Shown: positions 1 to 46,577 of the stretch, in pieces | Layout of the letters: every line of letters starts with the position of its first letter | Position numbering within the stretch: position 1 is the first letter of the stretch | Origin: a virus | DNA length: 46,577 bases | IMG/VR virus record: IMGVR_UViG_3300032144_000020 | Location: 1 to 46,577 of that record | Reading direction: 5' to 3' (one strand) | The notes under the pieces: generated by a model | Database searches by the model: none | The model's input: the letters and a program-made list of their open reading frames with translations, nothing else | Told to the model about the DNA's origin: nothing | Made by a program: the position numbers and the translations under genes

Positions 1-127
1 TCCCTTTGCGCCGCCCACTTCGACAGGGGCACCGTTGTCTCCGAGGAGGACGACCGTCGTCGTCTGGAGGTCGATGGCGGCCATGATCGTCCCGAGCTGG
101 GCGTCAGCCGCGACGAGCATCGCCTCG
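1..127. repeat. Terminal overlap, copy 1 (identical to 46451..46577)
   Basis: Read base by base: 1..127 and 46451..46577 are the same 127-nt string (tccctttgcgccgcccacttcgac...cgacgagcatcgcctcg). An exact end overlap of this size is what an assembler leaves on a circular or terminally redundant molecule. An ORF reads seamlessly across the join. Confidence 0.95.
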
Positions 128-807
128 TACCTGGAGGCGTTGTCTGGCGTCGCCGGGTATCCGGGTGGCAGCAGCGCCGCAGGCGGCCTGTGGAACGGCC
201 TGTGGGCGAGCTGTGGAGCCACGACGGCGAGCTTGGGAGAAGGCGTCGCCGCCCACCAGGAGAGGAACGCCTGGACGGTCTGTGTGGGCTGGTAGGAGTT
301 GAACACCTCCTGAGCCACGCCGTCGTCGATGCGCTGCCAGTGCTGGTATGTGTCCCCGCCGCAGTTCTCGACGTTGATGGCGAGGCCGGCGCGCCAGGTC
401 GAGAAGCCGCGCGACTGAGGGGCGAGCTGCCATGGGCCGCTCGGGTTCGACGAGGCGTGCCACTTGCCGAAGATGCCGCAGTCGTAGCCAGGCATGAGCG
501 CAGGCAGGAAATCGGTCCCGGCCGGCAAGACCTGAGAGCCCGCCGTGGCGCACACCTGCTCGGTCTGCCCCTCCAGGTGGTAGCGCCCCGTCAGGAGCGT
601 CCGCCGCGTCGGGGAGCAGAGCGGCATCGCGTGGGCGTTGGTGAAGACGTACCCGCGCTTCGCTAGCTCCAGGATGTTCGGGCGCGGGCCGGACGCGACA
701 GCCGAGAAGCTGGCGTCGTCCATGACGATGATGACCACATCGGCCTGAGCGCCGGGCCGCGGCGCAGTGCAGGCGATGAGCAGGAGCGAGAGAAGCGCGC
801 GCAGCAT
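1..807 (-). CDS. Formylglycine-type sulfatase with lipoprotein signal, N-terminal 269 codons (the gene continues across the circular junction to 46064)
   Basis: Hand translation from ATG 807 (AGGAGG lies 7 nt upstream) gives MLRALLSLLLIAC(lipobox)TAPRPGAQADVVIIVMDDASF...NAHAMPLCSPTRRTLLTGRY, which contains the C-x-P-x-R sulfatase signature, and later GIFGKWH. There is no stop down to base 1 and the frame joins 46450..46064. The ORF track misses it because it is open at the window edge. Confidence 0.9.
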   Translation of the reverse strand, partial: MLRALLSLLLIACTAPRPGAQADVVIIVMDDASFSAVASGPRPNILELAKRGYVFTNAHAMPLCSPTRRTLLTGRYHLEGQTEQVCATAGSQVLPAGTDFLPALMPGYDCGIFGKWHASSNPSGPWQLAPQSRGFSTWRAGLAINVENCGGDTYQHWQRIDDGVAQEVFNSYQPTQTVQAFLSWWAATPSPKLAVVAPQLAHRPFHRPPAALLPPGYPATPDNASRYEAMLVAADAQLGTIMAAIDLQTTTVVLLGDNGAPVEVGGAKG

Positions 808-833
808 GGCCGGCCTCCTGCGCCGCTTGGCGC

Positions 834-1415
834 TTAGACCCCGAGGAAGGTGTGATTGATGTAGACGGTCAGCGTGATCGAGGAGGTCTTCTGGACGTAG
901 GCGGCGATGGCAAGCGTCTTGTAGGAGAGGAGCTGGCCGTCCGAGTTCGTGGCCCCGCCGCTGCGCGAGATGCCCACGGCGCGGATGGTGTAGTTCGCCT
1001 CGGTCGTCCCGAAGATCGTCTTGTACGTCACGGCGTCGATCGTGCGCCCGCTGTTGTCCGTGTCGGAGTCGGCCGTCTTCGGGTATCCGGCGGCGAATGT
1101 CTTCCGGCCCGTGTACGTCGAGTTCATGTTCTTGAAGGCCCCGAACGTGCGGGTCTTCGAGTTCACTAGTCCCGACTGAGCGACGACGATCTCCCCGATG
1201 GAGAACGTGTGTGTGACCGCCTCCACAGCGCCGCGCTGGGCGTAGTAGCGGTCGCCGGCATCCGTCACGAGGTTCGGCCCCACCTCGACGATCTGGAGGG
1301 TCTTCCCGGTACGGGCGTCCTTCGTGACGAGGACGACGGTCTCCTTGACCCGCTTGCGCTCGGCGGGCTTGGAGTGATCCTTGGGGTCTACGGGCGTCTC
1401 TTGGACCTGTTCCAT
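834..1415 (-). CDS. Hypothetical protein, 193 aa
   Basis: Track ORF with natural composition that ends 26 nt upstream of the sulfatase start. No motif recognised. It sits in a fibre/glycan neighbourhood. Confidence 0.6.
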   Translation of the reverse strand: MEQVQETPVDPKDHSKPAERKRVKETVVLVTKDARTGKTLQIVEVGPNLVTDAGDRYYAQRGAVEAVTHTFSIGEIVVAQSGLVNSKTRTFGAFKNMNSTYTGRKTFAAGYPKTADSDTDNSGRTIDAVTYKTIFGTTEANYTIRAVGISRSGGATNSDGQLLSYKTLAIAAYVQKTSSITLTVYINHTFLGV

Positions 1416-2026
1416 CGCCTGATCCTTGCTCCAGTGAGCCTGTACTTCCGCATGCAGGCGGCGAGCATGGCCCGCTCCACCGCCCAGCGCATCTCATGTC
1501 CTTCGTCCGCTACGGGCTCGTAGTCGATCCCGGGCGTCCCGCTGCCGATCATATCCGCGCCCAGAAGACGAACCTCCTTTGTGCCTTGCCGGAGGAGCCA
1601 GGCGAGCACCGGGAAGAGGGTGGGGATCAGCGGCCCGGACTCCTCCTCCGTGGCAAACTCGGTCATGTACGTCGCCGGCCAGTGGTAGACGCGCCCGATG
1701 TCGACGCCGAGGTCCTTCCAGATCAGGAGGTTGTTTACCGTGGAGAAGATGCGCGTCCCCTCGTGGAGGAGCGGGCTGTAGTCATCCCAGAGCATCCTCG
1801 GGTCGTCCGTCGTCGCCCAGAAGTCGATCGGCGTCGTCGTCGAGTAGGCAATGGCCCTGTTCACGGCCACTACGGGGCCGGCGAGGTGGGCTAGGAGGTG
1901 CTGGCGGCCACCGTGGGCGCTAGGGCCCTCGCAGATGACAGTGGCGACGGGTTCAGGCCGCTCCGGCCAGGAGGGGTAATCCGGGGGTCTGGAAACCAAT
2001 GTCTCTGCGGCTAACATGGCCGCCAT
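1388..2026 (-). CDS. DUF115/Maf-like putative glycosyl (nonulosonate) transferase, paralog A
   Basis: VICEGPSAHG..VVAVNRAIAYS..IDFWATTDDP..RLLGADMIGSG..RWAVERAML aligns motif for motif with 23381..24130. The GPS / N-x-A / D-x-P pattern resembles DUF115 (MptE/Maf) Rossmann-type transferases; this is from memory. The start is ATG 2026 or ATG 2017. Confidence 0.5.
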   Translation of the reverse strand: MAAMLAAETLVSRPPDYPSWPERPEPVATVICEGPSAHGGRQHLLAHLAGPVVAVNRAIAYSTTTPIDFWATTDDPRMLWDDYSPLLHEGTRIFSTVNNLLIWKDLGVDIGRVYHWPATYMTEFATEEESGPLIPTLFPVLAWLLRQGTKEVRLLGADMIGSGTPGIDYEPVADEGHEMRWAVERAMLAACMRKYRLTGARIRRWNRSKRRP

Positions 2027-2270
2027 GGTATGGAATCACCCGTGGACGCCAGAGGAAATGGCCCACATCCGGGCCCACTACGGCGCTATCCGGAACTCGT
2101 CGATGGCCGAGCTTCTGGCTGGCCGGACGGAGACCGCCATCCGTCAGCAGGCTTCCCGCATGGGGGTCAAGAAGAGCCCGGAGAGGCTCTCAGAGCTTGC
2201 CAGGGAGAACTTCGCCGCCAAGAAGCCCAAGGGGCCGTTCCAGGCGAAACCTCCCCAGATCGAAGCCTAG
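2016..2270 (+). CDS. Myb/SANT-like DNA-binding protein, 84 aa
   Basis: WTPEEMAHIRAHYG....MAELLAGRTETAIRQQASRMGVKK is a W-x-x-E-E ... R-T-x-x-x-I-R helix pattern of SANT/Myb-type HTH. It is divergent from 1388..2026. The start is ATG 2016 or ATG 2025. Confidence 0.6.
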   Translation: MAAMVWNHPWTPEEMAHIRAHYGAIRNSSMAELLAGRTETAIRQQASRMGVKKSPERLSELARENFAAKKPKGPFQAKPPQIEA

Positions 2271-2446
2271 GAGGTCTGGAGAGAAGCGGGCCGGCCGAGA
2301 GGCTAGTGGGGTGCTGCTCTCTGCTCCCCTGGGCTTTCCCTTCGCCAGGAGCTCACCTCGGAGTCTGAAGGTGGCAAAGACTCTGCGTCGTCGCCCATCA
2401 GCCGGCCCACAGGGAGCCTACCGGCATCGGGGCGTCGAGGTGGTAA

Positions 2447-3670
2447 CTATCTAGTAAGGCCAGCGCTGACCGGGGAGAGGCGGTCGGCGAGCGGGATGAG
2501 GGCCTCGTGGCGTGTGTCGAGGCCGATCATGGAGGCGAGGTCCTTGATCGCCGGGGTGTTGCAGCCACGGACGTTGAGGCGGCCTGATGGGATGTCCGTG
2601 AGCTGGAGCTGTAGGCGCTCCCCGTAGACGGCGCAGCCCTCGATGTTGAGCGTGCGCGCCACCTTCTGCCCGCTCCCGAGCGAACCGACGCGGATGACCT
2701 GGGAGAGGTTCTCGTTCCCGGGGCCGGCCGCGAAGCCGCAGCCACGGATCAGGACGTGGCCGTTAGCGAACCCGCGCCCGACCTTCCCGTCCGTCGCCGA
2801 GAAGAAGTCTCCCCCCGAGTCGTCGATCATGATGGCCCTGGTGCGCTGGCTCGCTGGGATCATGGGCGGGCCCTCTAGCTGTCCGCCGCCCTGGAAGAGG
2901 CACCCCTGGACGATGATGTCGGAGCCGCCCCCCTGCACCACGAGGCCGCCGCCGCCCCGCCATGACCAGGGCTGATACCAGTCTCCGAGGCGACAGGCTG
3001 TGAGCCAGATACGGGCCCCGGGCACCCAGGCGGTCTCGGAGGGGGAGTTCCTGACCTTGCAGGACTCAGCCCCAGACGCCGGCACGGCCACGCGGTTCCA
3101 GCGGAGGCCGTCCTTGGCGAACCCGTGCCAGTAGGAGGCGTGCTCGGCCGAGAAGCGGGCGGAGATCGTGACGTCCTCCAGCCAGACGTCCGACTGGTAG
3201 CCGAAGAGGGGCCAGACGGTCCCGTGCTGCTGGTTAGGTAGCGTCCCGTCCGTCGTCACCTCGACCTGCTTCATGTGCAGGGCGAACTTGGGCGCGATCG
3301 GCTGGTCCTTGTGCTCCAGGCCGAACCAGATGCCCTGGCGGGCCCCGCAGAGGAGGGTCAGGTTCTCGAAGCGTACGATCCCGTTATGGCGGTCCACGAG
3401 GACGGCCTGGTCGCCAACCGGGCGGATTCTGGTCGCCAAGCGCCCAGCCCCGATGAACCGCACGCCGTCGAAGCCCTTGTCCAGCCACTCGGCCGAGGTG
3501 TACTTCCGGCGGCCTGTGCCGGCCGAGTAGTCGATGTCGAAGCCCTGGACGTCCCCAGCGGGGAGCTGGATGTCCATGAGCCGCGGAGCCGTCTGCATGG
3601 GTTCCATGCCGGCCTTGGGCGCCAAGGAGGCCGGCTGCTTCGCCGGGAAGAGGGTGTCGATCAGGCCCAT
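2447..3670 (-). CDS. Right-handed parallel beta-helix (pectate-lyase fold) protein, candidate polysaccharide depolymerase
   Basis: It has repeated short rungs with Gly/Cys turns (IVQGCLFQGGG, LIRGCGFAAGPG, NIEGCAVYG, NVRGCNT), which is typical of beta-helix glycanases and tailspikes. ATG 3670 has AGGAG 8 nt upstream. The longer track start at 3772 would overlap the divergent NeuB-like gene. Confidence 0.6.
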   Translation of the reverse strand: MGLIDTLFPAKQPASLAPKAGMEPMQTAPRLMDIQLPAGDVQGFDIDYSAGTGRRKYTSAEWLDKGFDGVRFIGAGRLATRIRPVGDQAVLVDRHNGIVRFENLTLLCGARQGIWFGLEHKDQPIAPKFALHMKQVEVTTDGTLPNQQHGTVWPLFGYQSDVWLEDVTISARFSAEHASYWHGFAKDGLRWNRVAVPASGAESCKVRNSPSETAWVPGARIWLTACRLGDWYQPWSWRGGGGLVVQGGGSDIIVQGCLFQGGGQLEGPPMIPASQRTRAIMIDDSGGDFFSATDGKVGRGFANGHVLIRGCGFAAGPGNENLSQVIRVGSLGSGQKVARTLNIEGCAVYGERLQLQLTDIPSGRLNVRGCNTPAIKDLASMIGLDTRHEALIPLADRLSPVSAGLTR

Positions 3671-3733
3671 GCTGAGTCTCCTGGGGTTGGCCGGCAGGGA
3701 GGCGAACCGCATGGTAGGCTTGCCCTTGAGACA

Positions 3734-4624
3734 ATGGAGACACGATTCGTTGCGGAAGTGGGGTCGAACCACAACGGGGACATCCGCCGGGCGCTGGCGC
3801 TCATCCGGGAGGCGAAGGCCGCCGGGTTCGATGCGGTGAAGTTCCAGATGTTCGAGGTGCGGAGGCTATTCCACTCCTCGGCGCTCGACGCACGCCCGGA
3901 GCTTCTCGGGCGCGAGAAGATGGAGCTTCCTTCATGGTGGCTCCCGGAGCTGTCGGCCCAAGCCTTCGACGCCGGCATCCGCTTGGGGCTCTCGGCATTC
4001 GACGTCTCCGCCGTGGCCGTGGCGCACGACTTCATCGACTTCTGGAAGATCAGCTCCTACGACCTGATGCGCACCGACATCCCCCGCGCCATCTCGCGGC
4101 AAGCGAAGAAGCCGGTCGTCGCGTCGACGGGGATGTCCTCGATGTCGAACTGCTTGGAGGCCCGCTACCGGCTCCACGCGCTCGGCCTCGTGGACCTGAC
4201 CTTCCTCCACTGCCTCTCCGCCTACCCCGCCGAACCGGACGCCTGCAACCTCGCCGCGATAGACGCGATGCAGAAGGAGCTTGGACACCCAGTCGGGTGG
4301 TCCGACCACACGGCCTCTGTCGAGGTGATCGAGCGCGCCGTCTGGCGCTGGCGCTCCGCCATGGTGGAGATGCATGTCGACCTCGACGACGGCGAGGGGA
4401 TGGAGTCCGGGGCTCACTGCTGGTCAATGCGCCGCGCTGCCTTCGTGATCGAGCGCACGCGCGGGACTGTCCCCGACATGCTGGCGCGCTCAAGCCCGAT
4501 CGACGGCGACGGGAAGAAGCGCCCGCAGCTCTGTGAACAGGCGGAGGCCGAGTGGTGCGCTGACGACAGCGACGGCCTACGTCCACTCAGGATGACCCGA
4601 GAGAAACTACATGCCCACCCCTAG
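3734..4624 (+). CDS. NeuB/PseI/LegI-family nonulosonic (sialic-type) acid synthase
   Basis: The motif order matches NeuB: FVAEVGSNHNGDIRRALALIREAKAAGFDAVKFQ, WKISSYDL, KKPVVASTGMSS, FLHCLSAYPAEPDACNLAAI, VGWSDHT, VEMHV. There is no C-terminal SAF domain. The track ORF beginning at 3275 is an implausible antisense extension. Confidence 0.85.
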   Translation: METRFVAEVGSNHNGDIRRALALIREAKAAGFDAVKFQMFEVRRLFHSSALDARPELLGREKMELPSWWLPELSAQAFDAGIRLGLSAFDVSAVAVAHDFIDFWKISSYDLMRTDIPRAISRQAKKPVVASTGMSSMSNCLEARYRLHALGLVDLTFLHCLSAYPAEPDACNLAAIDAMQKELGHPVGWSDHTASVEVIERAVWRWRSAMVEMHVDLDDGEGMESGAHCWSMRRAAFVIERTRGTVPDMLARSSPIDGDGKKRPQLCEQAEAEWCADDSDGLRPLRMTREKLHAHP

Positions 4625-5243
4625 CGATCTGCACATCTTCGTCACCGGCATCGTCGGCCGCGCCATGGGCTCGGGCAAGTTCGGCGTCGGCGAGATAGAG
4701 CCGCTGGCCAAGCAGGCCAAGGAAGCCTTCGTGGCCGTCTTCGGCCCCGTGGAGCAGGGCCCGGCGCAGCAGCCATCGCCCCAGCGGGCCTACCAGCCCG
4801 CCCCGTCGCGTGTGGGCGCTGCCGAGCACATCGGGGCGACGGCCAGAGATGTCGTCTCCAAGGCCGGAGTGACGAGCGGCGGATCTATCCCGCCCGCGTC
4901 CGAGGCGTCGTTCCACATCTGGAGCGGCCACAAGTGCTACTACGGCAAGCGCGACTGGGAGGCTTTCGGGAAGCCCTGGCCCGAGGTGACCTGGGAGGAA
5001 CTCCTGGAGCACGCCTCCGGCTCCGACGAGAAGGCGCGCACGAAGGCGAACAAGGCCCTCAAGGTGATGGCCGACAGCGAGCCCCAGGAGGGCGAGTGGG
5101 CTCAGCGCAGCCGCGCCAAGATCGCCAACGCGAAGTGCGTCCTCATCATGGCGCGGAAGCTCATGGAGGCCCCCAAGGAGAGGGCCCCTGTGGAGCGCGA
5201 CTACGCCGAGGACGGCGGCGACTCGAACGAGACGCCTTTCTAG
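4611..5243 (+). CDS. Hypothetical protein, 210 aa
   Basis: Track ORF with natural composition. It overlaps the synthase gene by 14 nt. No motif recognised. Confidence 0.55.
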   Translation: MPTPSDLHIFVTGIVGRAMGSGKFGVGEIEPLAKQAKEAFVAVFGPVEQGPAQQPSPQRAYQPAPSRVGAAEHIGATARDVVSKAGVTSGGSIPPASEASFHIWSGHKCYYGKRDWEAFGKPWPEVTWEELLEHASGSDEKARTKANKALKVMADSEPQEGEWAQRSRAKIANAKCVLIMARKLMEAPKERAPVERDYAEDGGDSNETPF

Positions 5244-5518
5244 GCCGCCTTCTTCTTCCGCAGGAAGAAGCCGACTGCGCCACCGACGAGGGTCGTCACG
5301 AGGAGATCCACGAGCGGATTCCCGGTGAGGATGCCAGCGACGTCGCCGGCCGCCTCACCGATGGCGTCCGCCTTCGGGTCGCTCTCGCCGGGGACGACGG
5401 CCTCCACAGCGCCGCCGACGTCAGAGACGACGGCTCCGGGGACCTTGAGGACCTCGCCCAGCGTCTCGCAGGAGGCGGCGGGGAGGGAGAGGGCGAGGAC
5501 GAGTGCGATGTGCTTCAT
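5240..5518 (-). CDS. Small lipoprotein with C-terminal transmembrane anchor (spanin-like candidate)
   Basis: The N-terminus MKHIALVLALSLPAASC is a signal peptide plus lipobox Cys. The C-terminus LVDLLVTTLVGGAVGFFLRKKKAA is a TM helix with a basic tail. An ATGA overlap links it to the upstream ORF. Confidence 0.6.
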   Translation of the reverse strand: MKHIALVLALSLPAASCETLGEVLKVPGAVVSDVGGAVEAVVPGESDPKADAIGEAAGDVAGILTGNPLVDLLVTTLVGGAVGFFLRKKKAA

Positions 5519-5766
5519 GAGTGGAGTGTGGGCTTGAGGCTGCGAACCTCGTCAAGGATCTCGGCCTGAGTTCGCTCCAGGCGTTCGTGGACGTCTTCCT
5601 CGGTGGCCTGGAAGGCCCGGAAGGTGTCGATGGACGACTGCAATGCTGTCACGGCCTTGTCCTGGTTGTCGAGCATCCTGTCCTGACGCGCCATCATCCA
5701 GCGCACCATGGCGAGGACCGCCACCCATCCGCCCAGGCGTTCGAGGAGGCTGATATCCAAGTCCAT
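5515..5766 (-). CDS. Small protein, weak N-terminal hydrophobic segment plus coiled coil (i-spanin/holin-like candidate)
   Basis: MDLDISLLERLGGWVAVLAMVRWMMARQ is followed by a helical, acidic C-terminal half. The ATG at 5766 shares one base with the TAA of the 1150-aa gene (TAATG). The track N-extension was rejected. Confidence 0.5.
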   Translation of the reverse strand: MDLDISLLERLGGWVAVLAMVRWMMARQDRMLDNQDKAVTALQSSIDTFRAFQATEEDVHERLERTQAEILDEVRSLKPTLHS

Positions 5767-8700
5767 TAGCGTGCTTTCTTCTTCTCGTAGGTAGCGAGGC
5801 CGTCCCCCAGGATGGAGAACGCGCCAAGGATCATGCCTTCGGGCACACCGAGGGCCTTCATGGCTGCATAGGTGTCGCCCCATGATCCGGGGATGGGGGG
5901 AGCTAGCAGGGCCTCGGTGGTCGTTACCTCCTCGCCCGTGTACGTCTCGCCGGCCATGGCATCGATGATGCGGCCGGGGATGGGGCCAGCCTTGGAGCGC
6001 AGGAAGCGCATGGCGACGTCTAGGCGCGACTGCCCGAACGGGCCCTTGCCGTCGAGCTTCTTCACCTTGCCGCCGGATGTATTCGTCTCTCCAGTGGCCA
6101 TGCGGCCCAGGAGAACGCCGACCTGCGCCAGGCCAGAGAGGGGGTCAATCCTGGTGTTGCCGACGCGGATCTTCCCGAAGTCGGAAGACCTGATGTCTGT
6201 CCCGATCTCGAACTCCTCGTCGTTCATCTCTGCGACGGCGTAGCCCGTTAGCCCAAGGAGAGCGTAGTAGGCCCCCTGTCCAGCAACATAGCGGGCGTAC
6301 TCCTTGCCGATCGCCTTCTTGGCGGAGCGCGATAGGCGCTTATCGAAGGCCATTGTCAACGGGCGGCCGAGGAGCTGGAAGCGGCTGATCGTGTACTTGG
6401 GCGACCAGAAGAGACGCAGATCCTCCAGGGCGCTAGCCAGCTTCTTCGCCTTGCCGGATGCGCGCCCAGTGGCGACGTTCACGAACTCGGCGATGGCCTT
6501 GGCCTCGTCGAGCGACGGCTTCTTAGGCAGAGACTCCACAATGGAGTCGAAGGCATTGGCGCGCTGGAGGTTGAGGTAGGTGACGTACGCTCGGTTGGAT
6601 GCCTGGATGCCCGGGATCCTGTCGGAGAGCGCCGAGCGCAGCCCCTCCTCCTGCGGGCCGATCTCGTCCGAGGACGTCAGTTCCAGTCCGGCGCTTTCAG
6701 CTAGCGCGTGCCCTGGGCGCTCCCGGATGGCCGTGTCAACCTGCAAAGCGTAGTGCGGGTCGGCGAACGCCTTGAGCATTTTCTTGGCGTCGCGCGCCGA
6801 GCGGAACGGGTGAGCGCTCGTCAGGAACCCGCCCTGCCGGCGCACGGCGCTTAGGTCCATCGACGAGAAGATCGCGCGCGGGAGGTCCAGGACCTCCTTG
6901 ATTGCGTCCTTGATCCTCTCTGGCGTGGTGCGGATCGCGCGCTCGTGGCGACGGCGAAGGCGCTCGAACTCGCGCCTGACGATATTGCGCTCCGTCTTGA
7001 GCTTGACGATCTCGTCGTCGGGCTCGATCGGCTGGCGCTTCTCCTTGGAGAAGTCCCCCTCTTCGATCCTGCCGCGGAGCTTTTTGGTGACGCGCCGCAG
7101 GCTCATCTTCTGAGCCGCCCGACGACGCTCCTCGTACTGCTCGCGGACGCCGGACTCCCACGCGGCCTTTAGGTGCGGGCGAACGTTCTCCCCGAACCTT
7201 CCGACCATCTGGTCGGCCCACTGAGCGAACGTGACGCCGCCGCGCTGGATGACCTTCCCGGCGAGCTTGCCGTAGAGGACGATGGTCTTGCTGTCTGGGC
7301 CAGCGAAGGCGTGCGTCTTGACGTGCTCGCCCAGCTCGTCCCAGAGCTTCTTGATCTCGGCGTCGATCTTGGCGATCTCCTCCGCGCGTCGCTTCACGCG
7401 GAGCGGGCGAGCCACCTCGCGCTCCATGCGCTTCAGCTCAATGTCCGCCTCGCGCTTGGCGACGGCGGCCTCGCGGGCCGTGATCGCCGCCTCCGCCTTC
7501 TCCAGGCGCGTGTGGATGGCCTTGATCTCCGCCGACTCCTCGGGCGTCAGATTCGCCCCGCGTTTGATGCCGCGGATCCGGCTCTCCATGCCGGCGAGCG
7601 AGTAGTCGTTCTTGAGGAGGATTTGGCGCGCGGAGAGTGCCTGGCCGCTGATCGTGCCCGACTTCTTCAGGACGGCGGCCGTCTTGTCGTAGTCCTTCCG
7701 CGTGGCGTCTAGCGCGGCGAGGTTCGCCTCGGTAGGGTCCTTCGCGTAGGCGGCGTCGGCCTTCTTCTGGGCCTCGACGAGGCGGTTGGCCTCGAAGGAG
7801 AGGATGGCGTTCTCCGAGTCGGAGACGGCGCGCGGCTTCTCCTCTAGCGCCTTGACGAGCTTCGACCCGGCGTGCGGGTCCTCTGCGAGCTTCGCCTTCG
7901 CCTCCTCGTGGAGACCTACCCACCGACGACGCTCGGCCTTGGGCGGGGGCTCCAGGCCCATGCGCTCCAGCTCGCGCTCTACGACAGAGTTCCTTACTCC
8001 TGTGGTCTCTTCTGAAGGGTTGGAGCCAGAACCTTTATCGGCGTCTGGGGCCGGAGGGGCCTCTGTTTCATGACCCGACTTTCCAGGAGGTCTCGCAGGC
8101 TCTCCCTGCGCAGCATTCGGCTCCTCCGGCGTCGGGAGCATACCGCCTTCGGTCTGGACTGGCTCCTGGAGGCCGGCTGCGGCTGCGGGGGGCTCGCCGA
8201 GCATCTCCGCGCCCTCCGTGGCCTCCTGGGTGGCCTCAGACTGCGCCGTAGGCTCTTGGGTGGCCTCTGTGGCCTCTTGGGCCTTGGCCTCCCCTAGGGG
8301 CTCCTGGGGGGCCTCCACAGGCTCGTCGATGATCCCCTGCGTGGCGCTCTCCGGTAGGGCGGCTGATGGGCGGCGCTGGAGCGCGGAGTCCAGGACCCCG
8401 AACGCGCCGCCGAGGAGCAGCGAAGGAGGGAGCGTCGCCTTCATGCGCTCCCAGTTGTCGATGTCCTCACCGGTGAACTTCTCGTAGATGAGGTCAGTAA
8501 GGGCCTGCTCGGCGACCTCTGTTCCGGCCTCGGCCCCTGCCGTACCGATGGCCTTGGAGATGACGGCGCGGCGGAGGGCCTCCCCGATGTCCCTCCCGAT
8601 GAGCTTCTTGACTATGCCGCCGGCAACCTTCTCGGCGCCGAACTGCTCCAGTTGCCCGACTGCCGCCCCGAATAGGAGCCCATAGGTCGCCGCCTCTTCG

Positions 8701-9218
8701 TCGTTCGTCGCGGCCTTGATGTCGTAGTAGAGAGGCACCCCAGAAGCCGCCCCGAACTGGAGCGCAGCTCCAGCGGGGCCGCCGAAGACCGTCCCTGGAA
8801 CCGACCCGACGATCGAGCCAGCGCCGGAGGCCAGCGCTTCACCGAGTCCGCCACGTCCGCGCGTCTCCTCCGGGTAGACCTCCTGTGAGAGTCCGCGGAG
8901 GCCGCCCTCCAGCTCGGAGAAGAAGGGCGTCTCCTCTGAGAGGCCCAGAGCGTGGGAGAGCTTCTGCGAGGCGATCTTCGCTCCGCCGGCACCTTGGGCA
9001 AGGAAGTCAAGCGCGCCGCCAGCGAAAGCGCCGGCGAGTCCGGGACGCTTGGGGACCAACCCGCGAAGTCCAGCCGCGAAGTCTTCCGGACTCAGTTCCT
9101 CGTCGGCGGGCTCTGGAGCCTTCAGGCCGGCTACGAACTCATCCAGAGAAAGCTCATCGGTCGGCTGCGCCGGCTTGGTGGGCACGGTTCCTCCGATCGA
9201 GCAGCGCCTTCTTGGCAA
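5766..9218 (-). CDS. Large internal virion / ejection-type protein, 1150 aa
   Basis: It has Gly/Ala-rich hydrophobic N-terminal segments, a long acidic low-complexity linker, an extended Arg/Glu/Lys coiled coil and Gly-rich C-terminal hydrophobic segments. It is the last of three such genes after the tail gene, in the position of T7 gp14-16. An alternative start is GTG 9185, preceded by GGAGG. Confidence 0.55.
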   Translation of the reverse strand: MPRRRCSIGGTVPTKPAQPTDELSLDEFVAGLKAPEPADEELSPEDFAAGLRGLVPKRPGLAGAFAGGALDFLAQGAGGAKIASQKLSHALGLSEETPFFSELEGGLRGLSQEVYPEETRGRGGLGEALASGAGSIVGSVPGTVFGGPAGAALQFGAASGVPLYYDIKAATNDEEAATYGLLFGAAVGQLEQFGAEKVAGGIVKKLIGRDIGEALRRAVISKAIGTAGAEAGTEVAEQALTDLIYEKFTGEDIDNWERMKATLPPSLLLGGAFGVLDSALQRRPSAALPESATQGIIDEPVEAPQEPLGEAKAQEATEATQEPTAQSEATQEATEGAEMLGEPPAAAAGLQEPVQTEGGMLPTPEEPNAAQGEPARPPGKSGHETEAPPAPDADKGSGSNPSEETTGVRNSVVERELERMGLEPPPKAERRRWVGLHEEAKAKLAEDPHAGSKLVKALEEKPRAVSDSENAILSFEANRLVEAQKKADAAYAKDPTEANLAALDATRKDYDKTAAVLKKSGTISGQALSARQILLKNDYSLAGMESRIRGIKRGANLTPEESAEIKAIHTRLEKAEAAITAREAAVAKREADIELKRMEREVARPLRVKRRAEEIAKIDAEIKKLWDELGEHVKTHAFAGPDSKTIVLYGKLAGKVIQRGGVTFAQWADQMVGRFGENVRPHLKAAWESGVREQYEERRRAAQKMSLRRVTKKLRGRIEEGDFSKEKRQPIEPDDEIVKLKTERNIVRREFERLRRRHERAIRTTPERIKDAIKEVLDLPRAIFSSMDLSAVRRQGGFLTSAHPFRSARDAKKMLKAFADPHYALQVDTAIRERPGHALAESAGLELTSSDEIGPQEEGLRSALSDRIPGIQASNRAYVTYLNLQRANAFDSIVESLPKKPSLDEAKAIAEFVNVATGRASGKAKKLASALEDLRLFWSPKYTISRFQLLGRPLTMAFDKRLSRSAKKAIGKEYARYVAGQGAYYALLGLTGYAVAEMNDEEFEIGTDIRSSDFGKIRVGNTRIDPLSGLAQVGVLLGRMATGETNTSGGKVKKLDGKGPFGQSRLDVAMRFLRSKAGPIPGRIIDAMAGETYTGEEVTTTEALLAPPIPGSWGDTYAAMKALGVPEGMILGAFSILGDGLATYEKKKAR

Positions 9219-10350
9219 CGGCCTGGTTCGCAGCGGTGAGCGGGATCCCCTGCTCCTTCATCTTACGAGCGAGATCGGCCTCGTCTTCGATGTCCTCGGC
9301 GAGCGTTGCGACCGTGCGGTAGATGACCTCTCCCTTGGGCTTGGGAAGCGGCTGCGCCTGCGCCGATGACGACGTAGACCCCGGGTAGCGCTTCTCCTTC
9401 TCGGCCTTCTGGGAGGCGACGTGCTTCTCCATCGCCTTGCCGCCGATCTTGAACTTCTGCTGGGCGTGCTCCTGCGCGCCCTCACGAGCCCTCTTTGCGT
9501 CGTCCTCGTCCATGTCGCCCAGGAGCTTCGCCCGCTCCTGGCGCTGCTTGCGCTGTGATCCGTAGCGCTGCTCCATCTCCTTGTGTTCCACCTTCGCCTG
9601 CGCGTCTAGGTGGCGCTGCCCAGCGAGAAGGGCTGCCTGGACGTTCTGGAGCATGTGGGCGGCGCTGCCGGGCTCGGAGTGTCCCGCGGCGTCGTTCTGG
9701 TACTCGTTGAGGAGCGACTCGGCCGTGAGGCGCTCCTGCCCCGGAGGGAAGGCATCGATGAGGGCCTGGGCTTGCCCAATCAGCTCGCCGTTCTTCTTGA
9801 AGGCGAGTGTCTCGATGTTCTTCGCCTGCGTGATCTTCCCGATCTCCTGCGTGATGTTCTCGGGGCTCTCGCCTGAGTCCATCCGCATCTTGTACTCCTC
9901 GGGGTCGATCGTGCCGTTCTTGCCGGCGCGGTCGATGACGTCCAGCGCAGCCCTCTTCTGCTTGTCCTTGGCGATCGAGTCGCTGAGGGACTTGAAGTCC
10001 TCGTCGAGCATCGCCTGGGCCTTTGGGTCCTTGGTGCGCCCGCGAAGCTGGACGTACTCCTGGAGCATTTTCTGTTCGGGCGGGAGGCCGGCCGCCATCG
10101 CAGCCATCTGCTGCTGCTTCAACGCCTGCACGTCTCCCATCTGGACGCGGGCATTGATGTCGGCCATGGCCTTCGCCTGCTCGCGCTTGTACTCCGCCAT
10201 GGAGTGCTGGATCTGAAGCCCGAGGCGAAGACGCTCGGCCTCGTTGGCGCGGGCCTCCTTCGCACGCTCAGTCCCCTGCGCGTGTCCGGCGAGGAACGCG
10301 AGGCCGGGGTCCTCGTACTGCTGCGGAGAGCCTGAGACGATCCGGACCAC
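9154..10350 (-). CDS. Internal virion protein, coiled-coil rich, 398 aa
   Basis: Track ORF with a GTG start directly after the upstream stop. It is Gln/Lys/Glu/Ala rich. The call is by position. Confidence 0.5.
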   Translation of the reverse strand: MVRIVSGSPQQYEDPGLAFLAGHAQGTERAKEARANEAERLRLGLQIQHSMAEYKREQAKAMADINARVQMGDVQALKQQQMAAMAAGLPPEQKMLQEYVQLRGRTKDPKAQAMLDEDFKSLSDSIAKDKQKRAALDVIDRAGKNGTIDPEEYKMRMDSGESPENITQEIGKITQAKNIETLAFKKNGELIGQAQALIDAFPPGQERLTAESLLNEYQNDAAGHSEPGSAAHMLQNVQAALLAGQRHLDAQAKVEHKEMEQRYGSQRKQRQERAKLLGDMDEDDAKRAREGAQEHAQQKFKIGGKAMEKHVASQKAEKEKRYPGSTSSSAQAQPLPKPKGEVIYRTVATLAEDIEDEADLARKMKEQGIPLTAANQAVAKKALLDRRNRAHQAGAADR

Positions 10351-11223
10351 CTAGAAGCTCCCGTTGGCCTGGTAGGGACCCTGGAGGACGTCGTGTCCCG
10401 TCCCTCCAAAGAAGCTGCCGTAGCCCATGTCCTTGCCGCCGGGCTTCCCGCCGAAGAGCCACTGGAGCATGCGGGGGTCCATCTGCTGCTGTTGGCTCTG
10501 CTGGCTACCCATGTACTGCCCGAGGCCCTGCATCATGCCGGGGAACGCCATCTCGAAGCCGCTGGGCGTCCCAGTGATCGGGGCCTGCATCTGGCCGAGT
10601 TGGCCGCCGCCGAGGAGGCGCATCTGGCCGAGCTGGCTCATCATGTTCCCGCGCTGGGCGGCGAGGTCGCCTAGGCGCTGAGTGCCCGCAGCCTCCGCCC
10701 CGGCCCGCCCCATGGCGAGATCGGCGAACATGGGCGCAAGGCCCTCGTTGATCCCCTGGAGCTGCCTGTTCGTGTCTGAGGCGATCCCGCGCTGTAGGTT
10801 GGCCCCGATCGTAGTCGACCCGAGGCCCCTGCTGGCGAGCCCCTGAGAGGCCGAGGCGCCGAGCTGGCCCTCGCGGTCTAGGGCGCTCTGGCGGGAGGCT
10901 TGCCCGAGGCGGTCCGCCTCGCGCTTGGCTGCGTCGTAGCCGGAGAGCTGCTGGCCGGTCGCCTGGCGCGTCAGCGCCTCCTGCTGGGAGAGGCCGCGGC
11001 CCTGGATGGCCTCCGTCGTGTCGATGGCCTTCCCGATGCGCTTCAGCATGGAGCGCTTGTCCTTCTTGGCGCGCTTGCTGGCGAGGTGTCCGCCGAGGAG
11101 GCTTCCGCCCATCATGGCGGAGAGCGATCCGAGGCCCATGCCTCCGCCACCGCCACCACCACCTCCTCCGCCCTCGCCGCCGCCGCCCATGAGGCCGGGG
11201 AGCATCTGGGCGAGCATTGCCAT
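10351..11223 (-). CDS. Internal virion protein, Gly/Gln rich, 290 aa
   Basis: The N-terminus MLPGLMGGGGEGGGGGGGGGGGMGLGS is followed by a Gln/Gly/Met-rich repetitive sequence. The call is by position. Confidence 0.5.
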   Translation of the reverse strand: MAMLAQMLPGLMGGGGEGGGGGGGGGGGMGLGSLSAMMGGSLLGGHLASKRAKKDKRSMLKRIGKAIDTTEAIQGRGLSQQEALTRQATGQQLSGYDAAKREADRLGQASRQSALDREGQLGASASQGLASRGLGSTTIGANLQRGIASDTNRQLQGINEGLAPMFADLAMGRAGAEAAGTQRLGDLAAQRGNMMSQLGQMRLLGGGQLGQMQAPITGTPSGFEMAFPGMMQGLGQYMGSQQSQQQQMDPRMLQWLFGGKPGGKDMGYGSFFGGTGHDVLQGPYQANGSF

Positions 11224-11280
11224 CGTGAAGGGATCCGTGGTTACACCCCTGCCTTTCTTTGGCGACAGCGCAGCATCATG

Positions 11281-11625
11281 TCAGGCGGTCCCCCGCACGC
11301 GGCGGGTCCTCCGTAGTTCGGCCAGAAGCTCGTTCACCTTGGACACGATGGTAGCGGCCGTGGCGCTCGTCTCTAGGTCCGCGATCCTGTCCATCTGTTC
11401 ACGGTTCTTGTCACCAAGGACCTGAGGACTCACCCGTAGGCCGTCACGGGTCATCTCCAGGCCGGAGTCCTTGGAGAGCTTCGCTCCGAGACGACCGTCT
11501 TTGTCCACGGCGAGCGAGCCGTTGAATCGCTGCGTCGACTCCGCCCCGCCATCGAGGCTGCGGCGCACGCGGCCAGGGAGGCCGCTGCCGGCGCGGGGCG
11601 TGAAGCGTTGCGGGGTGCCGGCCAT
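11281..11625 (-). CDS. Hypothetical structural-module protein, 114 aa
   Basis: Track ORF abutting the upstream ORF (stop 11626 / start 11625). No motif recognised. Confidence 0.5.
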   Translation of the reverse strand: MAGTPQRFTPRAGSGLPGRVRRSLDGGAESTQRFNGSLAVDKDGRLGAKLSKDSGLEMTRDGLRVSPQVLGDKNREQMDRIADLETSATAATIVSKVNELLAELRRTRRVRGTA

Positions 11626-11847
11626 CTATGCCTCCAGGTGCTCGAACTGCGGGGGGTAAACGCGATTGTGGCTCACGATGGCGGTCTCCAGGGTGCAGTT
11701 CCAGGTCACTACCGGGTCGCACCAGCAGTCGGAGGCCACCCAGTGCTTCTGGGCCGCCCTGTGGGGGAGGACATGCACGAGCCCGTCGACGATCGACTCC
11801 AGCCCGTCCAGGCGGCGCGTGTCCACGACTAGCCAGCGGTAGCCCAC
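11626..11847 (-). CDS. Hypothetical protein, 73 aa
   Basis: The GTG at 11847 shares one base with the TAG of the 1315-aa gene (TAGTG). It is tightly packed in the operon. Confidence 0.45.
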   Translation of the reverse strand: MGYRWLVVDTRRLDGLESIVDGLVHVLPHRAAQKHWVASDCWCDPVVTWNCTLETAIVSHNRVYPPQFEHLEA

Positions 11848-14800
11848 TAGTTCACCAGCCTAGGCCGCGCCATGCCGGCTGGCGAGACGTAGATGTAGCC
11901 TCTCTCCCAGGAGAACCGCTCCTCGGCCGCCACGTTGCGCAGGCGGAGGCCGCAGTAGGGCCCCACGATCTTCCGCCACTGGGGAGGGTTTCTGCCTGGC
12001 CCAAGCGTCCCTTGGGCGACCGCGATCCCGAAGCTGTCGGGCTCGTCGGAGGCAAAGAGTTCGTACCGGCATCCATTGTCCCTGTCCCCGAGGACGACCG
12101 TGAGCCCCGAGAACTGGGTCTCCATGCCGGAGGAGTCCTCGCCCGTCTGGAGCGGGAAGAGCGTCAGGAGGGCATCGATCGGCTGCTTCGTGGACCCGTC
12201 CGTCTGCGTGTCGTCCGAGCGCGCCGAGGCGTCCCACTTCCTGACAAACCCGTCCTCGCACCCGAAGAGGAGCACCCGGTCGTCGAACTCGTCGCCGTCG
12301 ATTACGAGGAGGTCCGTGGGCTGGACGTTCGTGTGCGCTGCCGCGCCGAAAAGGTCCTTGGCGAAGGCGTCGGGCTGCTGCTCCCAGAAGAAGTGGGAGA
12401 CCTGGGTCCCGCCCGCGCCGAAGGGGCACTGGACGAGATGCACGCCCTCGTCCTGGTAGTTCCAGGCGAGCTTGACGTGGTAGGTGCCGAAGTCGATCTC
12501 CTGGAGTTGGCGCTCGATCCTGTTCACGCTCAGGCGCTCAGGCTTCATGCCAGGAGCCCAGCGGAAGAGGCCGCCGCGCGAGCCGACGAAGTAGAGGACG
12601 CCGTTCGGGTCCTTACACCACGGACGCCCGAAGGCCATCCCCGTGATGTCGCTAACTAGCTCGAAGCGCCCGCCGGCTGCGGGGTCGCCCACGAGCGCCC
12701 AGATCGAGTGGTCGCCGCCGAAGACGAGAACGTCCTCCGAGTATGGGACGACGCTGTTGATGATGTCCGGGCAGAGGCCAGCGCTGGAGTTGTTGCCGGC
12801 CACCGCCTGCGTCTCGTTCGGTACGGGCGGGAAGTAGTCCCAGTCGGTCGGGTCGTCCTTCTTCGAGAGGAACCAGTTGTGGGGCTCGTCGGCGCTCCGC
12901 GCCAGCACCAAGCGCCCGCGCCACGTTTCGATGAGGGCGCAGCGGCTCGGGAGTTCCCCGGCCGAGAGGCACTTGAGGCGCGTTACGGCGTTCGTGATCG
13001 GCTCGTAGACCTGCACCACGCGGCCGTCCGTCCAGTAGGCCTTCTTGAAGAGGGCGATGGACTGGATGTACTTCGCCGTCGAGTCGAGCGCCGCCGTGCC
13101 CCCGGTGGGGGTCGTGACGCCGCCCGTCGTGAACTTCACGATGTCGCCGCCGGAGACGCCCATCGTGAAGAGGCTGCGCGGCGAGCCTGACGCCTGCGCC
13201 GAGTTCACGAGGCGGATGTTGTGGACGTTCGGGAGGTCCACCTCGGCCTGATTCGTGCCTACGACGATGAACTCCACGCGCTTCGTGGTGAGGTCGCTCC
13301 GGTAGTCGGGGATCTTCCGGTCCACCGCCACGGCGTAGCTCTCCGTCTCGGGGCCGGTCGTTCCGTCGTGTAGCAGCGTCCCGTCCTTCTGGTAGACCCG
13401 GAAGCCCGCGATCAGCCCCCCGTTAGCGGGGAATGGCGTGTAGAGGTTGTCGAACTCGTCTACGTCGATGCGCGGGTACTTGTAGGTCTGGTTGAAGTTC
13501 GACGGGTAGGCCGTGCTCCACGCGCCGTCTGCCGTGGCGAGCGAGAAGTCATCCCCGAGGTCGATAATGAGGCGCACCTGGGCGTCGTCGTCCGAGCCGG
13601 TGCCAGTAGGGGCGGGACCAAGCGAGTAGACGTTCCCGTCCGAGTTGACGGCGACGGCGTAGCCGAAGCCACCAGTTCGGTTGCCGGAGACCAACTCCAT
13701 CTCGTTCGCCGTCCACTTGATCTTGCCCTCCGCCGAGTACTTGACGACGCAACCGAAGCGCTTGTTCGCCAAAGCCTGGGCCGTGTTGACCCCCGTCCCG
13801 GCCTGGTTCGGCGGACCCGAGAGGCGGTCTTGCCCAGAGCCCGTGATCCCGTAGGGGTGCGGGTAGTTGTTCACGGCCGGCGTCCCGAAGGGGAGGGACA
13901 CCTGCGAGCCGTACTTGTGGGCGAGGTAGCCCACGATGTTCGTGTGCTCATTCACCGTCTGCGAGGCGGCGAGCGAGTTGAACTGGAGGTCGTCGAACGA
14001 GACGACGTTCTGGGTGGCGTCGTTCCGGTTCTTCAGGTCCAGGACTACGACCTCCAGGATGTCCCCGAGATACCCCTCGACGCCGCTGGAGGGGTTGGTG
14101 TCGCTTCCCTGCACCGAGCGCCAGATCCCCATGTACGAGGCCCTGAGCGTCTCCTGGGCTCTGGAGGAGAAGGAGTCGATCGGCGATCCGTTGATCGAGT
14201 ACATCGACTTCGCGGTCGTCACGTTCCCGTCGCAGATCATCCCGATGATCGTGACCTGCCCTAGGTTCGTCGTCGTCGAGTCGGGGTTCGTCCCGTTGTC
14301 GTTCCGGACGTCGAAGCGGCCCTCCCTGATCTGCCCACCTGTGCCGTCGCCGTTGGCGAGTGCGGTCTCCCCCGTGAACCAGAAGAGACGCCCAGAAGAG
14401 GTCGTCGGCGGGAGGCTGCTCCCGTTGGCGCTGGAGGCGTTGACGAAGAGGATGTGGTCATCCGACCCCGACGCCGCGTTGTCCCTATCCTGGCCCATGA
14501 GCCAGCGCGAGACGGCCGAGAGGTCCGACTGCGCGGTCTGGGAGGGGCGGCAGACGATGTAGAGGGCGAAGGCAGAGCCCGTGTAGCCCGGGAGGAGGGT
14601 CCTCTGCTGGTCGGCGAACGTCTTCGCCATCGACGCATTGGGCGAGCTCCTGAGGGCCTGGAAGGGCGGCTGCTGGGGGGCCGTGACGTTGTTCGGCTGC
14701 GTGAACCTGAGGCCCTTGTGCTCCAGGTAGGAGTCGAGGGCGAGCTGGGGGCCGGTGTCCCCCTGGGCGTCGTCGTACGGGGCGAAGAGGTGGCGGAGGT

Positions 14801-15794
14801 TCCGCGAGCTGTCGCGCCAGCGGTAGATCTCCACCCCCTCCTCGAAGTCGCTCACGACGTCGGTCGAGTCGAGGTCATCGCCCTTGAGCCAGGCCCAGGT
14901 GCGGCGGTCGGCGTTCTCCAGCTTCGAGACGTCCCAGTCCACCGAGTCCGGGGAGGAGTCGGGGTACATGGGGTCCGGGTCGCGCCAGTAGAGGTTCGTC
15001 GTGTCGCCGGCAGGCTCGCACGCGACGAGGACCGCGCCGTCCTTCTTGATGGCGATGGAGTTGACCGGATAGGGGACCTTCCACTCCTTCGCCAGCTCGG
15101 GGTTGGCGGTCGTGATGAACTCGTAGATGCGGACGCACGCCTTCTTGCGCTCGACCCGGTTCTGGCAGGTGTAGAGCTTCCCCTGGGAGACCTTGATGTC
15201 CTCCGTGTAGGCCTTGGGGGAGATCTCCCAGAGCTTGTTGGTCTTGTTGTCGGGAATCTGCTCGAAGCAGAAGATCTTCGCCGTCGCCTGCGCGCCGCCC
15301 TCGGAGACGCCGACGATCACGAGGTCCTCGTCCGTGACCGCGAGCGCGCGGATGACGTGGTTGGTGTCCACGACGGGCACAGCGAGCTGCCACACCTGGG
15401 CACCGTCCGCGGAGAACTTCACGACCCCGGAGTTGCCGGAGAGCGCGTAGCGGTTCCCCTGACGGTCGATCTTGACGTTGCGGCAGGCCCCTCCGCCCGG
15501 GGTCGCCTCGTCCCAGGTCTCCGTCTCAGACCCCGACGCCGCCGCCGTGTACGTCACCTGGCGGTTGTCCACGAAGAAGGTCGTGAGGCCCACCGCCTTC
15601 GTCCCAGGCGTCTTGAGCGCGCTCGTCAGGTACTTCGAGAGACCGGCGCGCTGCGCCCCCCTCAGGCGGCCGTTGGTGCAGTCCCGTAGGCGGACGTTCT
15701 GGTACTGGCGCGCGGTCCCCTCGGGCTGGTCAGAGAACGACCACCCCTCGACGAGGCCGGCGGCGGGCCAGCGGATGGGGAAGGGCTTCTCCAT
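11847..15794 (-). CDS. Giant multi-domain tail/nozzle-type structural protein, 1315 aa
   Basis: It has beta-propeller-like segments (short strand repeats with DG/NG turns). It has a LamG/ConA-like segment (AFALYIVCRP...GDILEVVVLD). Its C-terminal 450 aa look like the podovirus tail tubular B / nozzle class. It lies between the adaptor-like and internal-protein genes. Confidence 0.5.
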   Translation of the reverse strand: MEKPFPIRWPAAGLVEGWSFSDQPEGTARQYQNVRLRDCTNGRLRGAQRAGLSKYLTSALKTPGTKAVGLTTFFVDNRQVTYTAAASGSETETWDEATPGGGACRNVKIDRQGNRYALSGNSGVVKFSADGAQVWQLAVPVVDTNHVIRALAVTDEDLVIVGVSEGGAQATAKIFCFEQIPDNKTNKLWEISPKAYTEDIKVSQGKLYTCQNRVERKKACVRIYEFITTANPELAKEWKVPYPVNSIAIKKDGAVLVACEPAGDTTNLYWRDPDPMYPDSSPDSVDWDVSKLENADRRTWAWLKGDDLDSTDVVSDFEEGVEIYRWRDSSRNLRHLFAPYDDAQGDTGPQLALDSYLEHKGLRFTQPNNVTAPQQPPFQALRSSPNASMAKTFADQQRTLLPGYTGSAFALYIVCRPSQTAQSDLSAVSRWLMGQDRDNAASGSDDHILFVNASSANGSSLPPTTSSGRLFWFTGETALANGDGTGGQIREGRFDVRNDNGTNPDSTTTNLGQVTIIGMICDGNVTTAKSMYSINGSPIDSFSSRAQETLRASYMGIWRSVQGSDTNPSSGVEGYLGDILEVVVLDLKNRNDATQNVVSFDDLQFNSLAASQTVNEHTNIVGYLAHKYGSQVSLPFGTPAVNNYPHPYGITGSGQDRLSGPPNQAGTGVNTAQALANKRFGCVVKYSAEGKIKWTANEMELVSGNRTGGFGYAVAVNSDGNVYSLGPAPTGTGSDDDAQVRLIIDLGDDFSLATADGAWSTAYPSNFNQTYKYPRIDVDEFDNLYTPFPANGGLIAGFRVYQKDGTLLHDGTTGPETESYAVAVDRKIPDYRSDLTTKRVEFIVVGTNQAEVDLPNVHNIRLVNSAQASGSPRSLFTMGVSGGDIVKFTTGGVTTPTGGTAALDSTAKYIQSIALFKKAYWTDGRVVQVYEPITNAVTRLKCLSAGELPSRCALIETWRGRLVLARSADEPHNWFLSKKDDPTDWDYFPPVPNETQAVAGNNSSAGLCPDIINSVVPYSEDVLVFGGDHSIWALVGDPAAGGRFELVSDITGMAFGRPWCKDPNGVLYFVGSRGGLFRWAPGMKPERLSVNRIERQLQEIDFGTYHVKLAWNYQDEGVHLVQCPFGAGGTQVSHFFWEQQPDAFAKDLFGAAAHTNVQPTDLLVIDGDEFDDRVLLFGCEDGFVRKWDASARSDDTQTDGSTKQPIDALLTLFPLQTGEDSSGMETQFSGLTVVLGDRDNGCRYELFASDEPDSFGIAVAQGTLGPGRNPPQWRKIVGPYCGLRLRNVAAEERFSWERGYIYVSPAGMARPRLVN

Positions 15795-15833
15795 GTCCTA
15801 GAGCGGCGGGCTGACGGTTAGAATGTCGGGGAA

Positions 15834-16478
15834 ATGGCCTACAACCTCGCTGGGCGGCGCTTCGGGCTCCTCTTGGTTCTCGGGCTTCATGGCCGGAGGC
15901 GCACGACGGACAACAAGACCGTACGTCTGTGGCTCTGTCGATGCGACTGCGGCAAGGAGAAGCCGATACCGGCCGGACAGCTTTTGACCGACGGAACCCG
16001 CTCGTGCGGCTGCCTTGTAGGCGAATTCCACGGACTGAGCAGTCACCCCCTGTACAGCACATGGAACGGCATGAAACAGCGCTGCCGAGGAAGCAACCCG
16101 CTCTACGGCGGACGCGGCATCCGAGTCTGCGCTCGCTGGGAGCGATCCTTCTCTGCGTTCCTCGCCGACATGGGGGAACGCCCAAGCGACATTCACTCGC
16201 TCGACCGAATCGACTCCGACGGAGACTACACGCCCAAGAACTGCCGATGGGCGACGCCGCTGGAGCAGACCAACAACAGCCGCAGGCCAACCTTCTTCGA
16301 TGTGGGTGGCGAGAGGCTCTCCATCCGGCAGCTGAGCATCCGCGCCGGAGTCAGGGACAGGCTCGTCTACAAGCGGCTGAAGCTCGGCTGGACTCTCGAT
16401 GAAGCCATCCGCATCAAACCGGTCGTCGGGCGTAATCAGTATTGCGACCATAGGTCACAGGGGCGGAGAGACCCTTGA
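15834..16478 (+). CDS. HNH-like homing-endonuclease-family protein (zinc-ribbon N-terminus plus LDRID..NCRWAT..EQ..N module)
   Basis: RFGLLLVLG...WLCRCDCGKEKPIPAGQLLTDGTRSCGC, then YSTWNGMKQRC...YGGRGIRVCARW...SLDRIDSDGDYTPKNCRWATPLEQTNNSRR. This matches a widespread phage family usually annotated as HNH endonuclease (from memory). It is the only plus-strand gene inside the structural operon. Confidence 0.7.
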   Translation: MAYNLAGRRFGLLLVLGLHGRRRTTDNKTVRLWLCRCDCGKEKPIPAGQLLTDGTRSCGCLVGEFHGLSSHPLYSTWNGMKQRCRGSNPLYGGRGIRVCARWERSFSAFLADMGERPSDIHSLDRIDSDGDYTPKNCRWATPLEQTNNSRRPTFFDVGGERLSIRQLSIRAGVRDRLVYKRLKLGWTLDEAIRIKPVVGRNQYCDHRSQGRRDP

Positions 16479-17405
16479 GGCCAGCTCATTGAAGTTCGAC
16501 ACCCGACCCCGACGCCAGATCGTAGGCCCGCCTCCACGCAGCTTCCCGAAGGAGGGCTGCACGTTGCCGTCAGAGCGCTTGGCAGCCTCGAAGATGGGGC
16601 CGGCTCCGATCTCGGCGAGGCGGGCGTCGAGCGAGCCCAGGTCCTCCCTGACGTAGCCTCGGGCGAAGGCGCGGGCGATCTGGATGAGCAGGGCCTCCAC
16701 GAACTCCGGGACGTCGATGACCGTCGAGTCGGTGCGGAGCGTCGCCCACCTGGAGCGATAGAAGAGGCGAAAGGCCCCGACCTCGTTGTCCCCCGCCCCC
16801 GGGCCGATCTCGAGAACTGGGGTCGGCGGCGAGCCGACGTAGGCGACTGCGGCGTACCACGCGATGTCCGTTGGCCCGGAGTCTTCGCGCATGTGCAGGA
16901 CCTCGGAGAGCGAGGTCAGTGTGACCGTGCGCTCTACCGTATCCGTCCCGTGGATGGCGATGATGTCCCGGAGGTCGTCGGGGAGGTCGATCGTGAACGG
17001 CTGGAGGACGAACCCGACGCCCGTCTGGTCGGTCGCGGAGATCGACGTCGAGAGGACGACGGCGTTGTCGGACGTCCTGCTCCCGACCTCGTAGAAGCCC
17101 TCCGTGGCTCCACTGCCGCCGTCGTTTATCTGGATCTCGTCGCCCTCGACGAAGGCGTACGTCGTGAAGGCGCTGGAGAGCGTCAGCGTGTTCGTGGCGG
17201 CCGTCCAGGTAGCGCCAGTGCCGGAGACCGTACCCCGGAGGTCGAGGAGCGTCGCGCGCCCCTGCGCCCAGCGCCAGGGGTGCATAGAGTAGAGGTGCTG
17301 CCCCGCCTGATTGAGGACGTTGATCTGGTCCAGGTTGGGCGGGAACTCGCCGCCGCCCAGCGTGTCCCGCATGTGGTCTAGGATGTGCTTGACGGATACA
17401 GCCAT
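16455..17405 (-). CDS. Virion structural protein in the position of the head-tail adaptor / tail tubular A, 316 aa
   Basis: Track ORF, the first gene after the capsid/decoration pair. The call is by position only. Confidence 0.4.
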   Translation of the reverse strand: MAVSVKHILDHMRDTLGGGEFPPNLDQINVLNQAGQHLYSMHPWRWAQGRATLLDLRGTVSGTGATWTAATNTLTLSSAFTTYAFVEGDEIQINDGGSGATEGFYEVGSRTSDNAVVLSTSISATDQTGVGFVLQPFTIDLPDDLRDIIAIHGTDTVERTVTLTSLSEVLHMREDSGPTDIAWYAAVAYVGSPPTPVLEIGPGAGDNEVGAFRLFYRSRWATLRTDSTVIDVPEFVEALLIQIARAFARGYVREDLGSLDARLAEIGAGPIFEAAKRSDGNVQPSFGKLRGGGPTIWRRGRVSNFNELASRVSPPL

Positions 17406-17425
17406 GGGGCGACCTCAAAGGGAGC

Positions 17426-17462
17426 GGCCCCCACTCCCCGCGTGGGTCGGGAAGCGGGGGCC
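17426..17462 (-). terminator. Strong hairpin after the capsid-decoration pair (attenuator/terminator candidate)
   Basis: On the minus-sense RNA, GGCCCCCGCUUCCC-9 nt-GGGGAGUGGGGGCC forms a 14-bp stem with two G.U pairs. On the plus sense the same positions are A.C mismatches. Only a short CCCUUU follows. Confidence 0.4.
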
Positions 17463-17491
17463 GCCAGAGGAGAAGTGACGCAAACGTTGGT

Positions 17492-18079
17492 CTAGGTGAA
17501 TCCGCCGTTGCGGCCGACTGCCTGACACAGGAGGCCCTGGTGCAGGAACACCTTGCGGAGGCGCTTCGTGGTCAGCGCGGCGTTGGAGAAGCCGAGCAGC
17601 ATCGCCACGACGACCTCGTTGGAGAGGATGATCGGGTCGAAGGTGTTGGTCTTGGTCGCGGCGTTCGAGCCGTACACCGTGAGGGGCGTCCCGGGGTTCG
17701 AAGAGGTCGTGTTCGCCCGGTGGACGTACGCCTCGCAGACCCCGAAGATCTGGCAGTTGACCGGACTGTTGTCGGCCACGGAATCGTCGAGCACGACGCC
17801 CCACATGCCGCCGCGCTGGATCGAAGATCCAGAGGCGTCGTTGGAGATCGGGTCGATGACCGTGTTCCATATCGTGTCGTTCGACGCGCCGGGGATGTAG
17901 CTGTTCGCGTCGTTCGTGGCGATCTCGGTCGCCTCGCCGGGGGTGAACGCGATCTGGATGACCTCGCCCTTTGAGACCGTGCGGCCGGTGCGGTTCCAGA
18001 ACTTGCCGCGGTCCTTGATCGGCCAGATACCGCCGACGACATCCGGGCCCTTGGTGGGCTTCTCGAAGAAGATACCCAT
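17492..18079 (-). CDS. Capsid decoration/cement-like protein candidate, 195 aa
   Basis: It lies immediately downstream of the capsid gene. GMWGVVLDDSVADNSPVNCQIFGVCEAYV resembles the G-V-x...G-V core of DUF2190-type decoration proteins, but this is a weak call from memory. Confidence 0.35.
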   Translation of the reverse strand: MGIFFEKPTKGPDVVGGIWPIKDRGKFWNRTGRTVSKGEVIQIAFTPGEATEIATNDANSYIPGASNDTIWNTVIDPISNDASGSSIQRGGMWGVVLDDSVADNSPVNCQIFGVCEAYVHRANTTSSNPGTPLTVYGSNAATKTNTFDPIILSNEVVVAMLLGFSNAALTTKRLRKVFLHQGLLCQAVGRNGGFT

Positions 18080-18097
18080 GTGATCTTGTCTTCTTGG

Positions 18098-19345
18098 CTA
18101 GGTGTAGAGGGAGGTGTAGACGCTCTGGCCGGGGCGCACGAGCGCCTGGCGGATGCGGGATGTGCACTGGAGGTTGCCCCAGATGAACACCGGCATCACG
18201 AACGTGTCCGGGTCGTTGTAGTGCTCGCGCACCTTCCCGCGCTCGAAGAACATGTCCTCGTCGAAGTACGGGTACAGGTAGTTCGAGTTGATGAAGTAGA
18301 AGCGCGGGCCCGCGCCGTTCTTCGCAGCGGAGCTGGACTCCGCCACGTTGTTCGTGGCGACGCCGCCACCTTCCGACGGGTACAGCGTGGCCGTGTTGAG
18401 CGCGGTCACGTACTTGACCGGGATGAAGTTGAAGCAGGGGTCGGGGACCGCGGGGTCCTGGCGGCCCTGGACCACGAAGAGGTCCTGAGCGGCGCGGAGC
18501 GCGATCGTGTAGGCCGTCTGACCCATCTCCGACGTGAAGATCTGCTGGTTGTTGTAGCCCGGGTTAGAGAAGTACTCACCCGACTGCGGCGGCTTCTCGA
18601 AGTGGACCCGCTTCCACGCCTTGTCGAGCGCCGCGAGCAGGTTGCCCGACGCCAGGAGCTTGTCTTGGGTCGTGATCTCGTTCGTGTACACGAGCACGGG
18701 GTGCTTGTAGCGGTCCTGACCGCGCGTGGTGCTCGTCGGGTCGAAGCCGTGGACGGTCGTCCACTGGGTGCCGGCCGTGCCCGAGTTGTTGAACAGGCCG
18801 TTCGTGTACTCGTTGATGAACGCGGGGATCGAGTAGAACTTGCCCTCGGTGCCGCCCGCGGCGGCCTCCATCTCGGTGAAGTCAGGCTCGCTCCAGACGT
18901 GGGACTCGTCGAAGTCCCAGTAGTCGGTCCACATCATTTGTTCGAGGTGGTGGCGATGGTCCACGAACTGGTGGAACATGCGCGTCGGGTCGCCGAAGCG
19001 AGCGCCCTCGTTGTGCATGATGACCTGGCGCGTCCAGGCCATGTGCGACTCGCGGTAGCGCATCTTCGACGCGCCGTGCACGAGCTTCTGGGGCTGCTGC
19101 CAGGTGCGCGTCTCTCCGGGCTGGACGTGCTTGGTGACCTGGCCCGTCTGGAAGAAGGTGGCGAAGCGCACCTCCGACCCGCCGGTGACCATCTTCTTCA
19201 TGCCGCGGTCGCCGCCCATGAGCGCACCCGTGGAGTAGGTGCGATGGATCTGCGCGTCGTTGATGACGGCATCCGGAGACGTCAGGTACAGAGGCCCCTG
19301 AGCCTCCATGAAGTTGTTGAACAGGGTTACTGCGGATCCGCTCAT
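18098..19345 (-). CDS. Major capsid protein candidate, 415 aa
   Basis: Its size and its position directly after the scaffold-like ORF, followed by a decoration-like ORF and a hairpin, support the call. No motif-level recognition. Confidence 0.65.
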   Translation of the reverse strand: MSGSAVTLFNNFMEAQGPLYLTSPDAVINDAQIHRTYSTGALMGGDRGMKKMVTGGSEVRFATFFQTGQVTKHVQPGETRTWQQPQKLVHGASKMRYRESHMAWTRQVIMHNEGARFGDPTRMFHQFVDHRHHLEQMMWTDYWDFDESHVWSEPDFTEMEAAAGGTEGKFYSIPAFINEYTNGLFNNSGTAGTQWTTVHGFDPTSTTRGQDRYKHPVLVYTNEITTQDKLLASGNLLAALDKAWKRVHFEKPPQSGEYFSNPGYNNQQIFTSEMGQTAYTIALRAAQDLFVVQGRQDPAVPDPCFNFIPVKYVTALNTATLYPSEGGGVATNNVAESSSAAKNGAGPRFYFINSNYLYPYFDEDMFFERGKVREHYNDPDTFVMPVFIWGNLQCTSRIRQALVRPGQSVYTSLYT

Positions 19346-19359
19346 GGCTTACCTGTGCG

Positions 19360-20265
19360 CTAGTGGACTCGGAGCTGGCGCGCGACCTTCTTCGCGCCCG
19401 CGAGATCGTCGGGGTTCTTCAGGAGGTGGTCGAAGATGGCCTTAGACTTCTCCTCCGGAGAGAGCTTGCGTTCGGCCTTGGAGCGCGAGGGGTTGGTCAT
19501 CTGACTCGCCTTCACGCGCTCGGCCTCTTCCTCCACCTCGTCCTCCTCCTCGGGCTCCTTGTCGGCGACCATCTCCCCGTAGAGGGTGTCGGCGACGTGA
19601 TCGTAGTACTCCTCGGGCGTCTCGAACTTATTCGGCTCGGACGTGGCGAGGGCTTCCGCCTGGGCCTGGACCATCTTCCAGGCACCGTCCTGCTTCAGTA
19701 GGTGCTCGTACTTCTCGCCGACGCGCGAGCGGTTGGACTTCGAGGCGAGGTCTTTGCCGCGCTTCGAGGCCTCGGCGATGATCTGCTCCATCTGCTCGGT
19801 GCGCTTGAGGAGCGGCGCCAGCACTGAGCCGAAGGCGGTGGAGAGTGCGGCGGCCTCGTCCTCGCCGAACTGCTCCGCGAGGTAGGCCTTCACGGCCTCC
19901 ATCGGATCCTTCGCCGGCTCCGCCTTCTTCTCGACCGGCTTCTCGCGCTCGGCGATCTTCGTCGAGAGTTCCTTGACCTGCTTCGTCAGGGACTCGACGT
20001 CGGCCTCAGGCTTCGGAGCGGCTTTGGCCTTCTCGGCCTTGGGCTTCTTCGCCGGCTTCTCGGGAGCGGCCTCGGGCTCTGGCTCCGCCTCGACGTCGCC
20101 TGCACGCTCAGCCTTCTCCTTGGCGAGCGCGGCGTCGAAGTGGGCCTTGGCCTGGGCGAGCGGGTCTGCCTTCTCCGCGGACTTGCCAGCCGCGGGACCC
20201 CCGGTTGCTTCGATCTTCTTGTCCATCAAGACCGGAAGTAGAGTCTCCCAAGACTCCCGGTCCAT
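19360..20265 (-). CDS. Scaffolding protein candidate, 301 aa
   Basis: It is rich in Ala/Glu/Lys and helical, with the low-complexity stretch EPEPEAAPEKPAKKPKAEKAKAAPKPEA. It lies between portal and capsid. The track N-extension to 20631 is Arg/Pro rich and overlaps three small ORFs, so ATG 20265 (or 20226) was chosen. Confidence 0.65.
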   Translation of the reverse strand: MDRESWETLLPVLMDKKIEATGGPAAGKSAEKADPLAQAKAHFDAALAKEKAERAGDVEAEPEPEAAPEKPAKKPKAEKAKAAPKPEADVESLTKQVKELSTKIAEREKPVEKKAEPAKDPMEAVKAYLAEQFGEDEAAALSTAFGSVLAPLLKRTEQMEQIIAEASKRGKDLASKSNRSRVGEKYEHLLKQDGAWKMVQAQAEALATSEPNKFETPEEYYDHVADTLYGEMVADKEPEEEDEVEEEAERVKASQMTNPSRSKAERKLSPEEKSKAIFDHLLKNPDDLAGAKKVARQLRVH

Positions 20266-20282
20266 AATGTGACAAGGATTGA

Positions 20283-20516
20283 CTAGTCGGGGTCGTAGCG
20301 GACGTTGCGCTGGTCTTTGTCCTGGAGGCGCTTGGCGATCTCCTGGGCCTCGTGGCGGGACGTGAAGTAGACGCGCCCCTTCAGCGGCCCGCTCTGGACG
20401 TGGCGGATCTTGCCGGAGCCGTCGTCCCAGCCAACCGGGAGCTGAAACGACACTCCGCCGTCCGTCCCGCCACGCTTGGCGATGTGGATACGCCGGGCAC
20501 GGCCACCTCGGGGCAC
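20283..20516 (-). CDS. Hypothetical protein, 77 aa
   Basis: The GTG at 20516 shares one base with the upstream TAG. It is tightly packed. Confidence 0.45.
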   Translation of the reverse strand: MPRGGRARRIHIAKRGGTDGGVSFQLPVGWDDGSGKIRHVQSGPLKGRVYFTSRHEAQEIAKRLQDKDQRNVRYDPD

Positions 20517-20725
20517 TAGCGGATCCTCCGCTTGCCCTCGCCGTACCGACGAGAGTCCGTGGTCTCCTTGTAGACCTTGAAGCCGGCCGCCTTGGCGTCG
20601 TCCTTGTTGGCCAGTTCCATGGACTGCCCACGGAAGGCCGCCCTGCCGAGCTTCGACGAGTACTCGCCGACGCTCTGGCCAGTCATGTCCTGGCCGTGGG
20701 CGCGCTGGAAGCGACTGGAAGGCAT
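20516..20725 (-). CDS. Hypothetical protein, 69 aa
   Basis: Track ORF in an operon-consistent position. I verified 70 codons by hand. Confidence 0.45.
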   Translation of the reverse strand: MPSSRFQRAHGQDMTGQSVGEYSSKLGRAAFRGQSMELANKDDAKAAGFKVYKETTDSRRYGEGKRRIR

Positions 20726-20729
20726 GGGG

Positions 20730-20915
20730 CTACCGTCCGTTTCCGTTGGAGAAGTTCATCTGCGGGGCGCTCTTGCCGGTGTGGCCCTTGGGGGCTTCGC
20801 CGGTGAACTCGTTACAGGGGCGCGTCGCCTCACCCTTCTCGGCCGCCTCGCTGGAGGCCGGCTTGGTGATGCACTTGTAGTCCACGCCCTTCTCGAAGTT
20901 CTGCATCGTGCTCAT
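20730..20915 (-). CDS. Hypothetical protein, 61 aa
   Basis: ATG 20915 is preceded by GGGAGGAAATAACAC, a strong SD that lies inside the portal 3-prime end. Confidence 0.55.
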   Translation of the reverse strand: MSTMQNFEKGVDYKCITKPASSEAAEKGEATRPCNEFTGEAPKGHTGKSAPQMNFSNGNGR

Positions 20916-20918
20916 GTG

Positions 20919-22802
20919 TTATTTCCTCCCTGAGGGGGTGCTGTGGGTCTCTTTGCTGGTCCCCGCCGAGCGAGGTCCTTTGTTTTGTTGCGCCCTGGAG
21001 TTCTTCGAGAAGCCGGCCGGCGTCTCCGAGGCCTTGAGGCTCGGGGCGGGCTGGATGTCGGCTCCTAGGCGCGGCTGCGGCGTCTGCTGGCCAGGGATCC
21101 CCTGGAGGTTCATCTGGGTCATCATCTGGCCGAAGACCATCGCCTTGTTCACGTTGACGACCTTCGCCCAGGAGGGGTCGCGCCACTGCTCAGCCTTCTT
21201 GGCGAGCACCTGCGCCCACTCGATCCACGGCATCTGCGGGATCATGGGGCCGAAGGTGCCGATCCAGGCGTCCTGCTGGGCGCTGATCTCCGACTCCAGC
21301 AGCTCGGAGGTGAACCGCATAGACGTCGGCTCGATCTCCATGTCCATGTCCTCCAGGAGGTCGGCGTACTTGAGCCCGCCCTCCAGGACCGGGTACTCGA
21401 TCGGCTCGCCCGTCGTCGGGTCGAGGAAGACCCCCTCCGCCTCAGGCCCGAGAGCGATAGAGGCCTTGGGGTGCATGGCGAGGATCCAGGCCTCCTTGGC
21501 GGCGATCGGCTTCACGACGCTCGTCGTGAACTTCTCGGCCATGAATCCCATACGCTTACCGCTCGACATCTGGGCGATCGAGGCCTCCGTCGCCGTCGAG
21601 GCGCCTGTCGCCTGCCCCATCGCGGCTTCCGTGAGGCCGGACGCCTGCTCTAGGTTCTGGGAGAGCACCTGGAGCATCGTGAGGTGCTGGGGCGTGAGGC
21701 CGCCCTTCTCGATCTCGATGATGGCCTTGGAGACGTCCTCGGCGAGCCCCTCAACCTCGAAGACGTCCTGATCCTCGAACTCCTTGATCTTCTCCGCGAT
21801 GTCCGCCGACGCCGACGAGGAGACAGCCACCCCGCGCTTGTAGCGGCGGATGGCCTCCACGGCCGCGTTCCAGACAGAGGCGTGGATCTCTGCCTGCGCT
21901 GCGGTGGCGGTGAGCGGTGAGAGCAGCACTGCGCGGTCGGGGACGTAGAGGTAGCCAGAGAACGTGTACGGGCCGTCGCGCGGCCCCCAGTAGGGGCGCG
22001 GCTCGCGGATCCAGTCCATCGAGCCCTTGGCGACCGTGAAGATGGTCCCGTGGTAGCCGCGCTCGGACGTCGGGATGAACTTCTTCCCGGCCTCCGTCTT
22101 CGCAGACTCCAGCTCCGCCTCGGGCACCCAGAACTCCCAGTACTCCACCTCGTCGCGGTCGTAGGTCGCCTCCAGCTTCTCGCCGCGCAGCTCACGGTCG
22201 GGCTTGCCTGAGAGGCCCTCGATCGCCTCGACGTTCCAGCCGCGTCCGGGGAACTCCTTCGCCTCCTTCAGGAGCGAGTCCTGGTCGCGGATGATCCGGT
22301 GGCCCTGGTAGCGGGCCTCCGAATGCTGGAGGGCTACCGGGTCCCAGAGGTAGTCCATGAGGGACATCCTCTTCGTCGTCGGTCGGTAGGGCGGGTCCTC
22401 GCGTTCCAGGAGCCCGGCCACTGGGCGGGCGGTCGTGAACGCCACACACCACTTGAAGGCCCAGTCAGTCGCTAGCTGTTCGATCGTGCGCTTGGCGTTG
22501 GTCAGCTCGAAGTTCCGGTTGACTCCGAACTCGACCGCCTTGCAGATGGCGGCGGCGCTACCCTGGCGCGGCGTCTTCGTACGGATGCGGGGGTTCCCCG
22601 AGGCGAGGATCGGCAGGAAGAGGGACAGCCACTTGTAAGCGTGGTTGTCGAAGTCAATGTCCGTGCGCCCGGTCGTCCGGTAGCCGGGGCCGACGTACCG
22701 CTGGATGGAGTCGTAGTAGGACTCTCCCAGGAACCTGTCCCGGTGTTCCCTGGCCTTGCGGCCCTCCATGTCGAGCCCCTGAGCGGTGAGGTCCAGCGCC
22801 AC
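20919..22802 (-). CDS. Portal protein candidate, 627 aa
   Basis: Its size and its position upstream of scaffold and capsid support the call. It has an acidic core and a Gln/Pro/Ser-rich C-terminal tail. The start is GTG 22802 or ATG 22769 (AGGGG 7 nt upstream). Confidence 0.7.
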   Translation of the reverse strand: MALDLTAQGLDMEGRKAREHRDRFLGESYYDSIQRYVGPGYRTTGRTDIDFDNHAYKWLSLFLPILASGNPRIRTKTPRQGSAAAICKAVEFGVNRNFELTNAKRTIEQLATDWAFKWCVAFTTARPVAGLLEREDPPYRPTTKRMSLMDYLWDPVALQHSEARYQGHRIIRDQDSLLKEAKEFPGRGWNVEAIEGLSGKPDRELRGEKLEATYDRDEVEYWEFWVPEAELESAKTEAGKKFIPTSERGYHGTIFTVAKGSMDWIREPRPYWGPRDGPYTFSGYLYVPDRAVLLSPLTATAAQAEIHASVWNAAVEAIRRYKRGVAVSSSASADIAEKIKEFEDQDVFEVEGLAEDVSKAIIEIEKGGLTPQHLTMLQVLSQNLEQASGLTEAAMGQATGASTATEASIAQMSSGKRMGFMAEKFTTSVVKPIAAKEAWILAMHPKASIALGPEAEGVFLDPTTGEPIEYPVLEGGLKYADLLEDMDMEIEPTSMRFTSELLESEISAQQDAWIGTFGPMIPQMPWIEWAQVLAKKAEQWRDPSWAKVVNVNKAMVFGQMMTQMNLQGIPGQQTPQPRLGADIQPAPSLKASETPAGFSKNSRAQQNKGPRSAGTSKETHSTPSGRK

Positions 22803-22835
22803 AGTTTGAGACTGTAGCCCGACCTCTCCGAGCGG

Positions 22836-23384
22836 CTACTTTGTGACAAAGCGGCTGCGAGCCCTGGCTAGGTCCTCGGCCGTGTTCACCATGATCAGGT
22901 CGTCGGGAACGAGCGGGATGTTCACAGCGTGAGCCTTGAACCAGTCGTGGCCTGCGTGCTCATCGACGCCGCCGAGCGAGAGGCCGCAGAGCCTCCAGAT
23001 CTCCTGGCCTCCCCCGTGGAGCGCGCTTGGAACAAAGACGGGCGAGACGTGCTCGGCTGCCTGCTGGATCCACTTCGGCTCCAGGAATGGCGAGTCGCCA
23101 CAGACGCGGATCATCTTGTCGGCCCCCGTGGCGTCGAGGAGCGCCAGGTAGCGGGCGAGGGTGTTCTCCTCTGGTCCGCGCAGGAACGGGATCCGCTTCT
23201 GGCGCAGGAACCAGGCTAGCTCGTCGTCTCGGGGCGTGTCGGGGATGAGGACGAAGCGCTCGTAGGCGTCGCCACAGGCCTCCAGGACGCGCTCCAGGAG
23301 GGTCTTGCCGCAGATGGGCATGAGGACCTTCGCGGGGAGCCGCGTGGATCCTAGGCGAGCCTGGACGCCTACAACGGTCCTCAC
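22836..23384 (-). CDS. SpsF/NeuA/PseF-type cytidylyltransferase (CMP-sugar synthetase family), 182 aa
   Basis: VVGVQARLGSTRLPAKVLMPICGKTLLERV is the hallmark ARxGSxRLPxKxL motif of CTP_transf_3 enzymes, and IRVCGDSPFLEP follows. The GTG at 23384 overlaps the upstream stop (GTGA). The track N-extension was rejected. Confidence 0.8.
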   Translation of the reverse strand: MRTVVGVQARLGSTRLPAKVLMPICGKTLLERVLEACGDAYERFVLIPDTPRDDELAWFLRQKRIPFLRGPEENTLARYLALLDATGADKMIRVCGDSPFLEPKWIQQAAEHVSPVFVPSALHGGGQEIWRLCGLSLGGVDEHAGHDWFKAHAVNIPLVPDDLIMVNTAEDLARARSRFVTK

Positions 23385-24130
23385 GCCGTGATCGCCTTCG
23401 GGGAGCGCCACTCGAACTCGCACCCGACGAGCTTCGCGCGGGCCTCCAGCTCCTTCAGGTGCCGGCGCTCGTGCGCCCAGCGCTTGAACTTGCCGGGGTT
23501 CCCCTTGGCGAGCAGTTCGTTGAGCATCACCTGGAGGTTGTCCCGCATGACCTCGTATGTCTTGTTCTTGCCCCCCGAGGCGTTGAGCTGCTTCTGGGCC
23601 GAGGAGAGCTGGCGCTTGTACTGCTCCAGCTCGCTCTGGTGCATCTCGCACTCCTCCTCCGTCAGGCCTGGGGCCCAGGACCCCATCATGTCGGCGCAGA
23701 GGACGCGCACGCGCTCGGGGCGGAAGAGCATGATCCGCTCCAGCGCCATGAGGAGCGCGAAGCCGTGCCGGCGCGTCGTCGGGTCTTCTGTGTCCACCGT
23801 TCCCGTAGGCGTCGTCCGGACCCCTATGGAGGCCGGCAGGAAGGGTTCCCACAGCGTCACGAAGTCGAGGAGCTGCAAGACGCCGCCCTCACGCAGTAGG
23901 TTCGAGCGCGGGCACCACACCTGGAGCGGGGGCGTCAGGTACTTCTCCAGCTTGAGGTTGGGAACGACGTGGGAGGGCGGGTCCGCGAACATGGCGAAGT
24001 CCACGCCGATCCCCTTGTCGGTCACGTCGATCGCGCGGTTGATCGTGACGACCGGGGCCTCCTCTATGAGGTCGAGCTGCGTCAGGTGCTCACGGGATGG
24101 GCCACCGGAGATGACGTTCCACTTCTTCAC
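23381..24130 (-). CDS. DUF115/Maf-like putative glycosyl (nonulosonate) transferase, paralog B, 249 aa
   Basis: WNVISGGPSREH..VVTINRAIDV..VDFAMFADPP..RVLCADMMGSW..RWAHERRHL is a paralog of 1388..2026. The GTG at 24130 overlaps the upstream stop (GTGA). Confidence 0.5.
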   Translation of the reverse strand: MKKWNVISGGPSREHLTQLDLIEEAPVVTINRAIDVTDKGIGVDFAMFADPPSHVVPNLKLEKYLTPPLQVWCPRSNLLREGGVLQLLDFVTLWEPFLPASIGVRTTPTGTVDTEDPTTRRHGFALLMALERIMLFRPERVRVLCADMMGSWAPGLTEEECEMHQSELEQYKRQLSSAQKQLNASGGKNKTYEVMRDNLQVMLNELLAKGNPGKFKRWAHERRHLKELEARAKLVGCEFEWRSPKAITA

Positions 24131-24396
24131 GGCTTGGCGTCGTACCCCTTCCGGAACCAGCGGTTGGCGAACTTCAGGAACTCGTGCGGGCCGTAGGCCT
24201 TGCCCATACGAGCGACCTGGGAGGCCTCCGCGATCATCTCGTCGCGGCACTTGGCTAGCGCAGCCTGGAGGCCAACGGGGGCCGTGCGCTGGCGCTGGTG
24301 CGGGGCCTGGGGGTGGGCGGTCGGACAATCGACGACGATAGGCTCTTCGGGCACTGGCTCTTCCTCTTCCTCAGGAAACAGGGGCTCGCTGCTCAT
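24127..24396 (-). CDS. Hypothetical acidic protein, 89 aa
   Basis: It begins at ATG 24396 (MSSEPLFPEEEEEPVPEEP...) and overlaps the dehydratase 3-prime end by 26 nt. No motif recognised. Confidence 0.45.
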   Translation of the reverse strand: MSSEPLFPEEEEEPVPEEPIVVDCPTAHPQAPHQRQRTAPVGLQAALAKCRDEMIAEASQVARMGKAYGPHEFLKFANRWFRKGYDAKP

Positions 24397-25276
24397 TACT
24401 CGTGTACCTCCACTGGCGGGCCGTAGAGCGCGGCCCGTGCGGTCGGATGATGAAGTAGCTCTCGCGCTCCTCGACCATCTGGCTCTCGTTTCCAGAGATG
24501 AGCGTCTCGTGGACCTTCTCCCCCACCGGCATCTCCTCCATCGCGGGCTCGGCGTCGGGGAGGATCGACTTGGCGAAGGCGTAGGCGGACGAGGCTGGGA
24601 GCTTCGGCACGAAGATCTCCCCGCCCTCCATGTCCGCGAGGCGCGCGAGCACGAAGGAGGCGGCGTCCTCGGCTGAGAGCCAGAAGCGCGTGCTCTCCAT
24701 GCTGCGGAGCGGGAAGGTCTTGGCACCCTTCTCCTTCAGCGTCCGCAGCGTCTCCAGGAAGCTGCCGCGCGAGCCCAGCACGTTCCCGTAACGGACGCAG
24801 GATAACTTCGTGCGCCCGATGTTGGCGTTGGAGGCGATGAACAGGCGCTCCATGCAGAGCTTGGTGGCCCCGTAGAGCGTCGTCGGCTCGACGGCCTTGT
24901 CTGTGGAGACGCCCATGACGCGCTCCACCCCCTCCTCGGCTGCGGCGAGGGCGACGTTCTGGGAGCCGAGGACGTTCGTCCTGACGTGCTCGAACGGGTT
25001 GGCCTCCCCGCTGGGGACGTGCTTGAGCGCTGCGGCCTGGACCACCGTATCGACGCCACGCATGGCGAGGCGCAGGCGGTCGTAGTCGCGCACGTCTCCG
25101 ATGAACCAGCGCAGGCGCTTGTCGTCGCCCAGCGCGCGCCGCATGTGGAACTGCTTGTGCTCGTCGCGGCTGAAGACGGCGAGGCGCTCAACCTCGCCGG
25201 TGGCGAGCGCGGCGGGGACGAAGGCGCTGCCGAACGTACCTGTCCCACCCAAAATCAGGACGTTACTCAAGTCCAC
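24371..25276 (-). CDS. pseB: UDP-GlcNAc 4,6-dehydratase, PseB/FlaA1 (CapD) family
   Basis: VLILGGTGTFGS, RWFIGDVRDYDRL, AAALKHVPSGEANPFEHVRTNVLGSQNV, STDKAVEPTTLYGATKLCMERLF, VRYGNVLGSRGS, TRFWLSAEDAASFV and GGEIFVPKLP are colinear with H. pylori FlaA1 as I remember it. The start is GTG 25276 or TTG 25270 (TTGA overlap). Confidence 0.85.
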   Translation of the reverse strand: MDLSNVLILGGTGTFGSAFVPAALATGEVERLAVFSRDEHKQFHMRRALGDDKRLRWFIGDVRDYDRLRLAMRGVDTVVQAAALKHVPSGEANPFEHVRTNVLGSQNVALAAAEEGVERVMGVSTDKAVEPTTLYGATKLCMERLFIASNANIGRTKLSCVRYGNVLGSRGSFLETLRTLKEKGAKTFPLRSMESTRFWLSAEDAASFVLARLADMEGGEIFVPKLPASSAYAFAKSILPDAEPAMEEMPVGEKVHETLISGNESQMVEERESYFIIRPHGPRSTARQWRYTSNEQRAPVS

Positions 25277-25887
25277 TCTTTCTCTGAGAGATTCGGGTAC
25301 TCCCCACGCTGCGGCTCGTTGTACTTCTTCGCCCACGAGAGGAGCCAGAGCCCACGTGCGGCGTCGGGCGGGGCAAGGTGCATATGCCAACCCCGCCCAA
25401 AGTTCTCCTGCTCGTCGAGCGATTTCCCGGGCTCGCGGCCATCGAAGCGCATCCTGCGCAGGCGGTCGGCCACCCAGGCGTCGTCGGTGAGGATCGCTCC
25501 CCCGCGCCCGATAGGGAGGGTCTTCGCTGCCTGGAACGAGAGGCAGACGAACTTCCCGGGCGTGTCGGCGTACATGTGCTCGTAGAACCACTTCGCCGAA
25601 TCGACGACGCCGATGGGTTCGATCTCGTAGCGGCCGAGCCACTCCTTGTCCGACCACTCGATGATGAGCCCCGCGTTGCGTGCCGCCTGGGCTACTCCGA
25701 CGTAGGTGTGCTTCGGTAGCGTCACGCGCCGGTCCCAGTCGTCGTCGAGCTTCGCCTCCTGAAAGCACAGGAACAGGGCGTTGGTGCAGGAGTCCACGGC
25801 GACGACGTGGGGGGCGCCCGTGTACGCCTCCAGGGCGCGCTCGAAGGCCTCCACGACTCGGTAGGGCTCTCGCGTGTCGAGCATCAT
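25267..25887 (-). CDS. DegT/DnrJ/EryC1 (PseC-like) aminotransferase-family protein, short form, 206 aa
   Basis: VEAFERALEAYTGAPHVVAVDSCTNALFL, TLPKHTYVGVAQAARNAGL and CLSFQAAKTLPIGRGGAILTDD (candidate PLP lysine) are present. It is about 150 aa shorter than canonical members. The ATG at 25887 overlaps the terL stop (ATGA). Confidence 0.65.
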   Translation of the reverse strand: MMLDTREPYRVVEAFERALEAYTGAPHVVAVDSCTNALFLCFQEAKLDDDWDRRVTLPKHTYVGVAQAARNAGLIIEWSDKEWLGRYEIEPIGVVDSAKWFYEHMYADTPGKFVCLSFQAAKTLPIGRGGAILTDDAWVADRLRRMRFDGREPGKSLDEQENFGRGWHMHLAPPDAARGLWLLSWAKKYNEPQRGEYPNLSEKEWT

Positions 25888-27443
25888 TGCCGGCGGTACT
25901 TCCCGCGCCGCTCTTCCTCGCGGCGCTTCTCGCGGCGGTGCCGCGCCCACTCGTCTCCGTACGTCTCCGCCGAGGCCTTCGTCGTGTCCACGAGGTCGCG
26001 CCCGAAGCCTCGGGCGAAGTTCAGGACCTCATCGTACCGGGCCGCGTCGAGGGCGTGGTCGGCGCACTTGTCGTCGGGGATCCCCTCGGGGCGGTCTTGT
26101 CCCTGGCGCACCAGGAAGCTCCAGGACTCGACCTCCTCCTCGTAGCAGGTCGGCTGCCCCTGGCGGCGCAGCTCCTCGTCCAGGCCCTCCGGGAAGGCGT
26201 CCTTGAGGAGATAGGTGCGCTGGTGGCCGGAGGGGGAGCCCAGGCCCTGGCGCATGAGGTCGATCTGGGAGCCCTTGGTGCGGTCGCGCTGGTGGCCGCC
26301 GCCGATAGGGGGGCACTTCACGGCGATGGCGCCCGACGTCGAGGCGAACTTCCGGAGCTTCAGGTTGAAGTAGCGGATGGCCTCGGGGTTCGAGCCGTCG
26401 CAGGAGAAGTACTTCACCCCGTACTTCCCGGCCCAGGCCTCAGCGAGTTCGCCCCACTCCTCGCGCTGCCACTTGAGTTTGACGACCTCGGCCACGCGGA
26501 AGCGGCGGATCTTCTCGTGCCAGCGCGGGCTGTCGTAGGCCCAGAGGGACATGGCGCCCGGGTCCGGAGACCACCCCCAGTCGACGCCGGCCGTGAAGTA
26601 GAAGACGCGGATCGGGTTCTCGACCCCTGGCAGCGTGATGAGCCATCCGCGCTGCTCGTCGTACTCCATCGACCCGGCGACGACGTGCTTCTCCGGGTCC
26701 CAGTTCTCCAGGATCAGGTTGTCCGCTGCGGCCCACTGGCCGAGGTAGAAGCGCTTGTAGCGGACCCCGGTCAGCGTCGCCTTGAGGCCCTCGACGTACT
26801 CGAAGCCCTCTTTCGTCCAGGTGCCGTTCGGGTAGTCGCCGTCGTAGAAGAGCGGGTTGTCGTAGTGCCGGAAGCGGAGGCGGCGGCGGCCTAGCTTCGA
26901 CTTCAGGTTGAAGCGCTTGTTGATCCAGTGGCTTGGGGCCGCTGGGTTCACGTCGGCGATGATCTGGTGGTAGGGCGTCTTGAAGGACGAGAGGCGCGTC
27001 GTGAGCGTCTCCCAGGCGCTCTCCTTGGTCTCCTCGGCCTGGACGACGTAGATCCGGTCCCACTTGGTCGAGAGGATCGGGGAGGCCGTGTCCTGCATCG
27101 ACTCCAGGCCGGCGAAGAAGACCTCTGAGCCGTTGTCGTAGCGGTAGAGGTCCTGGTGGTCGCGGGAGGCGGTCTTGGAGACCGCGGGGTGGCCGGTCCA
27201 CAGGATCTCGTCGCGCCAGTCCTTCAGGATCGACTCGTTGAGGGATTTGCGCGTCTGGCGAGTGACGAGTTGGCGGGAGCCGTTGAAGCCGCGGGCGCAG
27301 GCGTCGATCTTGAAGAGGAGCGACCAGGACTTCGCGGAGCGCGTAGGACCCTCGCACAGGACCTCACGCTCGCGGCAGAGCATGAGGGTCGCGGCTGGGC
27401 CGCGGAGCACCCTGCGGCGGTCTACGGTCTCCGGCGTGCTCAC
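25884..27443 (-). CDS. terL: Terminase large subunit
   Basis: It has a Walker A-like VLCEGPTRSAKS, the Walker B/catalytic RIYVVQAEE, and the nuclease motifs FTAGVDWGWS and CADHALDAARY. The GTG at 27443 overlaps the upstream stop (GTGA). The track N-extension was rejected. Confidence 0.85.
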   Translation of the reverse strand: MSTPETVDRRRVLRGPAATLMLCREREVLCEGPTRSAKSWSLLFKIDACARGFNGSRQLVTRQTRKSLNESILKDWRDEILWTGHPAVSKTASRDHQDLYRYDNGSEVFFAGLESMQDTASPILSTKWDRIYVVQAEETKESAWETLTTRLSSFKTPYHQIIADVNPAAPSHWINKRFNLKSKLGRRRLRFRHYDNPLFYDGDYPNGTWTKEGFEYVEGLKATLTGVRYKRFYLGQWAAADNLILENWDPEKHVVAGSMEYDEQRGWLITLPGVENPIRVFYFTAGVDWGWSPDPGAMSLWAYDSPRWHEKIRRFRVAEVVKLKWQREEWGELAEAWAGKYGVKYFSCDGSNPEAIRYFNLKLRKFASTSGAIAVKCPPIGGGHQRDRTKGSQIDLMRQGLGSPSGHQRTYLLKDAFPEGLDEELRRQGQPTCYEEEVESWSFLVRQGQDRPEGIPDDKCADHALDAARYDEVLNFARGFGRDLVDTTKASAETYGDEWARHRREKRREEERRGKYRRQ

Positions 27444-27718
27444 TCGGCCACCTTCGGTCCGCCCCAGCATTCGTCTGAGACGATCTGATATCGGATGTGG
27501 CCGATCATCCGCTCGCGCTCGTCGCGCCGCGTCCATCTGGAGAGCCACTGCCACCACATGTCTGGCATGTCCGGAGGATCGCCGGCCAAGATCTCGAACC
27601 TGTGCCCGCACGGCCGCAGTTCGTCCGATGGGTCCGCTGGCCTGTACCACGAGACGGCCGCGCAGACGCGGCAGGCGCTCGGGTAGGCTCCGATCTCCCA
27701 GGGCTCCGGCGTGCTCAC
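27440..27718 (-). CDS. Small Cys/His (zinc-ribbon-like) protein, 92 aa
   Basis: GTG 27718 begins VSTPEPWEIGAYPSACRVCAAVSWYRPADPSDELRPCGH, a CxxC...CxH pattern. The first 15 nt of the gene are identical to the first 15 nt of terL. Confidence 0.5.
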   Translation of the reverse strand: MSTPEPWEIGAYPSACRVCAAVSWYRPADPSDELRPCGHRFEILAGDPPDMPDMWWQWLSRWTRRDERERMIGHIRYQIVSDECWGGPKVAE

Positions 27719-27722
27719 TCGA

Positions 27723-27899
27723 CTAGCGCTTCGACTTCCGCTTGCTGCGCGCCTTCGGCTTCGCCTGGCGGGCGACGTTGGCCTGGACTTGCAGGACGCC
27801 TCCGTACCAGGCCGGGCGCCAGTTGGGCGCAAACTTCAACTGCTTCAGGGGGATGTCGGTCTCCAGCTCCAAGATCACGAAAACACGTCTGGGTTTCAT
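27723..27899 (-). CDS. Hypothetical basic protein, 58 aa
   Basis: ATG 27899 overlaps the upstream stop (ATGA). The protein is MKPRRVFVILELETD...KPKARSKRKSKR. Confidence 0.5.
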   Translation of the reverse strand: MKPRRVFVILELETDIPLKQLKFAPNWRPAWYGGVLQVQANVARQAKPKARSKRKSKR

Positions 27900-28294
27900 G
27901 CTTTGCCTTTCGTCGTCTTCGGGTAGAGGTCGTGCGGGCCGTCCCAGTCGGAGACGTCCAGCCACAGGCGGGAGCGGCGCTCCTGGGTGCGGACGAACCA
28001 GAGGAGCTTCCGGCCCACTTTCTTGCGCCGCCACTCCCAGATGTCGATGGGGACCTTCAGGGCGTCCAGGCGGCCTATGTGGGCGCTCTCGTTGATCGTG
28101 TCGCGGTGCTCCTTCAGCGTGCCGTAGGAGCAGTTCTGTATGAGCCTGAGGCCGTAGGTACACAGGGCCACCGTGTCGCCCACCCCGAACAGGTCGTGGC
28201 GCACCTTGCCGCGCCAGCTCTGGACCGTCTCGCTCGGGATGCCCTGCTGCGCCAGGAGGCGGGCGGTGAGGGCGTTGCTTGAAAAGCGAGTCAC
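27896..28294 (-). CDS. First late-arm ORF, 132 aa, HTH-like N-terminus (small-terminase candidate by position only)
   Basis: The open frame contains no ATG. GTG 28294 is the first start after the terminator. LTARLLAQQGIPSETVQSW looks like an HTH. Both start and function are uncertain. Confidence 0.4.
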   Translation of the reverse strand: MTRFSSNALTARLLAQQGIPSETVQSWRGKVRHDLFGVGDTVALCTYGLRLIQNCSYGTLKEHRDTINESAHIGRLDALKVPIDIWEWRRKKVGRKLLWFVRTQERRSRLWLDVSDWDGPHDLYPKTTKGKA

Positions 28295-28336
28295 GCGGCG
28301 TCGTCGTCTCGTGGAGGATGAGACAACGGGAGGCGG

Positions 28337-28375
28337 AAAAAAACAAGGCCCGGGGGGTCTGAACTCCCGGGCCTT
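28337..28375 (-). terminator. Intrinsic terminator on the minus strand
   Basis: The minus sense reads AAGGCCCGGG-agttcagaccc-CCCGGGCCTT followed by GTTTTTTTCC. This is a 10-bp GC stem, an 11-nt loop and a run of 7 U. There is no U-run on the plus sense. Confidence 0.75.
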
Positions 28376-28793
28376 GCAACGGTCACCCTGTGCGGGGTAG
28401 ACCGATCTCGTGCAAACAGCTTGCGCCAGTGTACGCCAGCTTGAGACGGCGTGCAGCGGGTTTCTTCGGGGACGCCGCGTAGACTCCCCGTCAGTCCGTG
28501 AGGGGCAGGTAGCTGTCCGCCCCTCGACCGCGAATAGGGTCCTGGTTGAAAGGCCGACAGCCGACGCCCGCCGATCTGTGGGCGCCACCAGGCATCCGAG
28601 GACCGCGGGCTAGAAATACCTCGGAGGGAATAACTCCTGGTCCACCCCTGCTGGCGAGCATGGGGGGTAGGGGGGTCTGAGCCACGGTTCCGTAGAGGCA
28701 CAGGACATTTTCTCCTACACAGGCATGTAAATACTGCGTACTGAGTCAGGGCGAGTCACCCGCTGGCCTTTGTCTCATGGTACGGTTGGGCTC
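28376..28793. promoter_or_regulatory. ORF-poor divergent control region; candidate minus-strand leader/ncRNA (about 300-350 nt) plus early and late promoters
   Basis: This is the only long stretch without a convincing ORF. The track ORFs here are Arg/Pro/Ser rich with low third-position GC. An AT-richer patch at 28700..28760 contains TAAATA/TATTTA and two GAGTCA copies. Several GC hairpins are present. The 11-mer ggggggtctga occurs at 28352 and 28670. Confidence 0.5.
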
Positions 28794-28922
28794 ATGAAGA
28801 AGCCCGCCGAAGAGGAGCATGAGGGGGCCGAGGCAATCCTGGGTGGAATGGCCATCCTTGCTCTCGCTGGCCTTCTGACAGCACTGTGGCTCGGCGTCTT
28901 CTGGATCTGGAAGCACGTCTAG
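28794..28922 (+). CDS. Small membrane protein candidate, 42 aa
   Basis: Hand translation gives MKKPAEEEHEGAEAILGGMAILALAGLLTALWLGVFWIWKHV, with one clear TM helix. It is the first ORF of the plus arm and is below the track size cutoff. Confidence 0.45.
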   Translation: MKKPAEEEHEGAEAILGGMAILALAGLLTALWLGVFWIWKHV

Positions 28923-29371
28923 ACGTGGAGGACAGCATCACCAGAGCTATGCGCCTCGTCGTATCAGACGACCGCCGAGCCCCCGACGACGAAGCCGCTG
29001 TCGCTGCCCACTGGCGGAAAGAGTTCGCCCAGGTCAACGGAGAGCGCCTCGTCGATGCGGTCGCAACCTGGCTCCGGGAGAACCCTCGCGGGAGACCCAA
29101 CGTCGGGAAGCTCTGGGAGATCCTCAACAGATCGACGACGACGCCGCAGACGAAGAGCGAGGCTCAGCGAGACGCCTACCGCCGCATGGAGCTTGCCTGG
29201 GCGGTCTCTGTACTGGAGGACGCCAGGCGCTACGAGCACCCCGTCTACAAGCACACCCTCGCCTACGCCGAGAAGTGTCTCCGGTACGCCGGCTACTCGG
29301 ACTGGACGAAGGCGAAGAGTTTCCTGGAGCCCGGGTGGGTTCCTTCAACTGTGAACGAGGTCATGCTGTGA
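28886..29371 (+). CDS. Hypothetical early protein (start uncertain: GTG 28886, GTG 28925 or ATG 28949)
   Basis: Track ORF with a natural composition from about 28950 onward. GTG 28925 lies 3 nt after the stop of the 42-aa ORF. Confidence 0.5.
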   Translation: MARRLLDLEARLDVEDSITRAMRLVVSDDRRAPDDEAAVAAHWRKEFAQVNGERLVDAVATWLRENPRGRPNVGKLWEILNRSTTTPQTKSEAQRDAYRRMELAWAVSVLEDARRYEHPVYKHTLAYAEKCLRYAGYSDWTKAKSFLEPGWVPSTVNEVML

Positions 29372-29601
29372 GAGTGAAGAAGACCAAGGCTACCCCCGAG
29401 GAGTTCGTGACGATCTGGCAACAGGCGTCGTCGCTGGACGAGGTAGTGGCCCTCTGTGGGCAGACCCGAGCAGAGGCCTGCACGCGCGCCTTCATGATGC
29501 GCCAGAACGGTGTACCCCTGAAGAAGTTCGGGAACCGCGGGATCAGCCACAACTACCCCGCGCTGGCGAAGCTGGCGCGCAGCCTGGGGGCCTCCAAGTG
29601 A
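29368..29601 (+). CDS. HTH DNA-binding protein, 77 aa (paralog of 37377..37625)
   Basis: TPEEFVTIWQQASSLDEVVALCGQTRAEACTRAFMMRQNGVPLKKF shares EEFV..WQ....G.....R......R..GVPLKK with the 82-aa minus-strand ORF. It has a GTGA overlap start. Confidence 0.6.
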   Translation: MRVKKTKATPEEFVTIWQQASSLDEVVALCGQTRAEACTRAFMMRQNGVPLKKFGNRGISHNYPALAKLARSLGASK

Positions 29602-29849
29602 TCGAATCGAACGAACAGACGACGACGCCCAGAAAGCGGCGCAGTCGCGAGGAAGTGCGCGCCGACCTCCAGGCCCGCCTCAAGGACATCGAGGCCCAGG
29701 AAAAGGCCGAGGTGGTGCGAGAGCTCGCCCATGCCCACGACGCTGTCTCCGCCCTCGTGGAGAACAAGGCCATCCCCCAGATCAAGGCGGCGCTCGTCGA
29801 GATCGTCGGGAAGTTGAAGGCGGTCCTCGGGACGGCGGAGAAGGCGTGA
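29598..29849 (+). CDS. Hypothetical coiled-coil protein, 83 aa
   Basis: GTGA overlap start. The composition is helical and charged. Confidence 0.5.
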   Translation: MIESNEQTTTPRKRRSREEVRADLQARLKDIEAQEKAEVVRELAHAHDAVSALVENKAIPQIKAALVEIVGKLKAVLGTAEKA

Positions 29850-30616
29850 CTCCGGATACCAGATACCACGTAGACACGGCCATCGGGGCCGCCTGCCTAG
29901 CGGCTGCGGTCTCAGTGGTCCTCTGGATTGTCTGGCCGGTCAAAGAACAAGAGCGACCGGAGGTCGGTCGTAACGCAGGGGACATGGGATGCGCTGCGGT
30001 CCTGCCTCCTCCCCTCACACAGGCAGACGGCCCTAGTCGGGAAGTGATTGGCCTCCTTCCGACTCATGGTGAACCCGACGAGGGCTACGCGACCGACCTC
30101 CCCTTCTACTCCTCCTCGGACGAGGACCTGATCTCGCGCGTCATGGTGAGCGCCGAGGGCAGGGGGGCCACGTTCGAGGAGGAGTTTCTGCCTACCGAGG
30201 CCGGCCTGATAGGCGCCACGATCAGCCAGTGGGAGGATGAGGACTTCCAGAAGATGACGCTCCAGGAGGCGAGGCAATACCTCGGCGGCGATGCCGGGGA
30301 CTACGACCTCACTGGCGACGGACTGCTCCTAGAACGCCTGGGCGGACTCCCGACGCGCGACGAGGCCGGCCGCGCCTACGAGACATCACGCAAGGTCCGC
30401 CAGGCCCTCCTCGCATTCTACGCGGCCGAGGTGATCGTCATGGAACTCCAGTGGCGACCCGACGCCGACCTTCGCCCGGAGGTGTCGAGCATGGTGGACC
30501 GCTGGATCTCGCTCCGCGACGTGCGCGAGGACGTGCTCTGCGCCACGCTGGAGGAGAAGACCGGCTACAAACACTGGCGCCTACTGGCTCGCCTGTGGCG
30601 GGCGTACGAGCGCTAG
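29846..30616 (+). CDS. Membrane-anchored hypothetical protein, 256 aa
   Basis: GTGA overlap start. It has the N-terminal TM helix AIGAACLAAAVSVVLWIVWPV followed by an acidic domain. Confidence 0.55.
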   Translation: MTPDTRYHVDTAIGAACLAAAVSVVLWIVWPVKEQERPEVGRNAGDMGCAAVLPPPLTQADGPSREVIGLLPTHGEPDEGYATDLPFYSSSDEDLISRVMVSAEGRGATFEEEFLPTEAGLIGATISQWEDEDFQKMTLQEARQYLGGDAGDYDLTGDGLLLERLGGLPTRDEAGRAYETSRKVRQALLAFYAAEVIVMELQWRPDADLRPEVSSMVDRWISLRDVREDVLCATLEEKTGYKHWRLLARLWRAYER

Positions 30617-30634
30617 CCAACCGGAGGGATACCC

Positions 30635-31087
30635 ATGAAGTTCCTGCATGTCTTCCTCGCCATCTCGATCCTCTCTAGCGCCGCGCTGGCGCAGGAGGCA
30701 TCGGACGGGTCCTACTGGACCGGGGGCGGGGAGACCGTGAAGCTCGAAGTCCACGCAGTTCCCGGAGACGTCCGCACCAACGTCGTCTCGGGCGGAGGGT
30801 TTTCGTCCGCCGTTGACGCGACTCCTGGCGCCCACTCCAGCGCCAACAACCCCACGGCCTCGTCGTCGGACGTCATGACGACTCCGGCCGGCGAGCACTA
30901 CAAGGTGCGCGGCGGGAAGCTCTGCCGGCAGAACTCCGCCGGCCGCTGGGTGCCGATGCGCAAAGCCAAGCGCTCTTACCGCGGCGCCGACGGCGGTCGC
31001 TCGCACCGACTCCCGCCCGGCGGCGGCTACCCCTGGCTCCCGTGGGCCGGCGGGGAAGAGGTCGGGAGTCTCCCGACGCCGCACTAG
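30635..31087 (+). CDS. Secreted protein, 150 aa
   Basis: GGAGGG lies 6 nt upstream of the ATG. MKFLHVFLAISILSSAALAQEA is a signal peptide. Confidence 0.6.
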   Translation: MKFLHVFLAISILSSAALAQEASDGSYWTGGGETVKLEVHAVPGDVRTNVVSGGGFSSAVDATPGAHSSANNPTASSSDVMTTPAGEHYKVRGGKLCRQNSAGRWVPMRKAKRSYRGADGGRSHRLPPGGGYPWLPWAGGEEVGSLPTPH

Positions 31088-31105
31088 AGGGGTACGTTTC
31101 AGGCA

Positions 31106-31417
31106 ATGTGCGGCTGTGTACGCCGCGCAGCCGTGGGCGAGCACTGGGGAGTGTCCCGCCCACGGCACACCATTCACCAGATGATCGACACCATGAAAGC
31201 CCAGCGGAAAGATCACGCCATGACACTCCGGATCGTCAAGGCAGCCCTGCGCCAGCCGCGAGACGTAGCGCAGATAGCGGCCGTCACAGGACTCAAGAAG
31301 CATCGCGTATACGACGCCATAGAGCGCATGCGGAAGGAAGGGCTCGTGGAGCCCGCCGAGTCGCTCGTGACCATGAGGACGTATCGGGCCTGGAGGCTCA
31401 AGGAGGCCGCGCTGTGA
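31106..31417 (+). CDS. Winged-helix (MarR-like) DNA-binding protein
   Basis: LRIVKAALRQPRDVAQIAAVTGLKKHRVYDAIERMRKEGLVE supports the call. The true start is probably ATG 31181 or ATG 31193. Confidence 0.55.
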   Translation: MCGCVRRAAVGEHWGVSRPRHTIHQMIDTMKAQRKDHAMTLRIVKAALRQPRDVAQIAAVTGLKKHRVYDAIERMRKEGLVEPAESLVTMRTYRAWRLKEAAL

Positions 31418-32883
31418 AGTACAAGAAGATCACGAAGCTCACGCCAGAGCAGACCGCCAAACTCGCCGTCTACCGGGACGAGTGGATCGATATTGCGCTC
31501 TCGACCGGGCGGATGACGGACGAGGAGCGCGAGCGCTGCATTGCGGCGGCGCGCGGCCTATACGCCGCGGCTAGCCTGCCGCAGCCCAAGGCCATCGTCG
31601 TCGTGCCTAGTCCGCTAGTGATGGCGCTGGCGGGCGGCGCGGCAGAGCAGTGGTGGCGCGACCGAGCTAGCGGAGCCGCCACGTACGCCGCCACGTACGC
31701 CGCCACGGACGCCGCCACGCGCGCCGCCACGCGCGCCGCCACGTACGCCGCCACGCGCGCCGCCACGGACGCCGCCACGTACGCCGCCACGTACGCCGCC
31801 ACGGACGCCGCCACGGACGCCGCCACGGCCGCCGCCACGGACGCCGCCACGCGCGCCGCCACGTACGCCGCCACGGACGCCGCCACGGACGCCGCCACGC
31901 GCGCCGCCACGTACGCCGCCACGGACGCCGCCACGTACGCCGCCACGGACGCCGCCACAGACGCCGCCACGCGCGCCGCCACGGAAGCCGCCACGCGCGC
32001 CGCCACGGAAGCCGCCACGCGCGCCGCCACGTACGCCGCCACGCGCGCCGCCACGCGCGCCGCCACGCGCGCCGCCACGGACGCCGCCACGTACGCCGCC
32101 ACGGACGCCGCCACGGACGCCGCCACGGACGCCGCCACGTACGCCGCCACGTACGCCGCCACGTACGCCGCCACGTACGCCGCCACGGACGCCGCCATGC
32201 GCGCCGCCTTTGCGCTCTCGCGCAACTGGGGCTCGTTCTACCAGGGCGGCAACATGTGGGCTGGCTGGTGCTCGTTTATCGTCTTCTGGCGTGACGAGAT
32301 GGGCCTTGGCCTGCGCCCAGAACTCCAGGACGCCTACGCGAAGTACGCGCACTGGGAAGCTCTGGCGCGCCTATCCGGATTCCGCTGGATGGGCGAGCAT
32401 GTCTGCATGATCTCTGAGAAGCCCGTACGCCTCATCACGTACACCAACGCGGCCGGCGCGCACGTCCCGCACTGCGACGACGGACCTTCACACCTCTGGG
32501 CGGATGGGTTTGCCGTCTACCACCTGCACGGCGTCCGCGTGCCGGAGTGGGTCGTGATGCAGCCGGAGAGGCTCACGGTCGAGGTCATCGACGCCGAAGA
32601 GAACGCCGAGGTCTCCAGAGTCATGCGCGAGAAGTACGGCGTCGGCAAATACCTCCGCGACACCGGAGCCAAGGTGATCGATGTAGACTACGAGGGCGCT
32701 CGCCGCGGCGCCGCCCCGAGGGCGCTCCTCCAGGATAAGCATGGCGAGCGCTGGCTCGTCGGTACTGACGGGAGCACCTCCCGCGTGTACCACATGCCAG
32801 TTCCGAAGACGGTCAATAACTGCCGCAAGGCCCACGCGTCCATCTGCGGCCTCGACGAATCCAGAATCATCTCCAAGAGCTAG
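31414..32883 (+). CDS. Repeat protein: N-terminal domain + (Ala-Ala-Thr-X)x43 + DUF6745-like C-terminal domain, 489 aa
   Basis: GTGA overlap start. The N-terminus [24 protein letters not shown]...[11 protein letters not shown] and the C-terminus WAGWCSF..., [23 protein letters not shown] and NAEVSRVM recall a bacterial family I remember as DUF6745. That family assignment is unverified. Confidence 0.7.
31675..32202 (+). repeat. In-frame 12-bp tandem array GCCGCCACGNNN x44
   Basis: There are 43 units GCC GCC ACG + (TAC x14, GAC x15, CGC x11, GAA x2, GCC x1), with one ACA synonymous change in unit 24. One degenerate unit (GCCGCCATGCGC) follows. The first nine bases of each unit are otherwise invariant. 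Confidence 0.95.
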
Positions 32884-32894
32884 GAAGTGACCAC

Positions 32895-33347
32895 ATGACG
32901 AAGACCAAAATCCATCCCGAGAGGACCGCCGAGCAGGTGTTTGCCGAGATCGAGGCCGCCGCATCCAAGGCGTGCCCCGAGCTGCGCGACAACTCCGACA
33001 TCAAGATCGGCGAGGTTATCCACCAGGGAGACGTTTACCTCCATGCCGTCGCTGACACCCACCCGCGCGGAGAACTCCTCGGCACGCGCCAGGTCGCGGT
33101 TGGGAACACCGTGGGCGCGCGGCACATCGTGGAGGGGAATGTGAAGGTCTACGCTGGCGTCAAGTACCCGAACTGGGTGAAGGACCCCGAAGGCTCGCAG
33201 CCGAACGCCATCCTCGGCCCGGTCGTCGTCGTCGAGAGCGAGGCCGTCCTGACCCACCCTGATCACGCGCACCACACGCTCCGCGTGGGCCTCTACCAGG
33301 TGACCTACCAGTACAACCCGCGCACGATGCGCACCGTGCAGGACTGA
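32895..33347 (+). CDS. Conserved phage hypothetical (small beta-barrel, QGDV...H motif family), 150 aa
   Basis: AGGAAG SD. IHQGDVYLHAV...VGARHIVEG...LTHPDHAHHTLRVGLYQVTYQ resembles a recurrent phage family of unknown function (from memory). Confidence 0.5.
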   Translation: MTKTKIHPERTAEQVFAEIEAAASKACPELRDNSDIKIGEVIHQGDVYLHAVADTHPRGELLGTRQVAVGNTVGARHIVEGNVKVYAGVKYPNWVKDPEGSQPNAILGPVVVVESEAVLTHPDHAHHTLRVGLYQVTYQYNPRTMRTVQD

Positions 33348-33429
33348 GGGACTTGGGCCTAGACGAGACTGGCGTGATCGCGCTCCTCAAGCGCATCGGC
33401 GGCTTCGTGCGGCGTGCCGCGGCGGCGAT

Positions 33430-34200
33430 GTGGCGGCGGCTCACGATAGGCTGGCGCTCGTGACCGATACGCTCGACGTCTACGAGGTCTGGCCGGACTA
33501 CTTCGAGGTCCAGCGCAGGGGCCTCTGGTACTACGAGAGGCTCTGGGCGGTCCTCCTGCGGGAGCTAGAGCGCCGGACGACCGGCAGGCGCCTGACAGAG
33601 TTCGGTAGCGGGCCTGGCTTCTTGCTGAAGCTCGCCGAGAGACGGATCTGGGATGCCCGTGGGATAGAGCCATCGCTTGTCGCCAGGGCTCACGCCGAGG
33701 CCATGGGGTGCCTATGCTTGGACAAACCGCCATACCTCTGGACAGACGACGCCATCATCTCCACCGAGGTCCTGGAGCACGTCATAGACCCCCTCGCCAC
33801 CCTGAAGGAGTGGAGCGAGGTCCTCTTCGACGGAGGCCTCTTGGCCCTCTCCGTCCCGAACGACAACAACCCACTCCAGCGCCTCTTCGGCCGCCTCCTG
33901 GCCCCGCGCGGAAACGAGCGAGGCGGGCTCCTCCAGTGCGGCGACAGGTCGCGCCCGTGGGTCCACCCGACCCACCTCCACTACTTCAACCCGAAGTCGC
34001 TGAAAGCCCTCGTCGAGTCGGCGGGGTTCGAGGTCGTGTGGCAGAGGACGAGCTTCCCAGTGGAGCTTCTCATGGTCCTCCCGATCCCGAGGCGCTGGGC
34101 GTGGAAGCTCTCGCGCCTGTGGCCCGCCCCTCCGTTCCTGTGGCGTTTCCATGTGGGCCGCCACTGTCTCCTAGTCGCCAGGAAGATAGACCAGATATGA
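33430..34200 (+). CDS. Class I SAM-dependent methyltransferase
   Basis: LTEFGSGPGFLLKLA (motif I), AIISTEVLEHVIDP and GGLLALSVPN support the call. The start is GTG 33430 or GTG 33460. Confidence 0.75.
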   Translation: MAAAHDRLALVTDTLDVYEVWPDYFEVQRRGLWYYERLWAVLLRELERRTTGRRLTEFGSGPGFLLKLAERRIWDARGIEPSLVARAHAEAMGCLCLDKPPYLWTDDAIISTEVLEHVIDPLATLKEWSEVLFDGGLLALSVPNDNNPLQRLFGRLLAPRGNERGGLLQCGDRSRPWVHPTHLHYFNPKSLKALVESAGFEVVWQRTSFPVELLMVLPIPRRWAWKLSRLWPAPPFLWRFHVGRHCLLVARKIDQI

Positions 34201-34913
34201 AGATCAAGGACCTCGCCGTCGAGCGCCTGAAGCTGGAGGAACTCCTGGAGATCCCCCCTGCGCCGGGGCACGAGCGATACCTGCACCTGCTCTGCGGGTC
34301 TGGCGAAGTCGAGGTTGGCGACCTCTTCCACGGCCCTTGGTGGAGGAAGTCCGTCTTCGAGCGCCCCGAGCCTGGGATCTACGTCCCCTCCGGAGAGGCC
34401 ATCAAGTTCGCGCCCAACGGGTCGATGGACGTCCTAGTCGTCAGTTCCCCTGCGGGGCAATGGCCCGACCCGACCCTGGTCGTCACCCACAAGGTCCACG
34501 AGATCGGGTGGGGGCACCACAAGCGGACTGTCTACGAGATCCTCGGCGGTGAAGGGCCGGCGCTGAGGATCCGACTCGGGGAGACACACAACGTCCCGGG
34601 GGGCTGGTCCTCCTGGCCGCCGCACAGATTCGACGCCGACCTCTCCATGGCCTCGGAGTTCGAGGAGGCGTTCCTGCCGTTCATGCGCCCGAAGGACGGG
34701 TTTGCGCTCATGCGCCGCAAGGGTCGATGGCAGGACGGGTCCGAAGTCGATGACGCCGTGGCGCTAACGACTGGCGTCATGGTTCCTGTCCCGCTCGGGA
34801 GCCACCCTATCGTCGCCGGCCCGGAGACGTCGCTCGTGTACGTGTGGGCGTACCTCTCGCCGGAGCCCAAGGTCTACGCGAAGTGGGCCGAGGATGCGGG
34901 GTGCTACAAGTGA
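34197..34913 (+). CDS. KduI/IolB-family cupin (5-deoxy-glucuronate isomerase-like)
   Basis: KSVFERPEPGIYVP, GGWSSWPPHRFD, EEAFLPFMRPKDGFALMRR and VPVPLGSHPIVAGPETSLVYVWAYL are colinear with B. subtilis IolB motifs (SVFERKP, GNWSSYPPHKHD, GYHPV...YYLNVMAG) as I remember them. ATGA overlap start. Confidence 0.7.
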   Translation: MKIKDLAVERLKLEELLEIPPAPGHERYLHLLCGSGEVEVGDLFHGPWWRKSVFERPEPGIYVPSGEAIKFAPNGSMDVLVVSSPAGQWPDPTLVVTHKVHEIGWGHHKRTVYEILGGEGPALRIRLGETHNVPGGWSSWPPHRFDADLSMASEFEEAFLPFMRPKDGFALMRRKGRWQDGSEVDDAVALTTGVMVPVPLGSHPIVAGPETSLVYVWAYLSPEPKVYAKWAEDAGCYK

Positions 34914-35563
34914 CCATCCTCGTCACGGGCCACGAGGGGGACATCGGCGGCCTAGTAGCTGCGCACTTGGCGCGCGGAGATCAGGCAGTGATGGGAGTCA
35001 GGACGGACGCGAAGCTCGACAGCGCGCACCGCTACGCGGGCCTCGTCGTCTGCCACGGGGCTCCTGGCTGCATCAAGCCGTCCGTGGACCTCACGGATGT
35101 GGAGTTCCAGAAGATCATCGACGTCGATCTCGTCGGGACGTTCAAGATCTGCCGTGAGGCTGGCCGTGCCATGATCGCCCACGGCAACGGCGGGGCCATC
35201 GTGATCGTCTCGTCCATCCACGCCATCGCCGCCTACCCACAGCGCGCGGCGTACGCAGCGGCCAAGGCGGGCGTCGTTGGCCTAATGCGAGCCCTGGCTG
35301 TCGAGTGGGCGCGCCACGGGGTGCGCGTGAACGCAGTGCTACCAGGCCAGGTCATGGCGACTCGCCGCACCGCGAAGCTGACGGACGCCGGCGAATACAA
35401 GGCAATGCAGGATAGGTCGCCCAGCGGCCTGCTCGCCTCGCGGCTGGGAGTCCTCAGGGCGATCGAGTACCTCCTGAGCGCGCCAGACGTCACAGGGCAC
35501 GCCCTCGTCGTCGATGGGGGCTGGACAGCAAGTGGGTGGTACAAGAGCCATGAGGACGCGTAG
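34910..35563 (+). CDS. Short-chain dehydrogenase/reductase (SDR)
   Basis: ILVTGHEGDIGG, IVIVSSIH, YAAAKAG (YxxxK) and VNAVLPG support the call. GTGA overlap start. Confidence 0.8.
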   Translation: MTILVTGHEGDIGGLVAAHLARGDQAVMGVRTDAKLDSAHRYAGLVVCHGAPGCIKPSVDLTDVEFQKIIDVDLVGTFKICREAGRAMIAHGNGGAIVIVSSIHAIAAYPQRAAYAAAKAGVVGLMRALAVEWARHGVRVNAVLPGQVMATRRTAKLTDAGEYKAMQDRSPSGLLASRLGVLRAIEYLLSAPDVTGHALVVDGGWTASGWYKSHEDA

Positions 35564-36815
35564 CGAGATCCTGAGAGACCTTCGAGCGGCCCGTCAGCGG
35601 AACATCGCCGTGTACGCACGGATGGCTGAGGAGGTACCGAAGGCAGAGCTTCTTGGGTGGAGGGCTAGGAAGCCGGAAGACCCCGACGTGACCATGCTGA
35701 TCGTGGAGAAGTGCCTGGATCACTCCCCGGCCTTGGCCAGCCGCGCCATCGCAGAGGTCAACGAGAACGACGAGGAGATCACACGCCTAAGCCGCGAGCT
35801 GGAGCGTGCCACAAGGCATTACGTCTCCCCTCCAGAGCCCCAGACGACGAAGAGCGCGGTCCTCCTTCCTGGAGGAGGGATCCTGCACGCCTACGCCGCC
35901 AGGGAGGCGCTGGCGCTTGGCCTAGTCCCTGTCGTCACCGACAAGGACAAGGACTGCCCGTGCGCCAAGATCCAGGGAGTCGAGTTCCACGAGATCGACT
36001 GCTACGACACGGAGTCCCACGTCGCGCTCGCCGCGAAGCTCAAGGGCCGGCTCATCGGGGCCTTCTGTGGCGGGGCGGACACACATGTCCAGGTGGCGGC
36101 CGTCCACGAGGCAATGGGCTGGGAGGGGCGCTGGGTCTCCAGGAAGACGGCGACCATATGCAAGGACAAGGAGCAGGCGAAGGACGCGCTGCTCGCCGCA
36201 GCGGTTCCTACGGCGGCCTACAGGATGGAGCCGCCATGCATCTGCAAGCCACGCGTTGGCTCCGGATCGCGCGGCGTGAAGCGCCTTCTCATCAGAAGCG
36301 AGGCCAATAGGGCCTGCGGCAACTACCCGGATGCCCTACACGAAGAACTCCTGGAAGGCCCCGAGCAGTCGGTGGAGATCCTGCTGAGGCCCGGAGCTGG
36401 GCCCCTCTACCGCGTCAACATCGTGGACAGGCACTTCGTCTGGGTGGACGACCAGCCCCTAGAGGTTGGGCACACCAACCCGACGAGGCTCGACGCGAAG
36501 ACTCAGGGCGAGATCTACGCCCTCTGCTACGCCGCCGCAGAGGCCGTGGGCGCCACGGTCGGCTTCTTCAAGTGCGACACCATCCTGACCAAGGACGGGC
36601 CCAAGGTCCTGGAGTGCTCCCCTAGGCTCTCAGGAGGCTTTGACTCCCAGATCTCTACCCCGGCGTCGTCGGGAAGGAACTTGCTCAGGTACGGCCTCCA
36701 GCTCGCCTGCGGCCTACCCACGGAGGCGAAGCTCCTAGACCGCCGCTGGGACGAGCGCGTGACCGTCATCCACCGCCCTCACCTCGCGACACCCGACCTC
36801 TTCCGTGGCAGATAA
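35550..36815 (+). CDS. ATP-grasp enzyme with about 100-aa helical N-terminal extension
   Basis: CICKPRVGSGSRGV, EELLEGPEQSVEIL and FFKCDTILTKDGPKVLECSPRLSGG support the call. It starts at ATG 35550 and overlaps the SDR end by 14 nt. Confidence 0.7.
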   Translation: MRTRSEILRDLRAARQRNIAVYARMAEEVPKAELLGWRARKPEDPDVTMLIVEKCLDHSPALASRAIAEVNENDEEITRLSRELERATRHYVSPPEPQTTKSAVLLPGGGILHAYAAREALALGLVPVVTDKDKDCPCAKIQGVEFHEIDCYDTESHVALAAKLKGRLIGAFCGGADTHVQVAAVHEAMGWEGRWVSRKTATICKDKEQAKDALLAAAVPTAAYRMEPPCICKPRVGSGSRGVKRLLIRSEANRACGNYPDALHEELLEGPEQSVEILLRPGAGPLYRVNIVDRHFVWVDDQPLEVGHTNPTRLDAKTQGEIYALCYAAAEAVGATVGFFKCDTILTKDGPKVLECSPRLSGGFDSQISTPASSGRNLLRYGLQLACGLPTEAKLLDRRWDERVTVIHRPHLATPDLFRGR

Positions 36816-37032
36816 GCCGCCCACCGAGTGGACGATAGTGGGGCCCGCAGCGAGGCCCCCTGGCTCCGCTACCCCCGGTCGCTACGTCCTCTGTCGCTGC
36901 TCCTGCGGCCACCTACAGGTGAAAGCTCGGGCCTTCGCCCTCAGAGACCGCTGCTGCCGCTCCTGCGCCAAGGCCCGCCAGGAGCCATCGGTCAATCCTG
37001 GGTGGCGTCGTCGTCGGGGGCGAGCCACCTAG
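36805..37032 (+). CDS. Zinc-ribbon ORF resembling only the N-terminal module of the 15834..16478 HNH-like family (possible remnant)
   Basis: RYVLCRCSCGHLQVKARAFALRDRCCRSC parallels WLCRCDCGKEKPIPAGQLLTDGTRSCGC. It lacks the nuclease half. Confidence 0.4.
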   Translation: MADKPPTEWTIVGPAARPPGSATPGRYVLCRCSCGHLQVKARAFALRDRCCRSCAKARQEPSVNPGWRRRRGRAT

Positions 37033-37177
37033 AGGGCGGGTAGGCCTCCAGGAACAGCTCCGCGAACTTGTCGTAGGCCGCAACCTTGAAGGCCTCCCAC
37101 GATGCCTTCTTCCTGCGTCTGGCGCGGCGCTTCGTCCTCTTCGACTGGTGGATCCTAGGCCGACGACGACGCTTCAC
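36992..37177 (-). CDS. Hypothetical basic protein, 61 aa
   Basis: GTG 37177 overlaps the upstream stop (GTGA). The protein is MKRRRRPRIHQSKRTKRRARRRKK...FAELFLEAYPPSRW. The track start at 37201 was rejected. Confidence 0.45.
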   Translation of the reverse strand: MKRRRRPRIHQSKRTKRRARRRKKASWEAFKVAAYDKFAELFLEAYPPSRWLAPDDDATQD

Positions 37178-37380
37178 TGGAGGCCCTCCCCAGCGGCCCA
37201 CCTCTCGTACTTCAGGCGACGCCTCAGCTTGGCGAGCTTGGTCTGCCTGAGCCTCTTCGACGGCGACCGGCGCTTGGGCCTCGCCTGGCGGAGCAGGCCC
37301 TCCTGGCTAGTCACCGCGAGCCTTGTCGCCTCGAAGAATGCGCATAGAGCGTCGAGGCTACCCAGACGACGACGCTTCAC
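37174..37380 (-). CDS. Hypothetical basic protein, 68 aa
   Basis: GTG 37380 overlaps the upstream stop (GTGA). It is bounded by a 16-nt direct repeat. Confidence 0.45.
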   Translation of the reverse strand: MKRRRLGSLDALCAFFEATRLAVTSQEGLLRQARPKRRSPSKRLRQTKLAKLRRRLKYERWAAGEGLQ

Positions 37381-37625
37381 GGGTCCATTGCCGGCGGCAG
37401 GCTCTCAGCCGCGAGCCTCTTCAGGCCCTCCACGTCCATCACCTTCCGCGGCCTCCCCACCCAGTGCTTCTTCAAGGGCACACCCATACCCCTGAGCCTC
37501 GATGCCCTCACCTTCGCCGACGTCAGTGAGCACCCCAAGACATCCGCCGCCGCCCGTGCCGTCGGCGTGCTCTGCCACGCCTTCACGAACTCCTCGTCCG
37601 TCGTCGTCCTACTTCTAGGTCCCAT
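37377..37625 (-). CDS. HTH DNA-binding protein, 82 aa (paralog of 29368..29601)
   Basis: TDEEFVKAWQSTPTARAAADVLGCSLTSAKVRASRLRGMGVPLKKH supports the call. Confidence 0.6.
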   Translation of the reverse strand: MGPRSRTTTDEEFVKAWQSTPTARAAADVLGCSLTSAKVRASRLRGMGVPLKKHWVGRPRKVMDVEGLKRLAAESLPPAMDP

Positions 37626-37694
37626 GTACCCATTGTCTCATACTCTAGGAGAATAGGTAAGTGGATATCTGAGGGGACTCCTAGGGCAGAGACG

Positions 37695-37738
37695 CCGGGG
37701 GGGGGTGACGCTTGGAGGCTGGCGCCCTCCCCCCCGGG
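37695..37738 (-). terminator. G9/C-rich hairpin between the DUF5681-like gene and the HTH gene
   Basis: CCGGGGGGGGG-21 nt-CCCTCCCCCCGGG forms about an 11-bp stem with one non-Watson-Crick position. There is no U-run. It includes a 9-G homopolymer at 37697..37705. Confidence 0.3.
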
Positions 37739-37742
37739 ACTC

Positions 37743-38246
37743 CTACTGCTTCTCGTCCGCGAAGCTTTCCCCGTCGACGACGACCTCTGCGTCCCTAGGC
37801 GCCTCAGTAGGCGTCCCCTCTAGTGGCAGCTCAGGCAGCGCCCCCTGCGCACCCATGGTGAGGGATGCCCCTCCTCCACGTATCTCCAGGCGGATGCCCT
37901 CCAGGATGACCCTGCCTTGGGCGTGGTCCTTGTCGATGGGGTCGAGGCGTTCGAGGATGTCGCGCCTGGCTGCAGCGTCGCCGTCAGCGGCTGCCTTCAC
38001 CCATCCGTCTACTACGCGGTCCGCCCAGGTCTTGGTCGTACGTTGCCCCGCAGGCTTCGCCAGCTTCGCTAGGAGACGGGCACGGAGGGCATGGGCTTTA
38101 GTGCCACTTCCGTCTTTTGCGAGCCCGGAGGGGTTCCCGGACTCTCCTGGACGCCATGGGGGCCTTAGGTTGGCCATTCTCTTGGCGATGCCACCGGCTA
38201 CTTGGGTGGGGTAGTCTTCGGACTCGTCTTCGGGGGCTTGGTCCAC
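37743..38246 (-). CDS. DUF5681-like protein (small-terminase-like N-terminal motif), 167 aa
   Basis: NLRPPWRPGESGNPSGLAKDG resembles the P-G-x-SGNP-x-G motif that I associate with DUF5681 and many phage small terminases. ...AAADGDAAARRDILERL follows. It is located 10 kb from terL. Confidence 0.4.
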   Translation of the reverse strand: MDQAPEDESEDYPTQVAGGIAKRMANLRPPWRPGESGNPSGLAKDGSGTKAHALRARLLAKLAKPAGQRTTKTWADRVVDGWVKAAADGDAAARRDILERLDPIDKDHAQGRVILEGIRLEIRGGGASLTMGAQGALPELPLEGTPTEAPRDAEVVVDGESFADEKQ

Positions 38247-38396
38247 GGGTGGCCTCAGGCTATCTCGGGTGCTGGGAGTCTTCTAGGTCCATAGGGCATC
38301 GGAGCTTAGAGGGGAGACGGAGCGGCAAATCAGGGAATCTCACGACGTGGCGTCTGTGGCGTGGGTATGGTTCGTGGCCTCTGGGAGGGGGCAGAC

Positions 38397-38747
38397 ATGA
38401 GCATCGAAATGCGCAACCTGCGTGTGGGGGATCGGTTCCCGCTGTCCTGGCTGGAAGAGGGGGAGAAGCTGGGGAACGGCTACCGCAAGAAAAGCCAAAG
38501 CGTCGGGCGTCGGGTGTTCGGCAAGGACATTGGCGTGGCGATCTGGCTGATCGAGTCCGATGGTGATCGCCTCGTCCTGCGAGACGTGCGCGACGGCGGG
38601 CGGATCCACATGTCCTGGCCTACATCGCCGGGGTACGAATCCCCGTGGGGCGGTGACGGCCACCAGCGGCTCGTTCAGGTGGCGGAGTTCTACGAGGCGC
38701 AGGCGTTCAATGACACGCTGTCGCTCCTGTCGATCGGGCGGGAGTAG
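38397..38747 (+). CDS. Hypothetical protein, 116 aa
   Basis: ATG 38397 is preceded by GGGAGGGGG. No motif recognised. Confidence 0.55.
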   Translation: MSIEMRNLRVGDRFPLSWLEEGEKLGNGYRKKSQSVGRRVFGKDIGVAIWLIESDGDRLVLRDVRDGGRIHMSWPTSPGYESPWGGDGHQRLVQVAEFYEAQAFNDTLSLLSIGRE

Positions 38748-38755
38748 GGGATACC

Positions 38756-38962
38756 ATGAAGACTCTCGACGAGCTGCTGGCGGCGGAGGAGGAAGAGGAG
38801 CGTGAGATGGCCCGCCTGGCGCGTCGTGAGCTGCCCGTGGCGGCGCTCATGACCGTCGTGGCCCCGGAGGCCCTCAGCGACGAGGACGCGGCCTGGGCGG
38901 CGCTGGGGGACGCCTACGGGGCAGTGGACAGCGAGACGCGGTACGAGGACGGGGGGTTCTAG
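38756..38962 (+). CDS. Hypothetical acidic protein, 68 aa
   Basis: Track ORF with GGGG 6 nt upstream of the start. Confidence 0.45.
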   Translation: MKTLDELLAAEEEEEREMARLARRELPVAALMTVVAPEALSDEDAAWAALGDAYGAVDSETRYEDGGF

Positions 38963-39052
38963 TCCTCAAGCCGGGGGGCGTCGTCTGTCGATAGGTGTCT
39001 GACTGGGTGGCCGGATTGGCACAAAGCCGGTAGGCTCAAGGAGGGCCGCAAC

Positions 39053-39223
39053 ATGGAGTTCTTGATCGTGGAAGACCCGCTGCTGGGTGAGCAGGTGGTG
39101 TGCTGGGACTGTCTAGCCGCGTGGGCTGAGGCGGGCCTCGGCAAGGGGACCGTGATCCTAGGCGAGGGTGAGGGCTCGTGCTGCTACGGGCAGTGCCAGA
39201 AGCCGGCGGAGGTGCGCCAGTGA
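39053..39223 (+). CDS. Small Cys-rich protein, 56 aa
   Basis: Hand translation gives MEFLIVEDPLLGEQVVCWDCLAAWAEAGLGKGTVILGEGEGSCCYGQCQKPAEVRQ. AAGGAGGG lies 7 nt upstream. Its stop overlaps the next start (GTGA). It is below the track cutoff. Confidence 0.55.
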   Translation: MEFLIVEDPLLGEQVVCWDCLAAWAEAGLGKGTVILGEGEGSCCYGQCQKPAEVRQ

Positions 39224-39912
39224 ACCACATCCCGCGCCCGGCCGCCGGAGGCGGCCTCTCACCCGCGGCCTACCCGTTGCTCGCCAGGCAACGGCGCCGC
39301 GATGGGGACAAGCTGCACCTCAAGAACGAGACCGACTGGAATACGGCGGATCTCAAGCGCTTCGTGCGCGCGGCGCTGCGCTACCTCGGCGTGTCCGAGG
39401 ACCGCAACGTACGCATCACCAACCGGCGCAGCCTGGACGCGATCGGGGCCTCGGGCTGCGCCTATCTGAATAGCCGCTCGATGACGGTGCGACTGCCGCG
39501 GCCGATCTACCGGGCGACCATCGTCGGGGACGACGGCGCGCGAGAGGAGTGGAGGCGCCGCGAGGTGATGCACGAGGTAGACCTCCGCGACTTCGCGTAC
39601 GTTTTCCTGCACGAGCTGGAGCACAACCTCGGGCTCGAACACAGGCAGATGCGGCGCTCGCGCAAGGTGTTCACTCCGTGGCTCGCCGGGCTTGTGGTCC
39701 GCGCGAAGGCCGAGAAGGCGAAGCCGGCGCCGTTGCCGGCGGGCGAGCGGCGCGCGCTGACGCGCGAGGCCCGCGAGGCGAAGGCGCGCCAGCGGTTGGC
39801 GCTCTGGGAGCGCAAGATGCGCCTCGCCAAAACGAAGGTCGCCGCGTGGCGGCGCAAGGTCGCGCGCTACGACCGGATCCAGGCCGCGTGCCGCGCCGGG
39901 GTGAAGCCGTGA
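39220..39912 (+). CDS. Metzincin-motif (HExxHxxGxxH) protein with basic coiled-coil tail, 230 aa
   Basis: FLHELEHNLGLEH is present, followed by a Lys/Arg/Ala-rich C-terminus. GTGA overlap start. Confidence 0.55.
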   Translation: MNHIPRPAAGGGLSPAAYPLLARQRRRDGDKLHLKNETDWNTADLKRFVRAALRYLGVSEDRNVRITNRRSLDAIGASGCAYLNSRSMTVRLPRPIYRATIVGDDGAREEWRRREVMHEVDLRDFAYVFLHELEHNLGLEHRQMRRSRKVFTPWLAGLVVRAKAEKAKPAPLPAGERRALTREAREAKARQRLALWERKMRLAKTKVAAWRRKVARYDRIQAACRAGVKP

Positions 39913-40121
39913 GCGCCCGCCATGTGCCTGCGGACGCGGAGGCGGCCGGCTGCCCCGTGTGCGAGAGCGAGTTCTTCGTCGAGGCCCCCGGCCCCGACGA
40001 GACGCTGTGCTGCTCGTCTGACGAGTGTGGCGAGCGCTGGCGCTACTGCCAGCATTGCGAGACCATCAAGCCCGAGGAACATGTCGGGCGCTACCAGGAG
40101 TGCAAGGAGTGTGTCCGATGA
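39909..40121 (+). CDS. Zinc-finger protein, 70 aa
   Basis: GCPVCESEF...CCSSDECGERWRYCQHCE...CKEC supports the call. GTGA overlap start. Confidence 0.55.
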   Translation: MSARHVPADAEAAGCPVCESEFFVEAPGPDETLCCSSDECGERWRYCQHCETIKPEEHVGRYQECKECVR

Positions 40122-40450
40122 TCGCAGCCATCCTCTGGACCATCGCCTGCTGGACCGCCTCCAGCTTCATCCTGTGCTCTCTCTGGGCTGCCATCGGGCT
40201 CTCGCTCGGTGGCCGCCGCACCACATCCGACACCTACACCATGGAGGACTTCGCCGTGACCGAACGTGACCGCGACAAGGCTTTCGACGTGCTGCTCGAC
40301 CGCTTCGTGGACCCCGAGCCCCTCCAGGACGACCAGCGGGAACAGGTCTACAAGTCGATCGCCGACACCCTCGCCGACTCCGGCATCCCATGGCCGCGCG
40401 CCGTGGAACTCGCCGAACGCTGCCTCCAGAGCATCAGGAAGATCCTGTGA
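40118..40450 (+). CDS. Membrane protein, 110 aa
   Basis: ATGA overlap start. MIAAILWTIACWTASSFILCSLWAAIGLSLGG is hydrophobic. Confidence 0.55.
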   Translation: MIAAILWTIACWTASSFILCSLWAAIGLSLGGRRTTSDTYTMEDFAVTERDRDKAFDVLLDRFVDPEPLQDDQREQVYKSIADTLADSGIPWPRAVELAERCLQSIRKIL

Positions 40451-41205
40451 TCGCCGACAAGCTCGACGAGTGGTACGCCCAGAAGGGCGCGAGGGACCAG
40501 GAGGCCCGCGCCTTCAAGTTCGGACCCTCGAACCTCGGCGACTGCCAGCGGAAGCTCGCGCACCTCCTCAGCGGCGTTGAGCCCGCCCCGCTCTCGCCCG
40601 AGACCGTGCGGACGTTCGAGCTGGGCCACCAGCGTGGGGAGGCCCTGGAGGAGGCGTGCAAGGCGATCTGGCCCGACGCACGAACGCAGGTCGCCGTGCG
40701 CATACCGTGCGGCAAGTTCACCATCGAGGGCACCTGCGACCTCTGGATCCCGAGCCTCCGGACCGTGGTGGACTTCAAGACCCAAGCCGTCTTCGGGTTC
40801 GGGTTGCTCGACGAGGAGGGAGTCAGCCTCGACTACAAGCTCCAGGTCCACGCCTACCGCATGGGCATGGTGTCTGCCGAAGGCTGGCCTCCTAGCGCAG
40901 TCCGCTGCGTCCTCGTCTACGAGGCGAAGGACTCCGACGCCAGGAAGGGCATCAAGGGCCAGCAGTTGAAGGAGCTGGAGGTGCCGTACACCGACGAACT
41001 CCAGGCCGAGTACGAGGAGCGCATGATGGCGCTGGAGAGGATGCTGCTCCTGAATGAGATGGGGCAGCTCGACCCCAAGGCGTGGCCGGAGCTGCCGCTC
41101 GACTCCAAGGGGAAGAAGTCGTGGAAGTGCCGCATGGACGAGAAGACTGGGCGATCCCTTTACTGTCCGGTAGGGCAGATCAGAGGAGGCTGCTATGGGC
41201 GGTGA
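40447..41205 (+). CDS. Cas4-like PD-(D/E)XK exonuclease with Cys cluster, 252 aa
   Basis: FGPSNLGDCQRKLAHLL, ELGHQRGEALEE, CDLW...VVDFKTQ and QVHAYRM are present, plus three C-terminal Cys residues (WKC...YCPVGQIRGGC). GTGA overlap start. Confidence 0.7.
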   Translation: MIADKLDEWYAQKGARDQEARAFKFGPSNLGDCQRKLAHLLSGVEPAPLSPETVRTFELGHQRGEALEEACKAIWPDARTQVAVRIPCGKFTIEGTCDLWIPSLRTVVDFKTQAVFGFGLLDEEGVSLDYKLQVHAYRMGMVSAEGWPPSAVRCVLVYEAKDSDARKGIKGQQLKELEVPYTDELQAEYEERMMALERMLLLNEMGQLDPKAWPELPLDSKGKKSWKCRMDEKTGRSLYCPVGQIRGGCYGR

Positions 41206-41737
41206 CTGGAGGCCCATTCCTGGCTGGCCGTACTCGGCCTCTTCCCTTGGGAGAATCGCCCGAAGGCTGCATGCCGGCAGGGGCAGGCACGGTCCGCCAG
41301 CGCCGCTAAGCGAGTACATCAGCAAGAACGGATACGCATACGTGGTCTTGGTTGGAGAAGGAGGGCGGAGGCGGATGCGCTCCACCGTGCACTCGCTCAT
41401 CTGCGAGGCATTCCACGGCCAAAGGCCAAGAGGCATGGAGGTGCGCCACCTGAACGGAAACAGGCGCGACAACAGATCGGAGAACCTCTCGTGGGGTACG
41501 CGCTCCGAGAACGCGGCCGACAGGCTGCGCCACGGAACTGACTGGAACGGAGACAAGCACAAGAGCCGCGTTCTGAGCGGGGCCGTCGTCATTGATCTGC
41601 GAACGCGCAGAAAGCGCGGCGACACATACGCAAAGATCTCCAAGGACACAGGGATAGGCTACTCAACCGCCTACAAGGCCATTCGCGGCGCGTCCTGGCG
41701 ATCCGTGGGAGAAGAACGAGGAGGCTGCTACAGGTGA
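41195..41737 (+). CDS. HNH homing endonuclease (NUMOD4-like N-terminus, HNH_3 core, C-terminal HTH)
   Basis: WRPIPGWPYSASSLGRI, NGYAYVVL, VHSLICEAFHG, VRHLNGNRRDNRSENLSWGTRSEN and GDTYAKISKDTGIGYSTAYKAIRG support the call. AGGAGG lies 6 nt upstream. Confidence 0.85.
   Translation: MGGDWRPIPGWPYSASSLGRIARRLHAGRGRHGPPAPLSEYISKNGYAYVVLVGEGGRRRMRSTVHSLICEAFHGQRPRGMEVRHLNGNRRDNRSENLSWGTRSENAADRLRHGTDWNGDKHKSRVLSGAVVIDLRTRRKRGDTYAKISKDTGIGYSTAYKAIRGASWRSVGEERGGCYR
41196..41730 (+). mobile_element. Free-standing HNH endonuclease insertion bounded by 13-bp direct repeat
   Basis: GAGGAGGCTGCTA occurs at 41183..41195 and 41718..41730, and GGTGA follows each copy a few bases later. The insert duplicates the end of the nuclease gene together with the SD of the next gene. 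Confidence 0.6.
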
Positions 41738-42243
41738 CGTACGCTATCGGTGTCTGGTGTGGGTCTGCGTCCAAGGCGCTCCTTCAGCCCGTTATGGAAG
41801 GCATGCCGCTGCTGCGCCTCACCATGCGGCGCGTCCACTTCCAGCGCTATGCGCTCATCCCGTGGACGGCTGACCTCGACCACTTGGAGAAGGAGGTCAA
41901 GTCCTGGCCCGGCCAGCACGCGCGCCGCTGCCACCCTGACGAGCGCCTCGCCATGCGCGACCTCGTGACGGAGCTGCGCGTGGACTGCGGCCTGATCGTC
42001 CATGGCACCTGCGGCCTCATCGACCACCAGGAGATCTCGCTCGCCATCGCGTACATGGAGGCCGGCTTCGAGAAGTACGAGAGCGCGACGCTCCGCGCCT
42101 ACCCCAAGGCCACCTGGCTCGGGTTCCGCGACACCGACGAGTGGTCCGTCCCCATGGACATCGACTCGATCCGCCGCCTGCACGCGGCCGAGGAGCGAGA
42201 GAAGCTGCCCCTCCGGGGGATCAGAGCGAGAGAAGCTCCCTGA
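41734..42243 (+). CDS. Hypothetical protein, 169 aa
   Basis: GTGA overlap start. It is the last gene of the plus arm and overlaps the convergent 129-aa ORF by 23 nt. Confidence 0.55.
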   Translation: MTYAIGVWCGSASKALLQPVMEGMPLLRLTMRRVHFQRYALIPWTADLDHLEKEVKSWPGQHARRCHPDERLAMRDLVTELRVDCGLIVHGTCGLIDHQEISLAIAYMEAGFEKYESATLRAYPKATWLGFRDTDEWSVPMDIDSIRRLHAAEEREKLPLRGIRAREAP

Positions 42244-42610
42244 CCTTGATCTCGTGGACGACGGGGATGTACCCCTGCGTCGCGTGCGGCAGTAGGGCCG
42301 ACACGCGGTACGTGTGGCCCCCCTCCCAGGAGACGTTGTTCGACGTCACCTCCGTCCGGAAGTTGAACCCGTCGCGGTCAACGTCCCAGGTCTGGAGCGA
42401 GTTGAACACCACGGCCGACACGGCCACCGTGTTCGAGTAGACGACGGTCGAGGGCGTGGCGCTCCCGGTGTCGTAGACGCGGATCACGACGCTGCCCGAG
42501 AAGTCCGACTGGATGCAGACATTCCCGTCCCGGTCCACGACGCGGGCCGCCGGGTACTTCGTCCCTGCCTCGAAAGCCTCGGACGTCCAGACGCGCGGGG
42601 GCGTTGCCAT
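42221..42610 (-). CDS. Hypothetical beta-rich protein, 129 aa (last gene of the minus arm)
   Basis: Track ORF whose composition is typical of a small beta-sandwich virion accessory protein. Confidence 0.5.
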   Translation of the reverse strand: MATPPRVWTSEAFEAGTKYPAARVVDRDGNVCIQSDFSGSVVIRVYDTGSATPSTVVYSNTVAVSAVVFNSLQTWDVDRDGFNFRTEVTSNNVSWEGGHTYRVSALLPHATQGYIPVVHEIKVRELLSL

Positions 42611-42612
42611 GG

Positions 42613-42768
42613 CTAGTACCCGTGGGCCTTCTTGAACCGGACAGACTTAGCCTTCGCGCGGTCGTGGGCCGCGAACTCGCAGCCGACCTTCTTCGGGATG
42701 CCGAGCTTCGACTTTCCCGCGCACGCGGCGGCCATCGCTCCGGCCTGGGCTTTGGTCTTGGACGGCAT
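42613..42768 (-). CDS. Small basic protein, 51 aa (possibly DUF3008-like)
   Basis: Hand translation of 52 codons gives MPSKTKAQAGAMAAACAGKSKLGIPKKVGCEFAAHDRAKAKSVRFKKAHGY. It fills the gap between two genes and is below the track cutoff. The family guess is from memory. Confidence 0.4.
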   Translation of the reverse strand: MPSKTKAQAGAMAAACAGKSKLGIPKKVGCEFAAHDRAKAKSVRFKKAHGY

Positions 42769-42776
42769 GGCGTGGA

Positions 42777-44201
42777 CTATAGCACCGCACCCGCGACTGC
42801 CCCACCGGCGAGCGTAGTCCCGCGCACCGCCCCGGCCGTTAGCGTTGTCCCCTGGGGGAGGGCGTTTGTCACGATGGTATTCGTGAGGCTAGCCGTGGCG
42901 TCGAGGATGTCGACCGTCTCCTGGACGACGAGTGAGGTCGCCCCGCGGAGGATCGCCTCGTCGGTGATGTCCTCCGTCTCGATGTGGGTGCGGGCCTCAG
43001 CGGCGGCTCCAAGCGCGAAGACGAGCATCCGCCCGGCCGTTGCCGTCGTGAAGTTGAGGGTGAAGCCCGTGGCATCCAGGCTCACGACCGTCCCAACGAC
43101 CGCATCCGTGCCGGCGTCGTTCAAGACATGGATGGCCTTGGCGGAGGCGAAGAGGGAGGAGCTGGCCGGCGTTGAGACGCCCTCGTCCACGCGCTCCGAG
43201 GCCGCAAGCTGCTGGGTCCCGTCGAAGAGGAACACGCCCTCGGTGGCGACCGTGGCCCCGTCGACGATCGTGTCCTCCGAGGTGATGAGGGAGGCCACCC
43301 CGAAGACGACCCTAGGCTTGAGCCCAAGGCCCGTGAACGAGGCGTTGCCCGTGCCGCTCGGTAGCGTCTCGACCGCGATCTGGAAGGTGGCGTCGGTGTC
43401 GAGCTTCACGGCCATGCAGGGGCCGATGCCGCTGGCGCTCGTGAAGCCAGTGGACGTGATCGTGGCGACCGAGAGGCCGTCGAGGTCGATGCCGGTGTTC
43501 CCCGTCACCTCTAGGGCGCAGGAGCCGTTGCGGAGGATGCCGTCACAGTCAGACGGGTCGGAGAGGCGGTTCCACTCGGCACCCAGGACCGCCTGCTTGA
43601 TCGGGCTCTTGTCCACGACGAGGCCAAAGCCAGGAACGCCGTCGTTCGTGACGCCGCCTAGGTTGTTGCCCGTCGTCGGGTTGACGAAGATGAACGAGGG
43701 CCGGAACTCGCTTCCAACCGGACCCGTGGTCGTAGTGGTGCCGCCGGAGTCCACGATCCAGGAGTCCACGACGCCCGAGATGAGCAGCGCGAAGCCCTCG
43801 TAGGCCGCCGCCGGGGCCGTCACCCACTCGATCCTGACGCCGTTGGTCAGGGCCGCGTTGAACCGCGCCGCCGCCTCGATCGTGTTCCCCGTAGGGTCGA
43901 TCATGGAGATGCAGCGTCCTGCGGAGGAGGTCTGGCTCGTCCCCTTGTTGTGGAGCGACTGGAGGGAGGAAACTCCGCCGTTCCTGGCGCGATTGGAGAG
44001 CACCATGGCGTGCCCGCGGCTGTTGGCTGCCCCTCGAGAGAGCCTCGCCGTCGTGGCCGTCCCGGCCCCTCCAGAGCGCCCCGAGAGGAAGAAGATGGCG
44101 ACGCCGCCCGTGTCCCAGCCCGAGATGTCCGAGGACGTGATGTCCTGGGTCCCCGTGCTCGTCAGCGTCGTGAAGGGGACGATGGCGTAGCGGGTCGTCA
44201 C
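42777..44201 (-). CDS. Fibre/receptor-binding-like protein, paralog 2, 474 aa
   Basis: It has three internal modules, each opening with an (F/W/K)-P-x-x-x-F type strand (GGVAIFFLSG, FRPSFIFVNP, LKPRVVFGVA). Two ETE.ITD-type repeats follow. The Gly/Ala/Thr tail GTTLTAGAVRGTTLAGGAVAGAVL is shared with paralog 1. GTGA overlap start. Confidence 0.55.
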   Translation of the reverse strand: MTTRYAIVPFTTLTSTGTQDITSSDISGWDTGGVAIFFLSGRSGGAGTATTARLSRGAANSRGHAMVLSNRARNGGVSSLQSLHNKGTSQTSSAGRCISMIDPTGNTIEAAARFNAALTNGVRIEWVTAPAAAYEGFALLISGVVDSWIVDSGGTTTTTGPVGSEFRPSFIFVNPTTGNNLGGVTNDGVPGFGLVVDKSPIKQAVLGAEWNRLSDPSDCDGILRNGSCALEVTGNTGIDLDGLSVATITSTGFTSASGIGPCMAVKLDTDATFQIAVETLPSGTGNASFTGLGLKPRVVFGVASLITSEDTIVDGATVATEGVFLFDGTQQLAASERVDEGVSTPASSSLFASAKAIHVLNDAGTDAVVGTVVSLDATGFTLNFTTATAGRMLVFALGAAAEARTHIETEDITDEAILRGATSLVVQETVDILDATASLTNTIVTNALPQGTTLTAGAVRGTTLAGGAVAGAVL

Positions 44202-46060
44202 AGGGTCGTCCCCCGGGCGCTGCCGGCCATGAGTACAGCGCCAGCCACCGCCCCGCCCTGGAGGACAGTGCCGCGCCAGCCGGCGAGGGTGCGCCGGTCG
44301 GCGAACGCCACCTCATCCGTGATCGTCTCCGTCTCGTCCACGGTCAGCACGCGGCCCGTGATGAGGATGGCTTGGTCGGTGATCGTCTCCGTGTCTGTGG
44401 CGATCGCGAGCGCCGCCCCGACGAGCTGGGTGACGTCGGAGATCTCCTCGGTCTCCGTCGTGACGATCTTGCTGACGACGAGGACCGCGACGTCGAGGAT
44501 GTCCTCCGTCTCGTTGACGGCCGCGTGTGGCGTGAGCGCCACGAAAGCGTCAGTGATGTCCTCCGTCTCGTCCGCGACGAGATTCGCATTGGCGGACTGA
44601 TCCAGCTCGGCCGCGTCGTCGATGTGCTCGTCCTCGTTGACGACGAGGAAGAGGTTCTGGATCAGGACAGGAGAGTCGGTGATCGTCTCCGTGTCGCTGT
44701 CCGTGATCCGGTTGACCTTGAGGACTACGGCGTCGCTGATCTGCTCCGTCTCGGAGATCACCAGCCGCTTGTGCTGGATCAGAATCGGCGTGTCAGTGAT
44801 CTGCTCGGTGTCGTTCCCGAGCAGCGGCACGCCGCCGATGGCGTAGTAGAACGAATACTTCGCCGTGCCAGCGGCCGAGGTGACGTTGACCGTGAACCCG
44901 CGCGTGTCGAATGAGACGAGCGTGGCTGACCAGAAGATGCCGCCCGCGTTGTCGAGCACGCGGATCAGGTCTGAGGACGTGACCGAGCGCGTGTCGGTCG
45001 GGGTGAAGTTGTCCTCTGTCTGGTAGGTGAACGCCTGCGTAGCAGTGAGGTCGCCCGAGCCGTCGGAGTAGTGGCCCGAGACGAGCGTTCCGCCGCCGAT
45101 GGTGTCCGTCGCCTCCAGGGACGAGCCGATCGCCCCCAGGAACTTCGGCCGCCACCCGGGGTCGGTGCGGGCCTTGTTGCCCGTGCTCGTCGTACCGATG
45201 TCTAGCCAGCCGCACCAGACTGGGACCGTGCCGGTCCCGATGAGGAGCTGCATGGTCGGGATGGCAGTCGCCACGTCCCTCGTGGTGAACGTCGCCCCGT
45301 CTGAGTTGAAGGCCGTCAGCTCCAGGGATCCGTTGTCTGTGGCCGCACCTACGGCAGAGACGGCGATCGCCTGGGCAATGCGGTTCGTGCGCCCTGCGCC
45401 GCCGGCGTGCGACGACAGCGCCACGTTGTCGCGGTCGTGGAGCGCGTAGCAGCCCTGGAGGATGGACCCAGCCGTCAGCGTCGAGACGCCGAGCGAGATC
45501 TGGGATGTGTTGAAGGCCGTGTCGGCGGCAAAGGCGTTGATGGAACTCCACGCCATCACCATCGTCGGGGCGAAGGAGAGGCCCGTGACCGATGCCGTGC
45601 CGTTGACTGAGCCGGAGCCAGTCAGCTCCTTCACGGAGCAGGAGACATCATCCCCGTAGACGAACGTGACCTCGACGATGAAGGCCGCCGCCGCCACCGT
45701 GTCGATGTTGATGCGTACGCCGTCAGTGATCCACGAATTGAACGACGCCTCAGCGCCGACCGCGCCCGCGACCGTGTTGAAGTAGATGACGGTCGTCGTG
45801 TCGATCCGACCGCCGGTGTTAGATGTCGCCTGGTTGTTCTGTGAGAAGCACGAGAAGGCGCGGCTCGTCGTGCCGTCCGTGATGCCCCAGCCCTCGCGGG
45901 CTGTCGCCACGTTGGTCCCGGCCGTGATCCCGCCGCCGATCTTGAAGATGGCGGCCTTGGGCGTCCCGATCCCGGCGATCGTGATGTCGCGCGTGAACGG
46001 GGTCGTCCCCGACGTGTTGAACGCGAAGCTGGTGGTCTTGAACTGGACGCCAGTAGCCAC
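44198..46060 (-). CDS. Fibre/receptor-binding-like protein, paralog 1, 620 aa
   Basis: It has three modules (TPKAAIFKIGG, FAPTMVMAWS, WRPKFLGAIGS), nine C-terminal ETE.ITD repeats, and the tail GTVLQGGAVAGAVLMAGSARGTTL. It is Thr/Ser/Gly rich. Confidence 0.55.
   Translation of the reverse strand: MATGVQFKTTSFAFNTSGTTPFTRDITIAGIGTPKAAIFKIGGGITAGTNVATAREGWGITDGTTSRAFSCFSQNNQATSNTGGRIDTTTVIYFNTVAGAVGAEASFNSWITDGVRINIDTVAAAAFIVEVTFVYGDDVSCSVKELTGSGSVNGTASVTGLSFAPTMVMAWSSINAFAADTAFNTSQISLGVSTLTAGSILQGCYALHDRDNVALSSHAGGAGRTNRIAQAIAVSAVGAATDNGSLELTAFNSDGATFTTRDVATAIPTMQLLIGTGTVPVWCGWLDIGTTSTGNKARTDPGWRPKFLGAIGSSLEATDTIGGGTLVSGHYSDGSGDLTATQAFTYQTEDNFTPTDTRSVTSSDLIRVLDNAGGIFWSATLVSFDTRGFTVNVTSAAGTAKYSFYYAIGGVPLLGNDTEQITDTPILIQHKRLVISETEQISDAVVLKVNRITDSDTETITDSPVLIQNLFLVVNEDEHIDDAAELDQSANANLVADETEDITDAFVALTPHAAVNETEDILDVAVLVVSKIVTTETEEISDVTQLVGAALAIATDTETITDQAILITGRVLTVDETETITDEVAFADRRTLAGWRGTVLQGGAVAGAVLMAGSARGTTL
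44297..44815 (-). repeat. Nine imperfect 57-63 bp in-frame tandem repeats (19-21 aa, core E-T-E-x-I-T/S-D-x-x-x-L)
   Basis: The units are NDTEQITDTPIL.., ETEQISDAVVL.., TETITDSPVL.., EHIDDAAEL.., ETEDITDAFVAL.., ETEDILDVAVL.., ETEEISDVTQL.., TETITDQAIL.. and ETETITDEVAF. At the DNA level the recurring core is gtgatcgtctccgtctc and its variants. Confidence 0.85.
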
Positions 46061-46063
46061 GGT

Positions 46064-46577
46064 CTAGGGCAGGCGGGCTTCCAGCCACGCAGTCATCTGC
46101 GCGACCTTCGCGGCCTTCGTCGGGTCGGCGATCAGGTTGATCGTCTCGCCTGGATCCAGGAGGAGGTCGTACATCTCATCCCCGGCGGCCGTGCGGCGGA
46201 GCTTGTACCGGACGCCCCGGGCGCACACGTCGAGCGGCCACAGTGAGTCCGCGAGCTGCCCGCATAGCACGAAGTCGTGGGCCGCGAGCGCCCCGGCCAT
46301 GAGCGGATGGAGGTCCACCCCGTCGCCGATGTCGTGGCCGGCGAGCGTCGAGGGTATGTCTACGACGTGAACCAAGGCAGGGCTGGAGCCGTGCGGGATG
46401 CCGACACCGGCCATCACGAGGGGAACGTGGGTGCCGCCATCCAGGCTCGTTCCCTTTGCGCCGCCCACTTCGACAGGGGCACCGTTGTCTCCGAGGAGGA
46501 CGACCGTCGTCGTCTGGAGGTCGATGGCGGCCATGATCGTCCCGAGCTGGGCGTCAGCCGCGACGAGCATCGCCTCG
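46064..46577 (-). CDS. Same sulfatase gene, C-terminal part (stop at 46064..46066)
   Basis: The 168-aa track ORF is in frame with 1..807. It carries VVLLGDNGAP, GGTHVPLVMAGVG, VVDIPSTLAG and MYDLLLDPGETINL, which are typical sulfatase C-terminal motifs. The joined gene is 1194 nt / 397 aa. Confidence 0.9.
   Translation of the reverse strand, partial: EAMLVAADAQLGTIMAAIDLQTTTVVLLGDNGAPVEVGGAKGTSLDGGTHVPLVMAGVGIPHGSSPALVHVVDIPSTLAGHDIGDGVDLHPLMAGALAAHDFVLCGQLADSLWPLDVCARGVRYKLRRTAAGDEMYDLLLDPGETINLIADPTKAAKVAQMTAWLEARLP
46451..46577. repeat. Terminal overlap, copy 2 (identical to 1..127)
   Basis: Same 127-nt string as 1..127. The unique genome length is therefore 46450 bp. Confidence 0.95.

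Follow-up and report, generated by a model that had tools for sequence, protein, structure and literature searches.

An uncultured phage most likely encodes a pathway for a tailored pseudaminic-acid-type sugar and two small sialyltransferase-fold proteins

Why would a phage place genes for sugar biosynthesis between its terminase and portal genes? The window considered here, i.e., the whole 46,577-nt stretch of DNA analysed, is the complete genome of an uncultured phage, bearing a 127-bp terminal repeat and uniform in GC content. It carries some eight genes for enzymes predicted to make a tailored, sialic-acid-like sugar of the pseudaminic-acid type, together with two small sialyltransferase-fold proteins, GPS1 and GPS2, in its head and fibre modules. 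Judging from sequences and structural models, the best reading, to which we give a probability of roughly 45%, is virion self-glycosylation: the phage would make a CMP-activated, tailored pseudaminic-acid-type nonulosonic acid late and put the sugar on its own structural proteins.

Sugar genes in the late operon and beyond

The original prediction placed five ORFs between the genes for the large terminase (terL; 25884..27650, minus strand) and the portal (20919..22802, minus strand), and all five were found there, on the minus strand and at the expected coordinates. The terL product matched the PHROG terminase large subunit (2.5e-11) and likely starts near 27443; the portal matched its PHROG family weakly, and its ortholog in a relative (L008) gave a faint match to SU10_portal. 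Identity to relatives is 55-74% for terL and 49-74% for the portal. All five ORFs scored as coding (LLR 32-140, codon model trained on structural genes). The predicted 4-base overlaps could be read directly from the sequence, with ATGA at 25887-25884 joining the terL stop to the DegT start, GTGA at 24130-24127 the orf89 stop to the GPS1 start, and GTGA at 23384-23381 the GPS1 stop to the cytidylyltransferase start. The DegT stop (25267) also overlaps the PseB GTG (25276) by 10 nt and the PseB stop (24371) the orf89 ATG (24396) by 26 nt, and the cytidylyltransferase stop lies at 22836, ahead of the portal GTG at 22802. No terminator-like site was found on the minus strand within the cassette. 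The location of the cassette in the late structural operon holds, with stops and starts coupled between terL and the portal.

Pfam searches of each ORF bore out the assignments to dehydration, amination, synthesis and CMP activation. The 301-aa PseB/FlaA1-type UDP-GlcNAc 4,6-dehydratase (24371..25276, minus strand; Polysacc_synt_2, 5.1e-70) was nearest to PseB among the NCBIfam models (TIGR03589, 2.8e-93; 312 bits, against 188 for FnlA and 53 for LegB), albeit below the equivalog cut-off of 408, and its translation displays the motifs GGTGTFG, STDKA and YGATK, in which TDK and YxxxK are kept. The next enzyme is a miniaturised DegT/PseC-like PLP aminotransferase of 206 aa (25267..25887, minus strand), of which two stretches match Pfam DegT_DnrJ_EryC1 (1.5e-20) and for which PseC was the best NCBIfam model (50 bits; cut-off 423). 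Compared with a normal DegT, the PLP domain is short of about 40 aa and the C-terminal domain of about 110 aa, a loss of some 150 residues; the catalytic Lys is kept, SFQAAK being aligned to the Schiff-base Lys motif SFHPRK. The enzyme is 201-206 aa long and 47-53% identical among relatives.

The short CMP-ulosonic-acid synthetase-like cytidylyltransferase (182 aa; 22836..23384, minus strand) covers positions 4-114 of the 217 in the CTP_transf_3 profile (2.3e-16), and KdsB subfamilies were its best NCBIfam models. In two bacterial clusters, genes that follow NeuB resemble it, at 30% identity for a 176-aa ORF immediately downstream in L015 and 33% for a CTP_transf_3 gene in L014. A SAF-less nonulosonate synthase of the NeuB/PseI family (296 aa; 3734..4624, plus strand; Pfam NeuB, 2.6e-37) scored 130 bits with NeuB_NnaB and 113 bits with PseI, both under the NCBIfam cut-offs. 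It keeps the catalytic motifs EVGSNH, KFQ, KISS, STG, LHC..YP, SDH and E.H in alignments with 1vli and 6ncs, metal and PEP motifs included. It is ~45% identical to many bacterial NeuBs of 290-300 aa, one of which sits in an alphaproteobacterial flagellar cluster, and the closest cellular homologs are located in flagellar or polysaccharide clusters. A 210-aa ORF (4611..5243, plus strand) overlaps the NeuB stop and is conserved beside NeuB or GPS2 in three relatives (L011, L023, L024); it found no family match in a PHROG search. The aminotransferase, synthase and cytidylyltransferase are all shortened forms whose length and sequence are maintained among relatives. Neither PseH nor PseG was found in this genome, in keeping with the original prediction.

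The earlier list of sugar genes stood as given but was incomplete, and we add a tailoring block on the plus strand, coupled by overlaps of ATGA (34197-34200) and GTGA (34910-34913). The block consists of a SAM methyltransferase for putative sugar tailoring (33430..34200; Methyltransf_23, 2.9e-19), a KduI/IolB-family cupin (34197..34913; 1.4e-26), a short-chain dehydrogenase/reductase (SDR; 34910..35563; adh_short_C2, 8.6e-33) carrying the TGxxxGxG-like motif ILVTGHEGDIGG, and an ATP-grasp ligase (35514..36815; ATP-grasp_3, 1e-8). The same enzyme set flanks a short NeuB in the bacterial clusters L014 and L015 and in a contig from the IMG/VR viral collection (L019), whose proteins are 28-46% identical to their phage counterparts. 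The methyltransferase is 32-34% identical to those of L014 and L019, the SDR 32-37% identical to those of L015 and L019, and the cupin is matched by a KduI fragment in L014. The ATP-grasp ligase has counterparts in the ATP-grasp/LAL_C2 genes of L014 (36% identity, 1e-40) and L015 (28%); we regard it as a candidate N-acylating enzyme, which could replace PseH.

The remaining cassette member, orf89 (24127..24396, minus strand; 89 aa, acidic N-terminus), had a positive coding score and no family match in the Pfam, NCBIfam and PHROG searches. A homolog occupies the same position in a single relative (L037; 46% identity, 5e-17), and in another (L003) a 447-aa protein, weakly matching Glyco_trans_1_2, takes its place.

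The GPS proteins, their neighbours and their relatives

GPS1 (23381..24130, minus strand) was modelled as a minimal protein of the MptE-like/DUF115 fold into which a helical hairpin is inserted (AF2 pLDDT 89.5), and GPS2 (1388..2026, minus strand; 212 aa) as its counterpart lacking the hairpin (pLDDT 89.8). The two are paralogous, as predicted (BLASTP 1e-7, 26% identity over 195 aa), and neither matched any family in Pfam, NCBIfam or PHROG. Their description as Maf-like transferases stands at the level of fold or superfamily, on the AlphaFold models and Foldseek matches, but not below it: both fall under every curated PF01973 threshold, are not Maf-sized at 212-249 aa, and have a fold found also in pyrophosphokinases (MptE, TPK) and sialyltransferases. 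In the structural comparison the original prediction had called for, sialyltransferases were matched, CstII and Cst-I by GPS1, but no Maf structure was among the best 50 Foldseek matches of either model. In the PDB, GPS1 matched TPK, CstII, Cst-I and ST6GALNAC2, and in BFVD a ChoanoV1 DUF115 protein and three MptE-like Caudovirales proteins. The top match of GPS2 was MptE (8sd5; 3.4e-4, TM 0.41-0.46), with SteA, TPKs, ST8SiaIII (2.3e-3) and ST6GALNAC2 (TM 0.49) further down. The scores are modest (TM 0.3-0.5), and the best solved structures are pyrophosphokinases.

A chain of profiles leads in the same direction. The GPS profile retrieved P0078, P0097 and P0109 (6.5e-11 to 1e-5), which span positions 9-167 of the 171 in PF01973 (E 0.007-0.06); a subgroup profile of these three retrieved P0254 (1.3e-6) and P0256 (2.2e-5), which match PF01973 at 1.6e-5 and 7.8e-5. 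The bridging proteins remain under the PF01973 gathering score (25 bits vs 34.6), and hhalign gave GPS against CstII a probability of only 4.9%. The invariant residues of the GPS proteins are N31, D147, R217, W218 and E221; an invariant His, as in GT29 and GT42, where it is the catalytic base, is absent. Because the models match and the profile chain reaches PF01973 below threshold, we conclude that, as modelled, GPS1 and GPS2 share the DUF115 fold and are not Maf orthologs. GPS1 is a candidate CMP-sugar transferase, and a scan of ~45 window ORFs turned up no further glycosyltransferase family.

Candidate acceptors lie near GPS2. A Thr/Ser-rich (21%) protein of 193 aa, p193 (834..1415, minus strand), has a start overlapping the GPS2 stop by 28 nt and no informative match in the PDB; L011, L023 and L024 encode it in synteny at 48-63% identity, and in them GPS2 is invariably followed by p193 and fibre-like proteins adjoin. 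Downstream of GPS2, p193 and a sulfatase lie p620 and p474 (42777..46060, minus strand), fibre-like proteins which by composition are also Thr/Ser-rich (22%); their translations contain repeated 'ETExITD' units, they are syntenic in L011 and L023, and they found no match in Pfam. Another neighbour of GPS2, the 441-aa p441 (2447..3772, minus strand), had no match in Pfam, PHROG or the PDB. Its homologs lie upstream of GPS2 in L011 and directly upstream of GPS1 in L004/L038, L035 and L039 of the sister clade.

The synteny of terL, sugar genes and portal was found conserved in uncultured relatives. The original prediction knew of no described phage with this arrangement, and it is absent from 50,697 GenBank phage records, in which GPS matched none, NeuB one and PseB six. 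GPS1 lies immediately before or near the portal gene in ~20 related metagenomic loci, and sugar genes accompany it in 8/9 loci of its own clade (clade I) versus 0/11 of the sister clade (clade II), the clade with the hairpin insert being that with the sugar genes. Identities to relatives are comparable for PseB (63-72%), GPS1 (50-72%) and the portal (66-74%). The cassette thus diverges at the pace of the structural genes and, the GC content being uniform as well, appears to have been inherited vertically. Across the phage group as a whole, GPS1 and GPS2 belong to the core genes. In L006/L023, of which 31.8 of 41.7 kb were covered, both are present and no sugar gene was detected; GPS1 and GPS2 thus occur in relatives without sugar genes nearby, and their function is therefore not strictly dependent on the phage pathway. 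NeuB was not found on the incomplete 32.8-kb contig of a cassette-bearing relative (L003/L024). Distant GPS-like genes occur in head/neck modules of unrelated phages (L013, L016, L017, L018).

Virion glycosylation and its alternatives

By homology, a PseB-type enzyme would dehydrate UDP-GlcNAc, the miniaturised DegT/PseC-like enzyme would aminate the product, the SAF-less NeuB would condense the aminated sugar with PEP, and the short cytidylyltransferase would activate the nonulosonate with CTP. The methyltransferase, cupin, SDR and ATP-grasp ligase of the second operon would tailor the sugar. N-acylation may fall to the ATP-grasp ligase or to a host PseH, and UDP release to a host PseG or some unrecognised phage protein. 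If GPS1 in the head module and GPS2 in the fibre module are minimal transferases of the DUF115/sialyltransferase fold, head proteins as well as p193, p620 and p474 could receive the sugar from them in O-linkage; Maf enzymes are reported to O-link Neu5Ac or Kdo to Ser/Thr (cited in PMC7591256). Relatives lacking the pathway might use a host CMP-sugar as donor.

Alternatively, the pathway may work while host transferases put the sugar on a host structure (flagellin, capsule or LPS). The phage might thereby maintain or change nonulosonate glycosylation of the host, or hide receptors from superinfecting phages. On this reading, the conserved GPS1 and GPS2 of the head and fibre modules would have another activity, for example as a pyrophosphokinase-like enzyme or an assembly factor. 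We consider this less likely than self-glycosylation, albeit consistent with the flagellar and polysaccharide clusters housing the nearest cellular NeuBs, with the GPS genes of the sister clade and of unrelated phages, which lack sugar genes, with MptE and TPK as the best solved-structure matches, and with the missing PseH and PseG, for which the phage is already dependent on host enzymes. Nevertheless, GPS1 is embedded in the cassette and joined to both neighbours by 4-base overlaps, its hairpin form accompanies the sugar genes across loci, and the late packaging/head operon implies a product made shortly before lysis. Furthermore, integrase-like families were not found among the scanned ORFs, and a CMP-sugar pathway requires a transferase, for which no candidate besides the GPS proteins was found in the genome.

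It is rather improbable that the shortened enzymes have lost canonical catalysis and yield another product, such as a 4-amino-6-deoxy-hexosamine derivative, or none of use. All three are far under the NCBIfam equivalog cut-offs, DegT has lost about 150 residues, and tblastn at 1e-2 with the bacterial DegT proteins of L014 and L015 did not detect the phage enzyme. However, the short forms are kept among relatives, DegT and NeuB retain their catalytic residues, 6ncs is the solved structure of a NeuB of only 290 aa, the cluster L015 likewise pairs a short NeuB with a short cytidylyltransferase gene after it, and the codon usage of the shortened enzymes resembles that of the phage structural genes.

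That the sugar is destined for phage DNA as a base hypermodification, with GPS1 acting beside the packaging machinery, is scarcely credible, as we know of no nonulosonate-modified DNA, the window yielded no match to a hydroxymethylase, DNA glycosyltransferase or polymerase, and the paralog GPS2 is tied to fibre-like proteins. GPS1 does lie between terminase and portal, and sugar-hypermodified-thymidine phages do encode cytidylyltransferase-like and Kdo-transferase-like genes, but those adjoin the DNA polymerase, not the head operon (PMC12686479).

Comparison with known systems

MptE, the archaeal HPPK that founded PF01973, and thiamin pyrophosphokinases are the solved structures that GPS2 and GPS1 match best, and they have an N-terminal glycine-rich loop region in common with the GPS proteins. 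They differ in that the phage genome carries no hint of pterin or thiamin chemistry and the GPS proteins have an invariant set of their own.

The pseudaminic flagellin pathway comprises PseB/C/H/G/I/F and Maf in Campylobacter, Helicobacter and Aeromonas, and FlmA/B/H/D, NeuB, FlmC and FlmG in Caulobacter (PMC7591256). The predicted phage route resembles it in the order of 4,6-dehydratase, aminotransferase, PEP condensation and CMP activation, in a cytoplasmic DUF115-fold transferase candidate and in Thr/Ser-rich candidate acceptors. Unlike the bacterial genes, however, the phage set sits in packaging, head and fibre operons, lacks PseH and PseG, and includes three shortened enzymes; its transferase candidates are small and miss PF01973, whereas Maf proteins are multidomain and larger, and the phage genome encodes no flagellin-like acceptor.

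Giant viruses glycosylate autonomously, with a Kdo pathway predicted in CroV and Fadolivirus; pseudaminic or nonulosonic acids are unmentioned in the review concerned (PMC9614988). Like the phage, they encode enzymes to make an ulosonic acid and activate it as a CMP-sugar, as well as tailoring methyltransferases, and a mimivirid DUF115 protein, that of ChoanoV1, ranks with the best structural matches of GPS1. Nevertheless, they have eukaryotic hosts and genomes of hundreds of kb to >1 Mb, and the sugar is Kdo, not a nonulosonate.

Glycosylation of capsid and tail tube is reported for mycobacteriophages (Freeman et al. 2023, Cell Host Microbe; cited in PMC12619734), which encode glycosyltransferases and whose capsid and tail-tube subunits are glycosylated at their C-termini (PMC12619734, PMC11256854). 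There, as here, glycosylation genes lie among structural genes and the virion is the presumed target. Phage-encoded sugar synthesis is not mentioned in either source, whereas the phage described here combines a predicted eight-enzyme nonulosonate pathway with DUF115-fold proteins.

Genome setting of the sugar-gene cassette

The DNA, recorded as one 46,577-bp JGI/Logan contig with a G+C content of 67%, bears an exact 127-bp terminal direct repeat (1-127 = 46451-46577), and a gene for a sulfatase-family protein spans the junction of the two ends (1-738 joined to 46064-46450, both on the minus strand). The terminal identity and the gene running across the junction together indicate a complete, circularly assembled genome of ~46.45 kb (~46,450 bp). 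Judged by its gene content, the genome is phage-like, carrying terL and portal genes (each matching its PHROG family), a gene for an SU10-adaptor-like protein and a long late operon on the minus strand. The terL product is ~28% identical to Streptomyces phage terminases, and the SU10_portal mark is found on the portal orthologue of the related locus L008. Megablast of 20-28 kb against 50,697 GenBank phage records found no close relatives, and tblastn of the major capsid protein gave no match in GenBank phages. No relative of GPS1, one of the two candidate transferases, was found in 185,579 GTDB genomes, and a prophage or host clue is therefore lacking. ARAGORN found no tRNA or tmRNA genes in the whole genome (1-46577), and neither polymerase, primase nor helicase was recognised among the scanned ORFs. 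A 613-aa protein (31042-32883, plus strand) has a C-terminal DUF6745 domain (4.9e-21), over which it is 60% identical to a protein of the related locus L041, and a 244-aa ORF (39178-39912, plus strand) gave a weak Peptidase_M10 (matrixin) match (E 3e-4) under the Pfam cut-off.

As originally predicted, five ORFs lie between terL and the portal gene, all of them coding according to a codon model trained on the structural genes. The expected four-base overlaps (ATGA at 25887-25884, GTGA at 24130-24127 and GTGA at 23384-23381) were recovered; the aminotransferase and dehydratase genes overlap by 10 nt, the dehydratase gene and the small orf89 by 26 nt, and no minus-strand terminator-like site was found inside the cassette. 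Glycosylation genes are thus embedded within the structural operon, as is characteristic of phage virion glycosylation systems.

Pathway enzymes and the tailoring block

The DegT, Polysacc_synt_2, CTP_transf_3 and NeuB families of Pfam were matched by the respective ORFs in the profile searches, in agreement with the original prediction, and all four enzymes score under the NCBIfam equivalog cut-off of their own family. The PseB-type dehydratase (24371-25276, minus strand; Polysacc_synt_2, 5.1e-70) matches TIGR03589, the equivalog for the inverting UDP-GlcNAc 4,6-dehydratase PseB, best by far (312 bits against a cut-off of 407.75; FnlA 188, LegB 53), and contains the motifs GGTGTFG, STDKA and YGATK, that is, TDK and YxxxK are present. 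The aminotransferase (25267-25887, minus strand; DegT, 1.5e-20) finds its best NCBIfam match in PseC, and falls far short of the full-length enzyme (TIGR03588; 50 bits versus a cut-off of 423.5). It has 206 aa versus ~380 for full-length PseC, ~150 residues being missing (~40 from the PLP domain and ~110 from the C-terminal one). This miniature form is conserved (206 aa here, 201-206 aa in relatives), and it retains the SxT motif, the Asp (VVDSA) and the Schiff-base Lys, with SFQAAK aligned to SFHPRK.

The NeuB-family synthase (3734-4624, plus strand; 2.6e-37) passes the Pfam NeuB threshold (129 bits versus 22.1) and remains under the NCBIfam cut-offs (NeuB_NnaB, 130 versus 400; PseI, TIGR03586, 113 versus 340). 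It lacks the SAF domain and retains the active-site motifs, which are common to 1vli, 6ncs (a solved 290-aa NeuB) and the PseI structure 8h2c. It shares ~45% identity with a large family of bacterial NeuBs 290-300 aa in length, one of which is encoded in an alphaproteobacterial flagellar cluster, between flagellin/FlaF/FlbT genes and the gene for a TPR protein. The cytidylyltransferase (22836-23384, minus strand; CTP_transf_3, 2.3e-16) scores 60.7 bits (cut-off 22.6), as expected of a PseF-type CMP-sugar synthetase, with no more than the N-terminal half of the profile aligned; its best NCBIfam matches are KdsB subfamilies. This short enzyme resembles the ORF directly after NeuB in two bacterial NeuB clusters, L014 and L015.

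Absence of the N-acetyltransferase PseH and the UDP-sugar hydrolase PseG had been noted before, and our searches bore this out. No GNAT or GT-B domain was matched among the scanned ORFs, and no ORF of the phage gave a PseH- or PseG-type match to the proteins of L014 and L015, including the PseG-like 325-aa protein of the latter. In the cassette of the related locus L003, orf89 is replaced by the gene for a weakly GT-B-like protein of 447 aa (8703-10046; Glyco_trans_1_2, E 0.0012), flanked by PseB and GPS1; a PseG-like hydrolase and a second transferase are both conceivable identities.

The gene set predicted originally (the five ORFs and NeuB) stands as far as it went, and it missed a plus-strand block of four enzymes: a Methyltransf_23 methyltransferase, a KduI/IolB cupin, an SDR and an ATP-grasp ligase, joined by overlaps (ATGA at 34197-34200 and GTGA at 34910-34913). 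The same four families lie beside short NeuB, PseB, DegT and CTP_transf_3 genes in L014 and L015, and likewise in L019 (102 kb, from the IMG/VR viral collection), with identities to the phage proteins of 36% for the ATP-grasp ligase (E 1e-40), 32-34% for the methyltransferase and 32-37% for the SDR. The shared families indicate that a recurring 'tailored nonulosonate' gene set has a copy in the phage, spread over three places in the genome. The ATP-grasp ligase may be a plausible substitute for N-acylation.

The GPS proteins and their loci

GPS1 (23381-24130, minus strand; 249 aa) and GPS2 (1388-2026, minus strand; 212 aa) are each built of one domain with an additional C-terminal helix. That they are paralogous follows from BLASTP (1e-7) and from the two structure models; alignment A1 includes GPS2 as its last row, and the profile search and the hhalign comparison of A1 with A4 hence describe both proteins jointly and are not independent proof of paralogy. 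Neither protein has a match in Pfam, NCBIfam, PHROGs or PADLOC; a PADLOC run over the proteins of unknown function likewise gave nothing. The family comprises 48 clusters near GPS1 and, in a search of 1.84 billion proteins, 81 representatives at E<1e-3, one of which (P0117, 1250 aa) was discarded as a eukaryotic saposin-repeat false positive; as far as we looked, the family is small and phage-borne. G10, N31, D147 and W218 are invariant, and S12, M148, G150, R217 and E221 nearly so.

The two proteins had been described as Maf-like transferases. Maf is a large multidomain protein, and the single-domain GPS proteins do not share its architecture. They gave no match to PF01973 at E<=10 or E<=1, and remote relatives reach 14-25 bits against the gathering score of 34.6. 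When Pfam was run on 28 and then 57 family members, everything except PF01973 was coiled-coil noise; PF01973 was the sole family matched more than once among the 57 (four members), three of the four matches spanning profile positions 9-167 of 171. A profile of the subgroup to which those three belong finds P0254 (1.3e-6) and P0256 (2.2e-5), which match PF01973 at 1.6e-5 (25 bits) and 7.8e-5 (23 bits), respectively, again under the gathering score of 34.6. PDB sequence searches with the GPS profiles, the 441-aa protein p441 and the Thr/Ser-rich p193 gave no match.

Two independent AF2 models (AlphaFold pLDDT 89.5 for GPS1 and 89.8 for GPS2) predict an MptE-like/sialyltransferase-like Rossmann fold, with Foldseek probabilities up to 1.0 and TM scores of 0.3-0.5. 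In the PDB, the GPS2 model matched MptE/HPPK 8sd5 (E 3.4e-4, TM 0.41-0.46), SteA and thiamin pyrophosphokinases, as well as ST8SiaIII (2.3e-3) and ST6GALNAC2 (TM 0.49), and the GPS1 model matched thiamin pyrophosphokinases, CstII/Cst-I and ST6GALNAC2. In BFVD, the GPS1 model recovered a DUF115 protein of the Mimiviridae member ChoanoV1 and three 'MptE-like' proteins of uncultured Caudovirales. No sequence or profile homology to GT42 (CstII) was detected: hhalign of the GPS profile with the CstII sequence gave a probability of 4.9% and aligned only the G-x-D-M / SGIDFY segment. Taken together, sequence and models place the GPS proteins as very divergent, minimal members of the MptE-like/DUF115 fold group: the DUF115 fold of the 'Maf-like' label is retained, and orthology to Maf is not. 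As modelled, the fold alone cannot separate a CMP-sugar transferase from a pyrophosphokinase.

The synteny search recovered GPS1 just upstream of the portal gene in ~20 distinct related loci of two clades, clade I (>=49% identity to GPS1, i.e. at least 49%, and a helical-hairpin insert) and clade II (30-39% identity). In clade I, our genome and L008-10 share the order terL-PseC-PseB-GPS1-CT-portal (CT, cytidylyltransferase), orf89 preceding GPS1 in the former, and L001/2 show the same order with a YspA-SLOG gene inserted. The inserted gene (L001, 5808-6149), between GPS1 and the cytidylyltransferase gene, encodes a YspA/cpYpsA-related SLOG protein (PF10686, 4.7e-17). The order is terL-CT-PseC-PseB-447aa-GPS1-portal in L003/32, terL-CT-GPS1 in L031, PseB-GPS1 in L033, GPS1-CT in L034 and PseB-orf89-GPS1 in L037, and L030 has no sugar gene adjacent to GPS1. 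Sugar genes thus adjoin GPS1 in 8/9 clade-I loci versus 0/11 clade-II loci, where its neighbour is a p441-like protein (L004/38, L035, L039), a formylglycine-type sulfatase (L005) or a Methyltransf_24 protein (L006). In L005, the sulfatase gene lies between terL and GPS1. The terL products of two clade-II relatives (L040, 6580-8994; L041, 6800-9481) are 804 and 893 aa long, each with a putative intein-like insert in the C-terminal nuclease region.

GPS2 is always followed by p193 (834-1415, minus strand), the sulfatase and the Thr/Ser-rich p620 and p474 (42777-46060, minus strand) in L011/12, L023 and L024, of which the last two are the genomes of L006 and L003, respectively, the sulfatase being conserved after GPS2 and p193 in L011, L023 and L024. 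The neighbouring Thr/Ser-rich proteins contain 21-22% S+T. p620 (44198-46060, minus strand) has about nine 'ETExITD'-type repeats in its C-terminal third, spaced ~14-16 residues apart, and shares with p474 a Gly/Ala-rich stretch near the C-terminus (GGAVAGAVL). Given its lipobox-like signal peptide (MLRALLSLLLIAC) and formylglycine motif (CSPTR), the junction sulfatase is probably a secreted, true sulfatase; a role in cytoplasmic glycosylation was dropped, as the signal peptide suggests action outside the cytoplasm. In L029 (75-1324), the gene for the GPS-family protein P0070 overlaps the stop of a 172-aa ORF with a weak Sulfotransfer_1 match, which, with the sulfatase neighbours, hints at a link to sulfur chemistry.

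Small, distantly GPS-like/MptE-like proteins also occur in four unrelated phage lineages, where their genes belong to head or neck modules and have no sugar genes in their vicinity. The gene follows that of the capsid protein in L013 (7272-7850) and that of a cement protein in L018 (8001-8498), lies between connector and head-closure genes in L017 (6582-7262) and is part of an SU10-like head module in L016 (6769-7416). The locus survey indicates that GPS proteins are core, virion-module genes, that one clade acquired the nonulosonate genes as an accessory, and that the two are interlocked physically and translationally in clade I.

Interpretation and comparison with known systems

The reading that explains most of these data, to which we assign a probability of roughly 45%, is that the phage would make a CMP-activated, tailored Pse-type sugar, that GPS1 and GPS2 would transfer it onto virion proteins, and that relatives without the pathway would depend on host CMP-sugars. 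Circumstantial support comes from (i) the late-operon position, (ii) the fold, (iii) the lack of any other transferase, (iv) the clade association and (v) the Thr/Ser-rich neighbours. Against it stand family evidence that stays below threshold, structure searches in which pyrophosphokinases match best, the lack of PseH and PseG, the truncation of enzymes and the fact that GPS genes persist where sugar genes are absent. With the pyrophosphokinase matches and this persistence on its side, and the interlocking in clade I on the other, a host-directed product with GPS proteins doing something else is possible and rather unlikely. A non-canonical or defective pathway, to which the truncations would be suited and the retained active-site motifs and conserved miniature aminotransferase less so, seems improbable. 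DNA modification, set against glycosylation genes embedded in a structural operon, is scarcely credible.

Starting from transfer onto virion proteins, it is attractive to speculate, tentatively, that this tailed-phage group makes its own N-acyl/methyl-tailored, pseudaminic-acid-like sugar, O-linked to head and fibre proteins by a hitherto unrecognised family of minimal (~200-250 aa) DUF115-fold transferases, and that distant members, encoded in the head and neck modules of many unrelated phages, may use host CMP-sugars, e.g. CMP-Kdo. If so, (non)ulosonate virion decoration would be a widespread and overlooked phage trait, and the uncharacterised DUF115/MptE-like genes in phage head modules would gain a testable explanation. 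A small tailed phage would then own a near-autonomous bacterial 'sialic-acid-like' sugar pathway with its own transferases. The latter, as enzymes of cytoplasmic O-glycosylation, would define a new minimal family of use in glyco-engineering, accompanied by three miniaturised pathway enzymes. A sugar coat could change how virions adsorb, how stable they are, which hosts they infect and whether grazers or immune systems recognise them.

Among 50,697 GenBank phage records, NeuB-like genes occur in one (a 484-kb megaphage), PseB-like genes in six and GPS-like genes, by tblastn of GPS1, in none. With the patterns used, only four NeuB-like loci were found in IMG/VR, and single-sequence scans of that collection with NeuB and a 1150-aa protein found nothing. 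Full-text literature searches turned up no account of a phage that encodes a nonulosonate pathway, and none of DUF115 proteins acting in the modification of phage virions; apparent mentions of NeuB in phages were the author name 'Neubort' only. Known systems include flagellin glycosylation by Pse/Maf and Pse/FlmG (PMC7591256) and the epimerisation of host pseudaminic acid by prophage enzymes (PMC12053666). Giant-virus glycosylation includes predicted Kdo pathways, the review leaving nonulosonic acids unmentioned (PMC9614988), and virion glycosylation is known in mycobacteriophages (Freeman 2023, as cited in PMC12619734). If our reading is true, virus-encoded glycosylation, known from giant viruses and mycobacteriophages, would come to include nonulosonic acids.

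Follow-up and report, generated by a model that had tools for sequence, protein, structure and literature searches.

The window analysed here, a stretch of viral DNA of 46,577 nucleotides, contains a real, in-frame, hypervariable minisatellite, which is inserted between the two conserved domains of a DUF6745-family protein. Comparison with related arrays has largely established that they evolve by turnover of whole units; they are reshuffled much faster than the remainder of the gene, and this suggests a rapidly adaptable protein surface.

The array and the gene that contains it

The array and its surroundings comprise the following features, all located on the + strand:

31106..31417, +: winged-helix gene (MarR_2/TrmB-like, Pfam), with a 4-nt overlap (GTGA) with the start of the DUF6745 gene
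31414..32883, +: DUF6745-family gene with the array, GTG start, 489 aa (Pfam PF20530)
31414..31671, +: N-terminal domain, aa 1-86, with W24, Y50, P58, S66-P67 and G75 conserved in the alignment; AlphaFold pLDDT 85-96
31672..32211, +: cassette array of 12-nt units; in the register x-p2-A-T it reads G, then 42 units (x = Y, D, R, E or A), then the decayed DAAM and RAAF
32212..32880, +: C-terminal DUF6745 domain (Pfam aa 314-482), motif string ending in YHLHGVRVP; AlphaFold pLDDT 83.8
32895..33347, +: His-rich partner gene, 150 aa (family size about 120 aa), 12 nt downstream of the array gene

Direct reading of the array revealed 43 repeats of GCCGCCACG+NNN at 31675..32190 (count as assembled), in frame inside the 489-aa open reading frame. 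Within bases 1-9 of these units the only change is a synonymous exchange of ACG for ACA in unit 24 (31951), and the fourth codon is GAC in 15 units, TAC in 14, CGC in 11, GAA in 2 and GCC in 1. The recount agrees exactly with the unit number, the ACA exchange and the codon tally of the original prediction, whose interval of 31675..32202 sits inside the array as listed above. Unit 44 at 32191 is decayed (GCCGCCATGCGC, encoding AAMR) and is followed by the remnant GCCGCCTTTGCG (AAFA). Tandem Repeats Finder placed the array at 31671..32208 (period 12, 44.9 copies, score 768) and reported it as the only array in the whole window; likewise, a second copy of it was found nowhere in the window. A two-unit pattern occurred 43 times in the array, compared with 0.55 times expected from shuffled sequences. 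The uniformity of the silent sites is far beyond chance: all 86 Ala codons are GCC and 42 of the 43 Thr codons are ACG, and the flanks of the same gene use GCC (17), GCG (17), GCT (5) and GCA (1) for Ala. The order of the variable residues is indistinguishable from random, with 13 identical neighbouring units (11.7 expected), a longest repeated block of 4 units and no higher-order block structure in the window array.

The protein matches Pfam PF20530 with 76 bits over its full length and 81 bits for the C-terminal part (cut-off 27; E=3e-21), which confirms the earlier assignment of the flanking domains to DUF6745. All invariant alignment columns of the C-terminal motifs GGNxW, R..H..FC..S..P and PHxxxGP..W.DG...Y..HG are present. 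Profile searches of Pfam and the PDB gave no match for the N-terminal domain, and those of the PDB with the C-terminal domain and the partner yielded nothing credible either. For the array protein there was no match in NCBIfam and none besides DUF6745 in Pfam, and the PHROGs matches were solely to families without known function. A Foldseek comparison with the PDB was negative (best E 0.33 for the C-terminal domain and 0.78 for the full protein), and the structures in BFVD that matched the models of the C-terminal domain and the full protein were other DUF6745 proteins only. None of the PADLOC models matched the array protein, the partner or four homologues.

More than 740 DUF6745 homologues were obtained in a word-indexed search, and the cluster representatives at 50% identity numbered 11,780 at E<=1e-3 and 9,128 at E<=1e-10. 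The carriers are almost all uncultured phages and prophages, and 11 of 50,697 GenBank phage records contain the family. Arrays of the type (x-[A/D]-A-T)n, 10-171 units long, occur in about half of the family at one shared insertion point, the same place at which four-residue periodic segments had been anticipated in homologues. The window protein fits the layout of the array-bearing DUF6745 subfamily as defined here, with an N-terminal domain, a four-residue cassette array and a C-terminal domain. This architecture is also present in isolate genomes, namely in a M. abscessus prophage, Hansschlegelia, Xanthobacter and Phyllobacterium. Close relatives of this particular phage were not found: the best homologue is about 55% identical, and 24 kb of the window have no DNA match to GenBank phages. 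In the closest relatives of the protein (P0007, P0009 and P0013; 54-56% identity) the array is absent and the two domains are linked by about 15 aa. A search for the N-terminal domain in other architectures gave mostly gene fragments broken at contig ends. In the literature we found no paper mentioning DUF6745 and, on tetrapeptide or 12-bp repeats in phages, nothing relevant except the HsdS precedent discussed below.

Such arrays are difficult for assemblers, as indicated by the contigs that end inside them (43 of 80 from IMG/VR and about 18 of 58 genome contigs) and by the plentiful N-domain-only fragments in the protein database. That the length and order of the array were produced by short-read assembly is nevertheless extremely improbable: it keeps the reading frame and is flanked by a conserved domain on either side, and the layout also occurs in isolate genomes and in records that, judging by name or title, come from long-read or complete-chromosome assemblies. 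In addition, a 127-mer covers about 10 units, for which there are roughly 3^10 possible orders, and the assembly path can therefore be resolved.

Turnover of cassettes and selection at the variable residue

Using 80 arrays we determined a mean minor-allele fraction of 0.52 at x1, 0.40 at x2 and 0.27 at the second base of p2; third positions showed 0.03-0.06 throughout. The major third base is uniform within an array and differs among arrays, and the same is true for the Ala and Thr codons, which indicates concerted evolution. Since 80 independent arrays concentrate their variation at the same codon positions, the pattern is not neutral decay, as had been argued from the single array.

Three wastewater phages from independent samples are 100% identical over 1,020 nt of flanking coding sequence and contain arrays of 166, 170 and 177 aa. 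These arrays differ by unit replacement and indels, for example by an exchange of CGT for AAC (three bases) and by single-unit insertions. Array differences with matching flanks were also found in four further protein groups, and a Xanthobacter prophage trio showed the same array turnover. The variation in copy number and order that had been expected among related genomes is thus seen even with 100% identical flank DNA. The differences among short-read assemblies could partly be assembly errors. These comparisons largely show that the array changes through duplication, deletion and conversion of whole units, by slippage or by recombination among near-identical cassettes. This turnover keeps the silent sites uniform, and shifts in number and order outpace point mutations in the flanks.

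Confinement of variation to bases 1 and 2 of one codon (NNC, comparable to the AAC codons of diversity-generating retroelements, DGRs) and to the middle base of the next codon would also suit a targeted hypermutation system, in which a DGR or another enzyme writes the variable codon. However, the window contains no template copy of the array, and no reverse transcriptase family was detected in the scanned window ORFs, nor in the top-25 family list of 148 neighbouring genes. Furthermore, the A of the Thr codon is invariant, NNG- and NNT-type arrays exist and near-identical phages differ by whole-unit events. We regard targeted hypermutation as hardly plausible, and a DGR was rejected as a candidate.

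The composition of x was compared among three codon classes. In NNC arrays x is D (492), R (430) or Y (421), in NNT arrays D (100), R (99) or Y (65), and in NNG arrays, in which Tyr and Asp are not encodable, R (145), W (130) or E (107). Pro codons at x were counted 0 times in NNC, 0 times in NNG and once in NNT arrays, and Asn, His, Thr and Gly are rare. In every codon class the residues thus split into about one third aromatic, one third Arg and one third acidic (Asp/Glu), which indicates selection at the protein level that keeps x at this mix. Recent expansion and selection had been offered as alternatives for the window array; the pattern reflects a recent turnover of units combined with selection on the variable residue. 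Coupling of this residue to its neighbours shows weak effects only. Opposite charges are favoured in adjacent units (z = 0.46 +/- 0.09), as i/i+4 salt bridges would lead one to expect.

In the comparison of codon classes Ser is always encoded by AGC and never by TCC, which hints at a mutational or DNA-level bias.

The origin of phage lambda sits in the linker-coding part of gene O, and the repeat might similarly act as DNA, as a set of iterons, an in-gene replication origin or a recombination hotspot, with the peptide as a by-product. The constancy of 9 of 12 bases, silent sites included, and the location of the gene among replication and recombination genes in other phages would agree with such a role, and the asymmetry of the Ser codons suggests some nucleotide-level constraint. 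But unit turnover already accounts for the uniform silent sites, the x-[A/D]-A-T pattern is retained with different codons across genomes of 30%-70% GC, and the residue classes at x converge across codon classes. Moreover, known iteron sets do not resemble an array of 40-170 copies of a 12-bp unit, and close relatives lack the array entirely. A function at the DNA level is therefore highly improbable.

Gene neighbourhood and a possible interaction surface

The partner gene adjoins the DUF6745 gene on the same strand in 92-99 of 139 loci (about 70%), with a median gap of 7 nt. Its product is characterized by the motifs QGD, G(E)xTGHxH and HxEH and a C-terminal ..V(A/Q)D; it matches PHROG 27831 (function unknown) and has no match in Pfam, the PDB or PADLOC. 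A comparison of the partner with the upstream neighbour in the wastewater phages using hhalign gave a probability of 98.5%. The winged-helix gene upstream in the window had no tblastn match in 80 loci and is not conserved elsewhere. In other phages the neighbours of DUF6745 belong to replication and recombination (ERF, RecT, Sak, SSB, PD-(D/E)XK, AAA_24 and RepA-like). In many uncultured phages and prophages, DUF6745 proteins are encoded by accessory genes of the early region for DNA metabolism.

The window also carries sugar-type genes (NeuB-like, PseB-like, ATP-grasp, SDR, KduI-like and methyltransferase); four of these follow immediately after the gene pair on its downstream side. Together with the 43 Thr residues in an Ala-rich context, such genes had led to the proposal that Thr is a dedicated O-glycan (nonulosonic acid) acceptor in a polymer similar to antifreeze glycoproteins (AFGP) or mucins. 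The window does contain a NeuB-like and a PseB-like gene, but no Maf domain was detected in any scanned window ORF. Several results argue against the acceptor itself. The period is 4 residues and not 3. The N-terminus of the array protein has no signal peptide, and the only hydrophobic stretch (aa 60-78; Kyte-Doolittle 1.66, borderline for a membrane segment) is a conserved strand-helix segment of the N-terminal domain. The sugar genes of the window do not recur beside DUF6745 in 138 other loci, nor within 10 kb in 80 viral loci, and the top-25 family list of 148 neighbouring genes includes no glycosyltransferase. Finally, sister arrays of the family (x-S-A-V, x-D-A-V, x-S-S-L and x-G/D-Q-L) contain Val, Ile, Leu or Met at the Thr position rather than Ser, so that what is conserved at this position is beta-branching or hydrophobicity and not the hydroxyl group. 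The acceptor idea is thus unsupported, and we judge it very unlikely.

In the AlphaFold model of the full protein the N- and C-terminal domains (pLDDT >90) are placed together in one globule, and the array is rendered as a low-confidence helical hairpin consisting of two long helices (aa 90-168 and 176-258). Each cassette combines two structural residues (Ala, followed by a beta-branched or hydrophobic residue, here Thr) with a semi-variable p2, which is Ala in the window array and Ala or Asp in most relatives, and one hypervariable residue, and the array occupies a fixed, permissive point between the two halves of the protein. It would probably form a long Ala-rich alpha-helical arm or hairpin jutting from the globular core, on which Tyr, Arg and Asp side chains would be arranged as an irregular ladder. 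This ladder may serve as an interaction surface of variable length and sequence, which would determine how far the DUF6745-plus-partner module reaches in early infection, its valency or its specificity; the target may be a host or competitor molecule that is itself variable. To this account of turnover plus selection with a helical variable surface we give a little more credence than doubt.

Counting against it, the pLDDT of the array is just 45-68 and charge complementarity between the opposite arms of the putative hairpin was not detected. As Ser/Gly-rich sister arrays (x-S-S-L, x-G-Q-L) are poor helix formers, helicity may not be the conserved property. The Ser codon asymmetry is left over by the helical-surface model. 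Random order with constant composition suits a bulk-property role (valency, charge balance) as well as specific recognition.

A passive spacer, ruler or linker, which sets distance or flexibility and in which x is a tolerated solvent-exposed position, would be compatible with array lengths from 0 to 171 units at one site and with the apparently random unit order. It has a precedent in type I HsdS, whose helical dimerisation regions contain four-residue repeats of 12 bp that vary in copy number (PMC8836594). However, x is not a neutral sample of the accessible codons, as shown by the thirds of aromatic, Arg and acidic residues in three codon classes. In addition, the model packs both domains into one globule, and relatives without the array connect them directly, so that there is nothing to be spaced apart. 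We therefore consider a mere spacer unlikely.

If the interaction-surface reading is true, thousands of environmental phage lineages carry a two-gene module with a built-in cassette array, and an array shifting in length and sequence beside identical gene flanks would bear the mark of a molecular arms race or of a multivalent surface that can be tuned. The module, whose family is nearly absent from cultured phages, marks a clear gap in the knowledge of early phage-host interactions. The arrays also systematically break short-read phage assemblies, and estimates of viral genome completeness are affected.

Comparison with known systems

Within PF20530, a protein of the Microcystis phage Ma-LMM01 and gp38 of the Mycobacterium prophage prophiGD102-1 have a C-terminal domain homologous to that of the window protein and the same order of N-terminal domain, array and C-terminal domain, at an identity to the window protein of only 25-55%. 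The array of gp38 comprises 46 cassettes with the DNA-level pattern of the window array, but the cassettes are x-[G/D]-Q-L instead of x-A-A-T.

Other short repeats share single properties with the array. Pentapeptide repeats, A(D/N)LXX, resemble the cassettes in that the unit is very short and contains a small residue, Asp/Asn or Ala and a hydrophobic residue in its centre, besides positions that vary. They have a five-residue unit and form a quadrilateral beta-helix, whereas the window array has a period of four, is predicted to be helical by AlphaFold and lies in a protein with no match to Pfam Pentapeptide. The (Ala-Ala-Thr)n antifreeze glycoproteins of fish are likewise Ala-Ala-Thr-rich tandem repeats, but they are secreted, have a three-residue period and are glycosylated at every Thr. 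The window array has a four-residue period with added Tyr, Arg or Asp and no export signal, and Thr is not conserved in the family. Like the variable regions of DGRs, the array belongs to a phage protein and varies at certain codon positions only (an NNC-like repertoire); it differs by recombination of whole units, with neither a reverse transcriptase family in the scanned ORFs nor a template repeat in the window.

The HsdS subunits of EcoR124I/II carry four-residue TAEL repeats. Like the window array, type I HsdS repeats consist of an in-frame 12-bp unit in an alpha-helical context with variable copy number, and they are a known ruler between two DNA-binding domains. In Mycoplasma pneumoniae HsdS the copy number shifts by slippage between strains and even between passages (PMC8836594). 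In contrast to the window array, type I HsdS repeats have only 2 to about 10 copies and no hypervariable residue. There is no sequence homology to the window protein, in which Pfam and NCBIfam detected no HsdS (Methylase_S) homology.

In TAL effectors and in the WD40, ANK and TPR repeats of fungal NLRs, near-identical DNA varies in one or two codons, the number and order of the repeats recombine and the variable residues form a small alphabet. By analogy, the array might be a programmable recognition device in which one cassette reads one unit of a periodic ligand. The ligand could be a nucleic-acid strand, a polysaccharide or a filamentous host protein, read via one or two variable residues; phages would retarget by shuffling cassettes, and the DUF6745 core and the metal-binding-like partner would act on the bound ligand. 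We consider this quite unlikely. The units of TAL effectors and NLRs comprise 33-42 residues with solved folds and known ligands, compared with 4 residues in the window array; a scaffold built from four-residue units, each with a single selectable position, would be smaller than any other modular repeat scaffold known and might be of interest for protein engineering.

A real in-frame cassette array in a DUF6745 protein

Rechecking the window gave an exact match to the 43 units of GCC GCC ACG NNN from position 31675 described in the original prediction, and its tally of the fourth codon (TAC 14, GAC 15, CGC 11, GAA 2 and GCC 1) was borne out. The sole deviation in the first nine bases of these units is a synonymous ACA in unit 24. 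After the 43 units come GCC GCC ATG CGC and then one more remnant, GCC GCC TTT GCG. Tandem Repeats Finder detected a single array in the 46.6-kb window (31671-32208, period 12, 44.9 copies). A two-unit pattern occurred 43 times within it, compared with 0.55 expected, and was not found elsewhere in the window. The window is a phage sequence whose minus strand encodes an SU10-type portal and adaptor along with a large terminase, and the repeat gene is located in the plus-strand non-structural block, which also contains an HNH/NUMOD4 homing-endonuclease-like gene (41195-41737, plus strand). The genes at the array are:

31106-31417, plus strand: winged-helix (MarR_2/TrmB-like) gene, its stop overlapping the start of the repeat gene by 4 nt
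31414-32883, plus strand: array-bearing ORF of 489 aa, GTG start at 31414, TAG end at 32883, array in frame
32895-33347, plus strand: window copy of the partner gene, 150 aa

The winged-helix protein shows a weak likeness to Csa3/CARF-associated HTH models (PADLOC, E = 4e-7), and its gene is not kept beside DUF6745 in other loci.

The C-terminal 226 aa of the array protein match Pfam DUF6745 with E = 8e-23, in agreement with the family named in the original prediction. A search of 5.8 billion proteins yielded 740 matches among 8,000 candidates scored, and PF20530 (DUF6745) was present in all of the best 120 of these 740. With a C-domain profile, 11,780 of 1.84 billion cluster representatives were found at E<=1e-3 and 9,128 at E<=1e-10. 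DUF6745 is a very large, uncharacterised phage family; we found no mention of it in the literature, and the domain occurs in only 11 of 50,697 GenBank phage records. Among IMG/VR sequences 203 relatives were found and 80 loci fetched. Bacterial contigs, taken as one genome per species, provided 58 loci from many phyla, mostly Alphaproteobacteria, and many of these lie on 35-48 kb contigs or in chromosomes, consistent with prophages.

Almost all close homologues are built alike, with about 90 aa of N-domain, then the four-residue units of the array, then about 240 aa of C-domain, so that the periodic segments expected at this place were indeed present. The family-wide unit is x-[A/D]-A-T (4,130 units, defined by Ala and Thr, both of which are hence fixed by construction). 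Position 2 is Ala in 61% and Asp in 23%, and the hypervariable residue x is Arg in 23%, Asp in 21% and Tyr in 15%, followed by Ser, Glu, Ala, Asn, His, Phe, Trp and Leu. Array sizes range from a few units up to 171 (locus L025). Further cassette types are x-S-A-T/V, x-Q-A-T and x-N-A-A/V/M, together with (x-S-S-L)29 in an uncultured siphovirus and (x-[G/D]-Q-L)46 in gp38 of the Mycobacterium abscessus prophage prophiGD102-1. Of the more distant representatives, about half have either variant arrays or a plain linker. P0007, P0009 and P0013, which are closest to the window protein (54-56% identity), are without array, their domains being joined by about 15 residues, which marks the array as an optional insertion at one fixed site.

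Concerted evolution and turnover of the units

Within the window array Ala is encoded by GCC in 86 of 86 cases and Thr by ACG in 42 of 43. Codon bias is not the cause of this silent-site uniformity, because the non-repeat parts of the same gene use mixed codons (Ala: GCC 17, GCG 17, GCT 5, GCA 1; Thr: ACG 6, ACC 5, ACT 1). Tyr, Asp and Arg follow one another in a statistically random order, with a longest repeated block of 4 units and 13 identical neighbours versus 11.7 +/- 2.8 in shuffles.

For 80 distinct arrays of at least 15 units each, we determined the minor-allele fraction at the 12 unit positions. It was 0.52, 0.40 and 0.06 in the variable codon and 0.055, 0.27 and 0.05 in the second codon, and at the third base 0.03 in the Ala codon and 0.05 in the Thr codon; in the flanking domains the commonest Ala or Thr codon is used just 40-47% of the time. 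The uniform codon is specific to the array (Ala: GCC in 38, GCG in 33, GCA in 5, GCT in 4; Thr: ACC in 45, ACG in 24, ACA in 5, ACT in 6). The third base of the variable codon is likewise fixed per array (C in 56, G in 13, T in 11) and is still C in phages of 37-43% GC. In three loci with a genome GC of 0.37-0.43 (L004, L022, L056) the variable codons are TAC, GAC and CGC, and the cassettes are far GC-richer than the genome. Silent bases that are uniform within arrays yet differ between arrays show concerted evolution, in which the units of an array share a recent ancestor and arrays of different lineages have diverged.

Copy number had been expected to vary between related genomes, and both unit number and unit order do differ. 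Three independently assembled wastewater phages (L141-L143) are 100% identical in the N-domain (255 nt) and the C-domain (765 nt) and 98.6-99.8% identical over the upstream 1.3 kb, and their arrays measure 166, 170 and 177 residues. The differences are a whole-unit swap (CGT GCC GCC ACC to AAC GCC GCC ACC) and insertions of at least one unit. Array differences also occur in four more protein groups whose C-domains are identical or nearly so, and three Xanthobacter prophages with flanks 80-94% identical carry 32, 31 and 23 units in different order. Array changes are unit duplications, deletions and conversions, not point mutations, and DGR-type mutagenesis is less well supported as their source. 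Unit-level turnover is much faster than point substitution, in comparisons resting mostly on short-read assemblies, in which arrays are hard to assemble.

Cassette arrays systematically break short-read phage genome assemblies: contig ends fall inside the array in 43 of the 80 IMG/VR contigs and in about 18 of the 58 genome contigs (L001, L004, L007, L009 and L010, for example, start inside it), and gene fragments with the N-domain alone abound among database proteins. An assembly artefact is less well supported as an explanation of the arrays themselves; this architecture recurs in isolate genomes as well as in contigs or chromosomes with names suggesting long-read assembly, which argues that they are real. 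Out-of-frame array stretches (RRHARRHV..., RRNERRNA...) were seen in two loci, L082 (about 9.0-10.6 kb; its contig name suggests long-read assembly) and L051 (about 9.7-10.6 kb), and may reflect an assembly indel error or a real frameshift.

Selection at the variable residue and predicted structure

Genomes ranging from 30% to 70% GC preserve the amino-acid pattern while using different codons, and therefore selection acts on the protein in this frame; an iteron or origin role of the repeat is less well supported. In 68 arrays with a variable codon ending in C (1,877 units) we counted GAC 492, CGC 430, TAC 421 and AGC 144, then CTC 76, GCC 75, CAC 64 and GTC 60, and no CCC or TCC. Eleven arrays with codons ending in T gave GAT 100, CGT 99 and TAT 65, and 18 with codons ending in G, which cannot encode Tyr or Asp, gave TGG 130, AGG plus CGG 145, GAG 107 and GGG 68. 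In all three codon classes, aromatic residues, Arg and acidic residues share position x in roughly equal thirds. This natural experiment shows protein-level selection on the residue class of x, and a passive linker is less well supported. The window array is typical (Tyr 14; Arg 11, or 12 with the decayed unit; Asp plus Glu 17).

Ser at the hypervariable codon of the 68 arrays (L001-L138 and the window) is always AGC (144 units, 20 arrays), never TCC, and second-base C is rare there in general. The Ser asymmetry is synonymous and therefore cannot arise from selection on the protein; it points to some additional mutational or nucleotide-level bias.

AlphaFold modelled the C-domain with a pLDDT of 83.8 and the full protein with 78, the N- and C-domains mostly exceeding 90. 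The array was predicted as two long helices (aa 90-168 and 176-258) with a turn, at a pLDDT of only 45-68. Foldseek searches of the PDB with the C-domain and full-protein models gave no match, and BFVD returned other DUF6745 proteins only. A putative helical arm fits the high Ala content, the almost complete lack of Pro at the variable position (one codon in 2,700 units) and the modest extent to which neighbouring units carry opposite charges more often than expected. Three observations count against taking the helix as given: a test for complementary charges across the putative hairpin was null, a strict 4.0-residue period is, by helix geometry, ill-suited to a sustained coiled-coil interface, and sister cassettes rich in Ser or Gly form helices poorly. 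Hydrophobicity is confined to one stretch, aa 60-78, which is borderline for a membrane segment, broken by Pro-Ser-Pro and modelled as buried strand and helix; the window protein is probably cytoplasmic.

A conserved partner gene, rival readings and known systems

When the ORFs lying up to 4 kb from the gene were clustered for 139 loci, one neighbour dominated, a same-strand protein of about 120 aa. Its gene comes directly after the DUF6745 gene in 70 loci and lies upstream of it in 22, the median gap being 7 nt. In the window this conserved partner is the 150-aa ORF beginning 12 bases downstream of the repeat gene. Its alignment contains the motifs QGD, G(E)xTGHxH, HxEH, QRE and a C-terminal ..VAD, and its His-rich motifs resemble those of a small metal-binding beta protein, possibly cupin-like. 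The partner had no match in Pfam, PDB or PADLOC and belongs to PHROG 27831, a family without assigned function; the upstream 104-aa gene of the wastewater phages is of the partner family (hhalign probability 98.5%). Other neighbours are AAA_24, PD-(D/E)XK, DUF2800, Gp157, ERF, RecT, Sak, an ssDNA-binding protein, DNA methylases, integrase and HNH, and in prophiGD102-1 a RepA-like initiator lies near the array gene. These replication and recombination neighbours place the DUF6745-partner module in the early, DNA-metabolism region. In two loci, pentapeptide-repeat proteins are encoded no more than 3 kb away from DUF6745.

The prophage prophiGD102-1 resides in a cultured clinical isolate and could serve as a tractable experimental system. 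Its genes 38-39 (L140, 3059-4851) comprise the 46-unit array, with codons GGG/CGG/TGG, GAC/GGC, CAG (46 times) and CTC (46 times), and an immediately downstream gene 39 (114 aa) unlike the usual partner.

The Thr residues had been proposed as acceptors for glycans made by sugar-activation and Maf-like genes of the phage. The sugar genes are present, but a Maf-type domain was absent from every ORF scanned. Downstream of the partner lie a methyltransferase, a KduI/IolB-like, an SDR and an ATP-grasp gene, with NeuB-like and PseB-like (Polysacc_synt_2) genes elsewhere in the window. This nonulosonic-acid-type set occupies 3275-4624 (plus), 24371-25768 (minus), 33430-36815 (plus) and 46064-46570 (minus), together with a sulfatase fragment at the window edge. 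One member overlaps a long opposite-strand ORF (2447-3772, minus, 441 aa), both having coding-like GC3; the minus-strand ORF is probably partly spurious or mis-started, because the plus-strand ORF 3275-4624 bears the NeuB domain. Although the window phage itself carries such genes, the glycan-acceptor idea is weak when the whole family is considered: the residues that take the place of Thr are Val, Ile or Leu and not Ser, glycosylation genes do not co-occur, and none of the window's sugar genes recur beside DUF6745 in other loci.

We infer that the array would form a projecting, probably helical, arm whose Tyr/Arg/Asp ladder may act as a variable interaction surface, tuning how far the DUF6745-partner module reaches, its valency or its specificity in phage-host or phage-phage conflict. 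Because unit order is random and composition stable, the arrays lean towards a multivalent surface, in which composition and length would matter, rather than a specific code given by order.

We rate the array protein as a hypervariable tandem-repeat protein, and its nearest formal assignment is DUF6745, a family without assigned function. The array differs from the repeats of HsdS, TAL effectors and fungal NLRs in unit size and unit number, shares no homology with them and has no ligand assigned. These systems make up its two closest mechanistic parallels. One is formed by TAL effectors and fungal NLR repeat domains, in which near-identical DNA repeats, varying in one or two codons, are reshuffled by recombination. 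The other is the helical regions of type I HsdS, with 12-bp, four-residue repeats of variable copy number (PMC8836594).
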